NCBI GenBank assembly: GCA_038211355.1 | Contig: JBBQVR010000001.1 | Location: forward strand, 491-64,490 | Direction of reading: 5' to 3' | DNA: 64,000 bases | DNA from: Rhodobacterales bacterium | GTDB taxonomy: Bacteria > Pseudomonadota > Alphaproteobacteria > Rhodobacterales > Rhodobacteraceae | In this document: piece after piece, positions 1 to 64,000 of the stretch | How positions within the stretch are numbered: the stretch's first letter is position 1 | How the letters are laid out: each line of letters starts with the position of its first letter | The notes under the pieces: generated by a model | The model's input: only the letters and a program-made list of their open reading frames with translations | What the model was told of the DNA's origin: nothing | Database searches by the model: none | Position numbers and translations under genes: made by a program

Positions 1-125
1 TTGCCGCTTGTCAGAAGTTTCATGTCGCTGTTACCTGATCGTTACAAAATGCAGGCACTGACCGAACAAGCGAAAGCACTTGGTCTTCGAAAGCCTGGGC
101 TGACGTTCCAACTGGGAGAAGTGAA

Positions 126-1232
126 ATGCTGACAAGAAACATTCTTTGCCTGACAACCAGCCTTGCTGTGCTGATGTCGAACGGTGCCGTCTTCGCCGAA
201 GCCCACATGGCCGAACTTGAAGCCGCCGCCAAGGCCGAGGGCATGCTCTCGACCATCGCGCTGCCGCACGACTGGTGCGGCTATGGCGAAGTCATCGCCG
301 GGTTCAAGGCGAAGTACCCCGAAATCACCGTGAACGAGCTGAACCCCGATGCCGGTTCCGCAGATGAGCTTGAGGCCGTGAAGGCCAACAAGGACAACAA
401 GGGCCCGCAGGCACCCGACGTTCTGGACGTGGGCCTTGCCTTCGGCCCGCAGGCCAAGGCTGAGGGTCTGACCCAACCCTACAAGGTTGCGACCTGGGCC
501 GAGATCCCCGACACCATCAAGGATGCCGAAGGCCATTGGTACGGCGACTATTACGGTGTGATGTCCTTCATCGTGAACACCGACATGGTCGAGAACGTCC
601 CGCAGGACTGGGCTGACCTTCTCAAGCCGGAATATGCGGGCATGGTGGCACTCGCGGGTGATCCGCGCGCCTCGAACCAGGCGATCCTGGGTGTGCTGGC
701 CGCTGGCCTGTCAACCGGCGCTGCGCCGGGTGAAGCTGCGGGCCAGGCGGGCCTGGAGTTCTTCAAGGCGCTGAACGATGCGGGCAACTTCGTCCCGGTT
801 ATCGGCAAGGCCGGCACGCTGGCCCAGGGCACCACCCCGATCATCATCATGTGGGACTACAACGCCCTTGCCGCCCGTGACACGCTGGCCGGGAACCCCC
901 CGGTTGAGGTTGTGGTTCCGGCGACCGGCGTTCTGGCTGGCGTCTATGTGCAGGCGATCTCTGCCTACGCACCGCAGCCGAACGCAGCAAAGCTGTGGAT
1001 GGAATACCTCTACAGCGACGAAGGTCAGCTGGGCTGGCTGAAGGGCTACTGCCACCCGGCGCGCTTCAACGCGATGGCCGCTGCTGGCAAGATCCCGCAG
1101 GACCTGCTGGATGCGCTGCCTCCGGCTGCGTCGTATGAGGCCGCCTACTTCCCGACGCTGGAAGAAGTCGATGCCAACAAGGCCGCCGTCACCGGTGGCT
1201 GGGATGCCGTCGTCGGCGCCAACGTCGAGTGA
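126..1232 (+). CDS. ABC transporter substrate-binding protein (PotD/AfuA-like; substrate unknown)
   Basis: Signal peptide ending VFA|E; cluster-D SBP-like motifs (DVLDVG, YGDYYGVMSFIVN, QPNAAKLWMEYLYSDEGQ); first gene of an SBP-permease-permease-ATPase operon. Confidence 0.85.
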   Translation: MLTRNILCLTTSLAVLMSNGAVFAEAHMAELEAAAKAEGMLSTIALPHDWCGYGEVIAGFKAKYPEITVNELNPDAGSADELEAVKANKDNKGPQAPDVLDVGLAFGPQAKAEGLTQPYKVATWAEIPDTIKDAEGHWYGDYYGVMSFIVNTDMVENVPQDWADLLKPEYAGMVALAGDPRASNQAILGVLAAGLSTGAAPGEAAGQAGLEFFKALNDAGNFVPVIGKAGTLAQGTTPIIIMWDYNALAARDTLAGNPPVEVVVPATGVLAGVYVQAISAYAPQPNAAKLWMEYLYSDEGQLGWLKGYCHPARFNAMAAAGKIPQDLLDALPPAASYEAAYFPTLEEVDANKAAVTGGWDAVVGANVE

Positions 1233-1239
1233 TCCGACT

Positions 1240-1267
1240 GCCTGCCCCGGAGCATTCCGGGGCAGGC
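1240..1267 (+). terminator. 12-bp intra-operon hairpin after the SBP gene (mRNA stabiliser or attenuator)
   Basis: GCCTGCCCCGGA-gcat-TCCGGGGCAGGC perfect inverted repeat. Confidence 0.65.
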
Positions 1268-1310
1268 CACTTCAGGCGACCGTCAGAGTCGCTGTTTCGC
1301 AGGGGGAACC

Positions 1311-2183
1311 ATGTCAAGTGATCCGAACCGCCGGTCAACCCGACGGCTGCCGCTTGAATGGCTGGGCATCCTGCCCTTTGCGATCTTTGCCTTTCTGTTC
1401 CTGATCCTGCCCACCTTGCGCATCGTCACTGGCGCCTTTCAGGATCAGACGGGTGCTTTCACCTTCCAGAACCTGCTGGACCTGAACACCGCGTCAATCC
1501 GGGCGGCCTATTGGACATCAATCAAGCTGAGCCTGTATTCCGCCAGTCTGGGCTGTCTGATCGGCTTTGCCATGGCAGCGGCGGTGGTGTTTGGCGGGCT
1601 GCCAAAGGGCATACGGTCGCCGCTTCTGACATTCTCGGGCGTGGCGTCAAACTTTGCCGGTGTGCCCTTGGCCTTTGCCTTCATCGCCACAATCGGCCCG
1701 GCGGGCCTGATCACCATGGAGCTGCGCGATGTGGGCATCAACCTGCGCGCCCTTGGGTTCAACCTGTTGTCGTTCTGGGGGCTGGTGATCACTTACCTCT
1801 TCTTCCAGATCCCGCTGATGATCCTGATCATCATCCCCGCCCTCGACGGGTTGAAGCGTGAGTGGCGTGAGGCGGCTGAGGTTCTGGGTGCCACCGGCCT
1901 GCAATACTGGCGCATGGTGGCGCTGCCGATCCTGTTTCCGTCACTGCTGGGGACGTTCGCGCTGCTGTTCGCCAATTCGTTTGGCGCGGTTGCAACCGCC
2001 TTTGCGCTGACCGGGCCGCAGCTGAACATCGTGCCAATCAAGCTTTTCGCGCAAATCCGGGGTGATGTGCTGGGCAACCCGAACCTGGGCTTTGCGCTGG
2101 CCTTCGGGATGATCGTGATCACCGTCATCGCCAACACCGTCTACATCGTCCTGCGTGTCCGGTCAGAGAGGTGGCTGAAATGA
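1311..2183 (+). CDS. ABC transporter permease
   Basis: Multiple TM segments; EAA motif (EWREAAEVLGAT). Confidence 0.9.
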   Translation: MSSDPNRRSTRRLPLEWLGILPFAIFAFLFLILPTLRIVTGAFQDQTGAFTFQNLLDLNTASIRAAYWTSIKLSLYSASLGCLIGFAMAAAVVFGGLPKGIRSPLLTFSGVASNFAGVPLAFAFIATIGPAGLITMELRDVGINLRALGFNLLSFWGLVITYLFFQIPLMILIIIPALDGLKREWREAAEVLGATGLQYWRMVALPILFPSLLGTFALLFANSFGAVATAFALTGPQLNIVPIKLFAQIRGDVLGNPNLGFALAFGMIVITVIANTVYIVLRVRSERWLK

Positions 2184-2962
2184 CCCGCTTCCTGGCCTGG
2201 TTCGCGCTGATCTTTGGCTGCCTCTACTTCCTGCTGCCGCTGGTTGGCATGGCAGAGTTCAGCCTTAAAATGCGGCGGGGGGTGTATTCGTTTGATGCCT
2301 ACCGCCGCGTGTTTGAGGACCCGACCTTCTGGGCCACCTTCAGCTATTCGCTGGTGCTGGCGGGCGCGACCATTGTGGTGGGCATCTTCCTTGTGGTGCC
2401 TACGGCCTATTGGGTGCGGCTGAAACTGCCGCAGGCGCGGCCGTTCGTTGAGTTTGTCACGCTGCTGCCGCTGGTCATTCCGGCCATCGTCCTCGTCTTT
2501 GGCTATATCCGGCTTTACAACACCTCAAGCTGGTTGCCCCTTACGGGGTCGGCTCTGGGCACGGATTTCCTGCTGACCATGGGCTATTCCACGCTGGCGC
2601 TGCCCTACATGTACCGCAGCGTGGATACCGGCCTTCGCACCATCGACGTGGGCACCCTGACCGAAGCGGCGCAGTCGCTGGGTGCGGGGTGGATCACCAT
2701 TCTGGGGCGGATCATCTTGCCGAATGTGATGGTGGCGGTCCTGTCGGGGGCGTTCCTGACGCTGGCGATTGTCTTGGGCGAGTTTACCATGGCGGCCCTT
2801 CTCAACCGCCCCGCCTTTGGGCCTTACATGCAGATCCTGGGGGCCAACCGCGCCTATGAGCCGCCGGCGCTGGCCGTGATTGCCTTTGCCATCACCTGGG
2901 GCTGCATGGGGTTGATGCAACTGGTCACCCGGTTTTCCAAACACGAAAGGGCCAAGGCCTGA
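2180..2962 (+). CDS. ABC transporter permease
   Basis: ATGA overlap with previous gene; EAA motif (LTEAAQSLGAG); TM segments. Confidence 0.9.
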   Translation: MTRFLAWFALIFGCLYFLLPLVGMAEFSLKMRRGVYSFDAYRRVFEDPTFWATFSYSLVLAGATIVVGIFLVVPTAYWVRLKLPQARPFVEFVTLLPLVIPAIVLVFGYIRLYNTSSWLPLTGSALGTDFLLTMGYSTLALPYMYRSVDTGLRTIDVGTLTEAAQSLGAGWITILGRIILPNVMVAVLSGAFLTLAIVLGEFTMAALLNRPAFGPYMQILGANRAYEPPALAVIAFAITWGCMGLMQLVTRFSKHERAKA

Positions 2963-4014
2963 TGAGTTACCTTGCGATCCGGCATCTGGAAAAGGCCTTT
3001 GGGTCAAACCTGGTGGTGAAGGACTTCAATCTGGATGTCGAGAAGGGTGAGTTCATCTCGCTTCTTGGCCCGTCGGGCTGCGGCAAGACCACGGTCTTGC
3101 GCATGGTGGCGGGGTTTGAACGGCCGACCGCGGGCAGCATCACCATCGACGGGCAAGAGGTGACGGGCCTCAAGGCCAACGCCCGCAACATCGGGATGAT
3201 GTTTCAGGCCTATGCGCTGTTTCCGAACCTGACGGTGGCCGACAACGTGGCCTTCGGGTTGAAGGTAAAGGGCGTGGCCAAGGCCGAACGCGACGACCGT
3301 GTGGCCGAGATGCTGGCGCTGATCGGCCTGGCCGAAAAGGGCGGGTCTTATCCGTTCCAGCTGTCGGGAGGCCAGCAACAGCGCGTGGCCTTGGCGCGGG
3401 CGCTGGCCCCCAGCCCAAGGGTGCTGTTGCTGGACGAACCGCTTTCGGCGCTGGATGCCAAGGTGCGGGTATCCTTGCGCAACGAGATCCGCGAGATTCA
3501 GCAGCGACTGGGGATCACCACGATCTTCGTGACCCATGATCAGGAAGAGGCGATGAGCATTTCAGACCGGATCGTGGTGATGAACGCCGGGATCGCCGAT
3601 CAGGTGGGCACTCCGTTTGAAATCTACAACCGTCCGACGACGCGGTTCGTGGCCAACTTCGTCGGCACGCTGAACACTTTCGCGGTCACGGTCGAGGATG
3701 CGGCAACGGGCCGGGTGCGGCTTGGCGGGGCGGCGCTGACCCTGCCGCAAGGGCTTGTGACCGGCAGCACCATGCATATCGCGCTGCGCCCCGAGGCGCT
3801 GCGGCTGGGGCGTGAGCCGGGGTATGAGACAGTGGTGCCGGGCACCGTGGAAGAGGTGCATTTCATGGGGTCGATCATCCGGCTGCGCGCGCGTGTGGCG
3901 GGTGAGGCTGTGGTGCTGGACACCTTCAACCGCGCCGACCAGCCGCCCCCACGCCCCGGAACCGAGGTAGAAATCAGCCTGTCGGGCAAAGACGCGATTG
4001 TCCTGAACGGCTAG
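2962..4014 (+). CDS. ABC transporter ATP-binding protein (PotA/MalK type, C-terminal TOBE)
   Basis: Walker A GPSGCGKT, signature LSGGQQQR, Walker B LLLDEP, H-loop VTHD. Confidence 0.95.
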   Translation: MSYLAIRHLEKAFGSNLVVKDFNLDVEKGEFISLLGPSGCGKTTVLRMVAGFERPTAGSITIDGQEVTGLKANARNIGMMFQAYALFPNLTVADNVAFGLKVKGVAKAERDDRVAEMLALIGLAEKGGSYPFQLSGGQQQRVALARALAPSPRVLLLDEPLSALDAKVRVSLRNEIREIQQRLGITTIFVTHDQEEAMSISDRIVVMNAGIADQVGTPFEIYNRPTTRFVANFVGTLNTFAVTVEDAATGRVRLGGAALTLPQGLVTGSTMHIALRPEALRLGREPGYETVVPGTVEEVHFMGSIIRLRARVAGEAVVLDTFNRADQPPPRPGTEVEISLSGKDAIVLNG

Positions 4015-4018
4015 GCGC

Positions 4019-4062
4019 CAAAATCCTTCGAAGGATTTTGCAAATTTCTTTGAAGAAATTTG
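4019..4062. repeat. Tandem AT-rich double palindrome (REP-like or terminator)
   Basis: CAAAATCCTTCGAAGGATTTTG (perfect 22-bp palindrome) followed by CAAATTTCTT-tg-AAGAAATTTG; related element at 24567-24611. Confidence 0.75.
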
Positions 4063-4114
4063 GCCCTTCCCTCGGGCCGCAGTTCTTGGTGAATTGCGCG
4101 AAACGGGGGATGGC

Positions 4115-5527
4115 ATGGCTTTGATCGACGATCTTCAGGCAGTGGTTGGGGCGGCCCATGTGCTGACCGGGGCTGACATGGCCCGCCATGCGCGCGACTG
4201 GATGGGCAAGTATGAGGGCGCCCCGCTGGTGGTGGTACGGCCTGCGTCCACAGCCGAGGTGTCGGCGGTCGTGAAACTGGCGGCGGCGCAGGGGGTGGCG
4301 GTGGTGCCGATTGGCGGCAATACCGGGCTGGTCGGCGGCACGATGACCTGTGGCGGGTTGATGATCAGCCTTGAACGGATGAACCGCATACGCGCGGTCA
4401 AGCGCGATGCCCGGCTGGTGGTGGCCGAGGCCGGGGTGATCCTGACCCGCCTGCATGATGCGGCCGAGGCCGAGGGGCTGTGCTTCCCGCTGTGGTTCGG
4501 CGCGCGGGGGTCGGCGATGTTGGGCGGGGTTTTGTCCACCAATGCGGGCGGGTCGAACGTGCTGCGCTATGGCTCCACCCGCGCCTTGTGTCTGGGGCTT
4601 GAGGTGGTGCTGGCCGATGGCCGGGTGCTGGACCTGATGGGAGAGTTGCACAAGGACAACTCGGGCTATGATCTGAAAAACCTTTTCATCGGGGCCGAAG
4701 GGACGCTGGGCATCATCACGGCAGCGGTGATGAAGCTGGTGCCCGCCCCGAAGGCCCATGCCACGGCGACAGTGGCGGCGCGGTCGTTGCCCGATGCGCT
4801 GGTGCTGCTGAACCGGATGCAAGAGGCGACGGGGGGCCGGGTTGAGGCGTTCGAGTTCATGCCGCGCACCTATTCGGAACGGTTGGCGGTGGCGCGGCCC
4901 GATCTGGGGCTGCCCTTCGACACCATCCCCGAGGTCACCATCCTGATCGAGGCGGCGACGACGGTTGCCAAAGAGGCTGCGCCGGATGAGACCGGTGAGG
5001 TGCCGCTGGTCGGCCTGCTGGAAACCGTGCTGGCCGAGATGCTGGAGGCCGGGCTGATCACCGATGCCGTCCTTGCCCGCAGCGAACAGCAACGCCGCGC
5101 GATGTGGGCCCGGCGCGAGGCGGCGGCCGAGATCACCATGGGTCTGACCCCTGCCGTGGATACCGACGTCTGCCTGCCCCTGGACCGGGTGGAGGGTTTT
5201 CTGACCGAAGTTCTGGCTCGGCTTGAGGCGCTGGACCCCGGACTGAAAAGCCTGACCGTGGCGCATCTGGGCGACGGAAACCTGCATTTCACCGCCTTTC
5301 CCACGCTGGATGATGCGGTGTTGAAGGACCGGGTGATGGAGGTGGTCGAGGATGTGGTGGCCGACCTTGGCGGCAGTTTTTCAGCTGAGCATGGGGTGGG
5401 GCTGTCCAAGCTGACCTCAATGGCGCGGCGGAAGAACCCCGTGGCGCTGGATGTGATGCGGGCGGTCAAGGCAGCACTTGACCCCGAGGGGCGGATGAAC
5501 CCCGGCAAGGTCATTCCCGCGGGCTGA
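4115..5527 (+). CDS. FAD-binding oxidoreductase (GlcD / D-2-hydroxyacid dehydrogenase family)
   Basis: VVPIGGNTGLVGG, KDNSGYDL, GAEGTLGIIT, HLGDGNLH, SAEHGVG motifs. Confidence 0.88.
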   Translation: MALIDDLQAVVGAAHVLTGADMARHARDWMGKYEGAPLVVVRPASTAEVSAVVKLAAAQGVAVVPIGGNTGLVGGTMTCGGLMISLERMNRIRAVKRDARLVVAEAGVILTRLHDAAEAEGLCFPLWFGARGSAMLGGVLSTNAGGSNVLRYGSTRALCLGLEVVLADGRVLDLMGELHKDNSGYDLKNLFIGAEGTLGIITAAVMKLVPAPKAHATATVAARSLPDALVLLNRMQEATGGRVEAFEFMPRTYSERLAVARPDLGLPFDTIPEVTILIEAATTVAKEAAPDETGEVPLVGLLETVLAEMLEAGLITDAVLARSEQQRRAMWARREAAAEITMGLTPAVDTDVCLPLDRVEGFLTEVLARLEALDPGLKSLTVAHLGDGNLHFTAFPTLDDAVLKDRVMEVVEDVVADLGGSFSAEHGVGLSKLTSMARRKNPVALDVMRAVKAALDPEGRMNPGKVIPAG

Positions 5528-5572
5528 CGGCGCCCGCTTGCGCCGGGCTGGGCGGAGGGGTAGCCAGAGGCC

Positions 5573-6766
5573 ATGTCCGCAATCCGCCTGTGCCTGACCG
5601 ATCCCGCCTTGCGCGCCGCAGGGATCGTGATTGTCCTGCAAGGGGCGATCGTTTGCAGTTTCGGCCCGTATTTCAGCACCCTGGCCGTCAATGCCTATGG
5701 CTTTGGCGACCGGGGGTTTGCGGTTCTGCTGGCGCTGTCGTCGGTGGTGTCGGTCACCGCCTCGGTCTATGGGGGCATCCGGGCGGACCAGACGGCGAAC
5801 CGGCGGCAGGTGACGCTGGCGGCGGTGGTGGCGCTGGGGCTGGGGATGCTTTTGATGACCGTGGTGCCCGGGCCATGGGTCTTTGCGCTGGTGGCGGCTG
5901 TGTTGCTGCCGGTGGGGTCGGTAACCTTTGGCCAGGTCTTTGCGCTGACGCGGATGGCGGCGACGCGCCACCTCGAGGATCAGCGGGACGGGATCATGGC
6001 GGTGATCCGGGCGCTGTTTGCGCTGCCCTTCGTGGTGGTCTTGCCGCTGTGGGCGGTGGCCTTTGCGCAGGGATATGAGGTTACGGCGATCTTTCCGGTC
6101 GGGCTTTTGATGGCCGGTGGGATGCTGCTGGTGGTGCTGCGGCACTGGCCCAAGGATGGCGCGACCGCGTGGGAGGATCGGCCAAGCGGCCTTAGCTTTC
6201 GCGCAGCACTTGCCGAGATGGGGCAACCCCGGCTGGCTGCGCGGGTGCTGGCGCTGGGTGCCGTGAACGCGGCCGCGACGATCTACATCGCCATCGTGTC
6301 GCTGGTCCTGGTGGCAGATGTCGGGCGCGGCGTGGCGGATGTGGCGCTGTATGTCGGGTTGGTTGCCGGGTTGGAGGTGCCGTTCATGCTGGCCTTGCCG
6401 CGCCTGACGCGGGGCATGGACCGGACGGTGTTGATCCTGATCGGCGCGGCGCTTTATGCGGTGCATGTCGCGCTGTTGCCGGTGCTGGCGGGGTCGGCGC
6501 TGGTGTGGCTTTTGGTGCTGCCGGCGGCAGTGGGCGGGGCGATCACGCTGACGGTGCCGATTGCCTATCTGCAGGATCTGCTTTCCGACCGGCCGGGTGC
6601 CGGGGCCAGCCTGATGGCGCTGCAACGGCTGGCGGGCGAGGTCATCGCCGCGCTGTGCTTTGCGCTTGGCACGGTGCTGGCGGGCTATGGGCTGGTGGCG
6701 GCTTTGGGGGTGGCGGTGTCGCTGTTTGGGGCCTTGGCGCTGTGGTGGGCGGACCGCCGACGCTGA
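5573..6766 (+). CDS. MFS transporter (sugar-efflux-like)
   Basis: About 12 hydrophobic segments; GIRADQTANRR motif-A-like loop. Confidence 0.75.
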   Translation: MSAIRLCLTDPALRAAGIVIVLQGAIVCSFGPYFSTLAVNAYGFGDRGFAVLLALSSVVSVTASVYGGIRADQTANRRQVTLAAVVALGLGMLLMTVVPGPWVFALVAAVLLPVGSVTFGQVFALTRMAATRHLEDQRDGIMAVIRALFALPFVVVLPLWAVAFAQGYEVTAIFPVGLLMAGGMLLVVLRHWPKDGATAWEDRPSGLSFRAALAEMGQPRLAARVLALGAVNAAATIYIAIVSLVLVADVGRGVADVALYVGLVAGLEVPFMLALPRLTRGMDRTVLILIGAALYAVHVALLPVLAGSALVWLLVLPAAVGGAITLTVPIAYLQDLLSDRPGAGASLMALQRLAGEVIAALCFALGTVLAGYGLVAALGVAVSLFGALALWWADRRR

Positions 6767-6854
6767 CCCGCCTCTGACCCCCCACTGCTGACCCATTGCG
6801 CGGGGGCGCGGCTGGTGGCATGAGGTTCGCGAAACGCTGGCTTTGGGGGCTACC

Positions 6855-7856
6855 ATGACGATCAGGTTCGGGCTTTTGGGCGCAGGGCGCATTGGCAAGG
6901 TGCATGCGAAGGCTGTGACGGGAAATCCCGGCGCGCGGCTGGTTGCAGTGTCGGATGCGATGCCAGCCGCCGCGCAGGCGATTTCGGATCAGTATGGCTG
7001 CGATGTGCGCAGCATTGCCGATATCGCGGCGGCCAAGGACATCGACGCCGTGGTGATCTGCACGCCGACCGACACCCACGCCGACCTGATCGAGCTGTTC
7101 GTGAAGGCGGGCAAGGCGGTCTTCTGCGAAAAGCCGATTGATCTGTCGCTGGCCCGCGTGAAGCAATGCCTTGAGGTGGTGCGCGCCGCCAAAGGCACGC
7201 TGATGGTCGGCTTCAACCGCCGCTTTGACCCCCATTTCGCCGCAGTCCGCGCCGAGATCGACAAGGGCACCGTCGGCGCGGTTGAGATGGTGGTGATCAC
7301 CAGCCGCGACCCCGGCGCGCCGCCGGTGGACTACATCGCACGGTCTGGGGGAATTTTCCGCGACATGACGATCCATGACTTCGACATGGCGCGGTTCCTG
7401 TTGGGCGAAGAAGTGACCGAGGTTTCGGCCATGGCCGCCGTGCTGGTTGATCCGGCGATTGGCAAGGCGGGGGACAGTGACAGCGTTCAGGTGATGCTGA
7501 AGACGGCCACGGGCAAGATGGCCGTCATCTCGAACAGCCGCCGCGCGACCTATGGCTATGACCAGCGGATTGAGGTGCACGGATCGAAGGGTGCGGTGAG
7601 TGCCGAAAACCAGCGGCCGGTCAGCATCGAAGTGGCGACCGGCGCGGGCTATACCCGCCCGCCGCTGCATGATTTCTTCATGACCCGCTACACCGAAGCC
7701 TACGCCGCCGAAATCACCGCCTTCATCGACGCGATGGGCGGCAAGTCCAAGGCCAGCCCCTCGGGCGAAGATGGGCTTGCGGCGCTGGCACTGGCAGAAG
7801 CAGCGCTGAAATCGGTCGCCGAAGGGCGTATGGTGAAGGTCAGCGAGGTTCTCTGA
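6855..7856 (+). CDS. iolG: Inositol 2-dehydrogenase (Gfo/Idh/MocA)
   Basis: GLLGAGRIG Rossmann motif, FCEKPI, GFNRRFDP, SGGIFRDMTIHDFD. Confidence 0.85.
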   Translation: MTIRFGLLGAGRIGKVHAKAVTGNPGARLVAVSDAMPAAAQAISDQYGCDVRSIADIAAAKDIDAVVICTPTDTHADLIELFVKAGKAVFCEKPIDLSLARVKQCLEVVRAAKGTLMVGFNRRFDPHFAAVRAEIDKGTVGAVEMVVITSRDPGAPPVDYIARSGGIFRDMTIHDFDMARFLLGEEVTEVSAMAAVLVDPAIGKAGDSDSVQVMLKTATGKMAVISNSRRATYGYDQRIEVHGSKGAVSAENQRPVSIEVATGAGYTRPPLHDFFMTRYTEAYAAEITAFIDAMGGKSKASPSGEDGLAALALAEAALKSVAEGRMVKVSEVL

Positions 7857-7888
7857 CTTTAAGGCTTTGGGTGGCCCCTCCCACCCCA

Positions 7889-7912
7889 TCCCTCCCCCAC
7901 GAGGGGGAGGGA
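7889..7912. terminator. Hairpin between convergent iolG and caspase-family gene
   Basis: TCCCTCCCCC-acga-GGGGGAGGGA. Confidence 0.65.
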
Positions 7913-8007
7913 GGCACTTGGGGCGGGTGCCGGTCCGGGAGTCTGACGGCAGAAAATGCTGCGGGAAATGCTGCGCAGCAAATATGCGTTTTCAGTGGGT
8001 TGGCGGG

Positions 8008-10074
8008 TCAGTTCCGAGCGACTGTCCGCAATTCCAGTTGCAGGATGATGGGGCTGGGGCCGGTGTCATCGCCTTCCTCCGTCAGCCCAATTGCGCCGCG
8101 CGTGGTCTGGCCGAAACCAGCCTCGGCCAGCGCGTCGCCAAAGGCGGAACCGCCCAGGCTGCGGGTGGTGTCCAGCGCGTCTTGCGCAAGGTAGCCAAGA
8201 TCCTCAACCGGGCTTTGCGGTTTGGCGGGCGTCACGACGACCAGCATCCGTTCCTGCCCAAGGACCGTATCGGTGATCTTGAAGAGGCCCTTTTTCAATT
8301 CATCCCCCGGCTGCAGGCGGCCCGAAAACCAGTGGCTGATCGCATAATCCGCCGCGATGTAAAGGACGTTCACGTCAACCGGCCAGTCCGTGTTGTTGCG
8401 GGCAAGGACATGCACCTCGTCCTCGGGCAGCAGGGTGGGGACCGGTGCGAAGGGCAAGGCGCGTAGCGTGCGGTCTTCGGGCGTGCGGGTCTGCAGCGCA
8501 ACTGACACATCCAGCCCTTCGGACCCCACGGCAGCGCCGAGTTTCAGCAGGTTCTGCGCGCGGGCGATGGTGGTCAAAGTGTCGGCCAGGGTCGTGGCCA
8601 GCGTCGCGCCATCCTTGTCGGTGGCAAGGACGGACGGGGTGGTGCCAAGGTCTTCGGCCAGACCGGTTGCGGGCAAGACCCAGATTGCATCGGGGCGCGG
8701 GCTGTCGGGCAGGACGGCAAGGCGAAGGTCGGCCTCAACGCTTGCGTCAACGAAGATCAGCCGGGGACCTGCGGCTTCGGTCAGCGCCACCAGTGCCGTC
8801 AGCAGCTTGTCGGCGGGCGCGCTTCCCGGGGCGGGCAGGGCCACCGTCAGGGTGAAATCCAGCGCCTCATCCAGCTTGCGCAGGGTCATGCCCTTGGGCA
8901 GGTCGGCGGGAAGGGTCTTGCCGTCGCGCACCACAGGCCGGCCGGTGGCGGCGAAGGTGCCGACCGTGGTCAGTTCCACATATCCCAGCGCGGCATCGGT
9001 CGGATCGGCGGCACTTGCCAAGACGGCCATCACCGCGCCGGTCGCAAGGCCATGCAGCGACCCCGCGGCGATGGTCAGGCCCGCGTCAGTCACGTCAGCC
9101 TGCCACTGGGCGACGCGGGTGCCGGGGCTGGCCCCGAACACCACCTGATCAAGATCGCCCTCAAACAGCGGGGTAGAGCGGGCGAGGTTCCTGACCGAAT
9201 AGCGGCGCAGCACCTCTTGCCCGATCTGGCCATAGGTCGCACCGGGGTATTCGGCCAGCACCTCCATCAGGGTGAAGGTAAAGACGCCCTGCGGCTTGCG
9301 GCCCGGTTTGCCCTTGGGCAGGTTCTTTTCGGGGGTCACCTCGTTCGTCTGCGCGGCGAAGAAGGCGACAAAGCTGCCCTCACCCGCGCCGGCGTCAAAC
9401 GGTGCTTCGACCCCCTCGCGCGGATCACCCAGCGACCGGGTGGTCACAGCCTCCATCGCCATGGGATCAATCCCCAAAGCCTCGGGCGGGATCTGGCGGG
9501 TGCGCACATCTTCATCTGCCCCATCAAGGCTCCGGGTGGCGGTGCCGGAATGGCAGCTGTCGAACACCGCCCAGACATTGGCCCCCTTGGCGCGCAGGCC
9601 GTCGATCAGGGTGCCGATCTCATCATCGACCAGCGCGTTTTCCACCGTGCCCACGCCGTCTGACCAGGTGCCGATATCGACCGGCAGGAACAGCTCATCC
9701 AAGCCATCCAGTTCGGACGTGGGGTCAAGGGCCGGGGCCTGCGTGCCGTGGCCGGAAAAGTGGAGATAGACGAAATCACCGGGCTGGACCCGCGCAGTCA
9801 GATCGGCAAAGGCCGTGCGGATCGCGGCAAGCGTGGGGGCCTGATACCCCGCAACGCCATCGGTCAGGATGGTCAGATTTTCCGCGGCAAAGGGCACCGG
9901 CGCGCTGGTGGTCAGGTAGCCCGCGACCAGCTGCACATCATTGGCGGGGCCTTTCAGCCACCAGCGCTCCTCCAGGTTCTGGTATTGGTTCGCGCCGATC
10001 AGGATGGCGTGGTTTTCCGCCAACGCCGGAAAGGCGGCCGTCATCACGGCGAGGGTGAGGGCGCTGCGCCACAT
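8008..10074 (-). CDS. Secreted caspase-family (peptidase C14, metacaspase/orthocaspase type) protein with C-terminal DUF4384-like domain
   Basis: Signal peptide (FPALA|E); LKGPANDV, HFSGHG (His), FDSCHSG (Cys); C-terminal RNNTDWPVDVNVLYIAAD...GQERMLVVVT resembles DUF4384. Confidence 0.88.
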   Translation of the reverse strand: MWRSALTLAVMTAAFPALAENHAILIGANQYQNLEERWWLKGPANDVQLVAGYLTTSAPVPFAAENLTILTDGVAGYQAPTLAAIRTAFADLTARVQPGDFVYLHFSGHGTQAPALDPTSELDGLDELFLPVDIGTWSDGVGTVENALVDDEIGTLIDGLRAKGANVWAVFDSCHSGTATRSLDGADEDVRTRQIPPEALGIDPMAMEAVTTRSLGDPREGVEAPFDAGAGEGSFVAFFAAQTNEVTPEKNLPKGKPGRKPQGVFTFTLMEVLAEYPGATYGQIGQEVLRRYSVRNLARSTPLFEGDLDQVVFGASPGTRVAQWQADVTDAGLTIAAGSLHGLATGAVMAVLASAADPTDAALGYVELTTVGTFAATGRPVVRDGKTLPADLPKGMTLRKLDEALDFTLTVALPAPGSAPADKLLTALVALTEAAGPRLIFVDASVEADLRLAVLPDSPRPDAIWVLPATGLAEDLGTTPSVLATDKDGATLATTLADTLTTIARAQNLLKLGAAVGSEGLDVSVALQTRTPEDRTLRALPFAPVPTLLPEDEVHVLARNNTDWPVDVNVLYIAADYAISHWFSGRLQPGDELKKGLFKITDTVLGQERMLVVVTPAKPQSPVEDLGYLAQDALDTTRSLGGSAFGDALAEAGFGQTTRGAIGLTEEGDDTGPSPIILQLELRTVARN

Positions 10075-10697
10075 CAGTTTGTCATCAACGCATAGGTGGC
10101 CGCAGCGGGCCCCTTGTTGTCAACTTTCAGCGTGAAGGTCCCGCCAGCCGCCGGGGTCCAGCCGCAATAGGCGATGTGGCTGATGTCGGTATCGGTGCAG
10201 ACCAGACGGCCCTTGTCGTCAAGCACGGTCAGGTTGACGTTGGTGGCGGCCTTCGCCTCGACGTAAACCTCGGCGTATTCACCGCCGCGAAACTCAATCG
10301 GGGGGTAGGTGTCGTTGCCGCCGTTCGCCAGCGCCCCGATGTTGTAGACCGGGCCAGAGGCGACGCCCTTGGTCGTTTCAACTGCGATATCCTCGATCAG
10401 ACCCAGCAGGGTGGCATCGTCTGCGGCAAGCGCCTCGGCGGTGGCAAGCATCTCTTGCCAAGTGAGGGGGGCGCCCTCGGTGGGCTGGCCACCCAAGGGC
10501 AGACGGTCGCCCGCAACCGGGGCCAGCGATTTGCGCAGCCGGGCGGCCGACAGGATCAAAACGGGGTCAGCCGCCGCGACGCCGGTGTCATAAAGCCGCG
10601 CGGAAAGGGCGGCCACTTGCACGGGCGAGGCCGTCTCAGCCCCGGCGCTGGAGGCAAGGGCCAGGGCAAAGCTGGCGGCAAGCAGGGATCGGCGCAT
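10074..10697 (-). CDS. Secreted hypothetical protein, paralog A (helical N-domain plus PPC-like beta-sandwich)
   Basis: Signal peptide (SAGA|E); stop overlaps caspase start (TGATG); aligns by eye with 19121-19942 and 20066-20755. Confidence 0.8.
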   Translation of the reverse strand: MRRSLLAASFALALASSAGAETASPVQVAALSARLYDTGVAAADPVLILSAARLRKSLAPVAGDRLPLGGQPTEGAPLTWQEMLATAEALAADDATLLGLIEDIAVETTKGVASGPVYNIGALANGGNDTYPPIEFRGGEYAEVYVEAKAATNVNLTVLDDKGRLVCTDTDISHIAYCGWTPAAGGTFTLKVDNKGPAAATYALMTN

Positions 10698-10773
10698 CGG
10701 AAAACTCACACAAGGGATTGTCTTGCCGGTGACCATGCGTCCGGGTGCTTCGGCTGTAAATGCTGGAATTTTT

Positions 10774-10792
10774 CATGACGGGCTTTGTCATG
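10774..10792. promoter_or_regulatory. Putative regulator site 1, CATGAC-N7-GTCATG (minus strand TGACAAA-GCCC-GTCA)
   Basis: Inverted repeat in the divergent intergenic region; same motif at 15758 and 20044. Confidence 0.6.
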
Positions 10793-10851
10793 TGCCAAGG
10801 CTTTGGGCCGCTGTTAGCAAGGCGGCAAGCAGGCAGGAACAAAGGTGCACG

Positions 10852-12195
10852 ATGCAGACGGGACAAAAGGAAAGGCGCGGGCAACGGCGCATCTGGCCAC
10901 AGCGATATCTGGGTGAGGTGCTGGCCGCGCTGGTCGTGATCGTGCTGGTGGCGCTGGTCGGGCCGGCCAATGCCACCCCGCTTGATGATGCGATGGACCG
11001 CGTCTTCACGGTGCGCAGTGCCGACGCCGAGGACAGGTTTCTGGGGTCGGCCTTCCTGTGGGGTGCGGGGGACGTTGCCGTGACCAACGCCCATGTGGTC
11101 GGCACCGCAGGCGAGGTGCGTCTGGTGGGCCGCCACGGGGCAGAGGAAACCGCGCTGGTCATCGCGCGCGATGCGCTGCGCGATGTGGCAGTGATCGCGG
11201 TCAGCGCAAGGTTTGCCGGTGGCCGGGCCGGGCTGGACCTTGTGACCACGTCCCCCGGTCTGGGCGATGAGGTCTTTGCCCTTGGCGCACCGCTTGGGGT
11301 GGAATTCACCCTGACCGAGGGCCGGATTTCCGCCACCGCGCGGCAGGTGGACATCACCGTGCCGTTGCTGATGCTGCAGCATGATGCGGCGGTCAATCCG
11401 GGGTCTTCGGGCGGGCCTCTGGTCGATGCTGACGGGCGGCTTTTGGGGATGAACAGCCAGATCGCCGATGGCAGCCGGATGTTTGTCGGCATCGCCTATG
11501 CCATCGCGGCGCCTGACCTTGCGGCCTTCGTCACCGGCCTGATCGAGGAAACCCTGCCGCCGTTCCCGTCGCTTGGCGTGACCGCGCGACCGGTGGACCG
11601 GCAGGTGGCGGCAGCGCTGGGTGTTGCGGTGGCGGGATTGCTGGTCGACGGGGTGACCGCGGGCGGGCTGGCCGAGGCGGCGGGTCTGCGCGGTGGCGAT
11701 GTGATCGTGGCGGTGGACGGGACTGCGCTGGTGCAACCGGGCGATCTGGCCTTTGCGGTGGAACGGGCGGCTGTGGCGGGTGAAACGCTGATCACCGTGT
11801 TGCGGGGCGGGGCGCAGCTGAACCTGACCGTGTCGCTTTTGGCCGAGGAGGCTGGCCTGCGCCTGCGGCAGGTGTCGGGGGGCATGCCGGAAACGGTGCA
11901 GGCCTACCGGCTGGCAGCCCTTGGCGTGGTGCTGGACGCTGCGGGCCGGGTGACGGCGGTCACCGAAAGCTCGCCCGCCCTGTTCGCCGGGCTGGCGCTG
12001 GGTGACCGCATCCTGACGGTGAACGGCGCAGAGGTGGACCTGTCGGCCTATGAGGTGACCGAGCCGGTGTTGCTGCTGGTGCAGGCCCCGGGCGGTTTGA
12101 CGCGGCACATCCATCTGGACCCCTGGCGCGCGCAAGGCGGGGTGCGGCCTCTGGGCGGGGCGAATGTCCTTGACCCGGACGTGGTGGTGTTCTGA
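10852..12195 (+). CDS. HtrA/DegP-like serine protease with PDZ domain(s)
   Basis: VTNAHVV (His), RDVAVI (Asp), DAAVNPGSSGGPL (Ser); PDZ-like GLRGGDVIVAVDG; N-terminal hydrophobic segment. Start uncertain (10852 or GTG 10918). Confidence 0.88.
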   Translation: MQTGQKERRGQRRIWPQRYLGEVLAALVVIVLVALVGPANATPLDDAMDRVFTVRSADAEDRFLGSAFLWGAGDVAVTNAHVVGTAGEVRLVGRHGAEETALVIARDALRDVAVIAVSARFAGGRAGLDLVTTSPGLGDEVFALGAPLGVEFTLTEGRISATARQVDITVPLLMLQHDAAVNPGSSGGPLVDADGRLLGMNSQIADGSRMFVGIAYAIAAPDLAAFVTGLIEETLPPFPSLGVTARPVDRQVAAALGVAVAGLLVDGVTAGGLAEAAGLRGGDVIVAVDGTALVQPGDLAFAVERAAVAGETLITVLRGGAQLNLTVSLLAEEAGLRLRQVSGGMPETVQAYRLAALGVVLDAAGRVTAVTESSPALFAGLALGDRILTVNGAEVDLSAYEVTEPVLLLVQAPGGLTRHIHLDPWRAQGGVRPLGGANVLDPDVVVF

Positions 12196-12221
12196 ATGAG
12201 GGGCCAAGGGAAGGTGGGGGC

Positions 12222-12926
12222 ATGAACGACCGGATCCTGATCGTCGAAGACGATAGTGAGACTGCCGCCGCCGTGCGTGCGGTGGTCGAGGGGTTGGGCT
12301 GCCACGTCGACCATCACGACACGCTTGAGGCCGGCATCGCCGCTGCCATCGCCACGCCCTACAAGGTCATCGTGCTGGACCGGATGCTGCCGGGCGGCGA
12401 CGGGGTCGAGGCGATGGCACGGTTGCGGGCCGGTGGGTCAACCGCGCTGATCCTGATCCTGTCGGCGCTGGGTCGCGCCGCCAACCGGGTGGAGGGGCTG
12501 GAAAAGGGTGCGGATGACTATCTGCCGAAACCCTTTGAACCCGATGAGTTGCGCGCCCGCGTGCGCGCCCTGTTGCGACGCGGCACGATGCAGGTGCTGG
12601 ACAATGACCTTCTGGCCTTCGGTGATCTGGAAATCCGGCTGAAGGCGCGGACGGTGCATGTCAAACGCGCCCATGTGGCGGTCAGCCCGAAAGAGTTTGA
12701 GCTGTTGACCTATTTTGCCAGCAACGCCGGGCAGATCGTCACCCGGATGCAGCTTTTGGAAAACGTCTGGAACCTGCACTTCGACCCCGGCACCAATGTG
12801 GTTGATGTCCATGTCGGCCGCCTGCGCCGCAAGCTGGAAGAAGCAGGCTCCACCGCGATCCAGACCGCGCGGGGGGAGGGGTATGTCTTTGCCCCGCTTG
12901 CCCCGACTTTGGGGCCCGCCGGGTGA
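12222..12926 (+). CDS. OmpR-family response regulator (CusR/CopR-like C-terminus)
   Basis: ILIVEDD, VIVLD (phosphoacceptor), DDYLPKPF; wHTH LLENVWNLHFDPGTNVVDVHVGRLRRKL. Confidence 0.93.
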   Translation: MNDRILIVEDDSETAAAVRAVVEGLGCHVDHHDTLEAGIAAAIATPYKVIVLDRMLPGGDGVEAMARLRAGGSTALILILSALGRAANRVEGLEKGADDYLPKPFEPDELRARVRALLRRGTMQVLDNDLLAFGDLEIRLKARTVHVKRAHVAVSPKEFELLTYFASNAGQIVTRMQLLENVWNLHFDPGTNVVDVHVGRLRRKLEEAGSTAIQTARGEGYVFAPLAPTLGPAG

Positions 12927-14284
12927 CACAGGCCCGCCCCCTGGCGGCGCGGGCCACGTTGCGGCTGGCGGCGGTGATGGCCCTTGCGGTAACGGTTCTG
13001 TCGCTTCTGGCGATGGGGTTGCAATATCGGCTGGTCGAGGTGCGGCTGATGCAAGCGCAGCGCGCGCTTTTGTCAGCCGACCTGGACGGGTTCGCAGCCC
13101 TTTATGACCAGCGCCGGATCATCGCCCTGCGGCAGGCCATCGACTACCGTGCGGCGGCGGCGACGGGCGAAGAGATGCTGCTGTTGCTGGACCGTAGCGG
13201 CGCCAAGCTGGCTGGCACGCGCGCCGGCTGGCCGGCCGGCCTTACCGCCGAGGGGGATGCCTTCACCGTCGAACCCGCAACGGTGTTTGTGGAAGGCGGC
13301 ACACGCTGGCTGGTTGTGGCGCGCAAACTGCCGGGGGGGTTTCCGCTGCTTGTCGCACGATCGCTTGACCCGGTTGATGACACGCTGGCGGCCCTGCGGC
13401 GCGGGATGCTGGGACTGCTCGCCGCGCTGCTGGTGGCGGGGGGTGGGGTCGGCTGGCTGGCGGCGCGGTCGGTCATGGGCCGGATCGGGCGGGTGAATGA
13501 TCTGGCCGACCGCGTGGCCGAAGGGGCGCTGGACGCGCGGCTGCCGGGGGCGCGGTCTGACGATGAGTTCGGCCTGTTGGAAACCCACGTCCACGCCATG
13601 CTGGACCGTATTCAGAACCTGAACCGCGCCACGCACCGCCTGTCCGACACCATCGCGCATGAATTGCGCACACCGCTGAACCGGATGCTGCAAAAGCTGG
13701 GCCGGATCGAGGATCACGAAGAGGTCACGGCCGAGTTGAAGGCCGAGATGCGGCAAGCGATCCGCATGTTTGACAGCCTTCTGGACATCAGCCGCGCCGA
13801 GGCTGACGCAGGCACCGGCGGCGGTCTGGTGCCGGTTGACCTGTCTGCCGTGGCATCGGAAGTGTGGGAGTTGTATGAGCCCTTGGCCGAGGACAAGGGG
13901 CTTGCCTGCACCTCTGACATTGCCCCCGGCCTGCAGATCCTGGGTGACCGCAACCTGATTGCGCAGCTTTTGGCCAACCTTCTGGACAACGCCATCAAGT
14001 ATTGCGCGGCGGGTGACCTGCTTACCCTGACGCTGGTCGTCTTTGGCGACCGGCACCTGATGCGGGTATCGGACACCGGCCCCGGCCTGCCCGCCGAGAT
14101 GCGCGGCGAGGCGTTTGAGCGTTTCGTCCGGGCCGAGCGTGACCGGTCCACCCCCGGCCATGGCCTTGGTCTTGCCCTGGTGCGGGCCATTGCCGCCCGG
14201 CATGGCGCGCGGCTGGTGCTGCCTGACGGTGCTGGCGGATTCACGCTTGAAATCCACTGGCCCAGGCTGCAGCAATCGGACTGA
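12923..14284 (+). CDS. Sensor histidine kinase (2 TM, periplasmic domain, HAMP)
   Basis: H-box IAHELRTPL, N-box LLDNAIKY, G1 VSDTGPG, G2 GHGLGL; GTGA overlap with the regulator. Confidence 0.93.
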   Translation: MTQARPLAARATLRLAAVMALAVTVLSLLAMGLQYRLVEVRLMQAQRALLSADLDGFAALYDQRRIIALRQAIDYRAAAATGEEMLLLLDRSGAKLAGTRAGWPAGLTAEGDAFTVEPATVFVEGGTRWLVVARKLPGGFPLLVARSLDPVDDTLAALRRGMLGLLAALLVAGGGVGWLAARSVMGRIGRVNDLADRVAEGALDARLPGARSDDEFGLLETHVHAMLDRIQNLNRATHRLSDTIAHELRTPLNRMLQKLGRIEDHEEVTAELKAEMRQAIRMFDSLLDISRAEADAGTGGGLVPVDLSAVASEVWELYEPLAEDKGLACTSDIAPGLQILGDRNLIAQLLANLLDNAIKYCAAGDLLTLTLVVFGDRHLMRVSDTGPGLPAEMRGEAFERFVRAERDRSTPGHGLGLALVRAIAARHGARLVLPDGAGGFTLEIHWPRLQQSD

Positions 14285-14305
14285 CCCTCTCATTCCGGAC
14301 CCTGC

Positions 14306-15748
14306 ATGAAACGCGCTGTCCTTCCCCTGCTGTTGCTTCTGGGCTGCGCGCCGTGGAATTCGCCGCTGAACCAGCCGTTGCAGGGGGAAAACGCCAGTCT
14401 GGTTGAACCGGCGGTCGTGGGCGATGGAGAGCTTTACATCGGTCTGGCCTTTTCAGGCGGCGGGTTCCGGGCCACGTCCTTCGCCTACGGTATGCTTGAG
14501 GAATTGCGCGCGGCGGGGGTGGAAACCGGCACGCCGAACGGCCTGCTTGATCAGGTGCGGCTGGTGTCGGGTGTCTCTGGCGGGTCGGTGATGGCGGCGC
14601 AGTTTGGCTTGCGTGGGCCAGAGGGGCTGACCGGGTTCCGGGAGAAGTTCCTTCTGACCGACGGTGAGGCCTATATGGTCACCTCAGGCCTGAACCCCTT
14701 GACCATCGCCAAGGGCGTGGCGGGCGGGGTGAACGGGCGCGATACCTTTGGCCGCTATCTGGATGATACGCTGTTCAACGGCGCCACCTTCGGCGATCTG
14801 CGCAAATCCTCACGCATCAAGACCTGGATCAACGCCACCGACATGGCGAACAACACGCCGTTTCTGTTCAGCCCCGAGACGTTTGATGCGCTGTGTTCCG
14901 ACCTGTCGCAGGTGCGCCTGTCCGAGGCGGTGGCTGCCAGCGCCGCCTTCCCGCTTGTCTTCACCCCCATCGTGCTGAAGGCGCATCAGGGCAAGTGCAA
15001 CTACGTTGAGCCCGACTGGCTGACAGCCGCGCGCTATAACCCCGAGGCGACGGCCGCAATGCGCGCCCATGCCCGCGCGCTGGAAAGCTATACCAACCCA
15101 GATGAGGTGAAGTTCGTCAAACTGCTGGATGGCGGGATCACCGACAACTTCGGCACGACAGGTCTTGCGGTAGAGCGCGCCCGCGCGCAGGTGCCCTATG
15201 CGCCGCTGACGGCGGAAGAGGCGGTCAAGCTGAAACGGATGCTGTTCCTTGTCGCCAACGCCGGGGTTGAGGAAGACTATGACTGGACGCAGCAAGTGGC
15301 CGGTCCCGGTGGGGTCAACCTTGCGATGTCGATTGCCACCAGCGCCATGTCGGCGGCGTCACGGTCTGGCTATGACTCCATGCGGGGTGAACTGCGCGTG
15401 TGGGAGGCAGAGCTGATCGACTGGCGCTGCGCCTTGCCGATGGTTGAAGTGCGCCGGTTGCGCGGATCGACCGAAGGGTGGGACTGCAAGGATGTAAAGC
15501 TGTTCGTGGGTGAGGCCAGCTTTGCCAGCCTGCCCCCGGCGCTGCGCGACAAGCTGAACAATGTGCCGACCCGTCTGAAACTGCCGCCTGCTGAGGTGGA
15601 CATGGTGATTGAAGCCGGGCGATTGGCCACCCGCATGACGCCGGAGTTCAACGGTTTCCTCGCCTCGCTGGCTGGAAATAATGTGGACGGGCGGATCGTG
15701 GACGGCATCGCCGCAGGCGGGCGGCGGGTGATGCCCTTGGGGAATTGA
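14306..15748 (+). CDS. Patatin-like phospholipase, predicted lipoprotein
   Basis: Lipobox LLG|C; SGGGFRA oxyanion loop, GVSGG nucleophile, LLDGG Asp motif. Confidence 0.88.
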   Translation: MKRAVLPLLLLLGCAPWNSPLNQPLQGENASLVEPAVVGDGELYIGLAFSGGGFRATSFAYGMLEELRAAGVETGTPNGLLDQVRLVSGVSGGSVMAAQFGLRGPEGLTGFREKFLLTDGEAYMVTSGLNPLTIAKGVAGGVNGRDTFGRYLDDTLFNGATFGDLRKSSRIKTWINATDMANNTPFLFSPETFDALCSDLSQVRLSEAVAASAAFPLVFTPIVLKAHQGKCNYVEPDWLTAARYNPEATAAMRAHARALESYTNPDEVKFVKLLDGGITDNFGTTGLAVERARAQVPYAPLTAEEAVKLKRMLFLVANAGVEEDYDWTQQVAGPGGVNLAMSIATSAMSAASRSGYDSMRGELRVWEAELIDWRCALPMVEVRRLRGSTEGWDCKDVKLFVGEASFASLPPALRDKLNNVPTRLKLPPAEVDMVIEAGRLATRMTPEFNGFLASLAGNNVDGRIVDGIAAGGRRVMPLGN

Positions 15749-15757
15749 CGGGTCAGG

Positions 15758-15772
15758 TGACAAATCCGGTTA
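15758..15772. promoter_or_regulatory. Putative regulator site 3, TGACAAA-TCCG-GTTA
   Basis: About 53 bp upstream of the caspase-2 start; one mismatch to the palindrome of sites 1 and 2. Confidence 0.5.
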
Positions 15773-15824
15773 GCTGCAGGAAGCCGCTTGTTCCATGCGG
15801 GCCCTTGGCTATCTTGGGCAGGTC

Positions 15825-17801
15825 ATGCGCAAGCCTCTGTCTGCCCTTGCGGGCCTTCTGGCCCTGATGATCGCCCCGCCCGCGCTGGCCGAGGTGCGGG
15901 CAGTGCTGGTCGGAGTCAGCGATTATCTGGTGCTGGATGCCGATCTGAAAGGCCCCGCAAACGACGTGCGCCTGATGGCCGAGACGCTTGCCTTGCGCGG
16001 CGTTGATCCCGGCGCGATGACCGTGCTGACGGCTGATCCTGCAGGCCTGCCACCCGGCGTGAAAACGGCAGCCCCGCTGCGGGCCGCGATCCTTGCGGCG
16101 ATGGCGGCGGTGGCCGATGCGTCAGCCCCCGGCGATACGGTGGTTTTCTACTTCTCCGGCCACGGCGCGCAGGCCCCGGACATGAGCGGCGACGAAGGCG
16201 GTGGCTATGATGAGATATTGCTGCCCGCCGATGCTGCCGGGTGGAGAGGCGCCATCGGCGCGGTGGAAAACGCGATTCTGGATGATGAGCTGCAGGTCTG
16301 GGCGCAAGGGATGCTGTCGCGCGGCGTGCAGGTGGTGGGGCTGATCGACGCCTGCCATTCAGCCACGGGCTTTCGCGCGGCTGGGGGCGCGGGCGTGGCG
16401 CGGGTGATTGATGCGGCGGCGCTGGGCATCCCTGCGGATGTGGTGCCGGTCACGGGCAACCCCGTGCCGCCGCTGACGGGAAGTTTCGTGTTCCTCTACT
16501 CCTCTCAATCCGATCAGCGGTCGTTTGAATACCCGATGGCGGATGGCACCTGGCAGGGAGAATTCACCTTGCGGCTGGCGCAAACCTTGCAGACCGCGCC
16601 GCAGGCCAGCTGGGCGCAGGTGCTTGCCGCCACGACCGAAGGCATGGTGCAAGGCCCCGCGCGGCAGATGCCGGATGGCGAGGGGACATTGTTGCAAGCC
16701 CCGGTTTTCGGGACCGGGCAAGCCGCGCTGCGGGTGCCGGTGGCGGGGGGCAAACTGGCGGCGGGCCTGTTTCAGGGGCTGGCGGCGGGGGCAGAGGTCG
16801 CGGTTTATGCCGATGCTGCGGGGGGGGAGGCGCTGGCTGTCCTTACCCTTGGGACAGTAAGCGCGCGTGAGGCGGTTCTGATCGGCGCACTCCCCGACGC
16901 GGCGCTTTGGGCCGAGGTGGTCAGCGCCCCGCCCCCCGCGCCGCTGGTGCTGGCGGCCCCGGTGCGGGCCGATAGGGCAGACGGGTTTGAGTATGCGGCC
17001 TGGGAAGCGGCCTTGCGTGATGGAGCCGCCACCGGCCCTTCGCCCGACCTTGTGCCGATCCTGACCGGTGGCGCGGTGGCGCTGGCCGGGGCGGACGGGG
17101 TGCTGGACCCTGAGGGGCCGGGATCTACCCCGCGGATCAGGCTGCGCGAGGGCGAGGCAGAGGCGGATGCCGTGGCGCGGGTGCTGGAGGCTGCCGCCCA
17201 TGGCCTTGGCCTGCGCGCGGTCCTTGCGGGGGCGGCGGGGCGGTCGCTGACCGGCAAGGCTGCGCTCTCCATGGTGGTTGAACGCCGGGCGGCCGGGCCG
17301 GACTGTGGCGCGGTGGGCCGGGGCGTGTCGCATGACCCGGCCCAGGGGGTTGCCCCCTGTGACCAGCTTTGGCTGACGCTGACCAACACCGGCGGCAAGG
17401 CGCAGGATGTCAGCGTGCTGTACTTCGCGGCGGATTTCAGCGTGGCCCCGATCTGGCCCGCGCAGAACCTTGCCAACCGCCTGGCACCGGGGGAAAGCAC
17501 CCGCGTCGGCCTGATGATCGAGGCGGACAGCACGGCAGGACTGGAGGAAATCTGGGTTCTGGCCGTTCCGGCAGACCCCGACACCCCCCGCGTGGACCTG
17601 ACGCGCCTTGCCACGCCGGAAACCGCGCGCGACCTTGGGGGCGCAGACCCCATGACGCAGTGGCTGGAAAGCCGCCTGCCCAAGGACGGTGGCACGACGC
17701 GCGGCTTTTCCCTGAAACCCGCCGTGTTGACGATGATCCGTCAGATGGTGCGCCTGACCCCCCCAGAGTTCTTCCCCGCCGATCCCTTGATGGAGAATTG
17801 A
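15825..17801 (+). CDS. Second secreted caspase-family (C14, metacaspase type) protein with C-terminal DUF4384-like domain
   Basis: Signal peptide (PPALA|E); LKGPANDV, YFSGHG, IDACHS; C-terminal TNTGGKAQDVSVLYFAAD...GLEEIWVLAV parallels the first caspase. Confidence 0.88.
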   Translation: MRKPLSALAGLLALMIAPPALAEVRAVLVGVSDYLVLDADLKGPANDVRLMAETLALRGVDPGAMTVLTADPAGLPPGVKTAAPLRAAILAAMAAVADASAPGDTVVFYFSGHGAQAPDMSGDEGGGYDEILLPADAAGWRGAIGAVENAILDDELQVWAQGMLSRGVQVVGLIDACHSATGFRAAGGAGVARVIDAAALGIPADVVPVTGNPVPPLTGSFVFLYSSQSDQRSFEYPMADGTWQGEFTLRLAQTLQTAPQASWAQVLAATTEGMVQGPARQMPDGEGTLLQAPVFGTGQAALRVPVAGGKLAAGLFQGLAAGAEVAVYADAAGGEALAVLTLGTVSAREAVLIGALPDAALWAEVVSAPPPAPLVLAAPVRADRADGFEYAAWEAALRDGAATGPSPDLVPILTGGAVALAGADGVLDPEGPGSTPRIRLREGEAEADAVARVLEAAAHGLGLRAVLAGAAGRSLTGKAALSMVVERRAAGPDCGAVGRGVSHDPAQGVAPCDQLWLTLTNTGGKAQDVSVLYFAADFSVAPIWPAQNLANRLAPGESTRVGLMIEADSTAGLEEIWVLAVPADPDTPRVDLTRLATPETARDLGGADPMTQWLESRLPKDGGTTRGFSLKPAVLTMIRQMVRLTPPEFFPADPLMEN

Positions 17802-17802
17802 G

Positions 17803-18861
17803 ATGACGCTTTCCCATTTGCCCAAGGCCGCGTTTCTTGCGGTGCTGCTCGCCTCAACCGCGCTGGCGGAAGAGGGGCCGGGCTTTGCTGTCAAGGCCGG
17901 CGGGGTGACGGTCTCACCCTTCGCCTACGCAAAGTCCGGGGCCAAGGCGGCGCGGGCGGCCACGGCCGAGGCGGCAGGCGCAAAGGTCATCGGCGGCGAG
18001 GTTGCGGCCGAGGGGGCCTGGCCCTGGCAGGTGGCACTGCTGGTCGGCGGGGCAGAGGTCAGCTCTGACAGCCAGTTCTGTGGCGGGTCGCTGGTCATGG
18101 ACCGCTGGGTGCTTACGGCGGCGCATTGCATCCATATGGACCAGGGGGATGGCAGCTTTGCCGATCTGGCACCGCAGGACCTGTCGATCCTGGTTGGAAC
18201 GAACGCGCTGGTGCCGGGCAGGGGGGATCTGATCCCGGTCGCGGCGATCTTTCGCCACCCGTCCTACGATGGCGCCAAGTTCGACTTTGACCTAGCGCTG
18301 GTGCAACTGGCGCGCGCGCCGAATGTGCCCTACGCGCTGATCGAGGTGCCGGACGCCGAGTTTGGCGGTCTTTTGAACCAGCAGGGGGTGACGACGATCG
18401 TCACTGGCTGGGGTCTGCAGGAAGGGGCGACCCCGTCAACCGAATTGCGGCAGGCCGAGATTCAGGTGCTGGACCGTGACCTCTGCAACGCCTCGATGCT
18501 GGAGGCGCGGGCGGAAGATGCGGCCGGCGGGTTTTCCTATGCGGCGCAGACGCTGGGCCTTGGCGAGGACGATGCCTTTGCGCTGTGGGATCAGATGGTG
18601 GCGCGCGCGCCGATGCCGGTCAGCGAGAACATGATCTGTTCCGGCACATTCGAGGGCGGCAAGACCAGCTGCAACGGCGACAGCGGCGGGCCTTTGGTGG
18701 TTCCCCTGGACGACGGCAGCTACATTCAGGCCGGGATCGTCAGCTGGGGGCTGAGCGCAAGTTCGGGTCAGGGCTGCGAGGAGACGGCGCTGTTTTCCGC
18801 CTATACCGACATTTCGAAGTTCGTGCCCTGGCTGAACGAGGTGATCGCGGCGAACCCCTGA
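17803..18861 (+). CDS. Secreted chymotrypsin-family (S1A) serine protease zymogen
   Basis: Signal peptide (TALA|E), propeptide ending AK|VIGG, WPWQVAL, CGGSL, TAAHC, DLALVQL, GDSGGP. Confidence 0.92.
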   Translation: MTLSHLPKAAFLAVLLASTALAEEGPGFAVKAGGVTVSPFAYAKSGAKAARAATAEAAGAKVIGGEVAAEGAWPWQVALLVGGAEVSSDSQFCGGSLVMDRWVLTAAHCIHMDQGDGSFADLAPQDLSILVGTNALVPGRGDLIPVAAIFRHPSYDGAKFDFDLALVQLARAPNVPYALIEVPDAEFGGLLNQQGVTTIVTGWGLQEGATPSTELRQAEIQVLDRDLCNASMLEARAEDAAGGFSYAAQTLGLGEDDAFALWDQMVARAPMPVSENMICSGTFEGGKTSCNGDSGGPLVVPLDDGSYIQAGIVSWGLSASSGQGCEETALFSAYTDISKFVPWLNEVIAANP

Positions 18862-18874
18862 GCGGTCGCCCTAT

Positions 18875-18907
18875 CCTGGCGCCGACCTGGCCCTGACCTG
18901 GCGCTGA
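18875..18907. repeat. Imperfect 11-bp tandem repeat x3
   Basis: CCTGGCGCCGA CCTGGCCCTGA CCTGGCGCTGA. Confidence 0.6.
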
Positions 18908-18950
18908 CCTTGCGGCGCCGCATTTTGCGGCACGGCCTTGCCCCCCAGCC

Positions 18951-19108
18951 GCGGCCAAAGGGGCCGCAGCCGGGGCCCCGTGGGGGCGTTTCGCCCCCAA
19001 AGGCTGCAAGCACGCTTGCAGCCTTTCCCCCGAGGATATTTGGCGAAGAGGAAGGGCAGGAAGACGGGATCTTCCTGCAGAACGGCCCGCAGCTTTGGGC
19101 TGCGAGCC
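18951..19108. repeat. Mosaic of hairpins (REP/BIME-like) between convergent genes
   Basis: GCGGCC-aaagg-GGCCGC; GGGGGCG-ttt-CGCCCCC; AAAGGCTGCAAGC-ac-GCTTGCAGCCTTT; CGCAGC-tttgg-GCTGCG. Confidence 0.6.
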
Positions 19109-19120
19109 GGGTTTGCGGTC

Positions 19121-19942
19121 TTAGTTCGTCATCAGGTGGTAGCTGTTGCGCACGCTGCCCATGTTCTGGACAGTGACGTAGAAATAGCCATCCCAAGCGG
19201 GGGTAAAGTCGCAGTAAAGCGAGTCTGACCAGCTGACATCATAGCAAAAGACGTTGCCGTTTTCATCGGTGATCGCCACGTCAAGATCGGTGTCGCCGTC
19301 GCCCACCACCGCAATTTCGCCGTAGGAATTGCCGTAGAACGGGATTTCCCAGACATCGGTCTGGCCCGCGGGCAGGCGGGACAGCCACTGCACCGCGCCG
19401 CCGATCCGCCCGCGGGAGCCTTCGGCCATCGCATCCTCGATCAGGCCAAGGATCGCCTCATCTCCGGCGGCAAGCTCGGTCGCCTTGGCGAACATCGCTT
19501 CTGCGGTCACGGGGGCGTCGGCGGCGCCTTCCTCTTCTGATGTGGCGGTAAAAAAGCTGGCCTTGGCGGCAGGGCGCATCCCGTCAGCCATCATCGGGGC
19601 CGGAGCGGCAGGGGCTGCGGAAGGGGCAACCTTTTTGCGCAAGGATTCCTGATCCCCCTCGGCGAAGGCGATGGTGGCAGGGTCGAGTGCCGCAGCCTCA
19701 GCCGTGGTGACGCTGACCGAAGCCGCGAGTTTGGCCGCGGCCAGCACGGTCAGCGCATCGCCTTGCGCAAGGCCCACGTCATAGAGGTCCTGGGCCAGGC
19801 CCATGGTCGTGGCACCCCCGGCAGCGGTGGCGGTGGCCGCGGGGTCGATGTTGGTGCCCGATTTGTCTTGTGCAAAGGCGGGAATGGCCAGCGCGACCAG
19901 TGTGGTCGTGGCCAGCGCGCGCGAAAGGGATTTCAGCGTCAT
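19121..19942 (-). CDS. Secreted hypothetical protein, paralog B (helical N-domain plus PPC-like beta-sandwich)
   Basis: Signal peptide (PAFA|Q); GDGDTDLDVAITDENGNVFC...YCDFTP...YHLMTN. Confidence 0.8.
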   Translation of the reverse strand: MTLKSLSRALATTTLVALAIPAFAQDKSGTNIDPAATATAAGGATTMGLAQDLYDVGLAQGDALTVLAAAKLAASVSVTTAEAAALDPATIAFAEGDQESLRKKVAPSAAPAAPAPMMADGMRPAAKASFFTATSEEEGAADAPVTAEAMFAKATELAAGDEAILGLIEDAMAEGSRGRIGGAVQWLSRLPAGQTDVWEIPFYGNSYGEIAVVGDGDTDLDVAITDENGNVFCYDVSWSDSLYCDFTPAWDGYFYVTVQNMGSVRNSYHLMTN

Positions 19943-20041
19943 GTCTGATCCTGTGAGATGGGAGCCCGGAACAGGGGCCCGGAATGGGAACCACGTGGAT
20001 CAACCTTGGCAGGCAGCCCGCCCTTTGAGAAGAGAGCATGG

Positions 20042-20060
20042 CGTGACAAATACCGTCATG
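20042..20060. promoter_or_regulatory. Putative regulator site 2, CGTGACAAA-TACC-GTCATG
   Basis: About 100 bp upstream of paralog B; may also act as the terminator hairpin of paralog C. Confidence 0.55.
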
Positions 20061-20065
20061 CCACC

Positions 20066-20755
20066 CTAGTTGCCGATCAGGCGGTAGCTGTTTTGCAGGC
20101 TGCCGGGGTTGTGGATGGTGGCGGTGAAAAAGTCGTTGCGGGCCGGGGTCAGCCGGCACAGGGCCGGATCAACCGACGGCGGCGTGGCGCAGACGATGTT
20201 GCCCGCCGCATCTTGCAGGGTCAGGGACAAGGGGGTGTCGCCATCGCCGATCACGCCGATCTCGGCTGTGACCTCACCAAAGAGGGGGAGGCGCCATGTA
20301 TCGGTCTGGCCGGGGCCAAGGTCGGCCTTCGCCTCGGTCGCGGTTTCGGTGGGTCCGCGCGGCAACTGTGCGTCAAGGTCATAGGCCAGGTCCTGCAAGG
20401 CGGGATCGTCGCCGACCAGGTTGCGGACGATGGCCAAGGCTGCCTCGCTGGCCGGGTCGGGGGCGGCGGTGCGGCCGGTGGGGGCGTCAGGGACCGCATC
20501 ACCGCTGGTCGTGCGCGCCCAGGCCGGGGCGGGGCGCAGGGTGACGCCGCGCGCCAGGCGAATGGCCACCAGCATGGGCAGCACCTCGCCCGAAGTCAGG
20601 GCCTGTTGCCAGGTGCGCTGCGCCAGGATCAGGCGTTGGGCCGTGCCGGGCGTGCCACCGGGGGTGGCGGACAGGTTTGCCGCCTCAGCCAGCGCGGCGG
20701 GGGCGGCAAGAAGCGTCACAAGAAGGGCGGCACCAATGGCTGGGGAGCGGATCAT
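20066..20755 (-). CDS. Secreted hypothetical protein, paralog C (helical N-domain plus PPC-like beta-sandwich)
   Basis: Signal peptide from ATG 20755 (AALA|E); GDGDTPLSLTLQDAAGNIVC...LCRLTP...YRLIGN. Confidence 0.78.
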   Translation of the reverse strand: MIRSPAIGAALLVTLLAAPAALAEAANLSATPGGTPGTAQRLILAQRTWQQALTSGEVLPMLVAIRLARGVTLRPAPAWARTTSGDAVPDAPTGRTAAPDPASEAALAIVRNLVGDDPALQDLAYDLDAQLPRGPTETATEAKADLGPGQTDTWRLPLFGEVTAEIGVIGDGDTPLSLTLQDAAGNIVCATPPSVDPALCRLTPARNDFFTATIHNPGSLQNSYRLIGN

Positions 20756-20870
20756 TTTCGGGCTTTCCGGGGCTGCGGCGAACTGTGGCAAAGCCAGGTG
20801 CAAGGGACAAGTGCGGAAACCTTTCCGTACCCGGCATTTCCGGCTAGCAGAAGGGAAACGGAGGTGATGC

Positions 20871-22019
20871 ATGCGCGACATTCTGGACCGGCTTTTGGCC
20901 TTCGACACGGTCAGCTTCAAGCCAAACATGGGGCTGATGCTTTATGTGAAGGACTTGCTGGAGGGGGCAGGCATTGCCGTGACCCTGATCCCGGATGCCG
21001 GGGGCGGGAAGGCGAACCTCTTTGCCACCGTGGGGCCACAGGGGCAGGGTGGGGTCATGCTCTCAGGCCATACCGATGTGGTGCCGGTAGAGGGGCAGAC
21101 CTGGACCAAGCCCCCCTTCGCGATGACCGAGGCTGACGGCCGCATCTACGGGCGGGGGGCGGCAGACATGAAGGGCTTCGTTGCCTGTGCGGTGGCGGCG
21201 ATGCTTGACGCCGCAAACCGGCCGTTGCGCGTGCCGCTGCATCTGGCGCTGTCTTATGACGAAGAGATTGGCTGCATGGGGGTGCGCAGTCTGATCGACA
21301 TGCTGGATGCGGCCCCGGTGCGGCCAAGGATGTGCATCGTGGGGGAACCCACGGGGATGCAGGTCGCGACCGGCCACAAGGGCAAGGTCGCGCTGCGGGC
21401 AACCTGCGTGGGGCGTGAGGGGCATTCGGCGCTGGCCCCGCTGGCCTTGAATGCGCTGCATCTGGCGGGGGATTTTCTGGTGGCGGTCAGGGGTTTGCAG
21501 GCTGAGGTGGCGGCGACGGGCCTGCGCGATGGTGACTATGACGTGCCCTATACCACGCTGCATGTCGGCAAGATGTCGGGCGGGGTGCAGGTCAATATCG
21601 TGCCCAACCACGCGAGCCTGGACTTTGAGATCCGGTCGCTGGCGGATGAGGATGTGGCGGGCCTGATCACCCGGCTGGAGGCGGCGGCGGAAGGGATCGT
21701 GGCACCACTTCGGGCAGAGTTTCCAGAGGCCGCGATCAGGGTGGAGCGCTTGTGGAATTACCCCGGCCTTGGCACGCCATCGGATGCGGGGGTGGTCAAC
21801 TTCGTCAAGGGGCTGACGGGGGCGAACGGGACGATCAAGGTGGCTTTCGGGACGGAAGGGGGCCTCTTTGACCAGCGGCTTGGCATTCCGACGGTGATCT
21901 GCGGGCCGGGGTCAATGGCGCAGGGGCACAAGCCGGATGAGTTCGTGACCGTGGAGCAGCTGGAGCGGTGCGAGGCGATGCTGGGCGCATTGATCCAGCG
22001 GCTGGAGGCGGGGTTTTAG
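20871..22019 (+). CDS. argE: Acetylornithine deacetylase (M20)
   Basis: LSGHTDVVP, YGRGAADMKG, SYDEEIGC, IVGEPT, AHKPDEF-like terminal motif. Confidence 0.85.
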   Translation: MRDILDRLLAFDTVSFKPNMGLMLYVKDLLEGAGIAVTLIPDAGGGKANLFATVGPQGQGGVMLSGHTDVVPVEGQTWTKPPFAMTEADGRIYGRGAADMKGFVACAVAAMLDAANRPLRVPLHLALSYDEEIGCMGVRSLIDMLDAAPVRPRMCIVGEPTGMQVATGHKGKVALRATCVGREGHSALAPLALNALHLAGDFLVAVRGLQAEVAATGLRDGDYDVPYTTLHVGKMSGGVQVNIVPNHASLDFEIRSLADEDVAGLITRLEAAAEGIVAPLRAEFPEAAIRVERLWNYPGLGTPSDAGVVNFVKGLTGANGTIKVAFGTEGGLFDQRLGIPTVICGPGSMAQGHKPDEFVTVEQLERCEAMLGALIQRLEAGF

Positions 22020-22020
22020 T

Positions 22021-22045
22021 GCCCACCCCACCGTCCGGGGTGGGC
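22021..22045 (+). terminator. Hairpin directly after the argE stop
   Basis: GCCCACCCC-accgtcc-GGGGTGGGC. Confidence 0.6.
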
Positions 22046-22369
22046 GGCGGGTCTGGGGGCGCTTTGGCGGGCGAGTGGGCCGCACGCCCTCGTGACTGGC
22101 CGGGATGCACCACACCAGCACAAGCCATTGCGATTGATCAAGATAACATCGCTCAGGCCCAATCGCTCAGGCCCCCGCGCGCCCCTCGACAGAACCGTTC
22201 AGACCGACACCCCAAACACTGCACGGCCAACCCCGCGGCGCGTCTGCGCCGGCGACATATCGCTTGCGGCGTGACGCGAGGCCGGAATGGCAAACGGTGC
22301 AACAGGCGCACCCCTCGCCATTCCGGCCTGCGCGGGGTAAGCCGTCGCAACCCTACGGACCTGCAGCCC

Positions 22370-24553
22370 ATGACCCCGGCCACCTATCCCCCGATCCGCG
22401 ATCTTGTCCTTCTGGGGGGCGGGCACACGCATGCGCTTGTGCTGCGGATGTGGGCGATGGACCCCTTGCCCGGTACCCGGCTGACCGTCATCAACCCGGA
22501 CCCTGTTGCCCCCTATACCGGCATGCTGCCCGGCCTGATCGCCGGGCATTACCGGCGCGACGCGCTGATGATCGACCTTGTGCGCCTGGCCCGCTTCGCC
22601 AATGCCCGCCTGATCCTGGACCGCGCGACCGGCATCGACCGGGAGGCCTGCGTGATCCACCTGAAAGATCGCCCGCCCCTGGCTTACGACCTTGCCGCCA
22701 TCGACATCGGCATCACCTCGGACCTGCCCGGCCTTCCCGGTGCGCTGGATCATGCCGTTGCCGCCAAACCCCTTGGCGCCTATGCCGCGCGGTGGGAGAC
22801 GTTTCTGGCCCGCCGCCTTGCCTTTCCCCGTGTGGCGATCCTTGGCGCGGGCCTTGGCGGGGTGGAGCTGGCGCTTGCCACGGCCCATCGCCTGAAAACC
22901 GAGGGGGTGAAGGCGCAGGTCACGCTGCTGGACCGGGGCGACAGCCCCTTGCCGGGCCTCTCTGCCAGCGCCCGCCGCGCCGTCTTGCAGGCGCTTGCCA
23001 CTTTGGGCGTGACCCTGCGTCTTGGGGCCAATGTCACCGCCATCGGCCCCGATAGCGTGACCTTGGCAGACGGTGACAAGATCGGCTCCGACTTTACCCT
23101 GACTGTCACCGGTGCGCGGCCGCAACCCTGGCTTTCCACCCTTGGTCTGGCGCACGCCAACGGTTTTCTGACCACCGACGCCACTTTGCGCACGTCAGAC
23201 CCGCTGATCTTCGCCTCGGGCGACTGCGCCACGCTTGCCGATGACCCACGCCCCAAGGCTGGCGTTTTCGCGGTGCGCGCGGCACCGATCCTGCTACATA
23301 ACCTTCGCGCCACCCTTTCGGGCCAGGCGCTGCGCCAGTTCAAGCCGCAGACGGATTACCTCAAGCTGATCTCGCTTGGCGCGCAGTCTGCCGTGGCTGA
23401 AAAGTGGGGGGTTACCCTCTCTGGCCCGCGCTTCTGGCGGATGAAGGACCGGATCGACCGCGCCTTCATGGACAAGTTCGGCGTCTATCCCGCCATGGCC
23501 ACTGTGCCAGTGCCCGCGCCCGCGACCACGGGCCTTGGCCCGTTCCTTGCCCAGCGCCCGTTGTGCGGCGGCTGTGGGGCCAAGCTTGCACCGGGTGTCC
23601 TGTCGGCGGCCTTAAGCACCCTGCCCGCCCCCCGGCGGGCTGAGGTTCTGTCCGGCCCCGGCGATGATGCCGCGATCCTTGCCACTGCCACCGGCGTGCA
23701 AGTGTTGACGACCGACCACCTGCGTGCCTTCACGAACGACCCGCGCCTGATGGCCCGGCTTGCCGCCCTGCACGCGCTGGGGGATATCTGGGCCATGGGG
23801 GCAACCCCGCAGGTGGCGCTGGCGCAAGTGACCCTGCCGCGCCTTGGACCCACCCTGCAGACCCGCATGCTGGCCGAGGTGATGGAGGAAGCCGCCGCCA
23901 TCTTCCGTGCCGCCGGGGCCGATATCGTCGGGGGCCACTCAACCGAAGGTTCAGAGCTGACGATCGGCTTTACCGTGACCGGCACCGCCCCCCGTGCGAT
24001 CTCAAAGCAGGGCGCCCGCCCCGGCGACGCGCTGATCCTGACCAAGCCCCTTGGCTCGGGCACCATCCTTGCGGCCGAGATGGCGATGGCCCAGCCCACG
24101 GGTCTGCTGCTGGGTGAGGTCTGGACCGCCTGCATCGACCAGATGACCCGGCCCCAAGGCACCGCCGCCGCGATCCTTGGCCCCTGCGCGCATGCGATGA
24201 CAGACGTGACCGGCTTTGGCCTTGCCGGTCACCTGCTGGAGATGCTGACGACCGCCGCCACCCTGACGCTGTCCGCTATCCCCCTGATGCCCGGCGCGGC
24301 CGAGCTTGCGGCGATGGGGCAGGCGTCCTCGCTGCAACCCGCGAACCTTGCGGCCGTCAGCTGGCGGATGACCGCGCCGGATGACCCGCGCGCGAGCCTT
24401 CTTGCCGACCCGCAAACCTGCGGCGGGCTGCTTGCCGCTGTCCCGGCCGACAAGGCCGCAGATCTCGTGCAGCGTCTGCGCATCGCAGGCCACGACGCAG
24501 CGATCATCGGCACTGTGACCGAAGGTGCGCCCCATCTGACCGTGGTGCCCTGA
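22370..24553 (+). CDS. selD: Selenide, water dikinase fused to an N-terminal FAD/NAD-binding oxidoreductase domain
   Basis: N-domain LVLLGGGHTH, YTGMLPG, IFASGDCA; SelD domain CGGCGAK, GDDAA, DIWAMG, GGHS, TDVTGFGLAGHL, DPQTCGGLL. Confidence 0.9.
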   Translation: MTPATYPPIRDLVLLGGGHTHALVLRMWAMDPLPGTRLTVINPDPVAPYTGMLPGLIAGHYRRDALMIDLVRLARFANARLILDRATGIDREACVIHLKDRPPLAYDLAAIDIGITSDLPGLPGALDHAVAAKPLGAYAARWETFLARRLAFPRVAILGAGLGGVELALATAHRLKTEGVKAQVTLLDRGDSPLPGLSASARRAVLQALATLGVTLRLGANVTAIGPDSVTLADGDKIGSDFTLTVTGARPQPWLSTLGLAHANGFLTTDATLRTSDPLIFASGDCATLADDPRPKAGVFAVRAAPILLHNLRATLSGQALRQFKPQTDYLKLISLGAQSAVAEKWGVTLSGPRFWRMKDRIDRAFMDKFGVYPAMATVPVPAPATTGLGPFLAQRPLCGGCGAKLAPGVLSAALSTLPAPRRAEVLSGPGDDAAILATATGVQVLTTDHLRAFTNDPRLMARLAALHALGDIWAMGATPQVALAQVTLPRLGPTLQTRMLAEVMEEAAAIFRAAGADIVGGHSTEGSELTIGFTVTGTAPRAISKQGARPGDALILTKPLGSGTILAAEMAMAQPTGLLLGEVWTACIDQMTRPQGTAAAILGPCAHAMTDVTGFGLAGHLLEMLTTAATLTLSAIPLMPGAAELAAMGQASSLQPANLAAVSWRMTAPDDPRASLLADPQTCGGLLAAVPADKAADLVQRLRIAGHDAAIIGTVTEGAPHLTVVP

Positions 24554-24566
24554 CGGCCGCGCAGTG

Positions 24567-24611
24567 CCGATTTCTTTCAAGAAATCGGACCGGAGTTTTC
24601 AAAAACTCCGG
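24567..24611. repeat. Tandem double palindrome (REP-like or bidirectional terminator) between convergent selD and mnmH
   Basis: CCGATTTCTT-tc-AAGAAATCGG then CCGGAGTTTT-ca-AAAACTCCGG. Confidence 0.75.
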
Positions 24612-25667
24612 CTACGCCCCGGCCAGCCCGCGCACCGCGGCCGCCACCCGCGCGGCCACCTCGGGCAGGGCTGCGGGTGACAGGTCCTCGGCCACGATCT
24701 CGACCATCGGCACCTCCATCCGCGCCCGGTGCTTGCCGTAGCGCGGGTCGTAGTGCCACTCCATCAGGCTGTCGGCCAGTGTCACGAAGGCCCCCGCCCC
24801 GGCCAGGGCCTGCCAGCCCTCGATCACCTCAGCCGGCTGCATCCGCCGCAGCATCTCGACCGTCGCTGCCAGCCGCGCCGCATCGGCCGTCAGGTCACTG
24901 TAGGCCCGCGCCAGATACGTCGCCCGCACCGTGCGAGGGGCGGCAATCGCCACGCGGGGGGCTGCGACCATCGCCTTCCAGATCTCAGGCGGCAACCGCC
25001 GCTCACCGATCTTGGAACTCTCGGCCTCAACCACCACAGGCCGTGCGGGGTCAAGGGCGGCCAAGGCCTGTGCCAAGGCCCCCTCGAACGCCTTTTGCGA
25101 CGGTTGCACCCCCACCGACCCGAACAGCGACCCCCGGTGCCGCGCCAGCCCCTCAAGGTCGATCACCTGCACGCCCAACCCCGGCAGAAGGTTCAGAACC
25201 TCGGTCTTGGCCGACCCGGTATTGCCATCCAGCACCACCACCCGCGACGCGATGGGGGTGTCATAGACCGCATCCACCACCAGCGACCGCCAGGCCTTGT
25301 AGCCGCCCGCGAGCGTCTCAACCCGCCAGCCGATCTGCGAAAGGATCGTCGCAAACGACCCCGACCGTTGCCCGCCCCGCCAGCAATAGACCAGGGGCCG
25401 CCACCCGCCGGGCTTGTCCGCCAGCGCGCCCTCAAGGTGCGCCGCTGCGTTGCGGGCCACCAGCGCCGCCCCCAGCTTGCGCGCCGTGAAGGGCGACACC
25501 TGCTTGTAGACTGTTCCGACCCGTGCCCGCTCGTCGTCGCTAAGGACTGGAAGGGATATCGCCCCCGGCAGGTGATCTTCGGCAAACTCGGCCGGGGCGC
25601 GCACGTCGATGATGTCATCAAAGCCGTGCGCGGCAAGGTCGGCCAGGGATGCAAGGGTAATCGCCAT
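24612..25667 (-). CDS. mnmH: tRNA 2-selenouridine(34) synthase
   Basis: Rhodanese IIDVRAPAEFAEDHLPGA, YCWRGGQRS; P-loop DGNTGSAKT; DLEGLARHRGS; VEAESSKIG; next to selD. Confidence 0.93.
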   Translation of the reverse strand: MAITLASLADLAAHGFDDIIDVRAPAEFAEDHLPGAISLPVLSDDERARVGTVYKQVSPFTARKLGAALVARNAAAHLEGALADKPGGWRPLVYCWRGGQRSGSFATILSQIGWRVETLAGGYKAWRSLVVDAVYDTPIASRVVVLDGNTGSAKTEVLNLLPGLGVQVIDLEGLARHRGSLFGSVGVQPSQKAFEGALAQALAALDPARPVVVEAESSKIGERRLPPEIWKAMVAAPRVAIAAPRTVRATYLARAYSDLTADAARLAATVEMLRRMQPAEVIEGWQALAGAGAFVTLADSLMEWHYDPRYGKHRARMEVPMVEIVAEDLSPAALPEVAARVAAAVRGLAGA

Positions 25668-25766
25668 CACGCGATCTTTACAGAACCCGGCGGAAAGGTG
25701 CCACCCCTTGGCAAGGCCCGGAATTCCCCTCTCGTCAGGCTGCTGTCAAAAAGGCATCATTGCCCG

Positions 25767-26372
25767 ATGCGCAGTCTGATCCTTCTTGTCCTTATGCTTG
25801 CCACCCCTGCCCTTGCCGGGGTTGAGCCTTCGCGCCTGACCGAGGCTGCCCGGTCGCAGGTCGGCGTCACCGTGGCTTATGATCCCGCCTACACCGCCCT
25901 TGGCTTTCCCGGCGGCGATCTGCCGCGTGACCGGGGCGTCTGCACCGATGTGGTGATCCGCGCCCTGCGCGATGGCTGGGGGATCGATCTGCAACTGGCC
26001 GTCAACCGCGACATGCAGGCGAACTTCGATGCCTATCCCGCACTTTGGGGCCTTGCGACGACGGACCGCAACATCGACCACCGCCGCGTGCCGAACCTGG
26101 CCACCCTTCTGACCCGCATCGGCGCTGACCTGCCCGTGACCGAGGCCCCGACCCCCTATCTGCCGGGCGACATCATCACCTGGACCCTGCCTGGCAACCT
26201 TGCCCACATCGGCATCGTCTCTGACCGCCACACGGCTGAGGGCACGCCCCTGATCCTGCACAACATCGGCGCCGGCGCGCGTGAAGAGGATATTCTTTTC
26301 ACCTACCCGATGACCGGCCACTACCGCCTGTCGGTGGATGCCGTCAGCAAACTGAAATCCCTCGCCCGCTAG
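25767..26372 (+). CDS. DUF1287 (YijF-like) secreted protein
   Basis: Signal peptide; YDPAY...YPGG-like, GVCTDVVIRA, NIDHRRVPNL, HIGIVS, HNIG. Confidence 0.75.
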   Translation: MRSLILLVLMLATPALAGVEPSRLTEAARSQVGVTVAYDPAYTALGFPGGDLPRDRGVCTDVVIRALRDGWGIDLQLAVNRDMQANFDAYPALWGLATTDRNIDHRRVPNLATLLTRIGADLPVTEAPTPYLPGDIITWTLPGNLAHIGIVSDRHTAEGTPLILHNIGAGAREEDILFTYPMTGHYRLSVDAVSKLKSLAR

Positions 26373-26417
26373 GGCGCGCAGTCAAGCCCAAGCGCCCCCC
26401 GTTCAGAGCGCCCCCGT

Positions 26418-29264
26418 TCAGGCAGCGTCCAGCACCGGGCGTAAAAGCTGCATCGGGTGGGCGCGCAGCGTCAGGCGCATGGCGAGGTAATCTTCAACCA
26501 CCGCCTCGCCCAGCGTCATCTCGCGGAAGGTGACGGCGGGTTCGGCGATGGCCTCCCCCTCCATGTCGGTGGCAAAGAGGGGCAGGGCGGGGCCGGGGGC
26601 CAGCGCCTCGGCGGCCCAAAGCGCATCGCGGCGCGCAAGGCCAAGGGCGGCGAAGGCATCAGCCTCGGCAAGGCGGGCCAGCACATCGGGCGCCACCCCG
26701 GCGCGGCGCCAGACATCCTGCACGGTGTGGTAGCCGTTGCCGCGGGCGCATGCGATCCAATGCGCCTCTTCCTCGGCCATGCCCTTGATCTGGCGAAAGC
26801 CAAGGCGGAGGGCCAGTTCGGGCGCGCCGTCCGGTGGGGTCAGCCATTCCATACGGTTGTCCCATTCGCTGGACTGGATACAGGGCGGCAGCACGATGAC
26901 CCCATGTTCGCGCGCATCGCGCACGATCTGGGCGGGGGCGTAAAAGCCCATCGGCTGGCTGTTCAGCAGCGCGCAGGCGAAGATGCCGGGGTGGTGGAAC
27001 TTGATCCAGGCAGAGGCGTAGACCAGCAGGGCAAAGCTTGCCGCATGGCTTTCGGGGAAACCGTAGCTGCCGAAGCCTTCGATCTGGGCAAAGCAGCGGC
27101 GGGCGAAATCCTCATCATAGCCGCGCGCCAGCATCCCGCCGATGAAACGGTCATGAAACTCGCTGACCGACCCGTGTTTCTTGAACGTGGCCAAGGACCT
27201 GCGCAGGCGGTCCGCCTCTTCGGGGGTGAAGCCCGCGCCGACGATGGCGATCTGCATGGCCTGTTCCTGAAACAGCGGCACGCCAAGGGTCTTGCCCAGC
27301 ACCTTGCCAAGCTCATCCGACGGAAAGCTGACCTGTTCCTGCCCGTTGCGCCGCCGCAGAAAGGGGTGGACCATATCCCCCTGAATCGGCCCTGGCCGGA
27401 TGATGGCGACCTGGATCACCAGGTCATAAAAGCAGCGCGGCCGCATCCGAGGCAGGAAGTTCATCTGGGCGCGGGATTCCACCTGAAAGACGCCAAGGCT
27501 GTCGGCGCGGCAGAGCATCCGGTAGGTCTCCGGATCCTCGGGTGGCAACGTGGCGAGCGTAAAGCGCTGATGGTGGTGCTGGTCCAGAAGGTCAAAGGCC
27601 TTGCGCAGGCAGGACAACATCCCCAGCGCCAGAATGTCGATCTTGAGGATCTTCAGCGTGTCGATATCGTCCTTGTCCCAGGGGATGATGGTGCGATCCT
27701 CCATCGTGGCGTTTTCCACGGGGCAAAGCTCATCCAGCCGGCCTTCGGTGATGATGAAGCCGCCGACGTGTTGCGACAGGTGGCGGGGGAAGCCCTGAAT
27801 TTCGTCGATCAGCGCCATGGTCTGGCGCAACCGGCGGTCCTTGGGGTCCAGTCCGATTTCGGCCAGCCGTGTGTCCGTCACCGCCCCCGGCCCGCCCCAG
27901 CCCCAGATCTGGCTGGACATGGCGGCAAGGGTGTCTTCCGAAAGGCCCATGGCGCGGCCCACCTCACGCACGGCGCGCTTGCCCCGGTAGTGGATGACGG
28001 TGGCGCAAAGGCCCGCGCGGTGGCGGCCGTATTTTTCGTAGATGTGCTGGATCACCTCTTCGCGGCGTTCATGTTCGAAATCGACGTCGATATCGGGCGG
28101 TTCATTCCGCGCCTCAGAGATGAAACGCTCAAAGACCATGGTGCCGATCTCGGGGGAAACCGAAGTGACGCCAAGCGCGTAGCACACGACCGAATTGGCG
28201 GCGGACCCGCGCCCCTGACACAGGATGCCGCGTGAGCGGGCGAAGGCCACGATGTCGTGGACGGTCAGGAAGTAGGGTTCATACCGCAGCTTGCCGATCA
28301 GGGTCAGCTCATGCGCCATCTGGGCGCGAGCCTTGTCGGGTGGGCCTTCGGGATAACGCCAGTGCAGGCCTGCGTCGGCCAGACGGGCAAGGCGCTGTTG
28401 GGCCGTCTCACCCTCTGCATTTTCGGACGGGTAGTCGTAGCGCAACTCATCCAGCGAAAAGGCGGCGCGGGTGGCCACTTCTTCGGCGCGGGTGACGGCG
28501 GAGGCGTGGCCCTTGAAGATGCGCAACATCTCGGCCCCGGACCGCAGGCGGCCTTCGTTGTTCGGCAGCGCGCGGCGGCCCAGTTTGTCGACCGGCACGC
28601 CAAGGCGGATGGCGGTCAGCACATCGGCCAGACGGCGGCGGGACCCGTGGTGCAGAAAGGGCAGGCCACTGGCGACGGTGGGGATGCCGATATGGTCGGC
28701 CAGGGCGGCAAGGCGGCGGAAGTGGTCCTGATCCTGGCCATCATAGCGCGGGGCCAAAAGCAGGCTGACCTGACCGGGAAAGTGCTGCGCCAGCCTGCGG
28801 GCATGGGACTGCCAGCGGGCCTTGTCCATCATCGGTTCGGGCGGCGCTTCGGCAAGGGTCAGGCGCTGGCCGGGGGGAAGGATCAGCATCTCAAGCCCCG
28901 CGCCCCAGTCCAAGAGGTCGGCAAGGTGCAGCGTGCAATCGCCCTTGGCGGCGCGCAGGCGGCCAAGGCTGAGCAGACGGCAGAGCCGCCCCCAGGCCGT
29001 CCGGTCACGCGGCAGGCAGGTGAGCTGAAAGCCGTCGGCCAGGATGATCCGCGCGGCCGGGATGAGGCGGATGCGCGGGCCGCCATCGCGGGCAAGCTCA
29101 CGCGTGCGGGTATGGGCGCGCACGATCCCGGCGACTGAGTTTACATCCGCCACCGCCAGCGCAGGCATGCCCATTTCGGCGGCACGGGTCATCATCTCTT
29201 CGGGGTGGGAGGCCCCGGTGAGGAAGGTGAAGTTCGTGAGCGCAGAAAGTTCGACGAAGGGCAT
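26418..29264 (-). CDS. dnaE2: Error-prone DNA polymerase DnaE2, 948 aa, ending before the usual OB-fold
   Basis: Degenerate PHP (NFTFLTGASHPEE), GRGSAANS, PPDIDVDFE, HLSQHVGG, KIDILALG, GSYGFPESH, NSQPMGFY. Confidence 0.92.
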   Translation of the reverse strand: MPFVELSALTNFTFLTGASHPEEMMTRAAEMGMPALAVADVNSVAGIVRAHTRTRELARDGGPRIRLIPAARIILADGFQLTCLPRDRTAWGRLCRLLSLGRLRAAKGDCTLHLADLLDWGAGLEMLILPPGQRLTLAEAPPEPMMDKARWQSHARRLAQHFPGQVSLLLAPRYDGQDQDHFRRLAALADHIGIPTVASGLPFLHHGSRRRLADVLTAIRLGVPVDKLGRRALPNNEGRLRSGAEMLRIFKGHASAVTRAEEVATRAAFSLDELRYDYPSENAEGETAQQRLARLADAGLHWRYPEGPPDKARAQMAHELTLIGKLRYEPYFLTVHDIVAFARSRGILCQGRGSAANSVVCYALGVTSVSPEIGTMVFERFISEARNEPPDIDVDFEHERREEVIQHIYEKYGRHRAGLCATVIHYRGKRAVREVGRAMGLSEDTLAAMSSQIWGWGGPGAVTDTRLAEIGLDPKDRRLRQTMALIDEIQGFPRHLSQHVGGFIITEGRLDELCPVENATMEDRTIIPWDKDDIDTLKILKIDILALGMLSCLRKAFDLLDQHHHQRFTLATLPPEDPETYRMLCRADSLGVFQVESRAQMNFLPRMRPRCFYDLVIQVAIIRPGPIQGDMVHPFLRRRNGQEQVSFPSDELGKVLGKTLGVPLFQEQAMQIAIVGAGFTPEEADRLRRSLATFKKHGSVSEFHDRFIGGMLARGYDEDFARRCFAQIEGFGSYGFPESHAASFALLVYASAWIKFHHPGIFACALLNSQPMGFYAPAQIVRDAREHGVIVLPPCIQSSEWDNRMEWLTPPDGAPELALRLGFRQIKGMAEEEAHWIACARGNGYHTVQDVWRRAGVAPDVLARLAEADAFAALGLARRDALWAAEALAPGPALPLFATDMEGEAIAEPAVTFREMTLGEAVVEDYLAMRLTLRAHPMQLLRPVLDAA

Positions 29265-29311
29265 GGGCGATTCAGGTCTATGGCGGCTGGGGATACGGCG
29301 ACTCAGTTCCG

Positions 29312-29326
29312 GAACAAAGAAAGAAC
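29312..29326 (-). promoter_or_regulatory. Alphaproteobacterial LexA (SOS) box upstream of dnaE2
   Basis: GAAC-AAAGAAA-GAAC (GTTC-N7-GTTC on the coding strand), about 50 bp upstream of the ATG. Confidence 0.85.
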
Positions 29327-29500
29327 ATTTTGTCATGTCCGCGCCCTTCAGGCCAGCGGCATCGTGGGGCCCGGACGGTTGTGAAATTGAGCGCGTGCCG
29401 CGCATGCCTTTTGTCTCGCGTTTTGTGCGTGAAGGACGCACAAAACGCTCGGTCAGGGCCTCCGGCGGGGATATTTGGGCAAATGTGAAAGGGCAAAGGC

Positions 29501-30721
29501 TCAGCGCAGGAGGCTGAGAACCTCAAGGCTGGGGTAGCCGTCGGGCACCAGGCTGCGCGCGGTCTGGAAGGCCTTGACGGCTGCGATGGTCTTGGGGCCC
29601 ATCCGGCCATCGACGCCACCCGGGTCAAACCCGGCCGTTCCTAGCAGGTCCTGAAGCTCTTTGCGTTCGTCGAGGGTGAGGGCGCGCAAGTCACGCGGCC
29701 AGGTCGCGGCGATTGGAGGGCCACCCTTCAGCCGGTCAGCCAGATGGCCGATGCCGATGATGTAGGCGTCGGCCGTGTTATACTTTTCGATCACCTGGAA
29801 GTTCGGGAAAATCAGGAAGGCCGCACCCCGGTGACCGCCGGGCAGAAGGATCGACCCGGGGCCATGATCGGGCAAGTCACCGCCGGTTGCGGTGCGGACG
29901 CCCATCGCCTGCCAGTCGGGCACGGGCTCTACCACACGCTCGGTCGTCTGGTCGTAGTCAAAGCCTTGCGGCAGCGTGACCTCCAGCCCCCAGGGTTGGC
30001 CCGTCGTCCAGCCCCAATGCCGCAGATAGTTGGCGGTCGAGGCCAGGGCATCGCCCGGGTCCTCGCCCCAGAGGTTGCGTTTGCCGTCACCGTCAAAGTC
30101 GACGGCGAAAGCCTCCCAGCTGGAGGGCATGAACTGGGTATGCCCGCTTGCCCCCGCCCATGAGCCGGCAAATGCCTTCACATGACCGCCGTCCACGATC
30201 TTGAGGGCGGCAATCAGCTCTGCCTCGAAGAAGGCCCCACGCCGCCCGTCATAGGCCAGCGTGGCAAGGGACCCCAACACTGGCAGATCGCCGCGATAGG
30301 TGCCGTAGGCGCTTTCCAGCCCCCAGACGGCGGCAAGGATTTCCGCCTCTACCCCGTAGTCGGCGGCAATCGCGTCCAGCAGGTCACGGTGCTGCGCCAT
30401 TGCCTTGATGCCAAGCGCCACCCGGTCTTCGGACACTGCGGTGTCGAGGTAGTCCCAGATGGTCTTGGAGAATTCGTTCTGGTTGCGGTCGCGTTCTACG
30501 ACCTTGGGGTTGAAGTCCACCCTGCGCAGCGCGGCATCAAACACCGCCGCAGGCACCCCTGCCGCCAAGGCGCGCGGGCGAAACCCCCGCACCCAGGCCT
30601 CAAGCCCCGTTTGCGTGCCCATCTTCGCCTCTCCCTGCGGGGCATCGGGCAGGATCGTCTGCGCCGATGCCGAAGACATGCCCAGCATTCCGCACAGGAT
30701 TGCCCTGAAAGCCCGCTTCAT
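29501..30721 (-). CDS. Lytic murein transglycosylase (MltB/SLT_2 family) with C-terminal PG-binding domain
   Basis: AVWGLESAYG, GSWAGASGHTQFMPS, VDFDGDGKRNLW, YNTADAY; GFDPGGVDGRMGPKT. Confidence 0.9.
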   Translation of the reverse strand: MKRAFRAILCGMLGMSSASAQTILPDAPQGEAKMGTQTGLEAWVRGFRPRALAAGVPAAVFDAALRRVDFNPKVVERDRNQNEFSKTIWDYLDTAVSEDRVALGIKAMAQHRDLLDAIAADYGVEAEILAAVWGLESAYGTYRGDLPVLGSLATLAYDGRRGAFFEAELIAALKIVDGGHVKAFAGSWAGASGHTQFMPSSWEAFAVDFDGDGKRNLWGEDPGDALASTANYLRHWGWTTGQPWGLEVTLPQGFDYDQTTERVVEPVPDWQAMGVRTATGGDLPDHGPGSILLPGGHRGAAFLIFPNFQVIEKYNTADAYIIGIGHLADRLKGGPPIAATWPRDLRALTLDERKELQDLLGTAGFDPGGVDGRMGPKTIAAVKAFQTARSLVPDGYPSLEVLSLLR

Positions 30722-30825
30722 TCCGTCGCCTGCCCCATACCTGTTCGCCAAAGTTCACCTGAAATCGTGCTTCCTTTCTGCACAAGTATCCCACAGGGGT
30801 GCGGGGGTGTGAAACCCCCGCTCCG

Positions 30826-33057
30826 TCATTTCCGCCGACGCAGCACCCGCCGTTTCGCCTCGGCCTGGGCGGGCTTGCGCGGCTGATACTTCCCCGGCTT
30901 GCGCCCGGCTGGTCGCAGCGTGGCGCCCTCAACCGACAAAAGGTCAAGGATCAGCCCGCCGGTCACCGGCACCGCCTCGGCCAGCCGCACCAGCACCTTT
31001 TGCCCGATGCCAAGGGTCACGCCGCTTTCCGATCCGGTCAACGTCTGGCTGGTCTCATCGTAGTGGAAGAACTCTCGCCCGATGGCGCGGATCGGGATCA
31101 GGCCATCTGCCCCCGTCTCATCCAGCCGCACGAAAAGACCGAACCGCTGCACACCCGAGATGCGCCCGGCAAATTCTGCCCCCACCCGGTCTGCAAGATA
31201 GGCGGCCAGATAGCGGTCGGTCGTATCCCGCTCTGCCGCCATGCTGCGGCGCTCGGCGTCCGAGATCAGTTTGCCGGTCTCCTGAAGGTTCTCGATATCC
31301 CAGTGGGAAAGACCATCCGCCCCCCAGCCATGCCCGCCAATCAGCGCGCGGTGGACGATCAGGTCGGAATAGCGCCGGATCGGACTGGTGAAATGCGCGT
31401 AGTTCCGCAAGGCCAGACCGAAATGCCCAAAATTCTCGGGGTGGTAATAGGCCTGGGTCATCGACCGCAGGGTCGACAGGTTGATGAGTTCGTCAAACTC
31501 TGTCCCCTGCGCCTGTGAGAGCAGCCGGTTCAGATGCTGGGTCTTCAGCACCTGCCCCTTGGCAAGCGTCATCCCGGCGCCCTCGGCCACCTCGCGCAGC
31601 GCATCCAGCTTCATCGGGGACGGCTCTTCATGCACGCGAAACAGCAAGGGCCGCTTCAGGCGGATCAACTCTTCGGCGGCGGCGACGTTCGCCAGCACCA
31701 TGAATTCCTCGATCAGCTTGTGGGCATCCAGCCGGTCCTTGAACGCGACCGAGGCAACGCGGCCCGCCTCATCCAGCACGATCTTGCGTTCGGGCAGGTC
31801 CAGTTCCAGCGGCTGGCGCAGCTGACGCGCCCGCACAAGGGCGGCGTAGGCGGCGTAAAGCGGGCGCAGAACCGGTTCCAGCAAGGGCCCGGTCACGTCA
31901 TCGGGGCTGCCGTCAATCGCCGCTTGCACCCGCTCATAACTTAGCGAGGCGGCCGACCGCATCAGCCCTCGCACAAACCGGTGGCTGCGCTTGGCCCCAC
32001 CTTCGTCAATCACCATGCGGACGGCCAGACAGGCGCGATCTACGCCTTCGTGCAAGGAACACAGATCGCCCGACAGGATATCGGGCAGCATCGGCACCAC
32101 GCGGTCGGGAAAGTAGGTCGAGTTGCCGCGTTTGCGCGCCTCACGGTCCAGGGCTGACCCCGGCGTGACGTAATGCGCCACATCGGCGATGGCGACCCAG
32201 AGGATAAAGCCACCGGGATTGCCTGGATCAGTATCGGCCTCGGCCAGCACGGCGTCATCACGGTCGCGGGCATCGGCGGGGTCGATGGTCAGCAATGGCA
32301 GGTTGCGCAGGTCTTCGCGGCCTTTCAGGTCCACGGGTTCGGCGCGGTCCGCCTCAAGGATCACTGCATCAGGGAACTGGTCGGGAATCCCGTGCTGGTG
32401 GATTGCAATCAGGCTGGCCGCGCGGGGGCCCGAAGGGTCACCCAGCCGGGCCACGATCCGCGCCGCAGGCAGGCCCAGACGGCGGGCACCGATGGCCTCG
32501 GCCTCGACCAACTCACCGTCCTTGGCCCCCATCGTCAGGTCGGATGACACGCGCCATTCCTTGTCTGACCCCTTCTCGATCGGCTGGATGCGGCCCCCTT
32601 CCGCATTCACCCGGAAGACCCCCAGCACCTTGGCCGGGTTCGACCCCAGCTTGCGGATCAGCCGCGCTTCATACGCGTAGTCGTCCAGATCCACCTTCGC
32701 CAGCCGTGCCAGAATACGGTCGCCACCCCCAAGGGCCGGATCGCCCTTCTTTGCGATAATCAGGATGCGGGGGCTGTCATCTACCCCTTCCTCCAGCGGC
32801 CGCGCGTAAAGATCGCCCGCACTGTCCGGTGGCAGCACTTGCAGCACGGCAACGGGGGGCAGCACGCCCGCCTCGTGGAACCGGCGCATGGTCTTTTCGA
32901 CCACGCCTTCGCCCTCAAGCTCGTGCAGCAGGCGCTTCAGCTCGATCCGGCCATCGCCCTTGATGCCAAAGGCCTTGGCAATGTCGCGCTTGGCCGAAAG
33001 GCCGGGGTTTTCACTGATCCACTGGCGGATCTGGTCTTTGGAGGGCAGATTTTTCAT
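30826..33057 (-). CDS. rnr: Ribonuclease R
   Basis: TIDPADARDRDDA, AIADVAHYV, RGNSTYFP, HFTSPIRRYSD, C-terminal S1 domain. Confidence 0.95.
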   Translation of the reverse strand: MKNLPSKDQIRQWISENPGLSAKRDIAKAFGIKGDGRIELKRLLHELEGEGVVEKTMRRFHEAGVLPPVAVLQVLPPDSAGDLYARPLEEGVDDSPRILIIAKKGDPALGGGDRILARLAKVDLDDYAYEARLIRKLGSNPAKVLGVFRVNAEGGRIQPIEKGSDKEWRVSSDLTMGAKDGELVEAEAIGARRLGLPAARIVARLGDPSGPRAASLIAIHQHGIPDQFPDAVILEADRAEPVDLKGREDLRNLPLLTIDPADARDRDDAVLAEADTDPGNPGGFILWVAIADVAHYVTPGSALDREARKRGNSTYFPDRVVPMLPDILSGDLCSLHEGVDRACLAVRMVIDEGGAKRSHRFVRGLMRSAASLSYERVQAAIDGSPDDVTGPLLEPVLRPLYAAYAALVRARQLRQPLELDLPERKIVLDEAGRVASVAFKDRLDAHKLIEEFMVLANVAAAEELIRLKRPLLFRVHEEPSPMKLDALREVAEGAGMTLAKGQVLKTQHLNRLLSQAQGTEFDELINLSTLRSMTQAYYHPENFGHFGLALRNYAHFTSPIRRYSDLIVHRALIGGHGWGADGLSHWDIENLQETGKLISDAERRSMAAERDTTDRYLAAYLADRVGAEFAGRISGVQRFGLFVRLDETGADGLIPIRAIGREFFHYDETSQTLTGSESGVTLGIGQKVLVRLAEAVPVTGGLILDLLSVEGATLRPAGRKPGKYQPRKPAQAEAKRRVLRRRK

Positions 33058-33113
33058 CCATCCCCCCTAGCATGGTGCCAGCCCAAAGCCCATCCCCTCA
33101 GCCAATGGCGGAC

Positions 33114-33506
33114 CTACAGCAGCGCCATCACCGCGCCGACAAGGCCCATTCCGATCAGGATGACGATGGCAAAGAACTGCGCCCCGAAGGCCGGTCCGCG
33201 GGATGCCGGATTGGCCATGTACAACGTCAGATAGGCAACCCGCGCCAGAACCCAGACCAGCCCGACGACCGCAGCCCAAAGATCGCTCATCCACAGGGCG
33301 GCCATCCACAGCGCGGGCAGGATCGCAGGCGCCGTTTCGACCGCATTCATTTGCACGCGCAAGGCACGCTCCAACAGCGGGTCGCCGGTCACGGCAGGGG
33401 CGGAAATCTTGACCTTGCCCCGGACGATGCTGACGTTGATCGCAACCCACAGATAATAAAGCGCAATCAGCAGCGTGACGAGCGAGGTGTAAACCGGCAG
33501 TTGCAT
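33114..33506 (-). CDS. MAPEG family membrane protein
   Basis: 4 TM; ERALRVQMNAVE motif. Confidence 0.75.
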   Translation of the reverse strand: MQLPVYTSLVTLLIALYYLWVAINVSIVRGKVKISAPAVTGDPLLERALRVQMNAVETAPAILPALWMAALWMSDLWAAVVGLVWVLARVAYLTLYMANPASRGPAFGAQFFAIVILIGMGLVGAVMALL

Positions 33507-33608
33507 GTCAGGTCCTTCAAAGGTGGCGATGGTTCCCAGATACCCGGCGGCGGCCGCAAAAGCCAGCGGCTGCAGGCGCGGACCTCGGCTATCCGGCGCT
33601 ACACCATG

Positions 33609-34040
33609 TCACAGGTCCAGAACCATCTCTCGGTGCGGAATTCCGGCGTCGGTGAACGCATCGCCGACCACGCGGAACCCCAGCTTTTCGTAAAACCCCG
33701 TCGCATGGGATTGCGCACCAAGGGTGGCAAGGGTCACCGCCGGCTGACCGCGCAGGACGTCAATCGCTGCCCGGATCAGGCTTGCGCCAAGGCCGGTGCC
33801 CCGCGCGGTGGCGCGCACGCAGACCCGGCCGATCTTGCCGGTGTCACCCTTGAGCAAAAGCCGCGCGGTGCCAACCGGGGCATCGCCCACATAGGCCAGA
33901 AGGTGTATGGCGGTATCGTCCAGCCCGTCCACCTCATCGGCCTCGCTGACGCCTTGCTCTTGGATGAACACCTCACGCCGCAGGGCGCGGCAGGTGGCGA
34001 TGTCACGGGTGACTTCGATGCGGATTGCGGGCTCGGTCAC
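33609..34040 (-). CDS. GNAT N-acetyltransferase (ElaA/YjcF-like)
   Basis: [19 protein letters not shown]...[19 protein letters not shown]. Confidence 0.88.
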
Positions 34041-35188
34041 GCGAAGTAATCCTGCAGGATGCGTCCATAGATCGCTTTCAGGGTGTGGATGTGGGCCACC
34101 TCGACGCGTTCATCCACCTGATGCATGGTCTTGCCGACCAGCCCGAATTCCACCACCGGGCAGTGATCCTTGACAAAGCGCGCGTCCGACGTGCCGCCGC
34201 TGGTGGACGCCACCGGCTTGCGCCCGGTTTCCGCCTGCACCGCCGCCGCGACCAGCGCCGACAATTCGCCGGGCGGGGTCAGGAACGCCTCGCCCGAGAT
34301 GCTGATCTTCAGCGCGATCTCGACCCCGGTCGCTTCGGCCACGGCCTCGGCCTCGGAGCGCAGCCAGGAGGAAAGGGTCTCGCCAGAATGGGTGTCGTTG
34401 AAGCGGATGTTGACCGTTGCCGTCGCCCGCGCGGGGATGACGTTGTTGGCCGGATTGCCGCAGTCGATGGTGGTGATCGCCAGCGTCGAGGGGTCGAAAT
34501 GCTGCGTGCCCCGGTCCAGCGGTTCGGCATCCAGCTTGGCCAGAAGCTTGACCATCGCGGTCAAGGGGTTCTTCGCCCGGTGCGGATAGGCGCTGTGCCC
34601 TTGCACGCCCGTCGCCGTGATCTGCGCGGTCATCGACCCACGGCGGCCGATCTTCATCATCTCGCCCATCTCGTTCGGGCAGGTCGGTTCGCCGACCAGG
34701 CAATCGGTCATCCGTTCGCCGTTGAAGGCCATCCAGTCCAGAATGGCGAGTGTGCCATCCCGCCCCTCGCCTTCCTCGTCACCCGTAATCGCCAGGATCA
34801 CTGCGCCGTCGGGGGGCGTGGTCTGCACGAAATCCACCGCTGCCGCGACAAAGGCCGCCACGGCAGACTTCATGTCGCAGGCGCCACGGCCATACATCAC
34901 GCCGTCTTCAACCTCGGCACCGAAGGGGTCATGCGTCCAGGCGGCGGCATCGCCCACCGGGACCACATCGGTATGCCCGTTAAAGCCGAAGGACCGGTTT
35001 GCCCCGGGCTTGCCCCAGCGGGCATAGAGATTGGCAATGCCACCCCGGTCCACCCGGGTGCAACTGAACCCCGCCGTTGCCAAAACGTCCGCCAGCAAGG
35101 CAATCGCCCCGCCTTCGGCCGGAGTGACCGAAGGGCAGCGGATCAGTCGGGCAGTCAGATCGACGGGGTCAAGCAAGGATGGGGGCAT
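34037..35188 (-). CDS. dapE: Succinyl-diaminopimelate desuccinylase
   Basis: [53 protein letters not shown]. Confidence 0.93.
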
Positions 35189-35290
35189 GCAGTGTTCCAG
35201 GCAATTTCTTGATTTGGGACCCGTAGCGGCTTCGACAGCGGGCTGCAACCGGAACGGGTGGCCAGCCCCCATGCAGGGCAGGGGTGGGGG

Positions 35291-35704
35291 TCAATCGAAG
35301 AAGGGTGTCATCTCGGCCACGATGACCGAGTTTTCGGCCAGCGCGCGCTGCATCAGGGCCTGTTCTTCGGGGTCGATCTCATCGCCGGCCTTAAGGCGTT
35401 CCTCAAGGGTGCCGTGGCCGGTCACCTCAAGCGGGGAAAGATCGGCCTCTTTCAGGATGGCAACGGTTTCGCGCACCGCCTCGGCCTCATCCACGCCGCT
35501 GGCATAGATCAGAAGGCCGGCACCCGTGGCCTTTTCTGGCAGTCCATCCCCGGCCTTGCGGCCAACCTCGACCACCAGGGTGTAGACCTGCTGGGGGCGC
35601 TTGAGGCGTGGGGTGCCCGTTGCATCACCAGCGGTCGCATCACTGGCGGTCGCATCACTGGCGGTCAAGGCCGCCTCATCGTTGTCTTCGCTACCGTTGT
35701 CCAT
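35291..35704 (-). CDS. Hypothetical protein
   Basis: Acidic ORF with plausible composition; contains a 15-bp in-frame repeat (ASDAT). Confidence 0.65.
   Translation of the reverse strand: MDNGSEDNDEAALTASDATASDATAGDATGTPRLKRPQQVYTLVVEVGRKAGDGLPEKATGAGLLIYASGVDEAEAVRETVAILKEADLSPLEVTGHGTLEERLKAGDEIDPEEQALMQRALAENSVIVAEMTPFFD
35622..35666. repeat. 15-bp in-frame tandem repeat x3
   Basis: GCATCACCAGCGGTC GCATCACTGGCGGTC GCATCACTGGCGGTC. Confidence 0.8.
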
Positions 35705-35936
35705 GCCTTACCCCCAACGCCCCCTGTCGAAGTGGCGGGGGCGCATGCGTTTGTCAATGGTGGCCACTATCCGGACGAAAGGGCCACATAGGAGCCAAAA
35801 GTTTGTCTCAATTTCACATTAGAATTATGGGGTGGTTTAGCAGTGCTAAAGAACCTTGCGGTGACTGTGGCTGCAAACAATGTGACGTGTTTTTGGGTGT
35901 AGGGCTGGGCTTCGGGCCTGGGCGTAGGGGTCTATC

Positions 35937-37511
35937 TTGGCGACTGTAGCAGAACTGCCGATCCAGACCAATGTCAGCGCAATGGACATGGCGAATGCCA
36001 TGTTCGGCCCCAGCATCACCATCGTCGACGCGACCTATAGTGGTGACGCCAGATCAGCCGGGATCTATACGAACGGCCTCGCCACATCACCGGGGGCGGT
36101 GCCGTCGGACAGCGGGGTGATCCTGTCCACGGGCAGGGTCGATGACTTTACCAACAGCAGCGGCCAGGTAAACCAGGTTGGGAACCGGTCAACCGACACC
36201 ACCGGCGCCAACGGCGATACGGACCTGAATGCTATCGCGGGCGTCCAGACCTACGACGCGGCGATCTTTCAGGCCACCTTTGTGCCTGCCGGGTCTGTCC
36301 TGACCATGCAGATCACTTTTTCTTCGGAAGAGTATCTGGAATACGTCGGAAGCGGGTTCAACGATGCGGTCGGCGTCTGGGTCAATGGCCAGAAGGCCGA
36401 ACTGACGGTCGGCAACGGCGACATCTCGATCAACAACATCAACCCCAATTCGAATGGCAACCTTTACCGTGATAACGCCAACGACCAATACAACACCGAG
36501 ATGGACGGATTTACCGTCACGCTGACACTGAAGGCGCCGGTCAATCCGGGTGTAAACAACACGATCAAGATCGGCATCGCCGATGGCGGCGACGCGGCAT
36601 GGGACAGCAACCTGCTGATCGCGGGCGATTCCGTCCAGACGGCGGTGGTGGCGGGGGATGACAGCTTTGTCGTAACCCAAGCCGGGACGGTGCAGGTCAA
36701 TCTGCTGGCCAATGACATCAATACCGGCGGCGGGACGCTGACGATCACCAAGATCAACGGGGTCGATGTTTTCGCAGGCCAGACGATCACCCTGCCGTCC
36801 GGGCTTGAAATTGTGGTGAACGCCAATGGCACGATCACCGTCATCAGCGATTACTCCGATCTGCCCGGCACGGCGAACTTTTCCTATGAGGTAGAGAACG
36901 CGGCAGGTGTGACGGACGTCGGCTTTGTCTCGGGCCAGATCATACCGTGCTTTGTCGAAGGCGCGCGGATCGAGACGGCGCGCGGGCCGGTCCGGGTTGA
37001 AGACGTGCGCGTTGGCGATCTGGTTCTGACGCTGGACGACGGGTTTCAGCCGGTCCGCTGGCACGGGCGGCGGCAGGTGGCGCAGCCCGGATCACTGGCC
37101 GCGATCCGCATTCCGGCAGGAGCGTTCGGTGACCATGGGGCGCTGGCAGTGTCTCCACAGCACCGGCTGTACCTGACCGGCTGGCGCGCCGAACTTTACT
37201 GCGGTGAAGGCGAGGTGCTGGTGAAGGCCATGCATCTGGTGCGGGCGGGCCGCCTGCGACAGGACGGGCCTGACACGGCGGTATCCTATCACCACCTTCT
37301 CTTTGACCGCCACCAGATCATCCGCGCCGAAGGGTTGTGGAGCGAGAGCTACCACCCAGGCCCGGCCACGCTGGCCGACCACGATCCCGACACGCTGGAC
37401 GAACTGCTGACGCTGTTCCCGGAACTGGCGACGGACCCCGCGCATGGCTATGGGCCGATTGCCCGCCCCGAAGCGACGGCACAGGCGGTGCGCCTGCTGG
37501 CCTTGGCCTGA
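35937..37511 (+). CDS. Choice-of-anchor-L-like domain, Ig/cadherin-like repeat and C-terminal Hint (bacterial intein-like) domain protein
   Basis: SGVILSTG, FSSEEYLEY, FNDAVG, KIGIADGGD...DS; AGDDSF...NLLAND; Hint begins PCFVEGARIET, VSPQHRL, YHHLLFDRHQII...SESYHPG. TTG start. Confidence 0.8.
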   Translation: MATVAELPIQTNVSAMDMANAMFGPSITIVDATYSGDARSAGIYTNGLATSPGAVPSDSGVILSTGRVDDFTNSSGQVNQVGNRSTDTTGANGDTDLNAIAGVQTYDAAIFQATFVPAGSVLTMQITFSSEEYLEYVGSGFNDAVGVWVNGQKAELTVGNGDISINNINPNSNGNLYRDNANDQYNTEMDGFTVTLTLKAPVNPGVNNTIKIGIADGGDAAWDSNLLIAGDSVQTAVVAGDDSFVVTQAGTVQVNLLANDINTGGGTLTITKINGVDVFAGQTITLPSGLEIVVNANGTITVISDYSDLPGTANFSYEVENAAGVTDVGFVSGQIIPCFVEGARIETARGPVRVEDVRVGDLVLTLDDGFQPVRWHGRRQVAQPGSLAAIRIPAGAFGDHGALAVSPQHRLYLTGWRAELYCGEGEVLVKAMHLVRAGRLRQDGPDTAVSYHHLLFDRHQIIRAEGLWSESYHPGPATLADHDPDTLDELLTLFPELATDPAHGYGPIARPEATAQAVRLLALA

Positions 37512-37521
37512 CGGCCGTTGG

Positions 37522-37881
37522 TCAGGGGCAGCGTTTCAGCGGGCTGACAAAGCCATCTTCAATGATTGCAAGGCCTTCGGGCAGGCGCATCAGCATCATG
37601 CGGTAAGAAGACGTCTCGCCCTCGGCGGCGCATTCGGCGTCATAGAGGATGGCATCCATGCCGGTGACCGGCACCGGATTGGTCAGCTTGCACTGATTTT
37701 CGACGCCCTTGAAGAGGTCACCCTCGATCGCGAGGGCGCCCCCGTCAGAGCCGACGCTTTGGCAATCCCAGCCTTCGGCCCAAGGTTGGTCAGGTCGGTA
37801 AAGCCCATCAAACGGCCCGGCCAGACCGGGGGTGGCAAGGCCGACGGCCAGACAGAGGATCAGGGGACGGCAAGGGTGCAT
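37522..37881 (-). CDS. Small secreted hypothetical protein (Cys-containing)
   Basis: Signal peptide (PGLA|G); several Cys; coupled to the dapD stop. Confidence 0.6.
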   Translation of the reverse strand: MHPCRPLILCLAVGLATPGLAGPFDGLYRPDQPWAEGWDCQSVGSDGGALAIEGDLFKGVENQCKLTNPVPVTGMDAILYDAECAAEGETSSYRMMLMRLPEGLAIIEDGFVSPLKRCP

Positions 37882-37882
37882 G

Positions 37883-38707
37883 TCAGTCCCGCAGAAGTTC
37901 GTTGATGCTGGTCTTGGAGCGGGTCTGCGCATCAACCTTCTTCACGATCACCGCGCAGTAAAGGTTGATACCGCCTTTCGACGGCATTGACCCTGCGACA
38001 ACGACCGACCCGGCCGGAACCTCGCCATACATGACCTCGCCCGTCTCACGGTCGACGATCTTGGTCGACTTGCCGATGAAGACCCCCATGCCAAGGACCG
38101 ACCCTTCGCGGATGATGCAGCCTTCCACGACTTCACTGCGTGCGCCGATAAAGCAGTCGTCTTCAATGATCGTGGGGCCGGCCTGCATGGGTTCCAGCAC
38201 CCCGCCGATGCCGACGCCGCCCGACAGGTGGACGTTCTTCCCGATCTGCGCGCAAGAGCCCACCGTGGCCCATCCATCGACCATCGACCCTTCGCCGACA
38301 TAGGCCCCGATGTTCACAAAGGATGGCATCAGGACCACACCCTTGGCAATGAACGCCGAACGCCGCACGATGGACCCCGGCACTGCGCGAAAGCCAGCCT
38401 TGCGCCAATCCTCAGCCGTCCAGCCGTGCCACTTCGACGGCACCTTGTCCCACCAGTTGGAACCGCCATTGCTGCCCGAAATCTCATGCATGTCGGTCAG
38501 GCGAAAGGACAGCAGCACCGCCTTCTTGGCCCACTGGTTCACATGCCAGTCGCTGCCCCGCTTTTCCGCCACCCGCAAGGCACCAGTATCCAGCGCCGTC
38601 AATGTCGCCTCGATCGCGTCGCGCGCCTCGCCCTTGGTGGCGGGAGTGATGCTGTCGCGGGCGTCCCAGGCGGACTCAATGGCGGCTTCAAGTGCGGCGT
38701 TGGACAT
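37883..38707 (-). CDS. dapD: 2,3,4,5-tetrahydropyridine-2,6-dicarboxylate N-succinyltransferase
   Basis: [57 protein letters not shown]. Confidence 0.97.
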
Positions 38708-38786
38708 GTGCAGGGCCTTTTCGGTTGGTCACGGGCGTGGCGACCCTATAAAGCTGATGCCAGCCCCACGCAATCCGAGAGCCGTG

Positions 38787-39608
38787 ATGAAAGACGAACC
38801 CCGCGCCCACCCGTTCCGCGACTCTGTCGAGGATATCGCCGCCACCAAGCGCATTCCCGACACGCCACAGACCCGCGCGCCGGCCTACCGCCTTGCCTTT
38901 GCCGACCGCGATTTCATGACGCGCGAGGAATTGCGCCCGGTGCGGTTGCAGCTAGAGCTGCTGAAGCCGCAGCTGATCATGGACGAGCGGGGGATCGAGT
39001 CGACCGTTGTCATGTTCGGCGGCGCCCGGATCCCGGCGCCCGAACACAGGGATACTGCACGGACCAAGACCCTGGCCGACCTGTCGCACTACTATGACGA
39101 GGCGCGGCGCTTTGCTCGGATCATGACAGAGCGCAGCCTTGCAACCTATGGGCGGCAGAACGTGATCGTCACCGGCGGCGGCCCCGGCGTGATGGAGGCA
39201 GGCAATCGCGGTGCGGATGATGCGGGCGGGCAGTCGATCGGCCTGAACATCGTCTTGCCGCATGAACAGGCGCCGAACGTTTACGTGACCCCGGACCTGT
39301 CGTTCAACTTCCACTACTTCGCCATCCGCAAGATGCATTTCCTGATGCGCGCCAGCGCGGTCTGCGTTTTCCCCGGCGGCTTTGGCACGCTGGACGAGAT
39401 GTTCGAAAGCCTGACCCTGATCCAGACCAAACGGATGAAGGCGATCCCGTTCCTGCTGTTTGGCCGGCAGTGGTGGGAAAGTGTGATCAACTGGAACCAG
39501 CTGGCCGAGGCGGGGGTAATCTCGCCCGAGGATCTGAGCCTGTTCTCCATGGTGGAAACGGCGGAAGAGGCAGTTGCGGTGATTGACGGCTGGGTGGAGC
39601 CGTGTTGA
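38787..39608 (+). CDS. LOG-family (TIGR00730-like Rossmann fold) nucleotide phosphoribohydrolase
   Basis: VVMFGGAR, TGGGPGVMEAGNRGA, FHYFAIRKMHF, FPGGFGTLDE. Confidence 0.88.
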   Translation: MKDEPRAHPFRDSVEDIAATKRIPDTPQTRAPAYRLAFADRDFMTREELRPVRLQLELLKPQLIMDERGIESTVVMFGGARIPAPEHRDTARTKTLADLSHYYDEARRFARIMTERSLATYGRQNVIVTGGGPGVMEAGNRGADDAGGQSIGLNIVLPHEQAPNVYVTPDLSFNFHYFAIRKMHFLMRASAVCVFPGGFGTLDEMFESLTLIQTKRMKAIPFLLFGRQWWESVINWNQLAEAGVISPEDLSLFSMVETAEEAVAVIDGWVEPC

Positions 39609-39633
39609 TCCGCGGCGGTCAGGCCTGACGACA

Positions 39634-40830
39634 TCAGGCCGTCTGGCGCTGCCATCCCTCCAGAAACTCAACCCGGTTGCAGCCGGCAAAGGCCGCCAGG
39701 CGGTCAAGCTCGGCTTCAAGTGCGCGCTGACGGGCCTTGGTCAGCCGGACCCCCGGTTCGGGCCAGAATCCCTTGATCCGCAGCGACCCGACATCACGAT
39801 GGGCCTTGGCATCAAGGCGGCCGATCAGCCGGTCCCCTTCCAGCACCGGAAAGACATAGTAGCCGAAGACGCGCTGCGGTTCGGGGACGAAAACCTCGAT
39901 CCGGTAGACGAAGCCGAACAGGAATTCGGTCCGCTTGCGGTCCCGCAGGGCGGGATCGAAGGGTGACAGAATCCGCAGGCGGGCGCTGGGCGGGGGCGGC
40001 ACTTCGTCCAGCGTGTCTGGACGGGCAAAGGCCCGGCGGCGCTGCCCGGTGGCACCTTCCACCTCAACCTCCAGTATCTCACCCCGGGACAGGGCTGTGC
40101 GACACCAGTCGCGGGCGTCTTCGGGGGTGATGGCGTTCCAGTAGGCCGCAATCTCACCCGAGGTAGCAAAGCCCAGGTGGCCAAGCGCGCTGGTGCAGGC
40201 CCAGTCGGTTACCGTCTCTTGCGGCGCAGGCGCGCGGTGGGCAGCCGGGATCACGCGTTCCGTCAGGTCAAACATCTTGCGGAACCCCTCACGCCGGGTG
40301 ATGGCGACCTGCCCGGTGCGCCAAAGCCATTCCAGCGCGGTTTTCGACGGATGCCAGTCCCACCAGCCGCCCTTGCCGCGCACCTCATCCTTGCCGACAT
40401 CGCCGGTGCCCACCGGGCCATCCTTGGCGATGCGGTTCAGGATGGTGTCAAACTGCGCCTCATACCCCTCACGGAACCAACGGCGCCAATTGGCGTGCAG
40501 CCGGTCAGCGTCGCGGGCAAAGCGGTGCTGCCAGACCCCGTGCAGACGCACCGGCAGGATCGAGGCGTCATGCGTCCAGTGTTCCCAAAGACTGCGGTCG
40601 CGTTCCAGAAGCTGCTTGAGGGTTTCGGGCCGGTAGGACTGCCGCCGCGACCACAGGATCATGTCATGCGCGCGGGCGACGGTGTTGATGCTGTCCACCT
40701 GCACAAAGCCGATCCGGCTGATCAGGTCGTGCAAGGCCGGGCCCGTGACGGGGCCGACAGGCGCCTCGGCCAAGGCATGGCGGTGCAGGAACAGGCGGCG
40801 GGCATCGGGGTTGGCGATCAGCTTTGACAT
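39634..40830 (-). CDS. YcaQ/AlkZ-family (HTH_42) DNA glycosylase, YcaQ-like QxD type
   Basis: FVQVDSINTVARAHDMILWSR, LSPFDP, YRIEVFVPEPQRVFGYY, IGRLD. Confidence 0.82.
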   Translation of the reverse strand: MSKLIANPDARRLFLHRHALAEAPVGPVTGPALHDLISRIGFVQVDSINTVARAHDMILWSRRQSYRPETLKQLLERDRSLWEHWTHDASILPVRLHGVWQHRFARDADRLHANWRRWFREGYEAQFDTILNRIAKDGPVGTGDVGKDEVRGKGGWWDWHPSKTALEWLWRTGQVAITRREGFRKMFDLTERVIPAAHRAPAPQETVTDWACTSALGHLGFATSGEIAAYWNAITPEDARDWCRTALSRGEILEVEVEGATGQRRRAFARPDTLDEVPPPPSARLRILSPFDPALRDRKRTEFLFGFVYRIEVFVPEPQRVFGYYVFPVLEGDRLIGRLDAKAHRDVGSLRIKGFWPEPGVRLTKARQRALEAELDRLAAFAGCNRVEFLEGWQRQTA

Positions 40831-41011
40831 TTGCAAGGCCTAGCATTGCGCAGGCCTGCGACAGAAGCGGGAAATACCCATGTTAGCCTGCATGACGCAT
40901 TGGAAAGTTCCCGCTTTGGACTTAGCGTGACATGGCCTTCGGAGATGAAGGCCATGTCACCGCTTGGCGCGTTTGCCGATCTGGGCATCGGGCTGGAAAG
41001 GACAATCGCCA

Positions 41012-42292
41012 TTGCCACATGACACGCCCCTGATCACCACCCTTGTTGCGGGCTTTGGCCTGGCCTTCCTGTTCGGCCTTCTGGCGCAGCGGCTGAAGTT
41101 GCCGCTGATTGCGGGCTATCTTCTGGCGGGTGTCGTGATCGGGCCGTTTACACCGGGCTATGTGGCCGACATGGGCCTGGCCACGGAACTGGCGGAACTG
41201 GGGGTGATCCTTCTGATGTTCGGGGTGGGTCTGCACTTTTCGCCCAGGGACCTGATGGCGGTAAAGGCGATTGCGGTGCCCGGCGCGGTTGCGCAGATTG
41301 CGGTGGCCAGCGCATTCGGCACGGCGATGGGCTGGGCGCTTGGCTGGGGGCTCGGTGCGGGGCTTATCTTCGGGCTGGCGCTGTCTGTCGCGTCCACCGT
41401 GGTGCTGCTGCGGGCCTTGCAGGACCGCGACCTTGTGCACACCGAAAAGGGCCGCGCCGCCGTGGGCTGGCTGATCGTCGAGGATCTGGTGATGGTTCTG
41501 GCACTGGTCCTGATTCCGCCGCTGGCCGGGCTGTTGGGCGGCATCGCCATGCCCGTAGTCGAAGAGGCCGAGATTGTAGCCGAGGTTGGCATTGGCATCG
41601 GGCCGATTGCGGCGACCGTGCTGATCACCTTGGCAAAGGCCGCGACCTTTGTGGCCTTCATGCTGGTCATTGGCCGCAGGGTCATCCCTTGGGTGCTGCA
41701 TTTCGTGTCGCAAACCCGCTCGCGTGAGCTGTTTCGGCTGGCGGTGCTGGCGATTGCGTTGGGGGTTGCCTATGGCGCGACGTTCTTCTTTGGCGTGTCC
41801 TTCGCCCTTGGTGCGTTCTTTGCCGGGATGGTGATGTCGTCATCAACGCTCTCGTCGCAGGCCATGCGTGAGACGCTGCCCCTGCGCGATGCCTTTGCCG
41901 TGCTGTTCTTCGTGTCGGTGGGGATGCTGTTCAACCCCGAGGTCGTTCTGACCTCCCCCCTCGCCTTGCTGGCGACGGTGGTGATCATCGTCGGCGTCAA
42001 GGCGGCGACGGCCTACTACCTCGTGCGGGCTTTCGGGCATGACCGCGACATGGGGCTGACGATCGCCGCCAGCCTGGCCCAGATAGGCGAGTTTTCGTTC
42101 ATCCTGATTACCATGGGCGTCAAGCTGGCCATCGTCCCGGATGAGGCGCGGGATCTGGTGGTTGCGGGGGCAATGATCTCGATTCTGGTGAACCCGCTGC
42201 TGTTTCACCTGCTGGACCGAAGGTTGGCGCGCAATGCAGCTTCGCCAGATCCGGCTACAAGTGAAGCGCCCGCCGCGGCACCGAACCCTTAG
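41012..42292 (+). CDS. CPA2-family cation:proton antiporter (YbaL/RosB-like, no C-terminal KTN domain)
   Basis: TTG start after GAAAGGA RBS gives MPHDTPLITT; GYLLAG, GPFTPG, LSVASTVV, LAQIGEFSF. Confidence 0.85.
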   Translation: MPHDTPLITTLVAGFGLAFLFGLLAQRLKLPLIAGYLLAGVVIGPFTPGYVADMGLATELAELGVILLMFGVGLHFSPRDLMAVKAIAVPGAVAQIAVASAFGTAMGWALGWGLGAGLIFGLALSVASTVVLLRALQDRDLVHTEKGRAAVGWLIVEDLVMVLALVLIPPLAGLLGGIAMPVVEEAEIVAEVGIGIGPIAATVLITLAKAATFVAFMLVIGRRVIPWVLHFVSQTRSRELFRLAVLAIALGVAYGATFFFGVSFALGAFFAGMVMSSSTLSSQAMRETLPLRDAFAVLFFVSVGMLFNPEVVLTSPLALLATVVIIVGVKAATAYYLVRAFGHDRDMGLTIAASLAQIGEFSFILITMGVKLAIVPDEARDLVVAGAMISILVNPLLFHLLDRRLARNAASPDPATSEAPAAAPNP

Positions 42293-42293
42293 A

Positions 42294-43466
42294 TCAAAGC
42301 CCCGCCTCAGCCGCGATTTGCGCCTTGGACTTGCGCGCGCGCTCGGTGGCAGATTTCAGCTGGCCGCAGGCGGCCATGATATCTTCACCCCGCGGCGTGC
42401 GGATCGGGCTGGCGTAACCGGCGTGGTAGATGATGTCGGCAAAGGCGTGAATGCGGTTGCCGGAAGACCGTTTGTAAGGCGCGCCGGGCCATTCGTTGAA
42501 CGGGATCAGGTTGACCTTCGCCGGGATGCCCTCAAGCAGTTTCACCAACCGGTGAGCGTCTTCCTTGGTGTCGTTGACGCCGTCCAACATCACGTATTCA
42601 AAGGTGATCCGTTCGCTGTTCGACAGGCCCGGATAGGCCTTCAGCGCCTCCAGGAGAGTGGCGATGTTCCAGCGCTTGTTGATCGGCACCAACTGGTCGC
42701 GCACCTCATCCGTGGTGGCGTGGAAGCTGACGGCCAGCAAGCAGCCGATTTCCGTCGCCGTGCGGGCAATCTCGGGGACGACGCCGCTGGTTGACAGGGT
42801 GATCCGGCGGCGGCCAAGGGCGATGCCTTCGTTGTCCATCACCACGCGCATCGCGTCGCGGACGTTGTCGAAGTTGTACAAAGGCTCACCCATGCCCATC
42901 AGCACGATGTTCGAGATCAGGCGCGTTTCCACCTTGGGCGCGCCCTGCACCGGCCATTCGCCAAGGTCATCGCGGGCCAGCATCACTTGCCCCACAATCT
43001 CACCGGCGGTCAGGTTGCGGACCAGTTTCTGCGTGCCGGTATGGCAGAAGGAGCAGGTCAGCGTGCAACCAACCTGGGACGAAATGCACAGCGTGCCCCG
43101 GTCGGTTTCAGGGATATAGACCACCTCAACCTCATGCCCGCCGGCGATGCGGACAAGGTATTTGCGGGTGCCATCCTCGGAAATCTGACGGGTGACGACC
43201 TGCGGCAATTCGATGGTGAAGTGGTCGGCCAGCAGCGCGCGGTAGTCCTTGGCAAGGTTGGTCATCAGCGCGAAATCACGCACGCCCCAGTGGTAGACCC
43301 ACTGCCAAAGCTGCCCAAGGCGCATCTTGGCCTGCTTTTCAGGCGTCCCCGCCGCAATCAGGGCCTCACGCAGCTGGTCGCGGGTCAGGCCGACGATGTT
43401 GGTCTTGTCCGACACAGGCAGCTTGCGCGGCAGGGTCAGCACGTCTTGGGTGATCGGGGCGGTCAT
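42294..43466 (-). CDS. rlmN: 23S rRNA/tRNA m2A methyltransferase RlmN
   Basis: [39 protein letters not shown]. Confidence 0.97.
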
Positions 43467-43546
43467 CGGGGCAGATCCTTGCTTGGGGCCTTGCGACAGG
43501 CGATCTGGTGGGGTTGGCAGCGCTATAGGCCATCCGCCGCCAAAAC

Positions 43547-43573
43547 AAAAGCGCCCCGCGAGGGGGGCTCTTT
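43547..43573 (-). terminator. Probable intrinsic terminator after the IalB-family gene
   Basis: GC-rich stem with GCGA loop flanked by A-tracts on + (U-tract on -). Confidence 0.55.
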
Positions 43574-43591
43574 GCGGGCCTTTCGGCTGCT

Positions 43592-44110
43592 TTACTTGCA
43601 GCGCGCTTCGGCGTCGGTCATGGCTGCAGTGAAGCCGCGAAGCGAGAACGTGTCGGCCGTCTGCGTGCCACGACCTGACCGCGCGGTCATCACGGCGGTG
43701 GTGCCATTCTTCATCGCGGCCAGCAGGGCTGCATCATCCTCGGCGCTGCCCGGCCAGGCCCATTCACCATCGGTGAACAGCTGGTAGGGCTGGCCATCGA
43801 CGGTCACATCGACCGTTGATCCGCCCGCAAAGGGGTAGCCGCCGGTAAAGCTGATCTCACCGGGTTTGCCGGGCCGGAAGGTAACGAACAGCAGCACATC
43901 GCCACGCCGCACCGACACCGGCGCACCGTCACGGGTGTTGTTCATTTCCTTCGGCTTGGACACGCCCCAACACTCCTTGGGGGTTTCCTCGGTGAAGACG
44001 TTCCAATCGGTCATGGTGGCGACCCGGTTGGTGGATTCTTGTGCGAAGCTGGCCGTGGCGGCAAAGCTGATCGCGGCTACCGCAAGCGTGCGACCGAAAA
44101 GGGAAGTCAT
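43592..44110 (-). CDS. Invasion-associated locus B (IalB) family periplasmic protein
   Basis: Signal peptide (SFA|Q); DWNVF...CWGVSKP; AMKNG...[13 protein letters not shown]. Confidence 0.8.
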
Positions 44111-44283
44111 GTCTGACGCAGCCTCCAAGCTGTCTTGTGCCTTTGCGCCGGTGCCAGCGGGTCTTTGCAACCCTTTTGACTGGCGCGGCACGTCTCTACC
44201 CGATATCCCACCCTTAGACAAAAACACCAATCCGCGAAAGCCCTGTGGGCGACAATTCGCGCAGATGTTACGGGATGCTACCG

Positions 44284-45279
44284 ATGACCAGACCGCAACC
44301 GATGGCCGATCTCTGGCGTGGGGGACTTCTGGAAAGCAGCCATGCCGGTCATGCCGTGATCTGTGATGGCGCGGGCGTGGTCGACTGCTGGGGTGATCCG
44401 GCGGCGGTGATCTTTCCGCGGTCGTCGTGCAAGATGATCCAGGCGCTGCCCCTGCTGGAAACCGGGGCGGCTGCGGCGGCGGGGCTGACCGATGCCCATC
44501 TGGCCTTTGCCTGCGCCAGCCATCAGGGCGAGGGGCGGCATGTGAAGCTGGCCGGTGACTGGCTGACAACGCTTGGTCTGGCCGAACCTTCCTTACGCTG
44601 CGGTGCGCATGAACCCTATGACCGCGATGAACGCAACCGCCTGATCAAGACCGACACCAGCCCGTGCCAGCTGCACAACAACTGCTCGGGCAAGCATTGC
44701 GGGTTCCTGACCGTGACGCAGCACCTGAAGGCGGGGCCGGAATATGTTGAGCTGGACCACCCCCTCCAACGCCTGATCCGCCAGACGACTGAGGAAGTGA
44801 CCGATGAAACCGTCGCCGGCTACGGGATTGACGGCTGCTCGGCCCCGAATTTTGCAATGTCGGTGACGGGCCTTGCCCGCGCGATGGCCCGCTTTGCCAA
44901 TGCCAGTGACGCAGGCGACACCCGGTCGCGCGCCATGCACCGGCTGACGCGCGCGATGGCCACCTATCCGGAACTGGTGGCGGGCGAAGGCCGCGCCTGC
45001 ACCGAACTGATGCGCGCGATGGGCGGCCGTGTGGCGTTGAAAACCGGGGCCGAGGCGGTCTTTGTGGCCATCCTGCCCGAGCAGAAGCTGGGCATCGCTC
45101 TCAAGATCACCGATGGCGGTACCCGCGGGGCCGAGGCTGCGATCACCGCCCTTTTGATCCGCGCCGGGGTTCTGGACGCAAACCACCCGGCGGCCAGAAA
45201 GCGGCTGGGCGGCCCGCAGACCAACTGGCGCGGCCTTTACACCGGTGAGACGCGCCTTGCCCCGGGGTTTCCTGGTTGA
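44284..45279 (+). CDS. L-asparaginase II (rhizobial AnsA type)
   Basis: RGGLLESSHAGH, PRSSCKMIQ, CASHQGE, NNCSGKH, DGCSAP, KTGAE. Confidence 0.85.
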   Translation: MTRPQPMADLWRGGLLESSHAGHAVICDGAGVVDCWGDPAAVIFPRSSCKMIQALPLLETGAAAAAGLTDAHLAFACASHQGEGRHVKLAGDWLTTLGLAEPSLRCGAHEPYDRDERNRLIKTDTSPCQLHNNCSGKHCGFLTVTQHLKAGPEYVELDHPLQRLIRQTTEEVTDETVAGYGIDGCSAPNFAMSVTGLARAMARFANASDAGDTRSRAMHRLTRAMATYPELVAGEGRACTELMRAMGGRVALKTGAEAVFVAILPEQKLGIALKITDGGTRGAEAAITALLIRAGVLDANHPAARKRLGGPQTNWRGLYTGETRLAPGFPG

Positions 45280-45309
45280 TTTGAAAGCCGAAGCCGGTAA
45301 ACTTTCCCG

Positions 45310-45657
45310 ATGAACGCCGAAGCGCCCATACCGTTTCCAGCCCTCAACCTCAGCTTTGATGAGGTTGTCCGCTTTGACCGCAAAGAGCTGAACCTGATCC
45401 TGCGGGTCTATGGCCAGATGGTCGCGGCAGGGGAATGGCGGGATTACGCCATCAGCGCCCTGCGCGATCTGGCGGTGTTCAGCGTCTTTCGCCGAACCGC
45501 AGAACACGCGCTTTACCGGATCGAAAAGCGCCCGAAGCTGCGGGCGCGGCAGGGGCTTTATGCCGTGGTAGCAATGGACGGCCGGATCTTGCGCCGGGGT
45601 CAGGATCTGGAGCAGGTGCTGAAGGTGCTTGAACGGCGGCTGATCGGCCCCGTCTGA
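45310..45657 (+). CDS. DUF2794-family protein
   Basis: FDRKELNLILRVYGQMVAAGEWRDYAI...AVFSVFRR. Confidence 0.8.
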   Translation: MNAEAPIPFPALNLSFDEVVRFDRKELNLILRVYGQMVAAGEWRDYAISALRDLAVFSVFRRTAEHALYRIEKRPKLRARQGLYAVVAMDGRILRRGQDLEQVLKVLERRLIGPV

Positions 45658-45668
45658 TCCCTATGGCC

Positions 45669-46487
45669 CTAAACCACCCGCTGCCGCGCCTGCACCAGCC
45701 CGCCACCGCCCGCGGAAATGCGGGCAACCGCCTCACGGATGCCTTCATACGAGACGGACATCGTATGGCCATTCGCGTGGATCAGCAGCTTTTCGTTGAC
45801 CACCATCGCCACATGCCCGCGCCAGAAGATCAGGTCGCCCCGCTGCAACTCATCAGTGGGGGACAGACCACGCCCCAGGGCCATCTGCATGTCGCTGTCG
45901 CCTGGGCAATCGCGGCCCGTGGCGTGAATTGAGATTTGCACCAGACCGGAACAATCAATCCCGAAGCTGGAGTTGCCGCCCCAAAGATAGGGCGTCCCAA
46001 GCAGGCTTTCGGCCACCGATACGGCATCCGGCGCCTCATGGTCAAGCGGGCGGATATGGCACATCGGCACATAGCCGTGGGGCGTGTTTGCCCAGGCGCC
46101 CCAGGCCCCGGTGACAGCCAGCCGCGCCCCAAGGCTGAGGCTGCCTTTTTCCGGCGACTGCACAAGGGGTTCGGAATAGATATGGGTGGCGGGGGCGGCG
46201 ACCCAATGCGTCACCTCAGGCCCACGCCCCACAGCCTTTTCCGGGATCCAGCCGCAATAGCCGTCGCGCACCGATTGTACGAAGACATGGCCCTGATCGC
46301 GGTCGATCAGCAGCACGTCGGCCCCCAGCAAAAGCTGGCGGCTCCGCGCGCCCCCCGGCTTGTCCAAGAGGTTGGTCATGTGCATGACCACTTGCGCGCG
46401 TTCGCCTTCGGTAAAGCGGGCCGAGACCTGACCCTGCAGGCTGACATGGGCGACACGGCCTGAAAACGGGGTGGTGCGCTTGTCCAT
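45669..46487 (-). CDS. NlpC/P60 (C40) peptidase with N-terminal SH3-like domains
   Basis: LGTPYLWGG...GIDCSGLVQ, GDLIFWRGHV, IHAN. Confidence 0.9.
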   Translation of the reverse strand: MDKRTTPFSGRVAHVSLQGQVSARFTEGERAQVVMHMTNLLDKPGGARSRQLLLGADVLLIDRDQGHVFVQSVRDGYCGWIPEKAVGRGPEVTHWVAAPATHIYSEPLVQSPEKGSLSLGARLAVTGAWGAWANTPHGYVPMCHIRPLDHEAPDAVSVAESLLGTPYLWGGNSSFGIDCSGLVQISIHATGRDCPGDSDMQMALGRGLSPTDELQRGDLIFWRGHVAMVVNEKLLIHANGHTMSVSYEGIREAVARISAGGGGLVQARQRVV

Positions 46488-47896
46488 TACAGGGTCCTCA
46501 GGTTCAGCATTGCGGGAAGGGCAGCCAGCACAGCGCGCGCGCCCTGGCCTGCGCCACCTTTCGGGCGGGCAGGCTGGTCGGCGGGGGTGTGGCCATAGAT
46601 GTCAAAGTGGATGTAGCGCGGGACATCGACAAAGCGGCGCAGGAACAGCGCCGCCGTGATTGATCCGGCAAAGCCAAAGCCCGGCGCATTGTCCAGGTCG
46701 GCAATTCCGGGTTCGATCACCGGCTCATAGGCGTCGTGGAACGGCAGGCGCCAGACAGGGTCGCAGCCCGCCACAGCCCCCGCCTCCAACGCGGCGACAA
46801 GGCCGGGATCGTCGGTGTAATAGGGGGCAAGGTCCGGCCCCACCGCCACCCGTGCAGCCCCGGTCAGCGTCGCCATCGAGATCACAAGATCCGCCTCTTC
46901 CTCACAGGCCAGGGCCAGCGCGTCGGCCAGCACAAGGCGGCCCTCGGCGTCGGTGTCGTTCACCTCAACCGTAAGGCCCTTGCGGCTGGTCAGGATATCC
47001 TTTGGTTTCAGGGCATTGCCTGCAATCACATTCTCAACCGCAGGGATCAGCACGCGCAGCCGCAAGGGCAGGTTCAGCGCCATGATCATCTGCGCCAGCC
47101 CAAGCACGGTGGCAGCACCACCCATGTCCTTTTTCATCAGGTTCATGCCGGAGGAGGGCTTGAGGTTCAGCCCCCCGGTGTCAAAGCACACCCCCTTGCC
47201 AACCAGCGTCAGCGCCGGGCCATCCGTGCCCCAGCGCATGTCCAAAAGGCGTGGCGCGCGCGGGCTGGCGCGGCCCACCGCGTGGATCATCGGAAAGTTC
47301 TGGTCCAACAGCGCATCGCCCACAATCGCGCGGGTCTTGGCGCCAAAGCGGGCGGCCAGCGCCATGAACGCGGCCTCAAGCTCATCCGGGCCCATGTCTT
47401 GCGCAGGGGTGTTGATCAGGTCGCGGGTCAGCGCCTCACCCTCTGCCATGGCGATCAGCCGGGCGGCATTCACGCCTTCAGGACAGACCAGCGTGGGCAG
47501 AACCGCCGCCTTGCGCCCCGGGCGATAGCGGTCAAAGCGGTAGCCTGCCAGCAGCCAGCCAAGCGCGGCCTCACCCCGTTCCGCAACCGTCAGGTCGCCG
47601 GTCAGGGCCCAGTTTCCTGCCGGCAGGCTGGCGACGGCCTTTGCCAGCCCGAACCGCACCCGCCGCCGCGCCTGCGCATTGCCAAGCCCGACCACGCCCG
47701 CTGTCACTGCACCCTGTGCATCCGGCAAGGCGCGCGCATCGCCCAGACCCGCTTCAAATCCGGTGGCGGTCAGCCACTGCGCCCATTGCGCCCCGGGTCC
47801 GGCCAGAAACGCGGCCAGATCTTCGGCCCGGATGGTGAAAAGCGCGCGCGCCGGGGCGGTCGGGCTGGCAAAGGCAAATCGGGTGGCAGCGGTCAT
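46487..47896 (-). CDS. Leucyl aminopeptidase family (M17)
   Basis: LVGKGVCFDTGG, MKKDMGGAA, ENV, NDTDAEGRL, ATLTGA. Confidence 0.93.
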   Translation of the reverse strand: MTAATRFAFASPTAPARALFTIRAEDLAAFLAGPGAQWAQWLTATGFEAGLGDARALPDAQGAVTAGVVGLGNAQARRRVRFGLAKAVASLPAGNWALTGDLTVAERGEAALGWLLAGYRFDRYRPGRKAAVLPTLVCPEGVNAARLIAMAEGEALTRDLINTPAQDMGPDELEAAFMALAARFGAKTRAIVGDALLDQNFPMIHAVGRASPRAPRLLDMRWGTDGPALTLVGKGVCFDTGGLNLKPSSGMNLMKKDMGGAATVLGLAQMIMALNLPLRLRVLIPAVENVIAGNALKPKDILTSRKGLTVEVNDTDAEGRLVLADALALACEEEADLVISMATLTGAARVAVGPDLAPYYTDDPGLVAALEAGAVAGCDPVWRLPFHDAYEPVIEPGIADLDNAPGFGFAGSITAALFLRRFVDVPRYIHFDIYGHTPADQPARPKGGAGQGARAVLAALPAMLNLRTL

Positions 47897-48165
47897 GTTT
47901 GGGTCAATCGCTAAAGTCACATTGGGCCATGATCTTGGTGTCATCACCCCCCAGTGAAAGAGGAATTCCCCGCAGCGCAAGCTTGCCATGCCGGGGCACA
48001 CCTAGTTTTGCACCAATTTCCCCGGATTGCGGCAATTGGCCGCCGCGTGGCACTCAAGCCCGTTAATCAAGGACTACTCAGGATGGTTGGAATTTCGATA
48101 ATCACAACCAATGCTTGTATCGTCACATGATTCGTCCGGCCGACCAGACCCCCCGCACCGATGCC

Positions 48166-48546
48166 CTATCCTGACTGATCCGCCAGCCCGTGATCTGGCG
48201 AAAGTGACCGTTCCGCGACCCGCAAAAGCCGCGCCCAGACGGCTGAAAAGGCCGTACCATCCGCCCGCTCAAGGCAGGTTTGCGCGTCACCGGACACCTT
48301 GGCCAGGCTGACAAGGCCGATGTCATCGGCCAGCCGTCGCAGCCGCGCCAGTTGGCGCGCCACATCGCGCAGGTCTTGCGCCTTCACCTTTTCCACGATG
48401 CCCGCCATCGTCAGCGCCAGGTCCCCCAGCGCGCGCGTCACCACCTGTTCAGCGGTTGGGGCACCCAGATTGCGGTAGATTTCCGCCACCGCCTCAACGT
48501 TCTGACGGACCACCTCATGTGGTCGCAGCACGGCCACTTCTGTCAT
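48166..48546 (-). CDS. Hypothetical helical protein (possibly degenerate HPt fold)
   Basis: Amphipathic helices; LARLRRLADDIGLVSL resembles HPt helices but lacks His at the expected position. Confidence 0.6.
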   Translation of the reverse strand: MTEVAVLRPHEVVRQNVEAVAEIYRNLGAPTAEQVVTRALGDLALTMAGIVEKVKAQDLRDVARQLARLRRLADDIGLVSLAKVSGDAQTCLERADGTAFSAVWARLLRVAERSLSPDHGLADQSG

Positions 48547-48708
48547 TTCAACACCCGATCATCCAACACTACCCGGCTCTGATCCTGAGGGCGCATGCTG
48601 AAGAAATGGTTGCCTTCCCCCCGGTATCTGCGGGAATTGCCTCTCGAATTTACATTGAATGCCGCATAGGCAGGGGGCTGTGACAAAGGCCCCTGACCAA
48701 GGACGCTG

Positions 48709-49359
48709 ATGATGACTGAGATCCGCCCCCTGCCAACCTATCTGGTCCAGCGCTTTCACGGCTGGCGCGCCACCACCTATCAGGACAACCGCGCCTGGTA
48801 TCGGCGGCTGGCAACCAGCGGCCAGCATCCGCGCGCCATGGTGATTTCCTGCTGCGACAGCCGGGTGCATGTGACCAGCATCTTTGGCGCGGATGAGGGG
48901 GAGTTCTTCATTCACCGCAACGTGGCCAATCTGGTGCCGCCCTATAATCCGGATGGCGAATACCACGGCACCTCGGCGGCGGTGGAGTATGCCGTCAGCA
49001 GCCTGGGGGTGGCGCATATCGTGGTGCTGGGCCATTCCAACTGCGGCGGGGTGAAGGGCTGCCATGACATGTGCCTGGGCCACGCGCCGGAACTTGAGGC
49101 GAAGTCCAGCTTTGTGGGCCGCTGGATGGATATCCTGCGCCCCGGTTTCCAGACTGTCGCCCACCTGCCCGAGGATCAGATCTTGCAAGCCCTGGAAAAG
49201 CAGGCGGTGTTGATCAGCCTGGCGAACCTGCTGACCTTTCCTTTTGTGCGCACAGCGGTTGAGGATGACCGCCTGACGCTGCATGGCCTGTGGACCGACA
49301 CCGGCGAAGGCGGGCTGGAGCAGTATGAACCGGTGCGGGACGGGTTTGTTCCGGTCTAG
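48709..49359 (+). CDS. Beta-class carbonic anhydrase
   Basis: ISCCDSRV, HRNVANLV, VLGHSNCGG. Confidence 0.95.
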   Translation: MMTEIRPLPTYLVQRFHGWRATTYQDNRAWYRRLATSGQHPRAMVISCCDSRVHVTSIFGADEGEFFIHRNVANLVPPYNPDGEYHGTSAAVEYAVSSLGVAHIVVLGHSNCGGVKGCHDMCLGHAPELEAKSSFVGRWMDILRPGFQTVAHLPEDQILQALEKQAVLISLANLLTFPFVRTAVEDDRLTLHGLWTDTGEGGLEQYEPVRDGFVPV

Positions 49360-49457
49360 CTGGCTGGTGCGGGTGCAATGTCGGTGGCCGTGACCCAGGT
49401 GCCGGGCCAAGGCGCACCGGGGGAGCTGCACGGGGGGACCTGCAAGGGGGGCCCGGA

Positions 49458-51086
49458 TCAGCGCAGGATCATCCCCTCGGGCCAGCTTAGCTTGTGTTCA
49501 AGGGTGATCGTCGCTTTGCCGCCGGCGGGAAGGTCCATCTCCCATGCAAGGATGCCGCGCTGGCCGTCGACATCGGTTTCTGTCGGGGCGGGGGTAGCGG
49601 TGACCTCAACCTCAAGATCATCCTGTTCGCTGTAGGGCACCTGATCCAGCAGGCGCACTGGCCAGGCTTCATCCCCGGTATTCTCGACCGTGATGACGGC
49701 GCTTTCGCTGCGTTCGTTTGAGGTGGTGAAAACCCCGGTTTCACCTTCGGCCGCCACAAGCATCTCACGCTTGATGCGCAGGGTTTCCAGCGCCCCGAAG
49801 GCGACATCGGTTTCAACCCCCGGCGCGATCACGTCCAGCCAGATGGTGCCGACCAGAACGCCTTCGCGAAAGAGCATCGCTTCACCGGGAAGCAGGGGCT
49901 CGTCGCTGGCGTTGGTGAAGCTGGCCATGACAAAGGCGGTGCGGTCGATGCGCGGGACGGCCACGGCCTTGACCACCGGGGTGAAGGCCAGACTGTCCAG
50001 CGCAAGCCGCAGGTCTTCTGCGCCAGAGGCGACGGTGACAGGGGTTGGATAGCGGTAGACGACGGTATCCCCCTCAACCCCGGCGGCGGCGGTGATCGGG
50101 GCGGGGGCGGCTTCCAGCAGCATATCGGACATCTCGGACTCAACCGCGCCCAGACTTTTGCGCCGAAGATCCTCGTCTTCAAGTTCGGCGCCAATGCTGC
50201 GCAATTCAGGCCAAAGGGTTGACGGTGCCGCCTGCTGGCTGGGGGCGGAGGAGGACAGGGTCAGCGCCACCCCTGACCAATCCTCACCCGTATACTGCGT
50301 CACAAGAACCGACCGGCCAATCGCCAGCGCATCGTCACCGTCGCGCGTCAGGTTCAGGTCGTAGAACGGCCGCCAGCTGGCCCCGCGGATGTACTGGGTG
50401 ACAGTGACGGTCTGTTCCCCTGCGGCAGCGGCTGTGACGGCAACAGACAGCGCGGTATAGGCCATATCGGCCGAGGGCAGCGCATCATAGGCGGCGCGGG
50501 CCTTTGCCAGCGCCTCTTGCGCTTCGACCAGCGCCTTTTGCGCCGGGAAAAGGTCAGCGCGGGCGGCAAGGGCGGCCTGCCGCGCGGCAAGGGTCTCGGT
50601 GCCGATCATGGCGGCCATGGCCTTGATGCTGTCGGGCGTCGCGGCATCCGGCAGCGCCCCGGTGAAGGACGACAGAAAGCGCACCTGTGCCTCAGCCGCA
50701 TCCACGCGGGCCTGCACGGCGTCAAGGGCCAGGATGGCAGTTTGTTCGCCGGCCTCTAGCTGCTCAACCTTGATCTTGGCGGCCTGTTGGTCGGGGGTCA
50801 GCGGGTCTTCGCGTGGCGGCAGGCGGTCATCGCGCAAGGTGAAGGCACCAAGCTGCAGGCCATCGCCGGGGGCGATCTGGATCAGGCCGGGGTCGCTGTC
50901 GGCGGGCAGATCGGTGACCAAAAGGTCATGCGTGCCGGGGCTGGGGGCGGCAAAGACTACCTCTCGCGTCAGTTTCGCGCCTTCGGGGTAGACGGTGACG
51001 GCGGTGATCCGGCTGGTGGCGGGCAGTGTGTCGGCCAGCGCTGGCAGGGCAGTCGAGGCAAGGAGAACGGTCAACAGAGCGCGCAT
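49458..51086 (-). CDS. DUF4140/DUF4139 (MuiA-like, TIGR02231-type) secreted protein
   Basis: Signal peptide (PALA|D); ITAVTVYPEGAKLTR, coiled coil, ASWRPFYD, QYTGEDWSGVALTLSS, DQVPYS. Confidence 0.8.
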   Translation of the reverse strand: MRALLTVLLASTALPALADTLPATSRITAVTVYPEGAKLTREVVFAAPSPGTHDLLVTDLPADSDPGLIQIAPGDGLQLGAFTLRDDRLPPREDPLTPDQQAAKIKVEQLEAGEQTAILALDAVQARVDAAEAQVRFLSSFTGALPDAATPDSIKAMAAMIGTETLAARQAALAARADLFPAQKALVEAQEALAKARAAYDALPSADMAYTALSVAVTAAAAGEQTVTVTQYIRGASWRPFYDLNLTRDGDDALAIGRSVLVTQYTGEDWSGVALTLSSSAPSQQAAPSTLWPELRSIGAELEDEDLRRKSLGAVESEMSDMLLEAAPAPITAAAGVEGDTVVYRYPTPVTVASGAEDLRLALDSLAFTPVVKAVAVPRIDRTAFVMASFTNASDEPLLPGEAMLFREGVLVGTIWLDVIAPGVETDVAFGALETLRIKREMLVAAEGETGVFTTSNERSESAVITVENTGDEAWPVRLLDQVPYSEQDDLEVEVTATPAPTETDVDGQRGILAWEMDLPAGGKATITLEHKLSWPEGMILR

Positions 51087-51214
51087 GAACGGGGCCTTTC
51101 GGGCTGGAGCTGGCAGCAAGCTAGGGCCGGCCTGCGCGGCCAGGCAAGTCAGCGAAACCCACCCCGGGGGCGCGCCAAGGGCGATGCACCCTGCCGCGTC
51201 AAAGCCACCAGGTC

Positions 51215-52267
51215 CTAGTTCACCATCGGCATGGCGATCAGGATTTGCAGGTCCTGCATTGGGGTAAAGTCGGTCTTTTCCATCACGAATGTCGTGGGCC
51301 CGGTCTTCGTGATCCCGTCCGCGCAAAGCGACAGGATGTTGCGCACATCGCCCTTGTCGATGGTCAGCTTGAACCGGCCGATCGGCCCGGCCCAGCTGTT
51401 GGCGGTGCGCAGGACATAGGCGATGTTCCATGACATCCCCATCGAATAAGGCTCACCAGCATCTTCTGGCGTCTGCGTCAGCGCCTTGACCAGCCCTTTT
51501 GAGGTGCCCTCATCGATGCAATACTGATCGACGGTGTATTGCTGATAGTCCTCGGGTGGGTGCGACCAGCCGAAAATGCCCCCGCCCGACCGGTTCTCAT
51601 ACGCATGGCTGATCTGCATGACCTTGCCGGCGGGGAAGGTCTGGGTCCAGTGATAGCGCAGGACAATGGACCAGTTGGGGTAGGCATAGCCTTCGGAAAA
51701 CTCAGCCAGGCCAAGGCTGGCAGCCTCATCGCGCTGGGCAGGCGTCAGGGCGGCCATGGCGGCGATCACGGTTTCGGCGTTCAGCGACAGCGGCAATCCA
51801 AGGCGGGCCATGTCAGCCGTCACATCCCGACCGGGGGTATCATACTGCTCCGAGAGGGGGCGGGCCTCATCATAAGGCGGCTCAACCACGGCAATCCGGT
51901 CAATCGTCAGGGTGACCGGCGCCCCATCGACCGTGGCGGTGAAATTGACAAGGTTCGGGCGGTCAGGGTCTTCGGGCAGGTTCCACTGGCTTTCCAGAAT
52001 GAAACCCACATGGACCGGGGGCAGGGGGAAGATCACCTCACCCGTCACATCGGCGCTGGTGGTGTTGCGGAAGGTGTAATCGACGGTGATGCGGTCGATC
52101 CCGATGAAAAGATCCTCTTTCTCCATCGCGATGGCGTCGGTCTGGCTGAAGGTCAGGCCGGTGGCGGACAGGCCGCCAAAGCCGTCATTGGCAAAGGCCG
52201 GGGGGGCAAAGGCCGGGGGGGCAAGGGTGGCGGTGGCCAAAAGGGCAAGAGCCGGGAAAAGCCGCAT
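51215..52267 (-). CDS. DUF4424-like secreted protein
   Basis: Signal peptide; EKEDLFIGIDRITVDYTFRN, YVLRTANSWAGPIGRFKL. Confidence 0.7.
   Translation of the reverse strand: MRLFPALALLATATLAPPAFAPPAFANDGFGGLSATGLTFSQTDAIAMEKEDLFIGIDRITVDYTFRNTTSADVTGEVIFPLPPVHVGFILESQWNLPEDPDRPNLVNFTATVDGAPVTLTIDRIAVVEPPYDEARPLSEQYDTPGRDVTADMARLGLPLSLNAETVIAAMAALTPAQRDEAASLGLAEFSEGYAYPNWSIVLRYHWTQTFPAGKVMQISHAYENRSGGGIFGWSHPPEDYQQYTVDQYCIDEGTSKGLVKALTQTPEDAGEPYSMGMSWNIAYVLRTANSWAGPIGRFKLTIDKGDVRNILSLCADGITKTGPTTFVMEKTDFTPMQDLQILIAMPMVN
52191..52220. repeat. 15-bp tandem duplication in a signal peptide (PPAFA x2)
   Basis: GCAAAGGCCGGGGGG repeated twice. Confidence 0.75.
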
Positions 52268-52401
52268 GAAATCCTCCGACAGGGCAATGACGGCATCTGA
52301 CGCCTTGAGAGGGATTCCCGCAAGTGGGGTGTTGCACCTGCCAAGGGGCGCTGCGACAAGGCTGGTCGGCCTTGCTTTGGCCAACCTTGGGAGGGGTATG
52401 C

Positions 52402-53571
52402 ATGCGGGTCGGACTTGCGGCGCTAGTCTGCGGCTATCTTCTAAGCCAGTTTTACCGCGCCTTTCTGGCGGTGCTGTCCCCGGTCCTGCAGACCGAGCTT
52501 GGGGCGACGGCGGCAGACCTTGCCAATGCATCGGGCTGGTGGTTCCTGGCCTTTGCGGCTGTGCAACTGCCCATCGGCGTGGCGCTGGATCGCCACGGCC
52601 CCCGGCGGACGGCAGGGGGGCTGATGCTGGTCGGGGCGGCGGGGGCGGCGCTGTTTGCGCAGGCCAGTGCGCCGTGGCAGCTGAACGTGGCGATGGCGCT
52701 GATCGGGGTGGGCTGCGCGCCGGTGCTGATGGCCTGCTACTACATCTTTGCCCGCAGCTATTCGCCGGCGCTGTTCGGCACGCTGGCCGGGGTGACGATC
52801 GGCGTAGGCTCGCTGGGCAATGTGGCCGCGTCGCTGCCCCTGTCGGCCGCGGTCGAGGTGTTGGGCTGGCGCGGCGCGGTCTGGGGGCTGGCGGGGTTCA
52901 CCGCGGTGGTGGCGCTGGCAATCCTGGCGCTGGTGCGCGACCCGCCAAGCCTTGGGCGTGAGGAACGCGGGTCCCTGATGGACCTTTTGCGGATGCCCGC
53001 AATCTGGCCGATCCTGGCGATGATGACGGTCTGCTACATGCCGGTTGCGGGCCTGCGGGGGCTTTGGGTCGGGCCATACTTCGCGGATGTGCATGGTTAT
53101 GGCGCGGGGCAGATCGGCCAGATCAGCCTGTGGATGGGTCTGGCGATGGTGGCGGGCAACTTCGCCTACGGGCCGCTGGACCGCTGGGTTGGCAGCCGGA
53201 AATGGGTGATCTTCACCGGCAACGCGCTGACGGTGCTATGCCTGCTGGGCCTGTGGGCCTTTGCGGGTGGGCAACCGGCGGTGGCGGCGGGCCTTCTGGT
53301 GGCGGCGGGGCTGTTCGGGGCCAGCTTTCCGATGGTCGTGGCGCATGGCCGCGCCTTCATTCCTGCGCACATGATGGGGCGGGGGGTGACGCTTCTGAAC
53401 CTGTTCGGCATCGCGCCCATCGGCCTTGCCCAGATCATTACCGGGCGCATCCATGCGGCCACCCCGGCGGACCCCGCCACCGCGCCCTATCAGGCGGTGT
53501 TCCTGTTCTTTGCCGTCACCACGGCCATCGGGCTGGCGGTCTACCTGATGTCACGCGACCGCACCGACTGA
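52402..53571 (+). CDS. MFS transporter
   Basis: GVALDRHGPRR motif A; 12 TM; GGAGGGG RBS before the ATG. Confidence 0.85.
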   Translation: MRVGLAALVCGYLLSQFYRAFLAVLSPVLQTELGATAADLANASGWWFLAFAAVQLPIGVALDRHGPRRTAGGLMLVGAAGAALFAQASAPWQLNVAMALIGVGCAPVLMACYYIFARSYSPALFGTLAGVTIGVGSLGNVAASLPLSAAVEVLGWRGAVWGLAGFTAVVALAILALVRDPPSLGREERGSLMDLLRMPAIWPILAMMTVCYMPVAGLRGLWVGPYFADVHGYGAGQIGQISLWMGLAMVAGNFAYGPLDRWVGSRKWVIFTGNALTVLCLLGLWAFAGGQPAVAAGLLVAAGLFGASFPMVVAHGRAFIPAHMMGRGVTLLNLFGIAPIGLAQIITGRIHAATPADPATAPYQAVFLFFAVTTAIGLAVYLMSRDRTD

Positions 53572-53663
53572 CGACAGGACGTACGGGCCCCCCTTCCCCC
53601 CGGCCCGCCCTTGGGATAACAGGCCCTGTCCCGAAGGTCGGGGCTGACACAAGGAGAACCCCG

Positions 53664-54686
53664 ATGGGCTACAAGGTCGTCGTCGCGGGTGCCACGGGTA
53701 ACGTGGGCCGCGAAATGCTGAACATCCTGGCGGAGCGTGAGTTCCCGGTGGACCAGATCACTGCGCTTGCCTCGCGCAAGTCGCTGGGAACCGAGGTCAG
53801 CTTTGGCGACAAGACCTTGAAATGCAAGGATCTGGAAACGTTCGATTTCACTGGCTGGGACATTGCGCTGTTCGCCATCGGATCGGATGCGACCAAGATC
53901 TATGCCCCCCGGGCCGCCGCTGCGGGCTGCGTCGTCATCGATAACTCCAGCCTCTACCGCTATGATCCTGATGTGCCGCTGATCGTGCCAGAGGTGAACG
54001 CGGACGCGATCTTTGGCTACACGAAAAAGAACATTATCGCGAACCCCAACTGTTCCACCGCGCAGATGGTGGTGGCGCTGAAGCCGCTCCATGACCGCGC
54101 GACGATCAAGCGGGTGGTGGTGGCAACCTACCAGTCGGTCAGCGGTGCGGGCAAGGAAGGGATGGATGAGCTTTGGGATCAGACCAAGGCCGTCTACAAC
54201 CCGGTACAGGAAGTGCCGCCGAAGAAGTTCCAAAAGCAGATTGCCTTCAACGTGATCCCGCAGATCGACGTGTTCCTGGACTCGGGCGAGACCAAGGAAG
54301 AATGGAAGATGGTGGCGGAAACGAAGAAGATCCTCGACACCAAGATCAAGGTCACCGCGACCTGCGTGCGGGTGCCGGTCTTCGTCGGCCACTCGGAAGC
54401 CATCAACATCGAGTTTGAAGAGTTCCTGGATTGGCAGGAAGCCCAGGACATCCTGCGCGAAGCGCCGGGGATCATGCTGATCGACAAGCGCGAACCGGGT
54501 GGCTACATCACCCCGATCGAATGTGTGGGCGAATATGCGACCTATATCAGCCGGGTCCGGCAGGACAGCACCATCGACAACGGGCTGTCGCTGTGGTGCG
54601 TGTCCGACAATCTGCGCAAAGGGGCCGCGCTGAACGCGGTGCAGATTGCGGAACTTCTGGGCCAGAAGTGCCTGAAAAAGGGCTAA
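53664..54686 (+). CDS. asd: Aspartate-semialdehyde dehydrogenase
   Basis: VAGATGNVG, IDNSS, ANPNCSTAQ, TYQSVSGAG, TCVRVPV, SDNLRKGAALN. Confidence 0.97.
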   Translation: MGYKVVVAGATGNVGREMLNILAEREFPVDQITALASRKSLGTEVSFGDKTLKCKDLETFDFTGWDIALFAIGSDATKIYAPRAAAAGCVVIDNSSLYRYDPDVPLIVPEVNADAIFGYTKKNIIANPNCSTAQMVVALKPLHDRATIKRVVVATYQSVSGAGKEGMDELWDQTKAVYNPVQEVPPKKFQKQIAFNVIPQIDVFLDSGETKEEWKMVAETKKILDTKIKVTATCVRVPVFVGHSEAINIEFEEFLDWQEAQDILREAPGIMLIDKREPGGYITPIECVGEYATYISRVRQDSTIDNGLSLWCVSDNLRKGAALNAVQIAELLGQKCLKKG

Positions 54687-54692
54687 CGGCTT

Positions 54693-54717
54693 GCAGGCGG
54701 CGGATCACGCCGCCTGC
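54693..54717. terminator. Hairpin between convergent asd and MFS genes
   Basis: GCAGGCGGCG-gatca-CGCCGCCTGC. Confidence 0.6.
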
Positions 54718-55952
54718 GCCACCATCGGACGTTCCCGGATTGGCAGGTGAACGATCGCGCTGAAGGCACCAACGCCGACGCCGATCCACCAGACCAGCGT
54801 GTAATCGCCGTTCAGGTCATACATCTTCCCCCCCAGCCAGACCCCCAGAAACCCGCCGATCTGGTGGCTTAGGAACACAAACCCATAAAGCGTGCCCATG
54901 TAGCGGATGCCGTAGATATGCGCGACCAACCCGCTGGTCAGCGGCACCGTGGCCAGCCACAGCGACCCCATCACAGCCGAGAACACCAGCACGCTGACCG
55001 GCGTGATCGGCATCAGGATGAACACCGCCGCCGCGATGGTGCGCCCGACATAGATCCCGAACAGCAGGTATTTCTTGGTATAGCGCTTGCCCAGCCAGCC
55101 CGCGTAAAGCGTGCCTGCGATGTTGAAGAACCCGATCACCGCGATGCTTACGGCCCCAAGGGCCGAGGTCGTGGTCACCCCGATCCCGGCCAGCATCCCG
55201 TTGGGGTCTATCGGGCCGCAAAGCTCGGTCACGAAGGCGGGGAAGTGGGCGGTGATGAAGGCCAGCTGATAGCCGCAGGAAAAGAAGCCAAGGAAGATCA
55301 GAGTATAGGTCGGGTCCTTGAAGGCGCGGACCAGGACGGTGCCCAGCGATTCCTCCAGTTCCTGCCGTGATGCCAGCTTGGGGCTGCGCAGGAATGGCAG
55401 CGCAAAGAGCGTGAGCAAGATCACCACGGCGAAGATCACGAAAACTGATTGCCAGGGCATGAACCGCATCAGCCATTCGGCTGTCGGTGCGCCAAAGACC
55501 TGACCGGCAGACCCGGCAGCGGTTGCGATACCCAGGGACATCGACCGGTTCTCTGCGCTGGTCGCGCGGCCAACGATGGCAAGGATCACGCCAAACCCGG
55601 TGCCCGCGATGCCGAATCCCACCAGAATCGCCAGCAGCTGATGCTGCCCCGGCGTCACCGCGTAAGATGACAGCACCAGCCCCGCCGCATACAGGATCGC
55701 ACCGCAGATGATCGCCTTGCGGTCACCAAAGCGTTCTGCCAGCGCGCCAAAGATCGGCTGGCCGATCCCCCAGGCCAGGTTCTGGATCGCAATCGCCATG
55801 GAAAAGTCGGCGCGTAGCCAGCCAAACTCCGCGGCGATGGGGATCTGGAACACGCCAAAGCTGGCGCGGACGGCAAAGGAAAACATCAAGATGACGCAGC
55901 CCGCGATCAAGACCGGTGTCAGAAGTGGTGTCTTGGTCATCGGTTGCCTCAT
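54705..55952 (-). CDS. MFS transporter
   Basis: GALAERFGDRK; 12 TM; HQIGGFLG. Confidence 0.85.
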   Translation of the reverse strand: MRQPMTKTPLLTPVLIAGCVILMFSFAVRASFGVFQIPIAAEFGWLRADFSMAIAIQNLAWGIGQPIFGALAERFGDRKAIICGAILYAAGLVLSSYAVTPGQHQLLAILVGFGIAGTGFGVILAIVGRATSAENRSMSLGIATAAGSAGQVFGAPTAEWLMRFMPWQSVFVIFAVVILLTLFALPFLRSPKLASRQELEESLGTVLVRAFKDPTYTLIFLGFFSCGYQLAFITAHFPAFVTELCGPIDPNGMLAGIGVTTTSALGAVSIAVIGFFNIAGTLYAGWLGKRYTKKYLLFGIYVGRTIAAAVFILMPITPVSVLVFSAVMGSLWLATVPLTSGLVAHIYGIRYMGTLYGFVFLSHQIGGFLGVWLGGKMYDLNGDYTLVWWIGVGVGAFSAIVHLPIRERPMVAQAA

Positions 55953-56130
55953 GGGTCAGGCGCGGAAGGTGCGCCGGGCGGCCGGGTGCGTCAATTGAAG
56001 AATTGTGATGGATAGAGCGCGGGCGCGGATGCCCGTTTCCTGCGCAGCCCGTGGCGGAAGTGCCGCAAGGCAGGCGTTTTGGCTGGCGGGGCTTTTGTGG
56101 ATAGGGTCCAGTGGCTATTGGCGCTTGGGG

Positions 56131-56156
56131 GGCGTGGGCACTATTGCCCACCCTAC
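56131..56156 (-). repeat. GTAG-type REP element
   Basis: Minus strand GTAG-GGTGGGCA-atag-TGCCCACGCC; second copy at 57804-57828. Confidence 0.75.
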
Positions 56157-56178
56157 GGCGCTGGGGCGGGAGGATCGG

Positions 56179-57786
56179 ATGCAGGACTGGTGGCGAGGTG
56201 CCGTGACCTATCAGGTCTATCCCCGATCGTTTCAGGATTCGAACGGCGACGGGGTGGGCGACCTGCCGGGGATCACGCGGCGCCTGCCCTATCTGGCCGA
56301 TCTTGGGGTTGAGGCGGTGTGGCTCTCGCCCTTCTTTCGCAGCCCGATGAAGGACATGGGCTATGATGTCAGCGATTACTGCGACGTGGACCCGGTCTTT
56401 GGTACCCTTTCCGACTTTGACGCGCTGGTGGCGCGGGCGCATGATCTGGGGCTGAAGATCATCATCGATCAGGTCCTTAGCCACACGTCAGATCAGCATC
56501 CCGCTTTCGCGGAAAGTAGGGTGGATCGGATGAACCCCAAGGCTGACTGGTATGTCTGGGCCGACCCACGCCATGACGGCAGCCCGCCGTCGAACTGGCT
56601 TTCGGTGTTCGGCGGGTCTGCCTGGGCTTGGGATGCGCGCCGCAAACAATATTACCTGCACAACTTCCTGACCAGCCAGCCCGACCTGAACTATCACAAC
56701 GCGGATGTGCAGGACTGGGCGCTGTCGGTCCTGCGCTTCTGGCTGAAACGGGGGGTGGACGGGTTCCGCTTTGACACGGTCAACTACTTCTTCCACGATC
56801 CCCTGATGCGCGACAACCCCGCCGATTACCGCGTGAAGGTTGAGGCCGAGGGCAACCCCTACGGCATGCAGTACCACCTGTTCGACAAGAACCAGCCCGA
56901 GAACCTGCCCTGGGTGGAGCGTATCCGCGGCGTGCTGGACGAATTCGGCGCGGCAAGCGTGGGTGAGATGGGCGAAAGCCACCATGCCATCCGGATGATG
57001 GGCGACTACACCGCGCCGGGGCGGCTGCATCAGTGCTATTCGTTTGAACTGATGGGCTATGACTATTCGGCCGCGTTCTTCCGCAGCCGGGTAGAGGGGT
57101 TCCTCACCGGCGCGCCAGAGGGTTGGCCGATGTGGGCGTTTTCCAACCATGACGTGGTGCGCCACGCCACCCGCTGGGCCAAGCATGGTGAGAGCGTGGA
57201 GGCCGTGGCCAAACAGGCCGCAGCACTTCTGTTGTCGTTTGAAGGGTCCATCTGCCTGTGGCAGGGCGAGGAGCTGGGGCAGACCGACACGCCCCTCACG
57301 CTGGACGAACTGACCGATCCGCAGGGCATCGCCTTCTGGCCCGAACCGGTGGGCCGTGACAACACCCGCACGCCGATGGTTTGGGATGGATCGGCTGAAG
57401 GGGGCTTTACGACCGGTACCCCATGGTTGCCCGTCAAGCCAGAGCAGGCGGCGCGGCATGTCGAGGGGCAGTTGGGCGCGCAAGGGTCAGTGCTTGAGGC
57501 ATACCGGGCGATGCTGGCGTTCCGCAAAGCCAGCGCGCTGAAGGATGGGAAGACCCGGTTTTTCCAACTGGCTGAGCCGCTGCTGGCCTTTCAGCGGGGG
57601 GAGGGTGCGGATGCGATCCTTTGCCTTTTCAACCTGTCGCCGGTGACGCGCTCGCTGACCCTGTCGGGTGTCGGGGCAGTCACCGGGCCGTCGCTTTCGG
57701 CGCTGCTGACGGGGGACCGGCTGACCCTTGGCCCCAACGCGGCGGCCTTTCTGACGGTCACCGGGGCCGTCATCCTGCAGGACTGA
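56179..57786 (+). CDS. Alpha-glucosidase (GH13)
   Basis: YQVYPRSFQDSNGDGVGDL, MGYDVSDY, DQVLSHTS, GFRFDTV, FSNHD, RDNTRTP. Confidence 0.9.
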   Translation: MQDWWRGAVTYQVYPRSFQDSNGDGVGDLPGITRRLPYLADLGVEAVWLSPFFRSPMKDMGYDVSDYCDVDPVFGTLSDFDALVARAHDLGLKIIIDQVLSHTSDQHPAFAESRVDRMNPKADWYVWADPRHDGSPPSNWLSVFGGSAWAWDARRKQYYLHNFLTSQPDLNYHNADVQDWALSVLRFWLKRGVDGFRFDTVNYFFHDPLMRDNPADYRVKVEAEGNPYGMQYHLFDKNQPENLPWVERIRGVLDEFGAASVGEMGESHHAIRMMGDYTAPGRLHQCYSFELMGYDYSAAFFRSRVEGFLTGAPEGWPMWAFSNHDVVRHATRWAKHGESVEAVAKQAAALLLSFEGSICLWQGEELGQTDTPLTLDELTDPQGIAFWPEPVGRDNTRTPMVWDGSAEGGFTTGTPWLPVKPEQAARHVEGQLGAQGSVLEAYRAMLAFRKASALKDGKTRFFQLAEPLLAFQRGEGADAILCLFNLSPVTRSLTLSGVGAVTGPSLSALLTGDRLTLGPNAAAFLTVTGAVILQD

Positions 57787-57803
57787 TCAGGGCGCGGAAA
57801 GGC

Positions 57804-57828
57804 GCGTGGGCAGGATTGCCCACCCTAC
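57804..57828 (-). repeat. GTAG-type REP element supplying the GH42 stop codon
   Basis: Minus strand GTAG-GGTGGGCA-atcc-TGCCCACGC; TAG at 57825-57827. Confidence 0.75.
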
Positions 57829-59726
57829 AAAGCCGTCCAATGCACCCCAGCCGGGGGAATACTGACGCCGCCCCATTCCGCCGGCACCGGATTGTAGTTG
57901 AACATGAACCTATGGGTCGCCGTGTCGCGGCGGCGCAGGCCTTCGGGCAGGGGGTCAGTCTCGATCCCTTCGGACAGGCAGGCGCGATGCAGGATGCGGG
58001 TCAGGGCCTGATCGTCGGGCCAGCCGGCCAGATAGTGCATCCGGCCCGCACTGACGAGGGCGGGCCAGCCATCCTCGGCCACCTCGGTCACGGTCGCCGA
58101 GCCTTCCAGCTTTTCGCGCCAATGCACCAGCGCGCCGCCCATGGCCAGCGGCACCGGAACATCGGGCGGCAGGCTTTCGACGCGGATCACGCGGGCGTCC
58201 AGCCCGGGCAGGTTGGGCGGCAGGGGAACGGGGATCGAGAAATTCGCGGTCTTGGAGTTGGTGCGGGGCCCAAGGATCGCCGTGCCCTGATACGCGGCCA
58301 GCGCGGCCTTCAGCGGGTCTGACAGGGTGAACAGGCCCGGCGCCAGCACCAGCTTGTAGGCCGAGAGGTCAGCCGTATCGGGGGGCAGGATATCGACGTT
58401 CAGGCCAAGGCGGCGCAGCCCCTTGTACAGGTGGAACACCAGCCAGAAGTAGCTGAAGCTGCGGCCCTGCGGCTGAATTTCCCACGCCCAGTCCGAGGCA
58501 TAGTCGAAAATAAGCGCCACGTTGGCCGTAGCGGTATCCACATCCGGCATTGCAGCCAGTTCGCGGGCGACCTGCTCTGCCTCGCCAAAGGCCTGAGCGG
58601 GGGCGCTGTCCGGGCGCAGCAGGCCGGCGTGCATCTGTTCCTGCGCGAAAGGCGCCTGACGCCAGCGGAAATAGCACACTGCCTCGGCCCCATGGGCGAA
58701 AGCCTCCCACGCCCAGAGCCGGGCCATGCCGGGCAGCGGGTCGGGGTTGTAGGGCGCCCAGTTCACGGGGCCCGGCTGCTGTTCCATGATCCACCAGCGG
58801 CCCCGGCCAACGGCGCGGTAAAGGTCATGGTGGAAAGCCTGAAAGTCCGGGTCGCCTTGGCGCACGAAGCGCAGCTTGTGATCGGCAGGTGCGGGGATGC
58901 GATCAGAGAGGAAGCCGAGGGGGTAGCTGTCCCAGCTGGCGATATCAAGGTCAGCGCCCACGGCGAAATGGTCAAACTCGGTCACCGCGCCCATGTAGTT
59001 GTGGGCGACGGGCGAAGGCGAGTGTTTGCGGATGATGTCCGTTTGCAGACGGTTGAAGCTGACAACCTCGTCACTGGCAAAGCGGCAGAAGTCCATGACG
59101 TGGGACGGGTTCGGTTCGGTTACGGTCAGGTTCGGCAGGCCGATGTCGCTCCAATCGCTATACTCCATCGACCAGAATACATTTCCCCAGGCGCGGTTGA
59201 GCGCATCGGGGGATTGGTATTTCTGCGCCAGCCAGTCGCGGAAACCGGTCTTGGCGGCGTTGGAATAGCTGAGGGTCGTGGCGTGGCAGGCGTATTCGTT
59301 GTCGGTCTGCCAGGCGGCGACATGGGGGTTCTTGCCATAACGCTCGGCCATTGCGGAAACAATCTTGGCGCATTCTGCCCGATAGCCGGGGTGCGAGAAA
59401 CAGTAGTGCCGACGTGAGCCAAAGCCGCGCGGTTTGCCGTCGCGATCCAGCGCCAGCATGTCGGGGTGACGCTCCAGCATCCAGCGCGGGGGCGTGGCGG
59501 TGGGGGTTCCAAGGACGACCTTGAGGCCATGGGAACCCAGCGTCTCAATCGCACGGTCCAGCCAAGCCCAGTCATAGGTGCCGGGGGTGGGCTCCATCCG
59601 GCTCCACGCGAATTCGCCGATGCGGACCCAGGTCAGGCCAAGCGCGGCCATGCGGGAGGCATCTTCGGCCCATTGCGCCTCGGGCCAGTGTTCGGGGTAG
59701 TAGCAGACGCCTAAAGTGCGTTTCAA
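57825..59726 (-). CDS. Beta-galactosidase (GH42)
   Basis: GVCYYPEHW, GEFAWSRMEP, WQTDNE, MEQQPG, EQMHAG. TTG start. Confidence 0.92.
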   Translation of the reverse strand: MKRTLGVCYYPEHWPEAQWAEDASRMAALGLTWVRIGEFAWSRMEPTPGTYDWAWLDRAIETLGSHGLKVVLGTPTATPPRWMLERHPDMLALDRDGKPRGFGSRRHYCFSHPGYRAECAKIVSAMAERYGKNPHVAAWQTDNEYACHATTLSYSNAAKTGFRDWLAQKYQSPDALNRAWGNVFWSMEYSDWSDIGLPNLTVTEPNPSHVMDFCRFASDEVVSFNRLQTDIIRKHSPSPVAHNYMGAVTEFDHFAVGADLDIASWDSYPLGFLSDRIPAPADHKLRFVRQGDPDFQAFHHDLYRAVGRGRWWIMEQQPGPVNWAPYNPDPLPGMARLWAWEAFAHGAEAVCYFRWRQAPFAQEQMHAGLLRPDSAPAQAFGEAEQVARELAAMPDVDTATANVALIFDYASDWAWEIQPQGRSFSYFWLVFHLYKGLRRLGLNVDILPPDTADLSAYKLVLAPGLFTLSDPLKAALAAYQGTAILGPRTNSKTANFSIPVPLPPNLPGLDARVIRVESLPPDVPVPLAMGGALVHWREKLEGSATVTEVAEDGWPALVSAGRMHYLAGWPDDQALTRILHRACLSEGIETDPLPEGLRRRDTATHRFMFNYNPVPAEWGGVSIPPAGVHWTAL

Positions 59727-60589
59727 AGGATCACCTGATGTTCGGTCTGGCCGGTGGCAATGCCCCGGGCCATGAAAGTCTTGCCCGCCTGGGGATGGGC
59801 GGCCTTTGCGGCGGCGTCCATGCCTTGCAGGGCGGTGGTGCAGTACAGCGTGTCGCCCCCGAAGGCCGGGCAGGAGGTGTGGGGCGCGTCAAAGCCGACG
59901 GCGCGCAGAAACTGGCCATCCGGCGCATAGGCCGCCACGCGGGCGGCGCCCCATTGGGCCAGCCACATCACACCGGTCGTGTCGATGACCGCGCCGTCGG
60001 GGTTCAGCCCCTCGGCGGTCAGGTCAAGATAGACCTCGGGTTCGCCTTTGGGCCAGCCTGCGCTGTCCAATCCCACGCGCATCACGCGACCGGTTTCGGT
60101 GTCAGCAAAGCAGGCGCTTTTGCCGTCCGGTGCAAAGGAGATGCTGTTGGAGATGCCGATGGGCGCGAAAAGCCTGCGCAGTTCGCCCCGGTAGAACCGG
60201 TAGATCGCGCCCTTTGCGGGCAGGCCGCCACCGTGGGCCTTGCCAAGCGTGCCGATCCAGAAGCCACCCTGCGGGTCGGCCCGCCCGTCGTTGGAGCGAT
60301 TGTCGGGAAGGTCAGCCTCTAGCGGGACGATCAGGGCCTTGGTGCCGGTTTCCAGATTGAACCGGTAAAGCCCGGTTTCCGAGGCGAGCAGAAGCTCATC
60401 CCGGTTGATCCAGCCTGCGGCAGAGGTCATGTCGTCCATTGCCCAGTCCAGAGGGCCATCGGCGGTGCGCGACAGCATGCGTTTGCCGGTGATGTCAAAC
60501 CAGATCAGCTGCTGGCGCAGGGGGTGCCACAGCGGGCCTTCGCCAAGATTGCAAGGGCGGTCATCAAAGACTGTGGCCTTGAGGGTCAT
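59723..60589 (-). CDS. SMP-30/gluconolactonase family (sugar lactonase)
   Basis: [31 protein letters not shown]. Confidence 0.88.
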
Positions 60590-61206
60590 CGAAACGCCTC
60601 ATCATGGGCGGCGACGATGGCGGCGGCGCGGGACGTGATCTCGGCCGGGGTGGTGCCGGGGGTGTAAAGCGCGGTGCCGATGCCAAAGCCACTGGCGCCG
60701 GCGTTTACCCATTGGACAAAGTTGGACGGACCCGCGCCGCCGACGGCATAGACCGGCAAGGCCTTTGGCAGGACGGCACGCATGGCTTTCAACCCGTCAG
60801 GACCGATCAGCGAGGCGGGGAAGATCTTCAGGCCGGTGGCCCCGGCCTGAAGCGCCGCGAAACACTCGGTCGGGGTCATCACGCCGGGCCAGCTGGCCAT
60901 GCCGCGGTCGCGGGTGGCGCGGATGACGGCGGGATCACAGTTGGGCGAGACGATCAGCGTGCCGCCTGCCGCCTGAACGGCGGCCACGTCTTCGACGGTC
61001 AGGACGGTTCCGGCGCCAACCTCGGCCCCGTCGCCAAGCGCGGTTGCCATGGCCGCGATAGAGGTGAACGGATCGGGAGAGTTCAGTGGCACCTCAATCC
61101 TTGTGATCCCGGCGGCCACCAGCGCCTGCGCCACGGCTACGGCATCAGCGGGGGTGATCCCGCGCAAAATGGCAATGAGGTTGCGGTGCAGGATCGGGGG
61201 GGTCAT
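60586..61206 (-). CDS. dgoA: 2-dehydro-3-deoxy-6-phosphogalactonate aldolase
   Basis: [33 protein letters not shown]. Confidence 0.88.
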
Positions 61207-62117
61207 CTGGCGGCCTCTGGCTGAAGGGCAAGGCTGGACAGCCCGGCAAGGGTGCAATCGGTGACAGACAGGCTTTGGGCGTCAACCCCTTGGAATTTCA
61301 GCGCGCGGGCATAGGCGTTGGACAGCCGGGACGCGCCCACCAGCGTAACGCGCTGGCCCAGCCAGTAGGGGCGGGCGGCGGCAAGTTCGGTCCCGATCAG
61401 CAGGCCCGACAGCCGCGCACGGGCGGCGGCAGGGGTCAGGCCCGCGATCAACCCCTCAGCCCTAAGCGAGAACAGCCGCGCGCCAAGGCGTTCGGGGCGC
61501 GACAGGGCGTCGGACACTGCGGTGTCAAAGGCGGTGTCGTCCCAGCCGTCGCCCAGCAGCCCGTGGCGCAGGACCGACTGTTCGGACAAAAGCGCGAACA
61601 TCTCACCGGTCATGAAGGTCTGGAAGCTGACCACCTCACCGGCGCTGATCTGAACCCATTTGGAATGGGTGCCGGGCAGGCAAAGGATGCCGTCATAGCC
61701 GGGCATCAGGGACAAGGCCCCGGCGATCTGGGTTTCTTCGCCGCGCATCACATCTGCCGGGGTGGTCTGTTTCAGGCCCGGGGCGATGTGGACGGTCAGG
61801 CGCGGGTCAGTCGTCGGGGCGGCCACAAGGGCCTCGGCGTCAAGCGGCGTGCAGGGGGCGGCGCGATAGGGCGCCTCACACCAGCCCTGACGGCTGCCGA
61901 CCATGCCGCAGGCGTAGACCGGCACCGACCCACGCTCTAGCCAAGGGCCGATCAGGCGGAGGAGGGCAGGCTCAAACCCCTCACGCGTCAGCTTGCCCAT
62001 GCCGTCATCCGACACGGCCTCGGCCAGCACGCGGGCACCGTCCATCGCCCAGGCGCGAAGGTTTGATGTGCCCCAGTCGACCGCGATCCAGCCAGGGGTG
62101 ATCTGTGCATCGGTCAT
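61203..62117 (-). CDS. dgoK: 2-dehydro-3-deoxygalactonokinase
   Basis: [39 protein letters not shown]. Confidence 0.92.
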
Positions 62118-62878
62118 CCGGCGATGAACCCCCCGTCAAGGACCAGCGTCTGCGAGGTCATCATGCGTGAGGCGTTGGAGGCAAGGTAAAGCACCGCACC
62201 CGAGACATCGGCAGGCTCAATCGGGTCTGGCAGGCATTGCTTGGCAAGGTGACTGGCCAGGCTTTCCGGCGTCACCCAAAGCTCTTTCTGGCGGTCGGTC
62301 AGCACCCAGCCGGGGGCGATGGCGTTCACGCGGATGCGGTTTGGCCCAAATTCCCGCGCAAGGGTCCGGGTCAGGCCGATGATCCCGGCATTGGCGGTGA
62401 TGTAGGCGGCATAGCCGGTGTCGGCCATCATGAAGCTGATCGACGAGAAGTTGATGATGCTGCCCCCGCCTGCAGCCTGCATGCTAGGAATGACCGACTG
62501 GCAGGCGAAGAAATAGGACCGCAGGTTGACGGCCATCGACCAGTCCCAAAAGGCCTGGTCGGTGTCCAGCGTGGTGTGGCGCTGGTCGTTGGCGGCGTTG
62601 TTGACCAGCACGGTGATGGGCCCGTGCGCCTTGGCGGCTGTCGAAAGCGTCAGCTGCAACTGGTCAGTCACGGCGATGTCACAGGGCAGGAACAACGGAC
62701 GGTTGCCGGTGGCCACCTCCATCGCGTCACAAAACGGCGTCGCGTCCGAGCGTTGGCAAAACGCCACCTTCGCGCCTTGCCGCAGAAAGGATTCCGTCAG
62801 CGCAGCCCCGATGCCAGAGCCGCCGCCGGTGATGAAAACCGACTGGCCGTGAAGATCGGGAAAGGTGGGGTCGGTCAT
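62114..62878 (-). CDS. SDR oxidoreductase (probable galactose/pentose 1-dehydrogenase)
   Basis: TGGGSGIG, VNNAAND, Y-x3-N variant of the catalytic motif (YITANAG); galactose cluster context. Confidence 0.75.
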   Translation of the reverse strand: MTDPTFPDLHGQSVFITGGGSGIGAALTESFLRQGAKVAFCQRSDATPFCDAMEVATGNRPLFLPCDIAVTDQLQLTLSTAAKAHGPITVLVNNAANDQRHTTLDTDQAFWDWSMAVNLRSYFFACQSVIPSMQAAGGGSIINFSSISFMMADTGYAAYITANAGIIGLTRTLAREFGPNRIRVNAIAPGWVLTDRQKELWVTPESLASHLAKQCLPDPIEPADVSGAVLYLASNASRMMTSQTLVLDGGFIAG

Positions 62879-64000
62879 AGGCGTGTTCCTTCGACGACCC
62901 ACATCGTGGCGGGCCACGCCACGGGGAGCAAGAGCCCACGCGTCATCAGCGCCTGTCCAGTCAGGGTCAGCGGCGCGGATTTAAGCGCGTTTGGCCCGCG
63001 GGATTGGCGCGGGGCGTCTTCGGGGTTGATCAGGGTGACAGCGTAGCGGGCGTCAGGGTCAAGCCCGGTCAGGCGCAAAGGGCGGGGCAGGATCTGGCGG
63101 CTGGTCGCAGCTTGCCCCGCGAAGGTAACAAAGCGCTGGTCATCGGCAGCAATCTGCATCTCAGCCGTCACGGCGGGGTCATCGCTATCCAGCCGGTGGA
63201 TCGTGCCCGCCAGCATCCAAGCCCGGTTATCCTTCCACCAGCGCGTGACGCGGGCGAGGGTCAGGGCCTCAGCCTCGGTCAGTTCCCGCAGGTCCATCTC
63301 AAACCCCATGTGGCGCTGGGCGGCGACCCAGGCCCGGAACGCCATTGGCAGGACACGGCCCGAGGTGTGGCAATGGCGCGGGCCGACATGGCTGCCGGTA
63401 ACGGCGGCGGGCAGGAACAGGGCGGCGTCATGCTGGATACGCAGACGCTCCAGCGCGTCGTTGCTGTCGCTCAGCCAGACGCGGTGGGTGTGGGCGAGGA
63501 TGCCCGCGTCGATGCGGCCACCACCGCTGGCGCAGGATTCGATCTCAACCATCGGGTGTGTGGCGCGAAGGCGGGCCAGAAGGTCATAAATGCCGTGGGT
63601 CTGGGCGGTATCGACAACGGGCAACAGGCGGTTGTGGTCCCACTTGATGTAGTCGATGGGGTATTCGGTCAGGATGGCCGAGACCTGATGAAAGAGGTTG
63701 TCGCGCACCTGCGGCAGCCCAAGGTTCAGCACCATCTGGTTGCGGCCGGTGATCTGGTCGGCTGGCCCCAGCAGCCAGTCCGGGTGGGCGCGGTAGAGGT
63801 CTGAGTTGGGGTTGACCATCTCAGGCTCAAACCACAGGCCGAAGGTCATGCCAAGGCTGTGGATGTGCGCTATCAGGGGGTGCAGGCCATCGGGCCATTT
63901 GGCGCGGTCGATGGTCCAGTCACCAAGGCTGGTCGTGTCGTCGTCGCGCTTTCCGAACCAGCCGTCATCCAGGACGAAGCGTTCCGCGCCAAGTGCGGCG
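62875..64000 (-). CDS. Alpha-galactosidase (GH36), 5' part outside the window
   Basis: RFVLDDGWFGKRDDDTTSLGDW, FGLWFEPEMVN, YIKWDHNR, ESCASGGGR, WLSDSND. Confidence 0.92.
   Translation of the reverse strand, partial: AALGAERFVLDDGWFGKRDDDTTSLGDWTIDRAKWPDGLHPLIAHIHSLGMTFGLWFEPEMVNPNSDLYRAHPDWLLGPADQITGRNQMVLNLGLPQVRDNLFHQVSAILTEYPIDYIKWDHNRLLPVVDTAQTHGIYDLLARLRATHPMVEIESCASGGGRIDAGILAHTHRVWLSDSNDALERLRIQHDAALFLPAAVTGSHVGPRHCHTSGRVLPMAFRAWVAAQRHMGFEMDLRELTEAEALTLARVTRWWKDNRAWMLAGTIHRLDSDDPAVTAEMQIAADDQRFVTFAGQAATSRQILPRPLRLTGLDPDARYAVTLINPEDAPRQSRGPNALKSAPLTLTGQALMTRGLLLPVAWPATMWVVEGTRL

Follow-up and report, generated by a model that had tools for sequence, protein, structure and literature searches.

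Within the 64,000-nucleotide stretch of DNA analysed here (the window), a short near-palindrome recurs in the promoter regions of a cluster encoding proteases and a two-component system, which raises the question of whether this repeat is a genuine regulatory element and, if so, which protein acts through it. The motif comprises 15 bases, TGACAAA-N4-GTCA, with the consensus R-TGACAAA-(T/G)NC(C/G)-GTCA-Y, in which the left half-site ATGACAA(A/T) is strong and the right half-site GT(C/T)A is weaker. The three sites of the original prediction were all found as exact matches to TGACAAA-N4-GTYA: site 1 at 10776–10790 on the minus strand (ACA-TGACAAAGCCCGTCA-TGA), site 3 at 15758–15772 on the plus strand (TGACAAATCCGGTTA) and site 2 at 20044–20058 on the plus strand (CG-TGACAAATACCGTCA-TG), with PWM scores of 31.0 for site 1, the highest in the genome, and 30.0 for site 2. 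All three are intergenic and lie inside one 9.3-kb cluster; they are the only matches in the window, where shuffled sequences gave an expectation of 0.03, and the only ones in the whole assembly of 3,565,376 bases. As this pattern was chosen post hoc, with the sites already seen, independent support comes from its recurrence at orthologous places in other genomes.

Site 1 occupies the divergent region between the paralog A and caspase-1 (Peptidase_C14) unit (8008–10697, minus strand) and the htrA operon, with ATGs at 10697 (probable) and 10852. The stop and start codons of paralog A and caspase-1 overlap at 10074, and paralog A has its conserved start at 10697, where the signal peptide opens with MRRSLL. 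The htrA operon, all on the plus strand, opens with an HtrA/DegP-like serine protease (10852–12195; Trypsin_2 and PDZ domains), followed by an OmpR-family response regulator (RR), the proposed binder (12222–12926; PF00072 Response_reg, 1.8e-21; PF00486 Trans_reg_C, 1e-25), its cognate sensor histidine kinase (HK; 12923–14284; HAMP, HisKA and HATPase_c), whose gene overlaps that of the RR by 4 nt, and a patatin-like phospholipase (14306–15748), the last gene of the operon in this genus, which begins 22 nt past the HK stop. The htrA-RR-HK order is kept across genera; the patatin gene is missing in some other genera, where the second operator stands directly 3' of HK. Site 3 lies 10 nt past the patatin stop and ends 52 nt before the ATG of caspase-2 (ATGCGC at 15825, conserved across species), which by domain matches forms a unit of a second Peptidase_C14 protein with a trypsin-like S1 protease (15825–18861, plus strand). 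Site 2 begins 8 nt after the paralog C stop and 102 nt upstream of the ATG (19942) of paralog B, a secreted protein with no assigned family (19121–19942, minus strand); the distances claimed earlier for sites 2 and 3 agree with these measurements. Paralog C, as anticipated, has no TGACAAA-N4-GTYA-type site in this genome or in the 29 other species examined.

High conservation of the motif was observed at the orthologous places, a check that the original prediction had called for. Across about 30 Tabrizicola species, which as same-genus genomes are not independent samples, the htrA/paralog A operator is kept in 30/30 loci, the caspase-2 operator reads TGACAAA-N4-GTCA in 29/30 species and the paralog B operator is kept in 28/30, the two exceptions being one genome with an HK pseudogene and one without the two-component system. 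The operator is exact at these places while its flanks vary, and chance would supply only about 0.004 matches per locus. Other genera included, it precedes htrA-RR-HK in 44 of the 46 HK-ortholog loci, among them those of Fuscovulum, Cypionkella, Pseudogemmobacter, Oceanicola and Pseudooceanicola, and a TAAC-N7-GTCA variant adjoins RR orthologs of 63–72% identity. The second half of site 3 is a full GTCA in most relatives and GTTA in this genome, GTTA also being the usual second half-site in distant orthologs; the GTTA of this genome is derived but tolerated. Counted over 150 sampled genera, the looser TGACAAR-N4-GTCA averages 8.0 copies in genomes with the kinase and 3.9 in those lacking it, the reversed control giving about 1; the 3.9 copies without the kinase mean that the bare pattern has a real background, and the family-wide count, a two-fold difference with a sizeable background, is by itself weak evidence of a link to the kinase. 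Taken at the orthologous loci, the comparison supports the motif as a genuine cis-element, conserved across the promoter regions of four transcription units.

The response regulator is the only protein with a DNA-binding domain that the domain search found in the cluster; its nearest paralog in the genome is 38–39% identical, so it has no close paralog, and its orthologs are 63–88% identical across genera. Its C-terminus had been described as CusR-like, a likeness that proved not to be specific: the regulator reaches 168.2 bits against a cut-off of 279.2 for TIGR01387, and the HK, which among NCBIfam models matches the heavy-metal sensor kinase best, yet below cut-off, reaches 150.4 against 292.55 for TIGR01386, so that membership of the CusRS/CopRS/CzcRS class was rejected. 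The PhoB, heavy-metal RR, CseB and MtrA models give the RR similar scores, each below its curated cut-off, and the best solved relatives of the RR are KdpE, PrrA, MtrA and BasR, with no copper regulator among them. By these scores, the regulator is an ordinary OmpR-family protein and not a CusR/CopR member. OmpR-family regulators usually bind direct repeats, and the inverted repeat seen here was counted against the RR as binder; palindromic boxes are known for the CusR/CopR branch. The inverted reading is clear, RTGAC and GTCAY matching at 5/5 positions, with the TGAC and GTCA centres 11 bp apart, about one helical turn, and both halves conserved in about 88 orthologous sites. A head-to-tail reading of the operator was rejected, its halves matching at 3/10 positions.

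The element also extends beyond the cluster: a fourth site lies on contig C79, where it precedes tolQ by about 113 bp, and a fifth, on contig C38, precedes a DUF5333 gene. Thus the proposed regulon of four transcription units stands in that operators were found at all four, but it is not cluster-confined. Two additional PWM matches were observed, one before a second degP (C60:11551), with a single good half-site, and one before a LuxR-family gene (C5:26135).

The presence of the tolQ site was compared with that of the two-component system. A search for HK orthologs in 55 Tabrizicola genomes found none in 12, two of which have htrA at a contig end, leaving about ten that lack the system; two further genomes carry it only as a degraded copy. 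The tolQ site, which keeps a constant place in the promoter, occurs in 35/39 Tabrizicola genomes with the system and in 0/9 without it, the four system-bearing genomes without a good site being G005, G075, G069 and G068; no two-component system was detected in G023, which is 81% complete, yet the tolQ site is there. Five genomes with a lost or degraded system were inspected, and in four of them (G061, G007, G020 and G004) at least one operator shows decayed half-sites: in G061 the half-sites have decayed while the spacer survives, and in G004 the damage is limited to the paralog B site, with the tolQ site intact. No intact tolQ site was found in G071. As the motif travels with htrA-RR-HK and is absent or decayed without the system, the local RR is the best candidate binder, and the motif is probably the operator of the OmpR-family regulator encoded at 12222–12926. 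To this extent the assignment of the motif to the local regulator stands; binding itself, like the promoter elements, activation over repression and the nature of the signal, we infer from sequence.

Conserved blocks at defined distances from the operators were observed at the target genes and are read as putative -35/-10 elements. For caspase-2, the predicted promoter (15787–15815, plus strand) consists of CTTGTT (15787–15792), 17 nt and TATCTT (15810–15815), with the operator centre near -57, the blocks being conserved, with unchanged spacing to the operator, in 29 species. The predicted paralog B promoter (20003–20031, minus strand) consists of TTCTCA (20031–20026), 17 nt and CAAGGT (20008–20003), with the operator centre near -55, and a nearly invariant TTGAGAAG block stands 12 nt from the operator in 28 species. 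That of paralog A (10732–10761, minus strand) consists of TTTACA (10761–10756), 18 nt and CATGGT (10737–10732), with the operator centre near -58; 30 species share its conserved GCATTTACAGG and CGCAT blocks, and CCTGTAAA of this region is kept in other genera too. On the htrA side (10792–10820, plus strand), a poor -35, GTGCCA (10792–10797), would abut the operator and be followed by a -10-like TAGCAA (10815–10820), with the operator centre near -44, and TGTGCC and a CTAG/ATAG block keep a constant distance to the operator across all genera. Operator centres near -57, -55, -58, -44 and -79 are positions typical of activators, and this predicted geometry favours activation with positive autoregulation. 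The RR might instead bind the sites and mainly repress, or activate some promoters and repress others, for which a TGTAAAT-like element upstream of the operator in the htrA direction could be cited, since as a -10 it would place the operator downstream of the start, together with the varying orientation of the asymmetric site, which runs with the gene at paralog A, caspase-2, tolQ and DUF5333 and against it at htrA and paralog B. However, each of the five promoters has conserved -35/-10-like blocks downstream of its operator, spaced as for class I/II activator sites, and the weak -35 hexamers GTGCCA, TTCTCA and CTTGTT suggest activator-dependent promoters, so that a mainly repressive or mixed role seems unlikely.

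The sites might alternatively belong to another regulator with a similar box, the essential alpha-proteobacterial CenR, which in Rhodobacter sphaeroides activates tolQRAB, with tolQ a direct target, and binds TGA-N8-TGA boxes such as TGACGCAGATGTGTT (PMC9275681). Several of its published sites begin with TGAC or contain GTCA/GTTA, for example TGACAAACGTGTTAG and TGGCAAAAATGTCAC, and these likewise stand just upstream of -35 elements; the Brucella EssR/CenR paper gives no motif. The CenR box, however, is a direct repeat with the second half one base closer (TGAC-N6-GTGA against TGAC-N7-GTCA), and a separate CenR-like box (CCACAGACTTGTGTT) abuts the -35 in every Tabrizicola tolQ promoter, being kept in the nine genomes without the local two-component system, all of which lack TGAC-N7-GTCA. 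An essential, universal regulator would also leave unexplained the loss or decay of sites exactly where the local system has been lost. Set against the published site list, the motif was not accepted as a CenR box, given its repeat type and spacing and the separate tolQ box, and assignment of the sites to CenR is very improbable. The tolQ promoter appears to integrate two OmpR-family inputs, the CenR-like box being present everywhere and the new box only with the accessory system.

An iron-type operator for an Rrf2-family repressor such as IscR is less credible still, even though TGAC-N7-GTCA fits the TGA-N9-TCA skeleton of the RirA-box (PMC1698941), which the Rhodobacteraceae Iron-Rhodo-box is described as resembling (PMC1698941, PMC4618611), three Rrf2 proteins are encoded in the genome and TolQ is homologous to the iron-regulated ExbB. 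The targets are proteases, tolQ and DUF5333, with no iron uptake, storage or Fe-S gene among them, and the tolQ product is TolQ itself and not ExbB (278 bits against a cut-off of 221 for TIGR02796, the ExbB model falling below its cut-off). The region upstream of the IscR-like gene contains no TGAC-N7-GTCA site, published IscR sites overlap the -35/-10 whereas the present sites lie upstream of the predicted -35, and site presence follows the two-component system and not any Rrf2 gene; the iron-box identity was rejected, the skeleton being shared, the targets wrong and Rrf2 genes not tracked. Finally, the notion that sites 2 and 3 are RNA-level hairpins terminating or stabilising the paralog C and patatin transcripts, prompted by their position 8–10 nt past a stop codon and a 9-pair stem to which site 2 can be extended in this genome, scarcely merits belief and was rejected, since a consensus scan gave no terminator-like match on any site, fold energies are ordinary (z-scores -1.4, +0.4 and -0.95), complementarity across species is limited to 5 bp, the "loop" AAAT is invariant, the flanking pair has no compensatory pattern (AT 37, GT 20, GC 17, AC 12), and the same motif also lies at places without a transcript end, the divergent promoter of site 1 and the distant upstream region of tolQ. 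Site 2 is therefore not merely a paralog C terminator; that sole role would, by the original prediction, have refuted it. The terminator, CenR-box and iron-box readings all fit worse than an operator of the local RR.

If the local RR acts through this operator, the membrane HK (12923–14284) would sense an envelope signal and phosphorylate the RR, a dimer of which would sit on the two half-sites, with centres 11 bp apart, and recruit RNA polymerase to the weak promoters just downstream. The predicted targets in the cluster are its own operon, htrA-RR-HK-patatin (positive autoregulation), paralog A-caspase-1, caspase-2-trypsin and paralog B, and those outside the window are the tolQ (tol-pal) operon and the DUF5333 gene. 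The operator makes an unannotated cluster a testable regulon, with a single regulator, a well-defined 15-bp box and six or more predicted transcription units, the conserved tol-pal operon among them; it offers a handle on the inducing signal of exported caspase-like and serine proteases, and the repeated decay of the box after regulator loss is a clean natural experiment in regulator-operator co-evolution. Tentatively, this may be an undescribed Paracoccaceae envelope regulon, in which one dispensable two-component system co-induces an exported proteolytic set and Tol-Pal for envelope remodelling, attack or self-lysis, atop the essential CenKR control of tolQ; the set would then comprise the HtrA-like protease, two caspase-like peptidases, a trypsin-like zymogen, a lipoprotein patatin and the secreted paralogs.

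Literature searches on the motif, and on any published two-component/metacaspase system of Tabrizicola, gave no relevant result. The proposed regulon is new but of a familiar type. In E. coli, CpxAR and BaeSR, each a periplasm-sensing kinase with an OmpR-family regulator, govern a DegP/HtrA-type protease and their own expression, a likeness that extends to the present system, where autoregulation is predicted. The CpxR box is a direct repeat, GTAAA-N5-GTAAA, and the RR here reaches only 104 bits against a CpxR-model cut-off of 341; the present regulon adds two exported caspase-like peptidases, a trypsin-like protease, a patatin and three secreted paralogs. CusR/HprR, with the CusR box, and CopR/PcoR, with the copper box, share with it an OmpR-family regulator and a periplasm-sensing kinase. 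The CusR box, reportedly AAAATGACAANNTTGTCATTTT, has the spacing TGAC-N6-GTCA, against TGAC-N7-GTCA here, and the present operator differs from the CusR/CopR boxes in bearing an A-tract in one half-site only. CusR likewise uses one TGACAA-containing pseudo-palindrome in a divergent intergenic region to drive the regulator operon and a target operon (PMC10920338); in contrast to the heavy-metal systems, the neighbours here are HtrA, two Peptidase_C14 proteins, trypsin, patatin and secreted paralogs, with no metal efflux, oxidase or binding genes. The RirA-box and Iron-Rhodo-box have the palindromic skeleton TGA-N9-TCA in common with the operator but serve Rrf2 regulators at iron genes, overlap promoters and are repressive, with no link to the present two-component system (PMC1698941, PMC4618611). 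Rhodobacter sphaeroides CenKR is likewise an alpha-proteobacterial OmpR-family envelope regulon with tolQRAB and exported envelope proteins, and its sites resemble the present ones in position, just upstream of the -35, and in starting with TGAC (PMC9275681). Its box is a direct repeat, TGA-N8-TGA, whereas the operator here is inverted, with TCA at N9, and CenR and CenK are essential and encoded apart, whereas the present pair, which was not found in about ten Tabrizicola genomes and is thus dispensable, lies in one contiguous htrA-RR-HK operon.

The pattern TGACAAA-N4-GTYA, which was defined post hoc, occurs three times in the window, where dinucleotide-preserving shuffles give an expectation of 0.03, and these three sites, all intergenic and spanning 9.3 kb of the exported-protease cluster, are also its only matches in the whole assembly (3,565,376 bases in 265 contigs, 64% G+C). 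The heptamer TGACAAA alone occurs 311 times in the genome, and the rarity of the pattern therefore comes from its second half-site. Site 1 (TGACAAAGCCCGTCA; 10776-10790, minus strand) is located in the divergent region between paralog A (10074-10697, minus strand, with a conserved signal-peptide start at 10697) and the HtrA-like protease gene (htrA; 10852-12195, plus strand); site 3 (TGACAAATCCGGTTA; 15758-15772, plus strand) lies 10 nt past the stop codon of the patatin gene (14306-15748, plus strand) and 52 nt ahead of the ATG of caspase-2 (15825-17801, plus strand, conserved start at 15825); and site 2 (TGACAAATACCGTCA; 20044-20058, plus strand) lies 8 nt past the stop codon of paralog C (20066-20929, minus strand, probable start at 20758) and 102 nt ahead of the ATG of paralog B (19121-19942, minus strand). 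The positions originally given for the three sites proved exact, and paralog C, for which no clear site had been claimed, indeed has none in its 112-bp upstream region, which is common to the divergent argE-like gene (20871-22019). The cluster further includes caspase-1 (Peptidase_C14; 8008-10074, minus strand), the genes of the OmpR-family response regulator (RR; 12222-12926, plus strand) and the histidine kinase (HK; 12923-14284, plus strand), and a trypsin-like protease gene (17803-18861, plus strand). A hairpin of 10 pairs with a T-rich tail (19056-19078, minus strand), about 45 nt 3' of the paralog B stop codon, is likely the terminator of the paralog B unit. Residues 180-231 of the HK form a HAMP domain, and the space ahead of it would fit a periplasmic sensor domain some 130 residues long; since all cluster products other than the RR and HK are exported or envelope-located, the input of the HK is likely an envelope signal.

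Conservation within the genus was assessed by searching 55 Tabrizicola genomes, which are non-independent samples, with paralog B, HtrA and caspase-2 and keeping the best 30 loci for each. Among these, the exact pattern was found at the same relative place for site 1 in 30/30 loci, for site 2 in 28/30 and for site 3 in 29/30, so that the motif is kept upstream of orthologs, and the intergenic sequence around each site was variable in all three locus sets. The chance expectation is about 0.004 matches per 4-5 kb locus, and the conservation argument is therefore not circular. Across the 55 genomes, TGACAAA-N4-GTCA gave 216 matches vs 9 for the reversed control. The operator consensus is R-TGACAAA-(T/G)NC(C/G)-GTCA-Y; the second half of site 3 is GTCA in nearly all relatives and GTTA in the genome studied, which by this comparison is a derived, tolerated weak half-site. 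Departures from the pattern include site 2 as TGACAAGTACCTTCA in G004, where the HK is a pseudogene with two stop codons, site 2 decayed to CGACACATTCCGACG in G020, where the two-component system is absent, and GTAA as the second half of site 3 in G036. In both G004 and G061 the cluster is decaying, with caspase-2 and the HK broken by stop codons and htrA reduced to fragments; some lineages are therefore losing the system, which is dispensable. In some species, short palindromic inserts of two types (GGGCCCAAAATTTTTCGCCGAAAAATTTTGGGCC and CTCCCCTCCCCCTCGTGGGGAGGGGATGGGGG), resembling either terminators or small mobile repeats, were also observed in the patatin/caspase-2 gap just 5' of site 3 (loci L067-L069, L073 and L076; L071, L072, L074, L077 and L084), and the operator and promoter 3' of them remain intact.

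Beyond the genus, loci with HK orthologs (56-89% identity) were taken from a species collection covering several genera (Fuscovulum blasticum, Cypionkella, Pseudogemmobacter, Rhodobacter spp., Oceanicola sp. S124 and Pseudooceanicola antarcticus), and a site was present within 300 nt upstream of htrA in 44 of the 46 with usable upstream DNA. The order paralog A (minus)/site/htrA-RR-HK (plus) is preserved across genera, and loci lacking patatin carry the second site directly 3' of the HK, ahead of caspase-2. Culturable relatives carrying the cluster are Tabrizicola aquatica RCRI19, T. thermarum and Fuscovulum blasticum DSM 2131. Nine genera of the family sample described below have the HK, and for seven of these the paralog A/htrA region was compared: four keep TGAC-N7-GTCA (RR orthologs of 70-76% identity), and three have TAAC-N7-GTCA or TAAC-N7-TTCA, one in two copies (RR orthologs of 63-72% identity). 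TAAC-N7-GTCA reads on the opposite strand as TGACAAT-N4-GTTA, which points to ATGACAA(A/T) as the predicted strong half-site and GT(C/T)A as the weaker one, and the degeneracy GT(C/T)A proposed at the outset was apt, GTTA being the second half in the variant of distant orthologs. Identities across genera are 63-88% for the RR, 37-68% for HtrA and 48-89% for the HK, the RR being better conserved. In a family sample of one genome per genus, the HK is present in 9 of 150 genera, and the looser TGACAAR-N4-GTCA occurs on average 8.0 times per genome with the HK, 3.9 times without it and about once for the reversed control, so that the bare pattern has a background and only position-specific comparisons carry weight. 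The roughly fourfold excess over the reversed control even without this HK may mean that related TGAC...GTCA boxes are used by other regulators of the family, or that the reversed control is too lenient.

A further orthologous group of sites was found upstream of tolQ in Tabrizicola genomes (TolQ identity by TIGR02796, 278 bits vs a cut-off of 221). The tolQ site of the genome studied (ATGACAACTGCCGTCAT; contig C79, 7266-7280, 113 nt ahead of the ATG) was missed by the exact pattern because of one mismatch; when this genome was scanned with a weight matrix made from 84 sites of other species, it ranked third (24.4), after site 1 (31.0) and site 2 (30.0) and before C38:3309 (23.5). The last is the operator of a DUF5333 gene adjoining nuoF (GCATGACAAGTGCCGTCACCA; contig C38, about 3216-3330, 95 nt upstream of the gene; loci L099 and L105), and at least two other species have orthologous sites. 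Between this operator and the gene sits another inverted pair, GTCACAAAC...GCTTTGTCAT, in which TTTGTCA is found as well. Weaker candidates lie ahead of a LuxR-family gene and of a second degP, the latter with one good half-site. The half-operator GCATGACAAATGCATTCAC upstream of the second DegP-like gene, after hflK/hflC (contig C60, about 11551), is similar to the CenR site published for RSP_1413 of R. sphaeroides, TCACAAATGCATTAC.

Occurrence of the tolQ site was compared at a fixed place, about 35 nt upstream of the TTGGCA -35. It is present in 35 of the 39 genomes having the two-component system (absent in G005, G069 and G075; degenerate in G068) and in 0/9 of those without HtrA and HK (G001, G007, G011, G020, G034, G062, G063, G071 and G077), which represent at least four separate lineages as judged from promoter sequences. 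The left half-site is mutated (TGTG) in G007; G061, with the degraded cluster, keeps the spacer ATCCGCC with both half-sites mutated; G004, with the HK pseudogene, retains the site; and in G023 (81% complete) the site is present and the system was not found. The RR is the only cluster product with a DNA-binding domain, and no paralog in the genome comes closer to it than 38-39% identity. Together with the conservation of the RR, these observations make the local RR most likely the binder. As a predicted operator of the local regulator that defines a regulon, the motif is supported in its core; the regulon is not confined to the four transcription units first assigned to it, as tolQ and the DUF5333 gene would belong to it too.

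Three other identities were considered for the motif. In R. sphaeroides, tolQRAB is activated by the essential OmpR-family regulator CenR, which recognises the direct repeat TGA-N8-TGA and for which the site published at tolQ is TGACGCAGATGTGTT (PMC9275681), and all Tabrizicola tolQ promoters, including those of system-less genomes, carry the similar box CCACAGACTTGTGTT; the operator is confined to genomes with the local system and sits about 25 nt upstream of this box, so that the two are different elements and the CenR reading was rejected. The RirA-box and the similar IscR-bound Iron-Rhodo-box share a TGA-N9-TCA skeleton with the operator (PMC1698941, PMC4618611), and an iron box was rejected since the targets are non-iron genes, no operator was found ahead of the IscR-like gene of this genome, and the operator tracks the two-component system. 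A terminator or hairpin, which for site 2 would have meant merely the end of paralog C, is contradicted by the lack of terminator-like matches at sites 1-3 in a consensus scan, ordinary folding (z-scores of -1.4, +0.4 and -0.95), only five base pairs complementary across species around an invariant 'loop' AAAT, and no pattern of compensatory change at the flanking R/Y pair.

Each site is followed, at a constant distance, by conserved promoter-like blocks. The predicted promoters are CTTGTT-17 nt-TATCTT for caspase-2 (operator centre about -57), TTCTCA-17 nt-CAAGGT for paralog B (about -55), TTTACA-18 nt-CATGGT for paralog A (about -58), a poor -35 touching the operator with a -10 of TAGCAA/CTAG for htrA (about -44), and TTGGCA-18 nt-TAGAAT for tolQ (about -79, two helical turns further upstream). 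The predicted transcription starts in the window are at about 10827 for htrA, 10725 for paralog A, 15822 for caspase-2 and 19996 for paralog B. Activators typically have their operator centres at such upstream positions; weak -35 hexamers are what activator-dependent promoters would show, and the site upstream of htrA-RR-HK would provide positive autoregulation. The asymmetric operator is oriented both ways relative to its target genes, and regulators of this family less often use inverted repeats. In the stretch 15810-15827, the predicted caspase-2 -10 (TATCTT) ends 9 nt ahead of the conserved ATG, before which none of the species compared has a Shine-Dalgarno sequence, so a leaderless or almost leaderless caspase-2/trypsin mRNA is possible. 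The tolQ promoter (C79, about 7150-7300; loci L178-L225) is very strongly conserved across the genus (CACAGACTTGTGTTGGCATTCCCCCTGCAATCTTGATAGAATC), and its CenR-like box abuts the TTGGCA -35, also where the local system is missing; with both boxes there, the promoter seems to take two OmpR-family inputs.

A literature search found no description of the operator motif or of this two-component system. The significance of the regulon would be greater should exported caspase-like proteases and Tol-Pal turn out to be co-regulated as a dedicated envelope programme. The core of the original interpretation stands, with corrections to the extent of the regulon, to the reading of the site 3 GTTA as a tolerated weak half-site and to the CusR likeness. 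The CusR box is a TGACAA-containing pseudo-palindrome with a spacing of N6, whereas the spacing here is N7. The neighbours here are proteases, and neither the RR nor the HK comes near the cut-offs of the heavy-metal family or reaches any other equivalog cut-off, so that a CusR-like regulator is not upheld. In E. coli, the OmpR-family regulator CusR drives both operons from one box in their divergent region (PMC10920338), and the predicted arrangement resembles it in having a pseudo-palindromic TGACAA box in a divergent region serving both operons. With CenKR and CpxAR the system shares its theme (envelope, tol-pal, htrA) and differs in box type and gene organisation; the regulon is new, and its kind is familiar.

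Follow-up and report, generated by a model that had tools for sequence, protein, structure and literature searches.

Several described systems resemble parts of the locus reported here. In the staphylococcal cascade, which runs from aureolysin to SspA to SspB, secreted zymogens are activated serially across catalytic classes, the downstream partners are encoded in one operon, and the serine-protease zymogen uses a trypsinogen-like N-terminal mechanism and requires a heterologous protease (PMC3454333). That cascade belongs to a Gram-positive pathogen and starts with an M4 metalloprotease, and the serine protease in it is of the S1B glutamyl endopeptidase type (PMC3454333). The pair of chymotrypsinogen and trypsin, together with the vertebrate S1A cascades, provides another parallel, since a zymogen with a non-basic pocket depends on a second enzyme for the cut behind a basic residue, and the resulting I/V-x-G-G N-terminus pairs with Asp194. 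In chymotrypsinogen, this pairing follows the insertion of the freed N-terminus.

Bacterial caspase homologues are widespread, and in the literature that we searched no natural substrate was assigned to them and no physiological substrate of any bacterial metacaspase or orthocaspase was found. Metacaspases and orthocaspases cleave after Arg or Lys, usually in a Ca2+-dependent manner. Two acidic S1 residues that confer this basic P1 specificity have been documented for them (PMC4357240, PMC6426788). An association of the two folds was described in Alphaproteobacteria as fusion proteins of a trypsin, a Q-C pseudo-orthocaspase and DUF4384 (Klemencic et al. 2019, PMC6426788). Furthermore, in the Type III CRISPR system SAVED-CHAT activates PCaspase, which is a prokaryotic protease cascade with caspase-fold enzymes (bioRxiv 10.1101/2023.06.23.546230).

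Here we analyzed a stretch of 64,000 nucleotides from a Rhodobacterales bacterium (contig JBBQVR010000001.1; hereafter the window), in which a gene for an S1A serine-protease zymogen follows a gene for a metacaspase-like C14 peptidase. The pair would be a variation on the already known bacterial zymogen cascades. It differs from the staphylococcal one in its proposed initiator (C14, metacaspase-like), in its S1A enzyme with a basic P1 before V-I-G-G, and in its occurrence in environmental Alphaproteobacteria, and as a cascade it is proposed on the grounds of genomic linkage and residues. In the vertebrate cascades the activator is itself an S1A enzyme with Asp189, whereas the candidate activator in the window genome belongs to clan CD. 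The CRISPR system is cytoplasmic, triggered by cyclic oligoadenylate, runs from clan CD to clan CD and acts against phages (bioRxiv 10.1101/2023.06.23.546230), whereas the proteins of the window locus all carry export signals and matched no specific PADLOC system.

Anatomy of the S1A Zymogen and Its Activation Site

The S1A gene (17803..18861, forward strand, as are all its features below) encodes a pre-pro-enzyme of 352 aa, which was characterized by ORF translation, Pfam, alignments, an AF2 model and Foldseek. Residues 62-344 matched PF00089 (Trypsin) with an E value of 6.6e-44 and 150.8 bits against a cut-off of 20.6, and NCBIfam returned no family match for the protein. In alignments of 43 and of 14 S1A sequences, H108, D163, S294 and the stretch G292-P297 with the oxyanion-hole motif G-D-S-G-G were invariant. 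These columns correspond to the catalytic His57 (18124..18126), Asp102 (18289..18291) and Ser195 (18682..18684), the last standing in the invariant G-D-S-G-G-P directly after Asp194 (D293), with which the new N-terminus would pair. The cysteines of the disulfides 42-58, 168-182 and 191-220 (C93/C109, C228/C279 and C290/C325), whose pairing is predicted, were invariant in the same alignments. The AF2 model (pLDDT 85.9) had the double beta-barrel fold and matched tryptase, matriptase and thrombin in Foldseek with E values of about 1e-22 and target-normalised TM-scores of 0.82-0.87. Every feature and coordinate that the original prediction had given for this gene was present in the sequence. The window genome, which is 92.8% complete, holds only this one S1A, and no S1A with Asp189 was found there.

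A predicted Sec-type signal peptide (residues 1-22; 17803..17868) with cleavage after A-L-A was read from the sequence, and the model has a low-pLDDT helix at residues 8-20; the protein would thus be exported via Sec. The propeptide (residues 23-61; 17869..17985), delimited by the alignment and the AF2 model, ends in K61 and carries a clade-conserved S-P-F-x-F-A..G-x-K-A motif, with small residues at P4-P2. Its block 41-50 reached a pLDDT of 90, and residues 59-62 fell below 50; in the model, the residues around the scissile bond are a disordered, exposed loop. The scissile bond K61|V62 (17983..17988), which would yield a V-I-G-G N-terminus, lies between the codons 17983-17985 and 17986-17988, just where the propeptide had been proposed to end in K|VIGG with the Val codon at 17986.

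The activation site was then compared between a family set of 66 non-redundant S1A loci with the long loop described below, orthologous or paralogous, and a comparison set of 32 ordinary bacterial S1A sequences. P1 was K or R in all 66 family loci, with the two residues interchanging freely, compared to 22 of the 32 ordinary sequences; the other 10 had a non-basic P1. We also considered a recognition code R|x-x-G-G common to the caspase linkers and the S1A site. It was dropped, as it was not robust in an alignment of 25 caspase sequences and as the S1A fold by itself already constrains V-I-G-G.

The S1 Pocket Lacks the Trypsin-Like Residue Set

Pocket positions were numbered by alignment to matriptase-2, tryptase and 100 other S1A sequences. 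The alignments placed Thr189 (T288, 18664..18666) at the bottom of the S1 pocket, Ser at position 190, Gly216 (G316, 18748..18750) before a 217-220 loop that exceeds that of trypsin by about 6 residues, and Ser226 (S332, 18796..18798), which agrees with the Thr and Ser expected earlier at 189 and 226. The segment of residues 311-330 was modeled with a lower pLDDT of 64-69. The Asp189-Gly216-Gly226 set of trypsin-like S1A enzymes is therefore not present. That set confers trypsin-like specificity, and Thr189-Gly216-Gly226, found in granzyme H, is chymotrypsin-like (PMC6096847). The window protein shares Thr189 and Gly216 with granzyme H and differs from it by Ser226 and the longer 217-220 loop. 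Judged by these residues, the Thr189-Gly216-Ser226 pocket should be of the chymotrypsin or elastase type with a hydrophobic P1, and is predicted not to take Lys or Arg.

Across the 66 family loci, position 189 was T in 46, D in 9, G in 8, S in 2 and A in 1, and position 226 was S in 46, G in 15 and A in 5. None of the 57 members other than those with Asp189 thus has an acidic residue at position 189. The conservation of the S1A features across 66 non-redundant loci means that they are not due to chance. The original prediction of a pocket without the Asp189 and Gly226 needed for cleavage after Arg or Lys was borne out at the level of residues, and its basic P1 extended to all relatives. A basic P1 that is retained in enzymes predicted to be unable to cut after it points to selection by an external activator specific for K or R.

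A Long Helical Hairpin Marks the Family

The loop between C168 (C228) and C182 (C279), delimited by alignment and the AF2 model (18485..18639), contains exactly 50 residues, the number counted previously. It is modeled as a hairpin of two helices, residues 225-250 and 255-268 (18475-18606), with a pLDDT of about 92-97. Its length was 49-54 residues in the 66 family loci versus 13-23 in the 32 ordinary bacterial S1A sequences. This 50-residue hairpin has no counterpart in vertebrate or other solved S1A structures; the Foldseek search against the PDB returned only ordinary domains of about 240 aa. By its position in the fold, the hairpin would border the S3/S4 side of the cleft.

The insertion had been described as acidic and proposed as an exosite for docking of the caspase. 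The acidity held for the window protein, whose loop has a net charge of about -6, and for the mean of its clade, C (-4.2, with extremes of -8 and 0). It did not extend to the whole family, in which mean hairpin charges were +2.8 in sub-clade C2, -1.9 in clade B and -1.5 in clade A, and values of 0 or +2 were reached inside clades A, B and C. The proposed role as a caspase-specific acidic exosite was rejected. Between clades B and C the hairpins share only 11-16% identity at a fixed length of 50 residues, the charge is variable, and the hairpin is also present in clade A, where there is no caspase neighbor. The hairpin is older than the caspase linkage.

An Exported Metacaspase-Like Peptidase Is Encoded Upstream

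The proposed activator, casp2 (15795..17801, forward strand), is an exported metacaspase-like C14 peptidase of 668 aa, as judged by Pfam, PDB matches and an AF2 model. Its predicted signal peptide ends ALA|EV, and it matched PF00656 with an E value of 4.7e-19 and 69.4 bits against a cut-off of 21.4. The best PDB matches were the type-I metacaspases Yca1 and TbMCA2, with the ND, GHG and DxCHS motifs aligned. The key residues are the S1 residue Asp57, His123, the S1 residue Asp185 and Cys187, and D57 and D185 align with Asp95 and Asp211 of TbMCA2. This D-H-D-C signature was kept in all 64 upstream caspase partners, with H123 and C187 invariant. On these residues, casp2 appears to be a catalytically intact metacaspase-type C14 peptidase for which Arg/Lys specificity is expected. 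It has the p20 core, the dyad and the two S1 acids in common with type-I metacaspases and orthocaspases (Yca1 4F6O, TbMCA2 4AF8, MaOC1; PMC4357240, PMC6426788), and it differs from them by the signal peptide and by a large, beta-rich C-terminal half. The AF2 model reached a pLDDT of 78.2, with the core above 90, and contained disordered segments at 195-222 and 609-643. In the alignment of 25 caspase sequences, Arg194, just before the disordered linker, was invariant, and R612 and R636 were nearly so.

As originally noted, only one base separates the two genes: the casp2 stop codon TGA occupies 17799-17801, and the S1A ATG starts at 17803. A GGAG Shine-Dalgarno sequence of the S1A gene (17792..17795, forward strand), 7 nt before the ATG, lies within the 3' end of casp2. 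The two genes are probably translationally coupled, and this arrangement also suggests their co-transcription.

The Caspase-S1A Pair Is Conserved in Alphaproteobacteria

The pair is encoded in dozens of alphaproteobacteria. Its cultured, non-pathogenic carriers include Tabrizicola thermarum YIM 73036, Pseudorhodobacter wandonensis KCTC 23672 and Shimia aestuarii DSM 15283 (L051, L066 and L067). An intact caspase gene lay directly upstream on the same strand in 49 of the 57 non-Asp189 members and within 711 nt in 3 more; among the Asp189 members, it was directly upstream in 2 of 9. In a sample of one genome per genus, all 20 loci had the order caspase then S1A, and the pair was conserved from 31% to 78% S1A identity. 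The estimated distance from the caspase stop to the S1A start ranged from -167 to +81 nt with a median of 27 (50 loci), and in 15 of these loci the spacing was at most 4 nt or the genes overlapped. In an exhaustive search of representatives, multi-domain polyproteases with their summed scores prevailed, so it is not a measure of family size; about 10 single-domain family representatives from it agreed with the locus table.

The S1A phylogeny has two caspase-linked clades, B and C. Each of them replaced Asp189 on its own, which makes at least two losses of this residue within clades linked to a caspase. In clade B, the earliest branch (L085) and another member (L098) still have Asp189 and are also caspase-linked. 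This pattern in clades B and C is consistent with a dedicated activator having relaxed the need for self-activation; the Asp189 relatives in clade A presumably self-activate. Since the Asp189 members L085 and L098, and likewise the Rhizobium fusions described below, are caspase-linked too, the linkage is independent of the loss of self-activation.

Strong casp2 orthologs co-occurred with the S1A in 15 of 18 genomes, two of the exceptions being truncations at contig ends, and one genome of the same genus had neither gene. Two non-Asp189 loci (L087 and L126) had no caspase within 6 kb, and in a third (L075) the nearest was only at 5.6 kb; the genomes of all three carry 6-11 C14 genes elsewhere. 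Five genomes with a long-loop S1A and no caspase next to it were searched for C14 genes; all have 2-11 copies, and thus do not discriminate. Genome G157 retains casp2 in a full cluster from which the S1A is absent, which implies that casp2 has other roles. Paralogs of the casp1 type (see below) occurred in several genomes without any S1A, and casp2-type genes almost never did.

In Rhizobium, an S1A is fused to a pseudo-caspase beside an active caspase gene and a serpin gene. As in the published fusions, S1A and C14 are functionally associated in these Alphaproteobacteria, and the Rhizobium fusions may be taken as independent support for the activation model proposed below. They differ from the window pair in that their S1A combines Asp189 with a loop of normal length (19 residues) and their caspase domain is dead (Gln for His), whereas the window carries the S1A and the caspase as two separate, intact genes.

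Neighborhood and Other Proteases of the Genome

The S1A, the caspases, the patatin and the HtrA-like protein all carry export signals. Upstream of the pair, on the reverse strand, lie casp1 (8008..10074), an exported C14 peptidase of 688 aa that is 32% identical to its paralog casp2 over the full length and is an alternative candidate activator, and paralog A (10074..10736), a small secreted protein whose stop codon shares 1 nt with the start of casp1. They are followed on the forward strand by genes assigned by Pfam to an HtrA/DegP-like protease with PDZ domains (10723-12195), an OmpR-type response regulator (12222-12926), a HAMP histidine kinase (12923-14284) and a lipoprotein patatin (14306-15748); this order (10723..15748) is conserved in about 12 clade-C loci. 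Neighborhood comparison further identified the secreted paralogs B (19121-19942) and C (20066-20929), both on the reverse strand and convergent on the S1A gene, which have a weakly PPC-like C-terminal domain (PF04151, E 0.056, below threshold). The putative lipase-type effector is a patatin in clade C and a DUF900 hydrolase in clade B. In PADLOC, the S1A had no match, and the caspases, the patatin and the HtrA-like protein matched generic domain models only.

Besides casp2, the window genome contains three C14 genes, including casp1 and a TPR-linked C14 on contig 115. By their sequences, at least these two look exported and K/R-specific, with intact dyads and the S1 Asp. A search of the same genome, at its 92.8% completeness, for other K/R-specific activators gave no omptin and no C11 clostripain match.

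Discussion

In the mechanism that we propose, the exported S1A zymogen would stay inactive until K61|V62 is cut, and the cut would free the V-I-G-G N-terminus to insert and pair with Asp194. Since its own pocket appears unfit for Lys or Arg, activation would depend on a different, Arg/Lys-specific protease, and the likeliest is the exported casp2 encoded immediately upstream. Acting in sequence, in the periplasm or extracellularly, the two enzymes would make up a C14-to-S1A cascade of two steps. In clade C the pair is surrounded by genes for further exported hydrolases (an HtrA-like protease, a patatin and a second caspase), in an island under two-component regulation. Anatomy, residues, conservation and gene order, together with the structure models, are what the analysis shows, and from them we infer the export route, both P1 preferences and the cleavage event; activation of the S1A by a caspase is the best reading of the locus and, on balance, a slightly favored one. 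A more specific form of it, a dedicated extracytoplasmic cascade in which the metacaspase-like enzyme is the committed activator and the zymogen repeatedly lost its trypsin-like pocket after pairing, is put forward tentatively, as a serious but not quite probable account. The inability to self-activate would not be the reason for the linkage, because Asp189 relatives are caspase-linked too.

The two proteases may instead be co-expressed with complementary P1 preferences, basic and hydrophobic, and act on shared targets, with casp1, the contig-115 C14 or an environmental or host enzyme as the activator. The genome has four C14 genes, at least three of them with export-like N-termini, intact dyads and the S1 Asp; neither L087 nor L126 has a caspase next to it, casp2 stands without an S1A in G157, and Asp189 members are caspase-linked as well. 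However, the 1-nt coupling in the window and the spacing of at most 4 nt or overlap in 15 of 50 loci exceed what co-regulation needs, and adjacency persists in 49 of 57 non-Asp189 members across clades at about 31-37% S1A identity. Against another activator stands the contrast that casp1-type paralogs are found without any S1A in several genomes and casp2-type genes almost never are. We regard this explanation as unlikely, though it deserves the most attention among the alternatives.

Self-activation of the zymogen is very improbable. It would require that the Thr189/Ser226 pocket, with its long 217-220 loop and Glu221/221A, tolerates Lys or Arg, if slowly, or that maturation is non-canonical. 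The 217-225 region is indeed unusual and modeled with lower confidence, a Glu after C220 is conserved in clade C, and the clade A relatives presumably self-activate with Asp189. But in trypsin, D189 mutants show a fall in Arg/Lys cleavage by orders of magnitude, no acidic residue occupies position 189 in the 57 members, and clade B has His in place of Glu221A. It is also rather unlikely, if less so, that casp2 and the S1A form a physical complex or that the direction is reversed, with the caspase as a target of processing or regulation by the S1A, for instance in the disordered linkers. The Rhizobium fusion suggests that the two folds interact, and the long segments 195-222 and 609-643 of casp2 could be processed; yet the conserved linker residues are arginines (R194, R612 and R636), which fit self-processing by the caspase rather than an S1A with hydrophobic P1, type-I metacaspases need no processing (PMC4357240), and the invariant basic P1 of the zymogen would be left unexplained.

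The locus points to an undescribed two-step protease cascade, in which the S1A zymogen is a candidate natural substrate for bacterial metacaspases. It offers a concrete enzyme-substrate pair with one scissile bond, K61|V62, and a basic P1 in every member examined. Should the activation model be refuted, the locus would still encode a secreted protease of the common chymotrypsin-like kind whose loop is unusual. In the committed-activator form of the model, the S1A would become the first physiological substrate to be assigned to a bacterial metacaspase, and its first downstream effector as well, and bacteria would have a parallel to the hierarchical zymogen cascades known from animals, wired to a two-component sensor and lipase-type effectors. 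If the activation model is true, cross-class zymogen cascades with a clan-CD initiator would exist in the bacterial envelope. It would also define a new S1A subfamily, marked by the rigid 50-residue helical hairpin in the 170-loop, and provide an evolutionary case of a protease that abandoned self-activation after gaining a dedicated activator.

Anatomy of the Zymogen and the Upstream Caspase

The gene at 17803-18861 (+) is a real open reading frame encoding a 352-aa S1A (chymotrypsin-family) pre-pro-enzyme, whose residues 62-344 matched PF00089 (Pfam Trypsin) with an E value of 6.6e-44. Its closest solved relatives were matriptase-2, tryptases, matriptase, and MASP/thrombin (~25-30% identity). 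Two alignments, of 14 and 43 homologues, showed no variation in the triad H108, D163, and S294, in the G-D-S-G-G-P motif including Asp194, or in six cysteines, which are assigned to three canonical disulfide pairs on sequence grounds. The N-terminus reads as a predicted Sec signal peptide, with a basic n-region, a hydrophobic core, and A-L-A ahead of the cut. A 39-residue propeptide ending in A-A-G-A-K61 precedes V-I-G-G, and the V62 codon lies at 17986-17988 (+), exactly as the original prediction gave it. By alignment, the pocket carries Thr189, Ser190, Gly216, and Ser226 (chymotrypsin numbering), and C168 and C182 are exactly 50 residues apart, compared with 13-23 in 32 ordinary bacterial S1A proteins of the same analysis. 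The upstream caspase gene, casp2, ends with a TGA at 17799-17801 (+), one base before the S1A ATG, and a GGAG stands 7 nt 5' of this start, within the caspase gene. The open reading frame and the alignment thus bore out in every particular what had been noticed at first: the K61-V-I-G-G site, the Thr189/Ser226 pocket, the 50-residue loop, and a caspase one base upstream.

The casp2 product (15795-17801, +; 668 aa; Peptidase_C14 match) aligned best with the type-I metacaspases Yca1 and TbMCA2, with which it shares the G-H-G histidine, the D-x-C-H-S cysteine, and the N-D aspartate. Two of its aspartates align with Asp95 and Asp211 of TbMCA2, the acidic S1 residues to which metacaspases and orthocaspases owe their strict specificity for Arg/Lys (PMC4357240; PMC6426788). 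Its N-terminus resembles a signal peptide. The structural model (pLDDT 78.2) showed a confident p20-type core and, after a linker, beta-rich C-terminal domains. A predicted disordered linker, residues 195-222 (16377-16460, +), begins just past Cys187 and directly after the invariant Arg194, and a second such segment, residues 609-643 (17619-17723, +), holds the nearly invariant Arg612 and Arg636; both are candidate self-processing sites.

The paralogous gene casp1 (8008-10074, −; 32% identity) is located 6 kb upstream and has the same architecture. The stop codon of a small secreted paralogue (10074-10736, −) overlaps the casp1 start by one base, resembling the tight casp2/S1A junction, and another paralogue (19121-19942) matched the PPC pre-peptidase C-terminal domain, although below threshold (E 0.056).

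Linkage of the Caspase and S1A Genes Across Genomes

The window's organism is Tabrizicola/Rhodobacter-like (Paracoccaceae). In a family sample of one genome per genus, an S1A homologue was found in 24 of 301 genomes, and a caspase gene stood directly 5' on the same strand in all 20 neighborhoods fetched, including those in which the S1A was only 31-37% identical. The whole island was common to about a dozen loci, with casp1 and the small secreted paralogue on one strand, and on the other an HtrA-like protease, a response regulator, a histidine kinase, a patatin, casp2, and S1A, followed by more small paralogues.

Scanning the genome collection with a sequence pattern brought in another 80 named loci, and removal of duplicates and one fragment left 66 with a loop of 49-54 residues. 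The P1 residue of the activation site was basic in every long-loop protein (Arg in 41, Lys in 25), compared with 22 basic and 10 non-basic among the 32 ordinary S1A. Residue 189 was Thr in 46, Asp in 9, Gly in 8, Ser in 2, and Ala in 1 of the long-loop set, while the ordinary set had 30 Asp, one Glu, and one Gly. For the 57 non-Asp189 loci, a caspase ORF was adjacent in 49, within 711 nt in 3, elsewhere in the locus in 1, and absent in 4; the corresponding numbers for the nine Asp189 loci were 2, 0, 2, and 5, and these raw linkage counts overstate the statistical weight because they reflect few events among related sequences. Many of the loci come from metagenome-assembled genomes, and related genomes are not independent observations. 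Spacing in the adjacent class was estimated at -167 to +81 nt (median 27). Among the four non-Asp189 loci scored as lacking a caspase, L068 was too short upstream to judge, L075 had one at a distance of 5.6 kb, and none was present within 6 kb in L087 or L126. The D-H-D-C signature was kept in 64/64 upstream caspases, and about 10 single-domain representatives from an exhaustive metagenome-wide search were consistent with this picture.

Strong casp2 orthologues occurred together with S1A in 15 of 18 genomes. Two of the three remaining cases were contig-end truncations, and in one of these, G027, the S1A N-terminus was seen right after the caspase. The genome G157 is a real exception, since unrelated genes, a 200-aa membrane protein and a 927-aa protein, follow casp2 in place of S1A. 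Its contig 22 (L133:1669-12500) carries a complete island of casp1, the small paralogue, HtrA-like protease, response regulator, histidine kinase, patatin, and casp2, and a caspase-S1A pair of clade B (see below) lies on another contig. Genes of the casp1 type were present in several genomes without any S1A. In a 99% complete genome of the window's genus (G256), neither an S1A nor a casp2-like gene was found, and the pair therefore behaves as an accessory unit within the genus.

Order of Events in the Long-Loop Family

In the maximum-likelihood tree, the long-loop proteins fell into three well-supported clades. Clade A (Hyphomicrobiales) mostly keeps Asp189 and has no caspase neighbor. Clade B is caspase-linked, with Asp189 in L085, its earliest branch, and in L098, and Thr, Ala, or Gly in the others. 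The window falls in clade C (46 rows), which is caspase-linked and always non-Asp189. This topology indicates that the hairpin formed by the long loop predates the caspase linkage and that a basic P1 was kept throughout. It also indicates at least two replacements of Asp189 in caspase-linked lineages and a further one, in L087 with L126, where no caspase is linked. On the simplest reading, self-activation became dispensable once a dedicated Arg/Lys-specific activator was present.

Other genes are conserved around the pair in clade-B loci (L086:1836-7822, L045:5243-14554, and others). They encode a divergent DUF900 alpha/beta-hydrolase (about 580 aa), a CHAT-TPR protein of 1,100-1,270 aa, and, immediately 3' of S1A, a rhodanese-domain protein. 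The lipase-type DUF900 hydrolase echoes the patatin gene of the window.

Structural Model of the Insertion

The AlphaFold2 model of S1A, built on 43 homologues, had a mean pLDDT of 85.9. The model gives the insertion two helices, 225-250 and 255-268, forming a hairpin (pLDDT about 92-97) that would prolong the short intermediate helix normally found after C168. The only internal segment with pLDDT <50 was residues 59-62, at the scissile bond, which fits an exposed activation loop, and propeptide residues 41-50, carrying S-P-F-x-F-A..G-x-K-A conserved in the window's clade, were modeled confidently. Foldseek searches of the PDB returned only ordinary catalytic domains of ~240 residues (target-normalized TM-score 0.82-0.87), so the hairpin is absent from any solved S1A.

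The original prediction of an acidic helical insertion serving as a docking exosite for the caspase held for the helices, and the exosite was not supported. The hairpin is present in the caspase-unlinked clade A, and its length is rigidly kept while its identity between clades B and C is 11-16%, compared with 36-41% in the core. Mean net charge was -4.2 in clade C, +2.8 in its sub-clade C2, -1.9 in B, and -1.5 in A, and a consistently acidic surface is therefore not a family trait. Two metagenome representatives, P0138 (632 aa) and P0255 (622 aa), contain two tandem long-loop domains, one of which in each looks degenerate near the active site.

Proposed Activation and Alternatives

On balance we favor a model in which casp2 activates S1A. 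Both enzymes would be exported, and the metacaspase-like enzyme would cleave between K61 and V62; the V-I-G-G N-terminus would then insert, pair with Asp194, and order the oxyanion hole and the S1 pocket. The mature enzyme would probably cut after hydrophobic residues, because the nearest characterized triplet, Thr189-Gly216-Gly226 of granzyme H, is chymotrypsin-like (PMC6096847). The pocket of S1A may be narrower owing to Ser226 and the lengthened 217-220 loop. Self-activation of a zymogen with such a pocket and a Lys at P1 is very improbable.

The two proteases might instead be merely co-secreted and the zymogen activated by a different enzyme, which we consider rather unlikely. The window's genome (92.8% complete) contains this S1A only, together with two HtrA-type proteases, and neither an omptin nor a clostripain was matched in it. 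It has four C14 genes, the fourth being on contig 163. The third (L129:1375-3699, contig 115) looks exported and competent: its N-terminus resembles a signal or anchor, and its His/Cys dyad and both S1 aspartates are intact. Its C-terminus is long and TPR-rich. Either the third or the fourth enzyme could also cut after Arg/Lys in the envelope. Casp2 is therefore singled out by its adjacency and coupling and is not the exclusive candidate. A further alternative is an S1A-caspase complex, or action in the reverse direction, of S1A on the caspase; we hold this to be doubtful, as it leaves the invariant basic P1 of the S1A zymogen unexplained.

Relation to Known Systems

In five Rhizobium loci (L102, L103, L106, L109, and L116; in R. 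leguminosarum JHI2451, L103:2313-9598), a DUF4384-TPR-OmpA protein is followed by an intact caspase with DUF4384, an 837-aa fusion, and a serpin. The fusion joins an Asp189 S1A with a normal loop and an R-V-I-G-G site to a Gln-Cys pseudo-caspase and DUF4384, a class noted by Klemencic et al. (PMC6426788). With its adjacent active caspase and serpin, this set resembles another S1A/C14 module, assembled independently and carrying its own inhibitor. It favors a functional link between the two folds, and, as the fusion keeps Asp189, this link needs no Asp189 loss.

For a bacterial C14-to-S1A cascade, only that note on the fusion protein was found in the open literature, and the locus proteins matched no specific anti-phage defense models. 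Closest in logic to the proposed cascade is the staphylococcal proteolytic cascade from aureolysin to SspA to SspB (PMC3454333), and closest in mechanism is the activation of chymotrypsinogen by trypsin.
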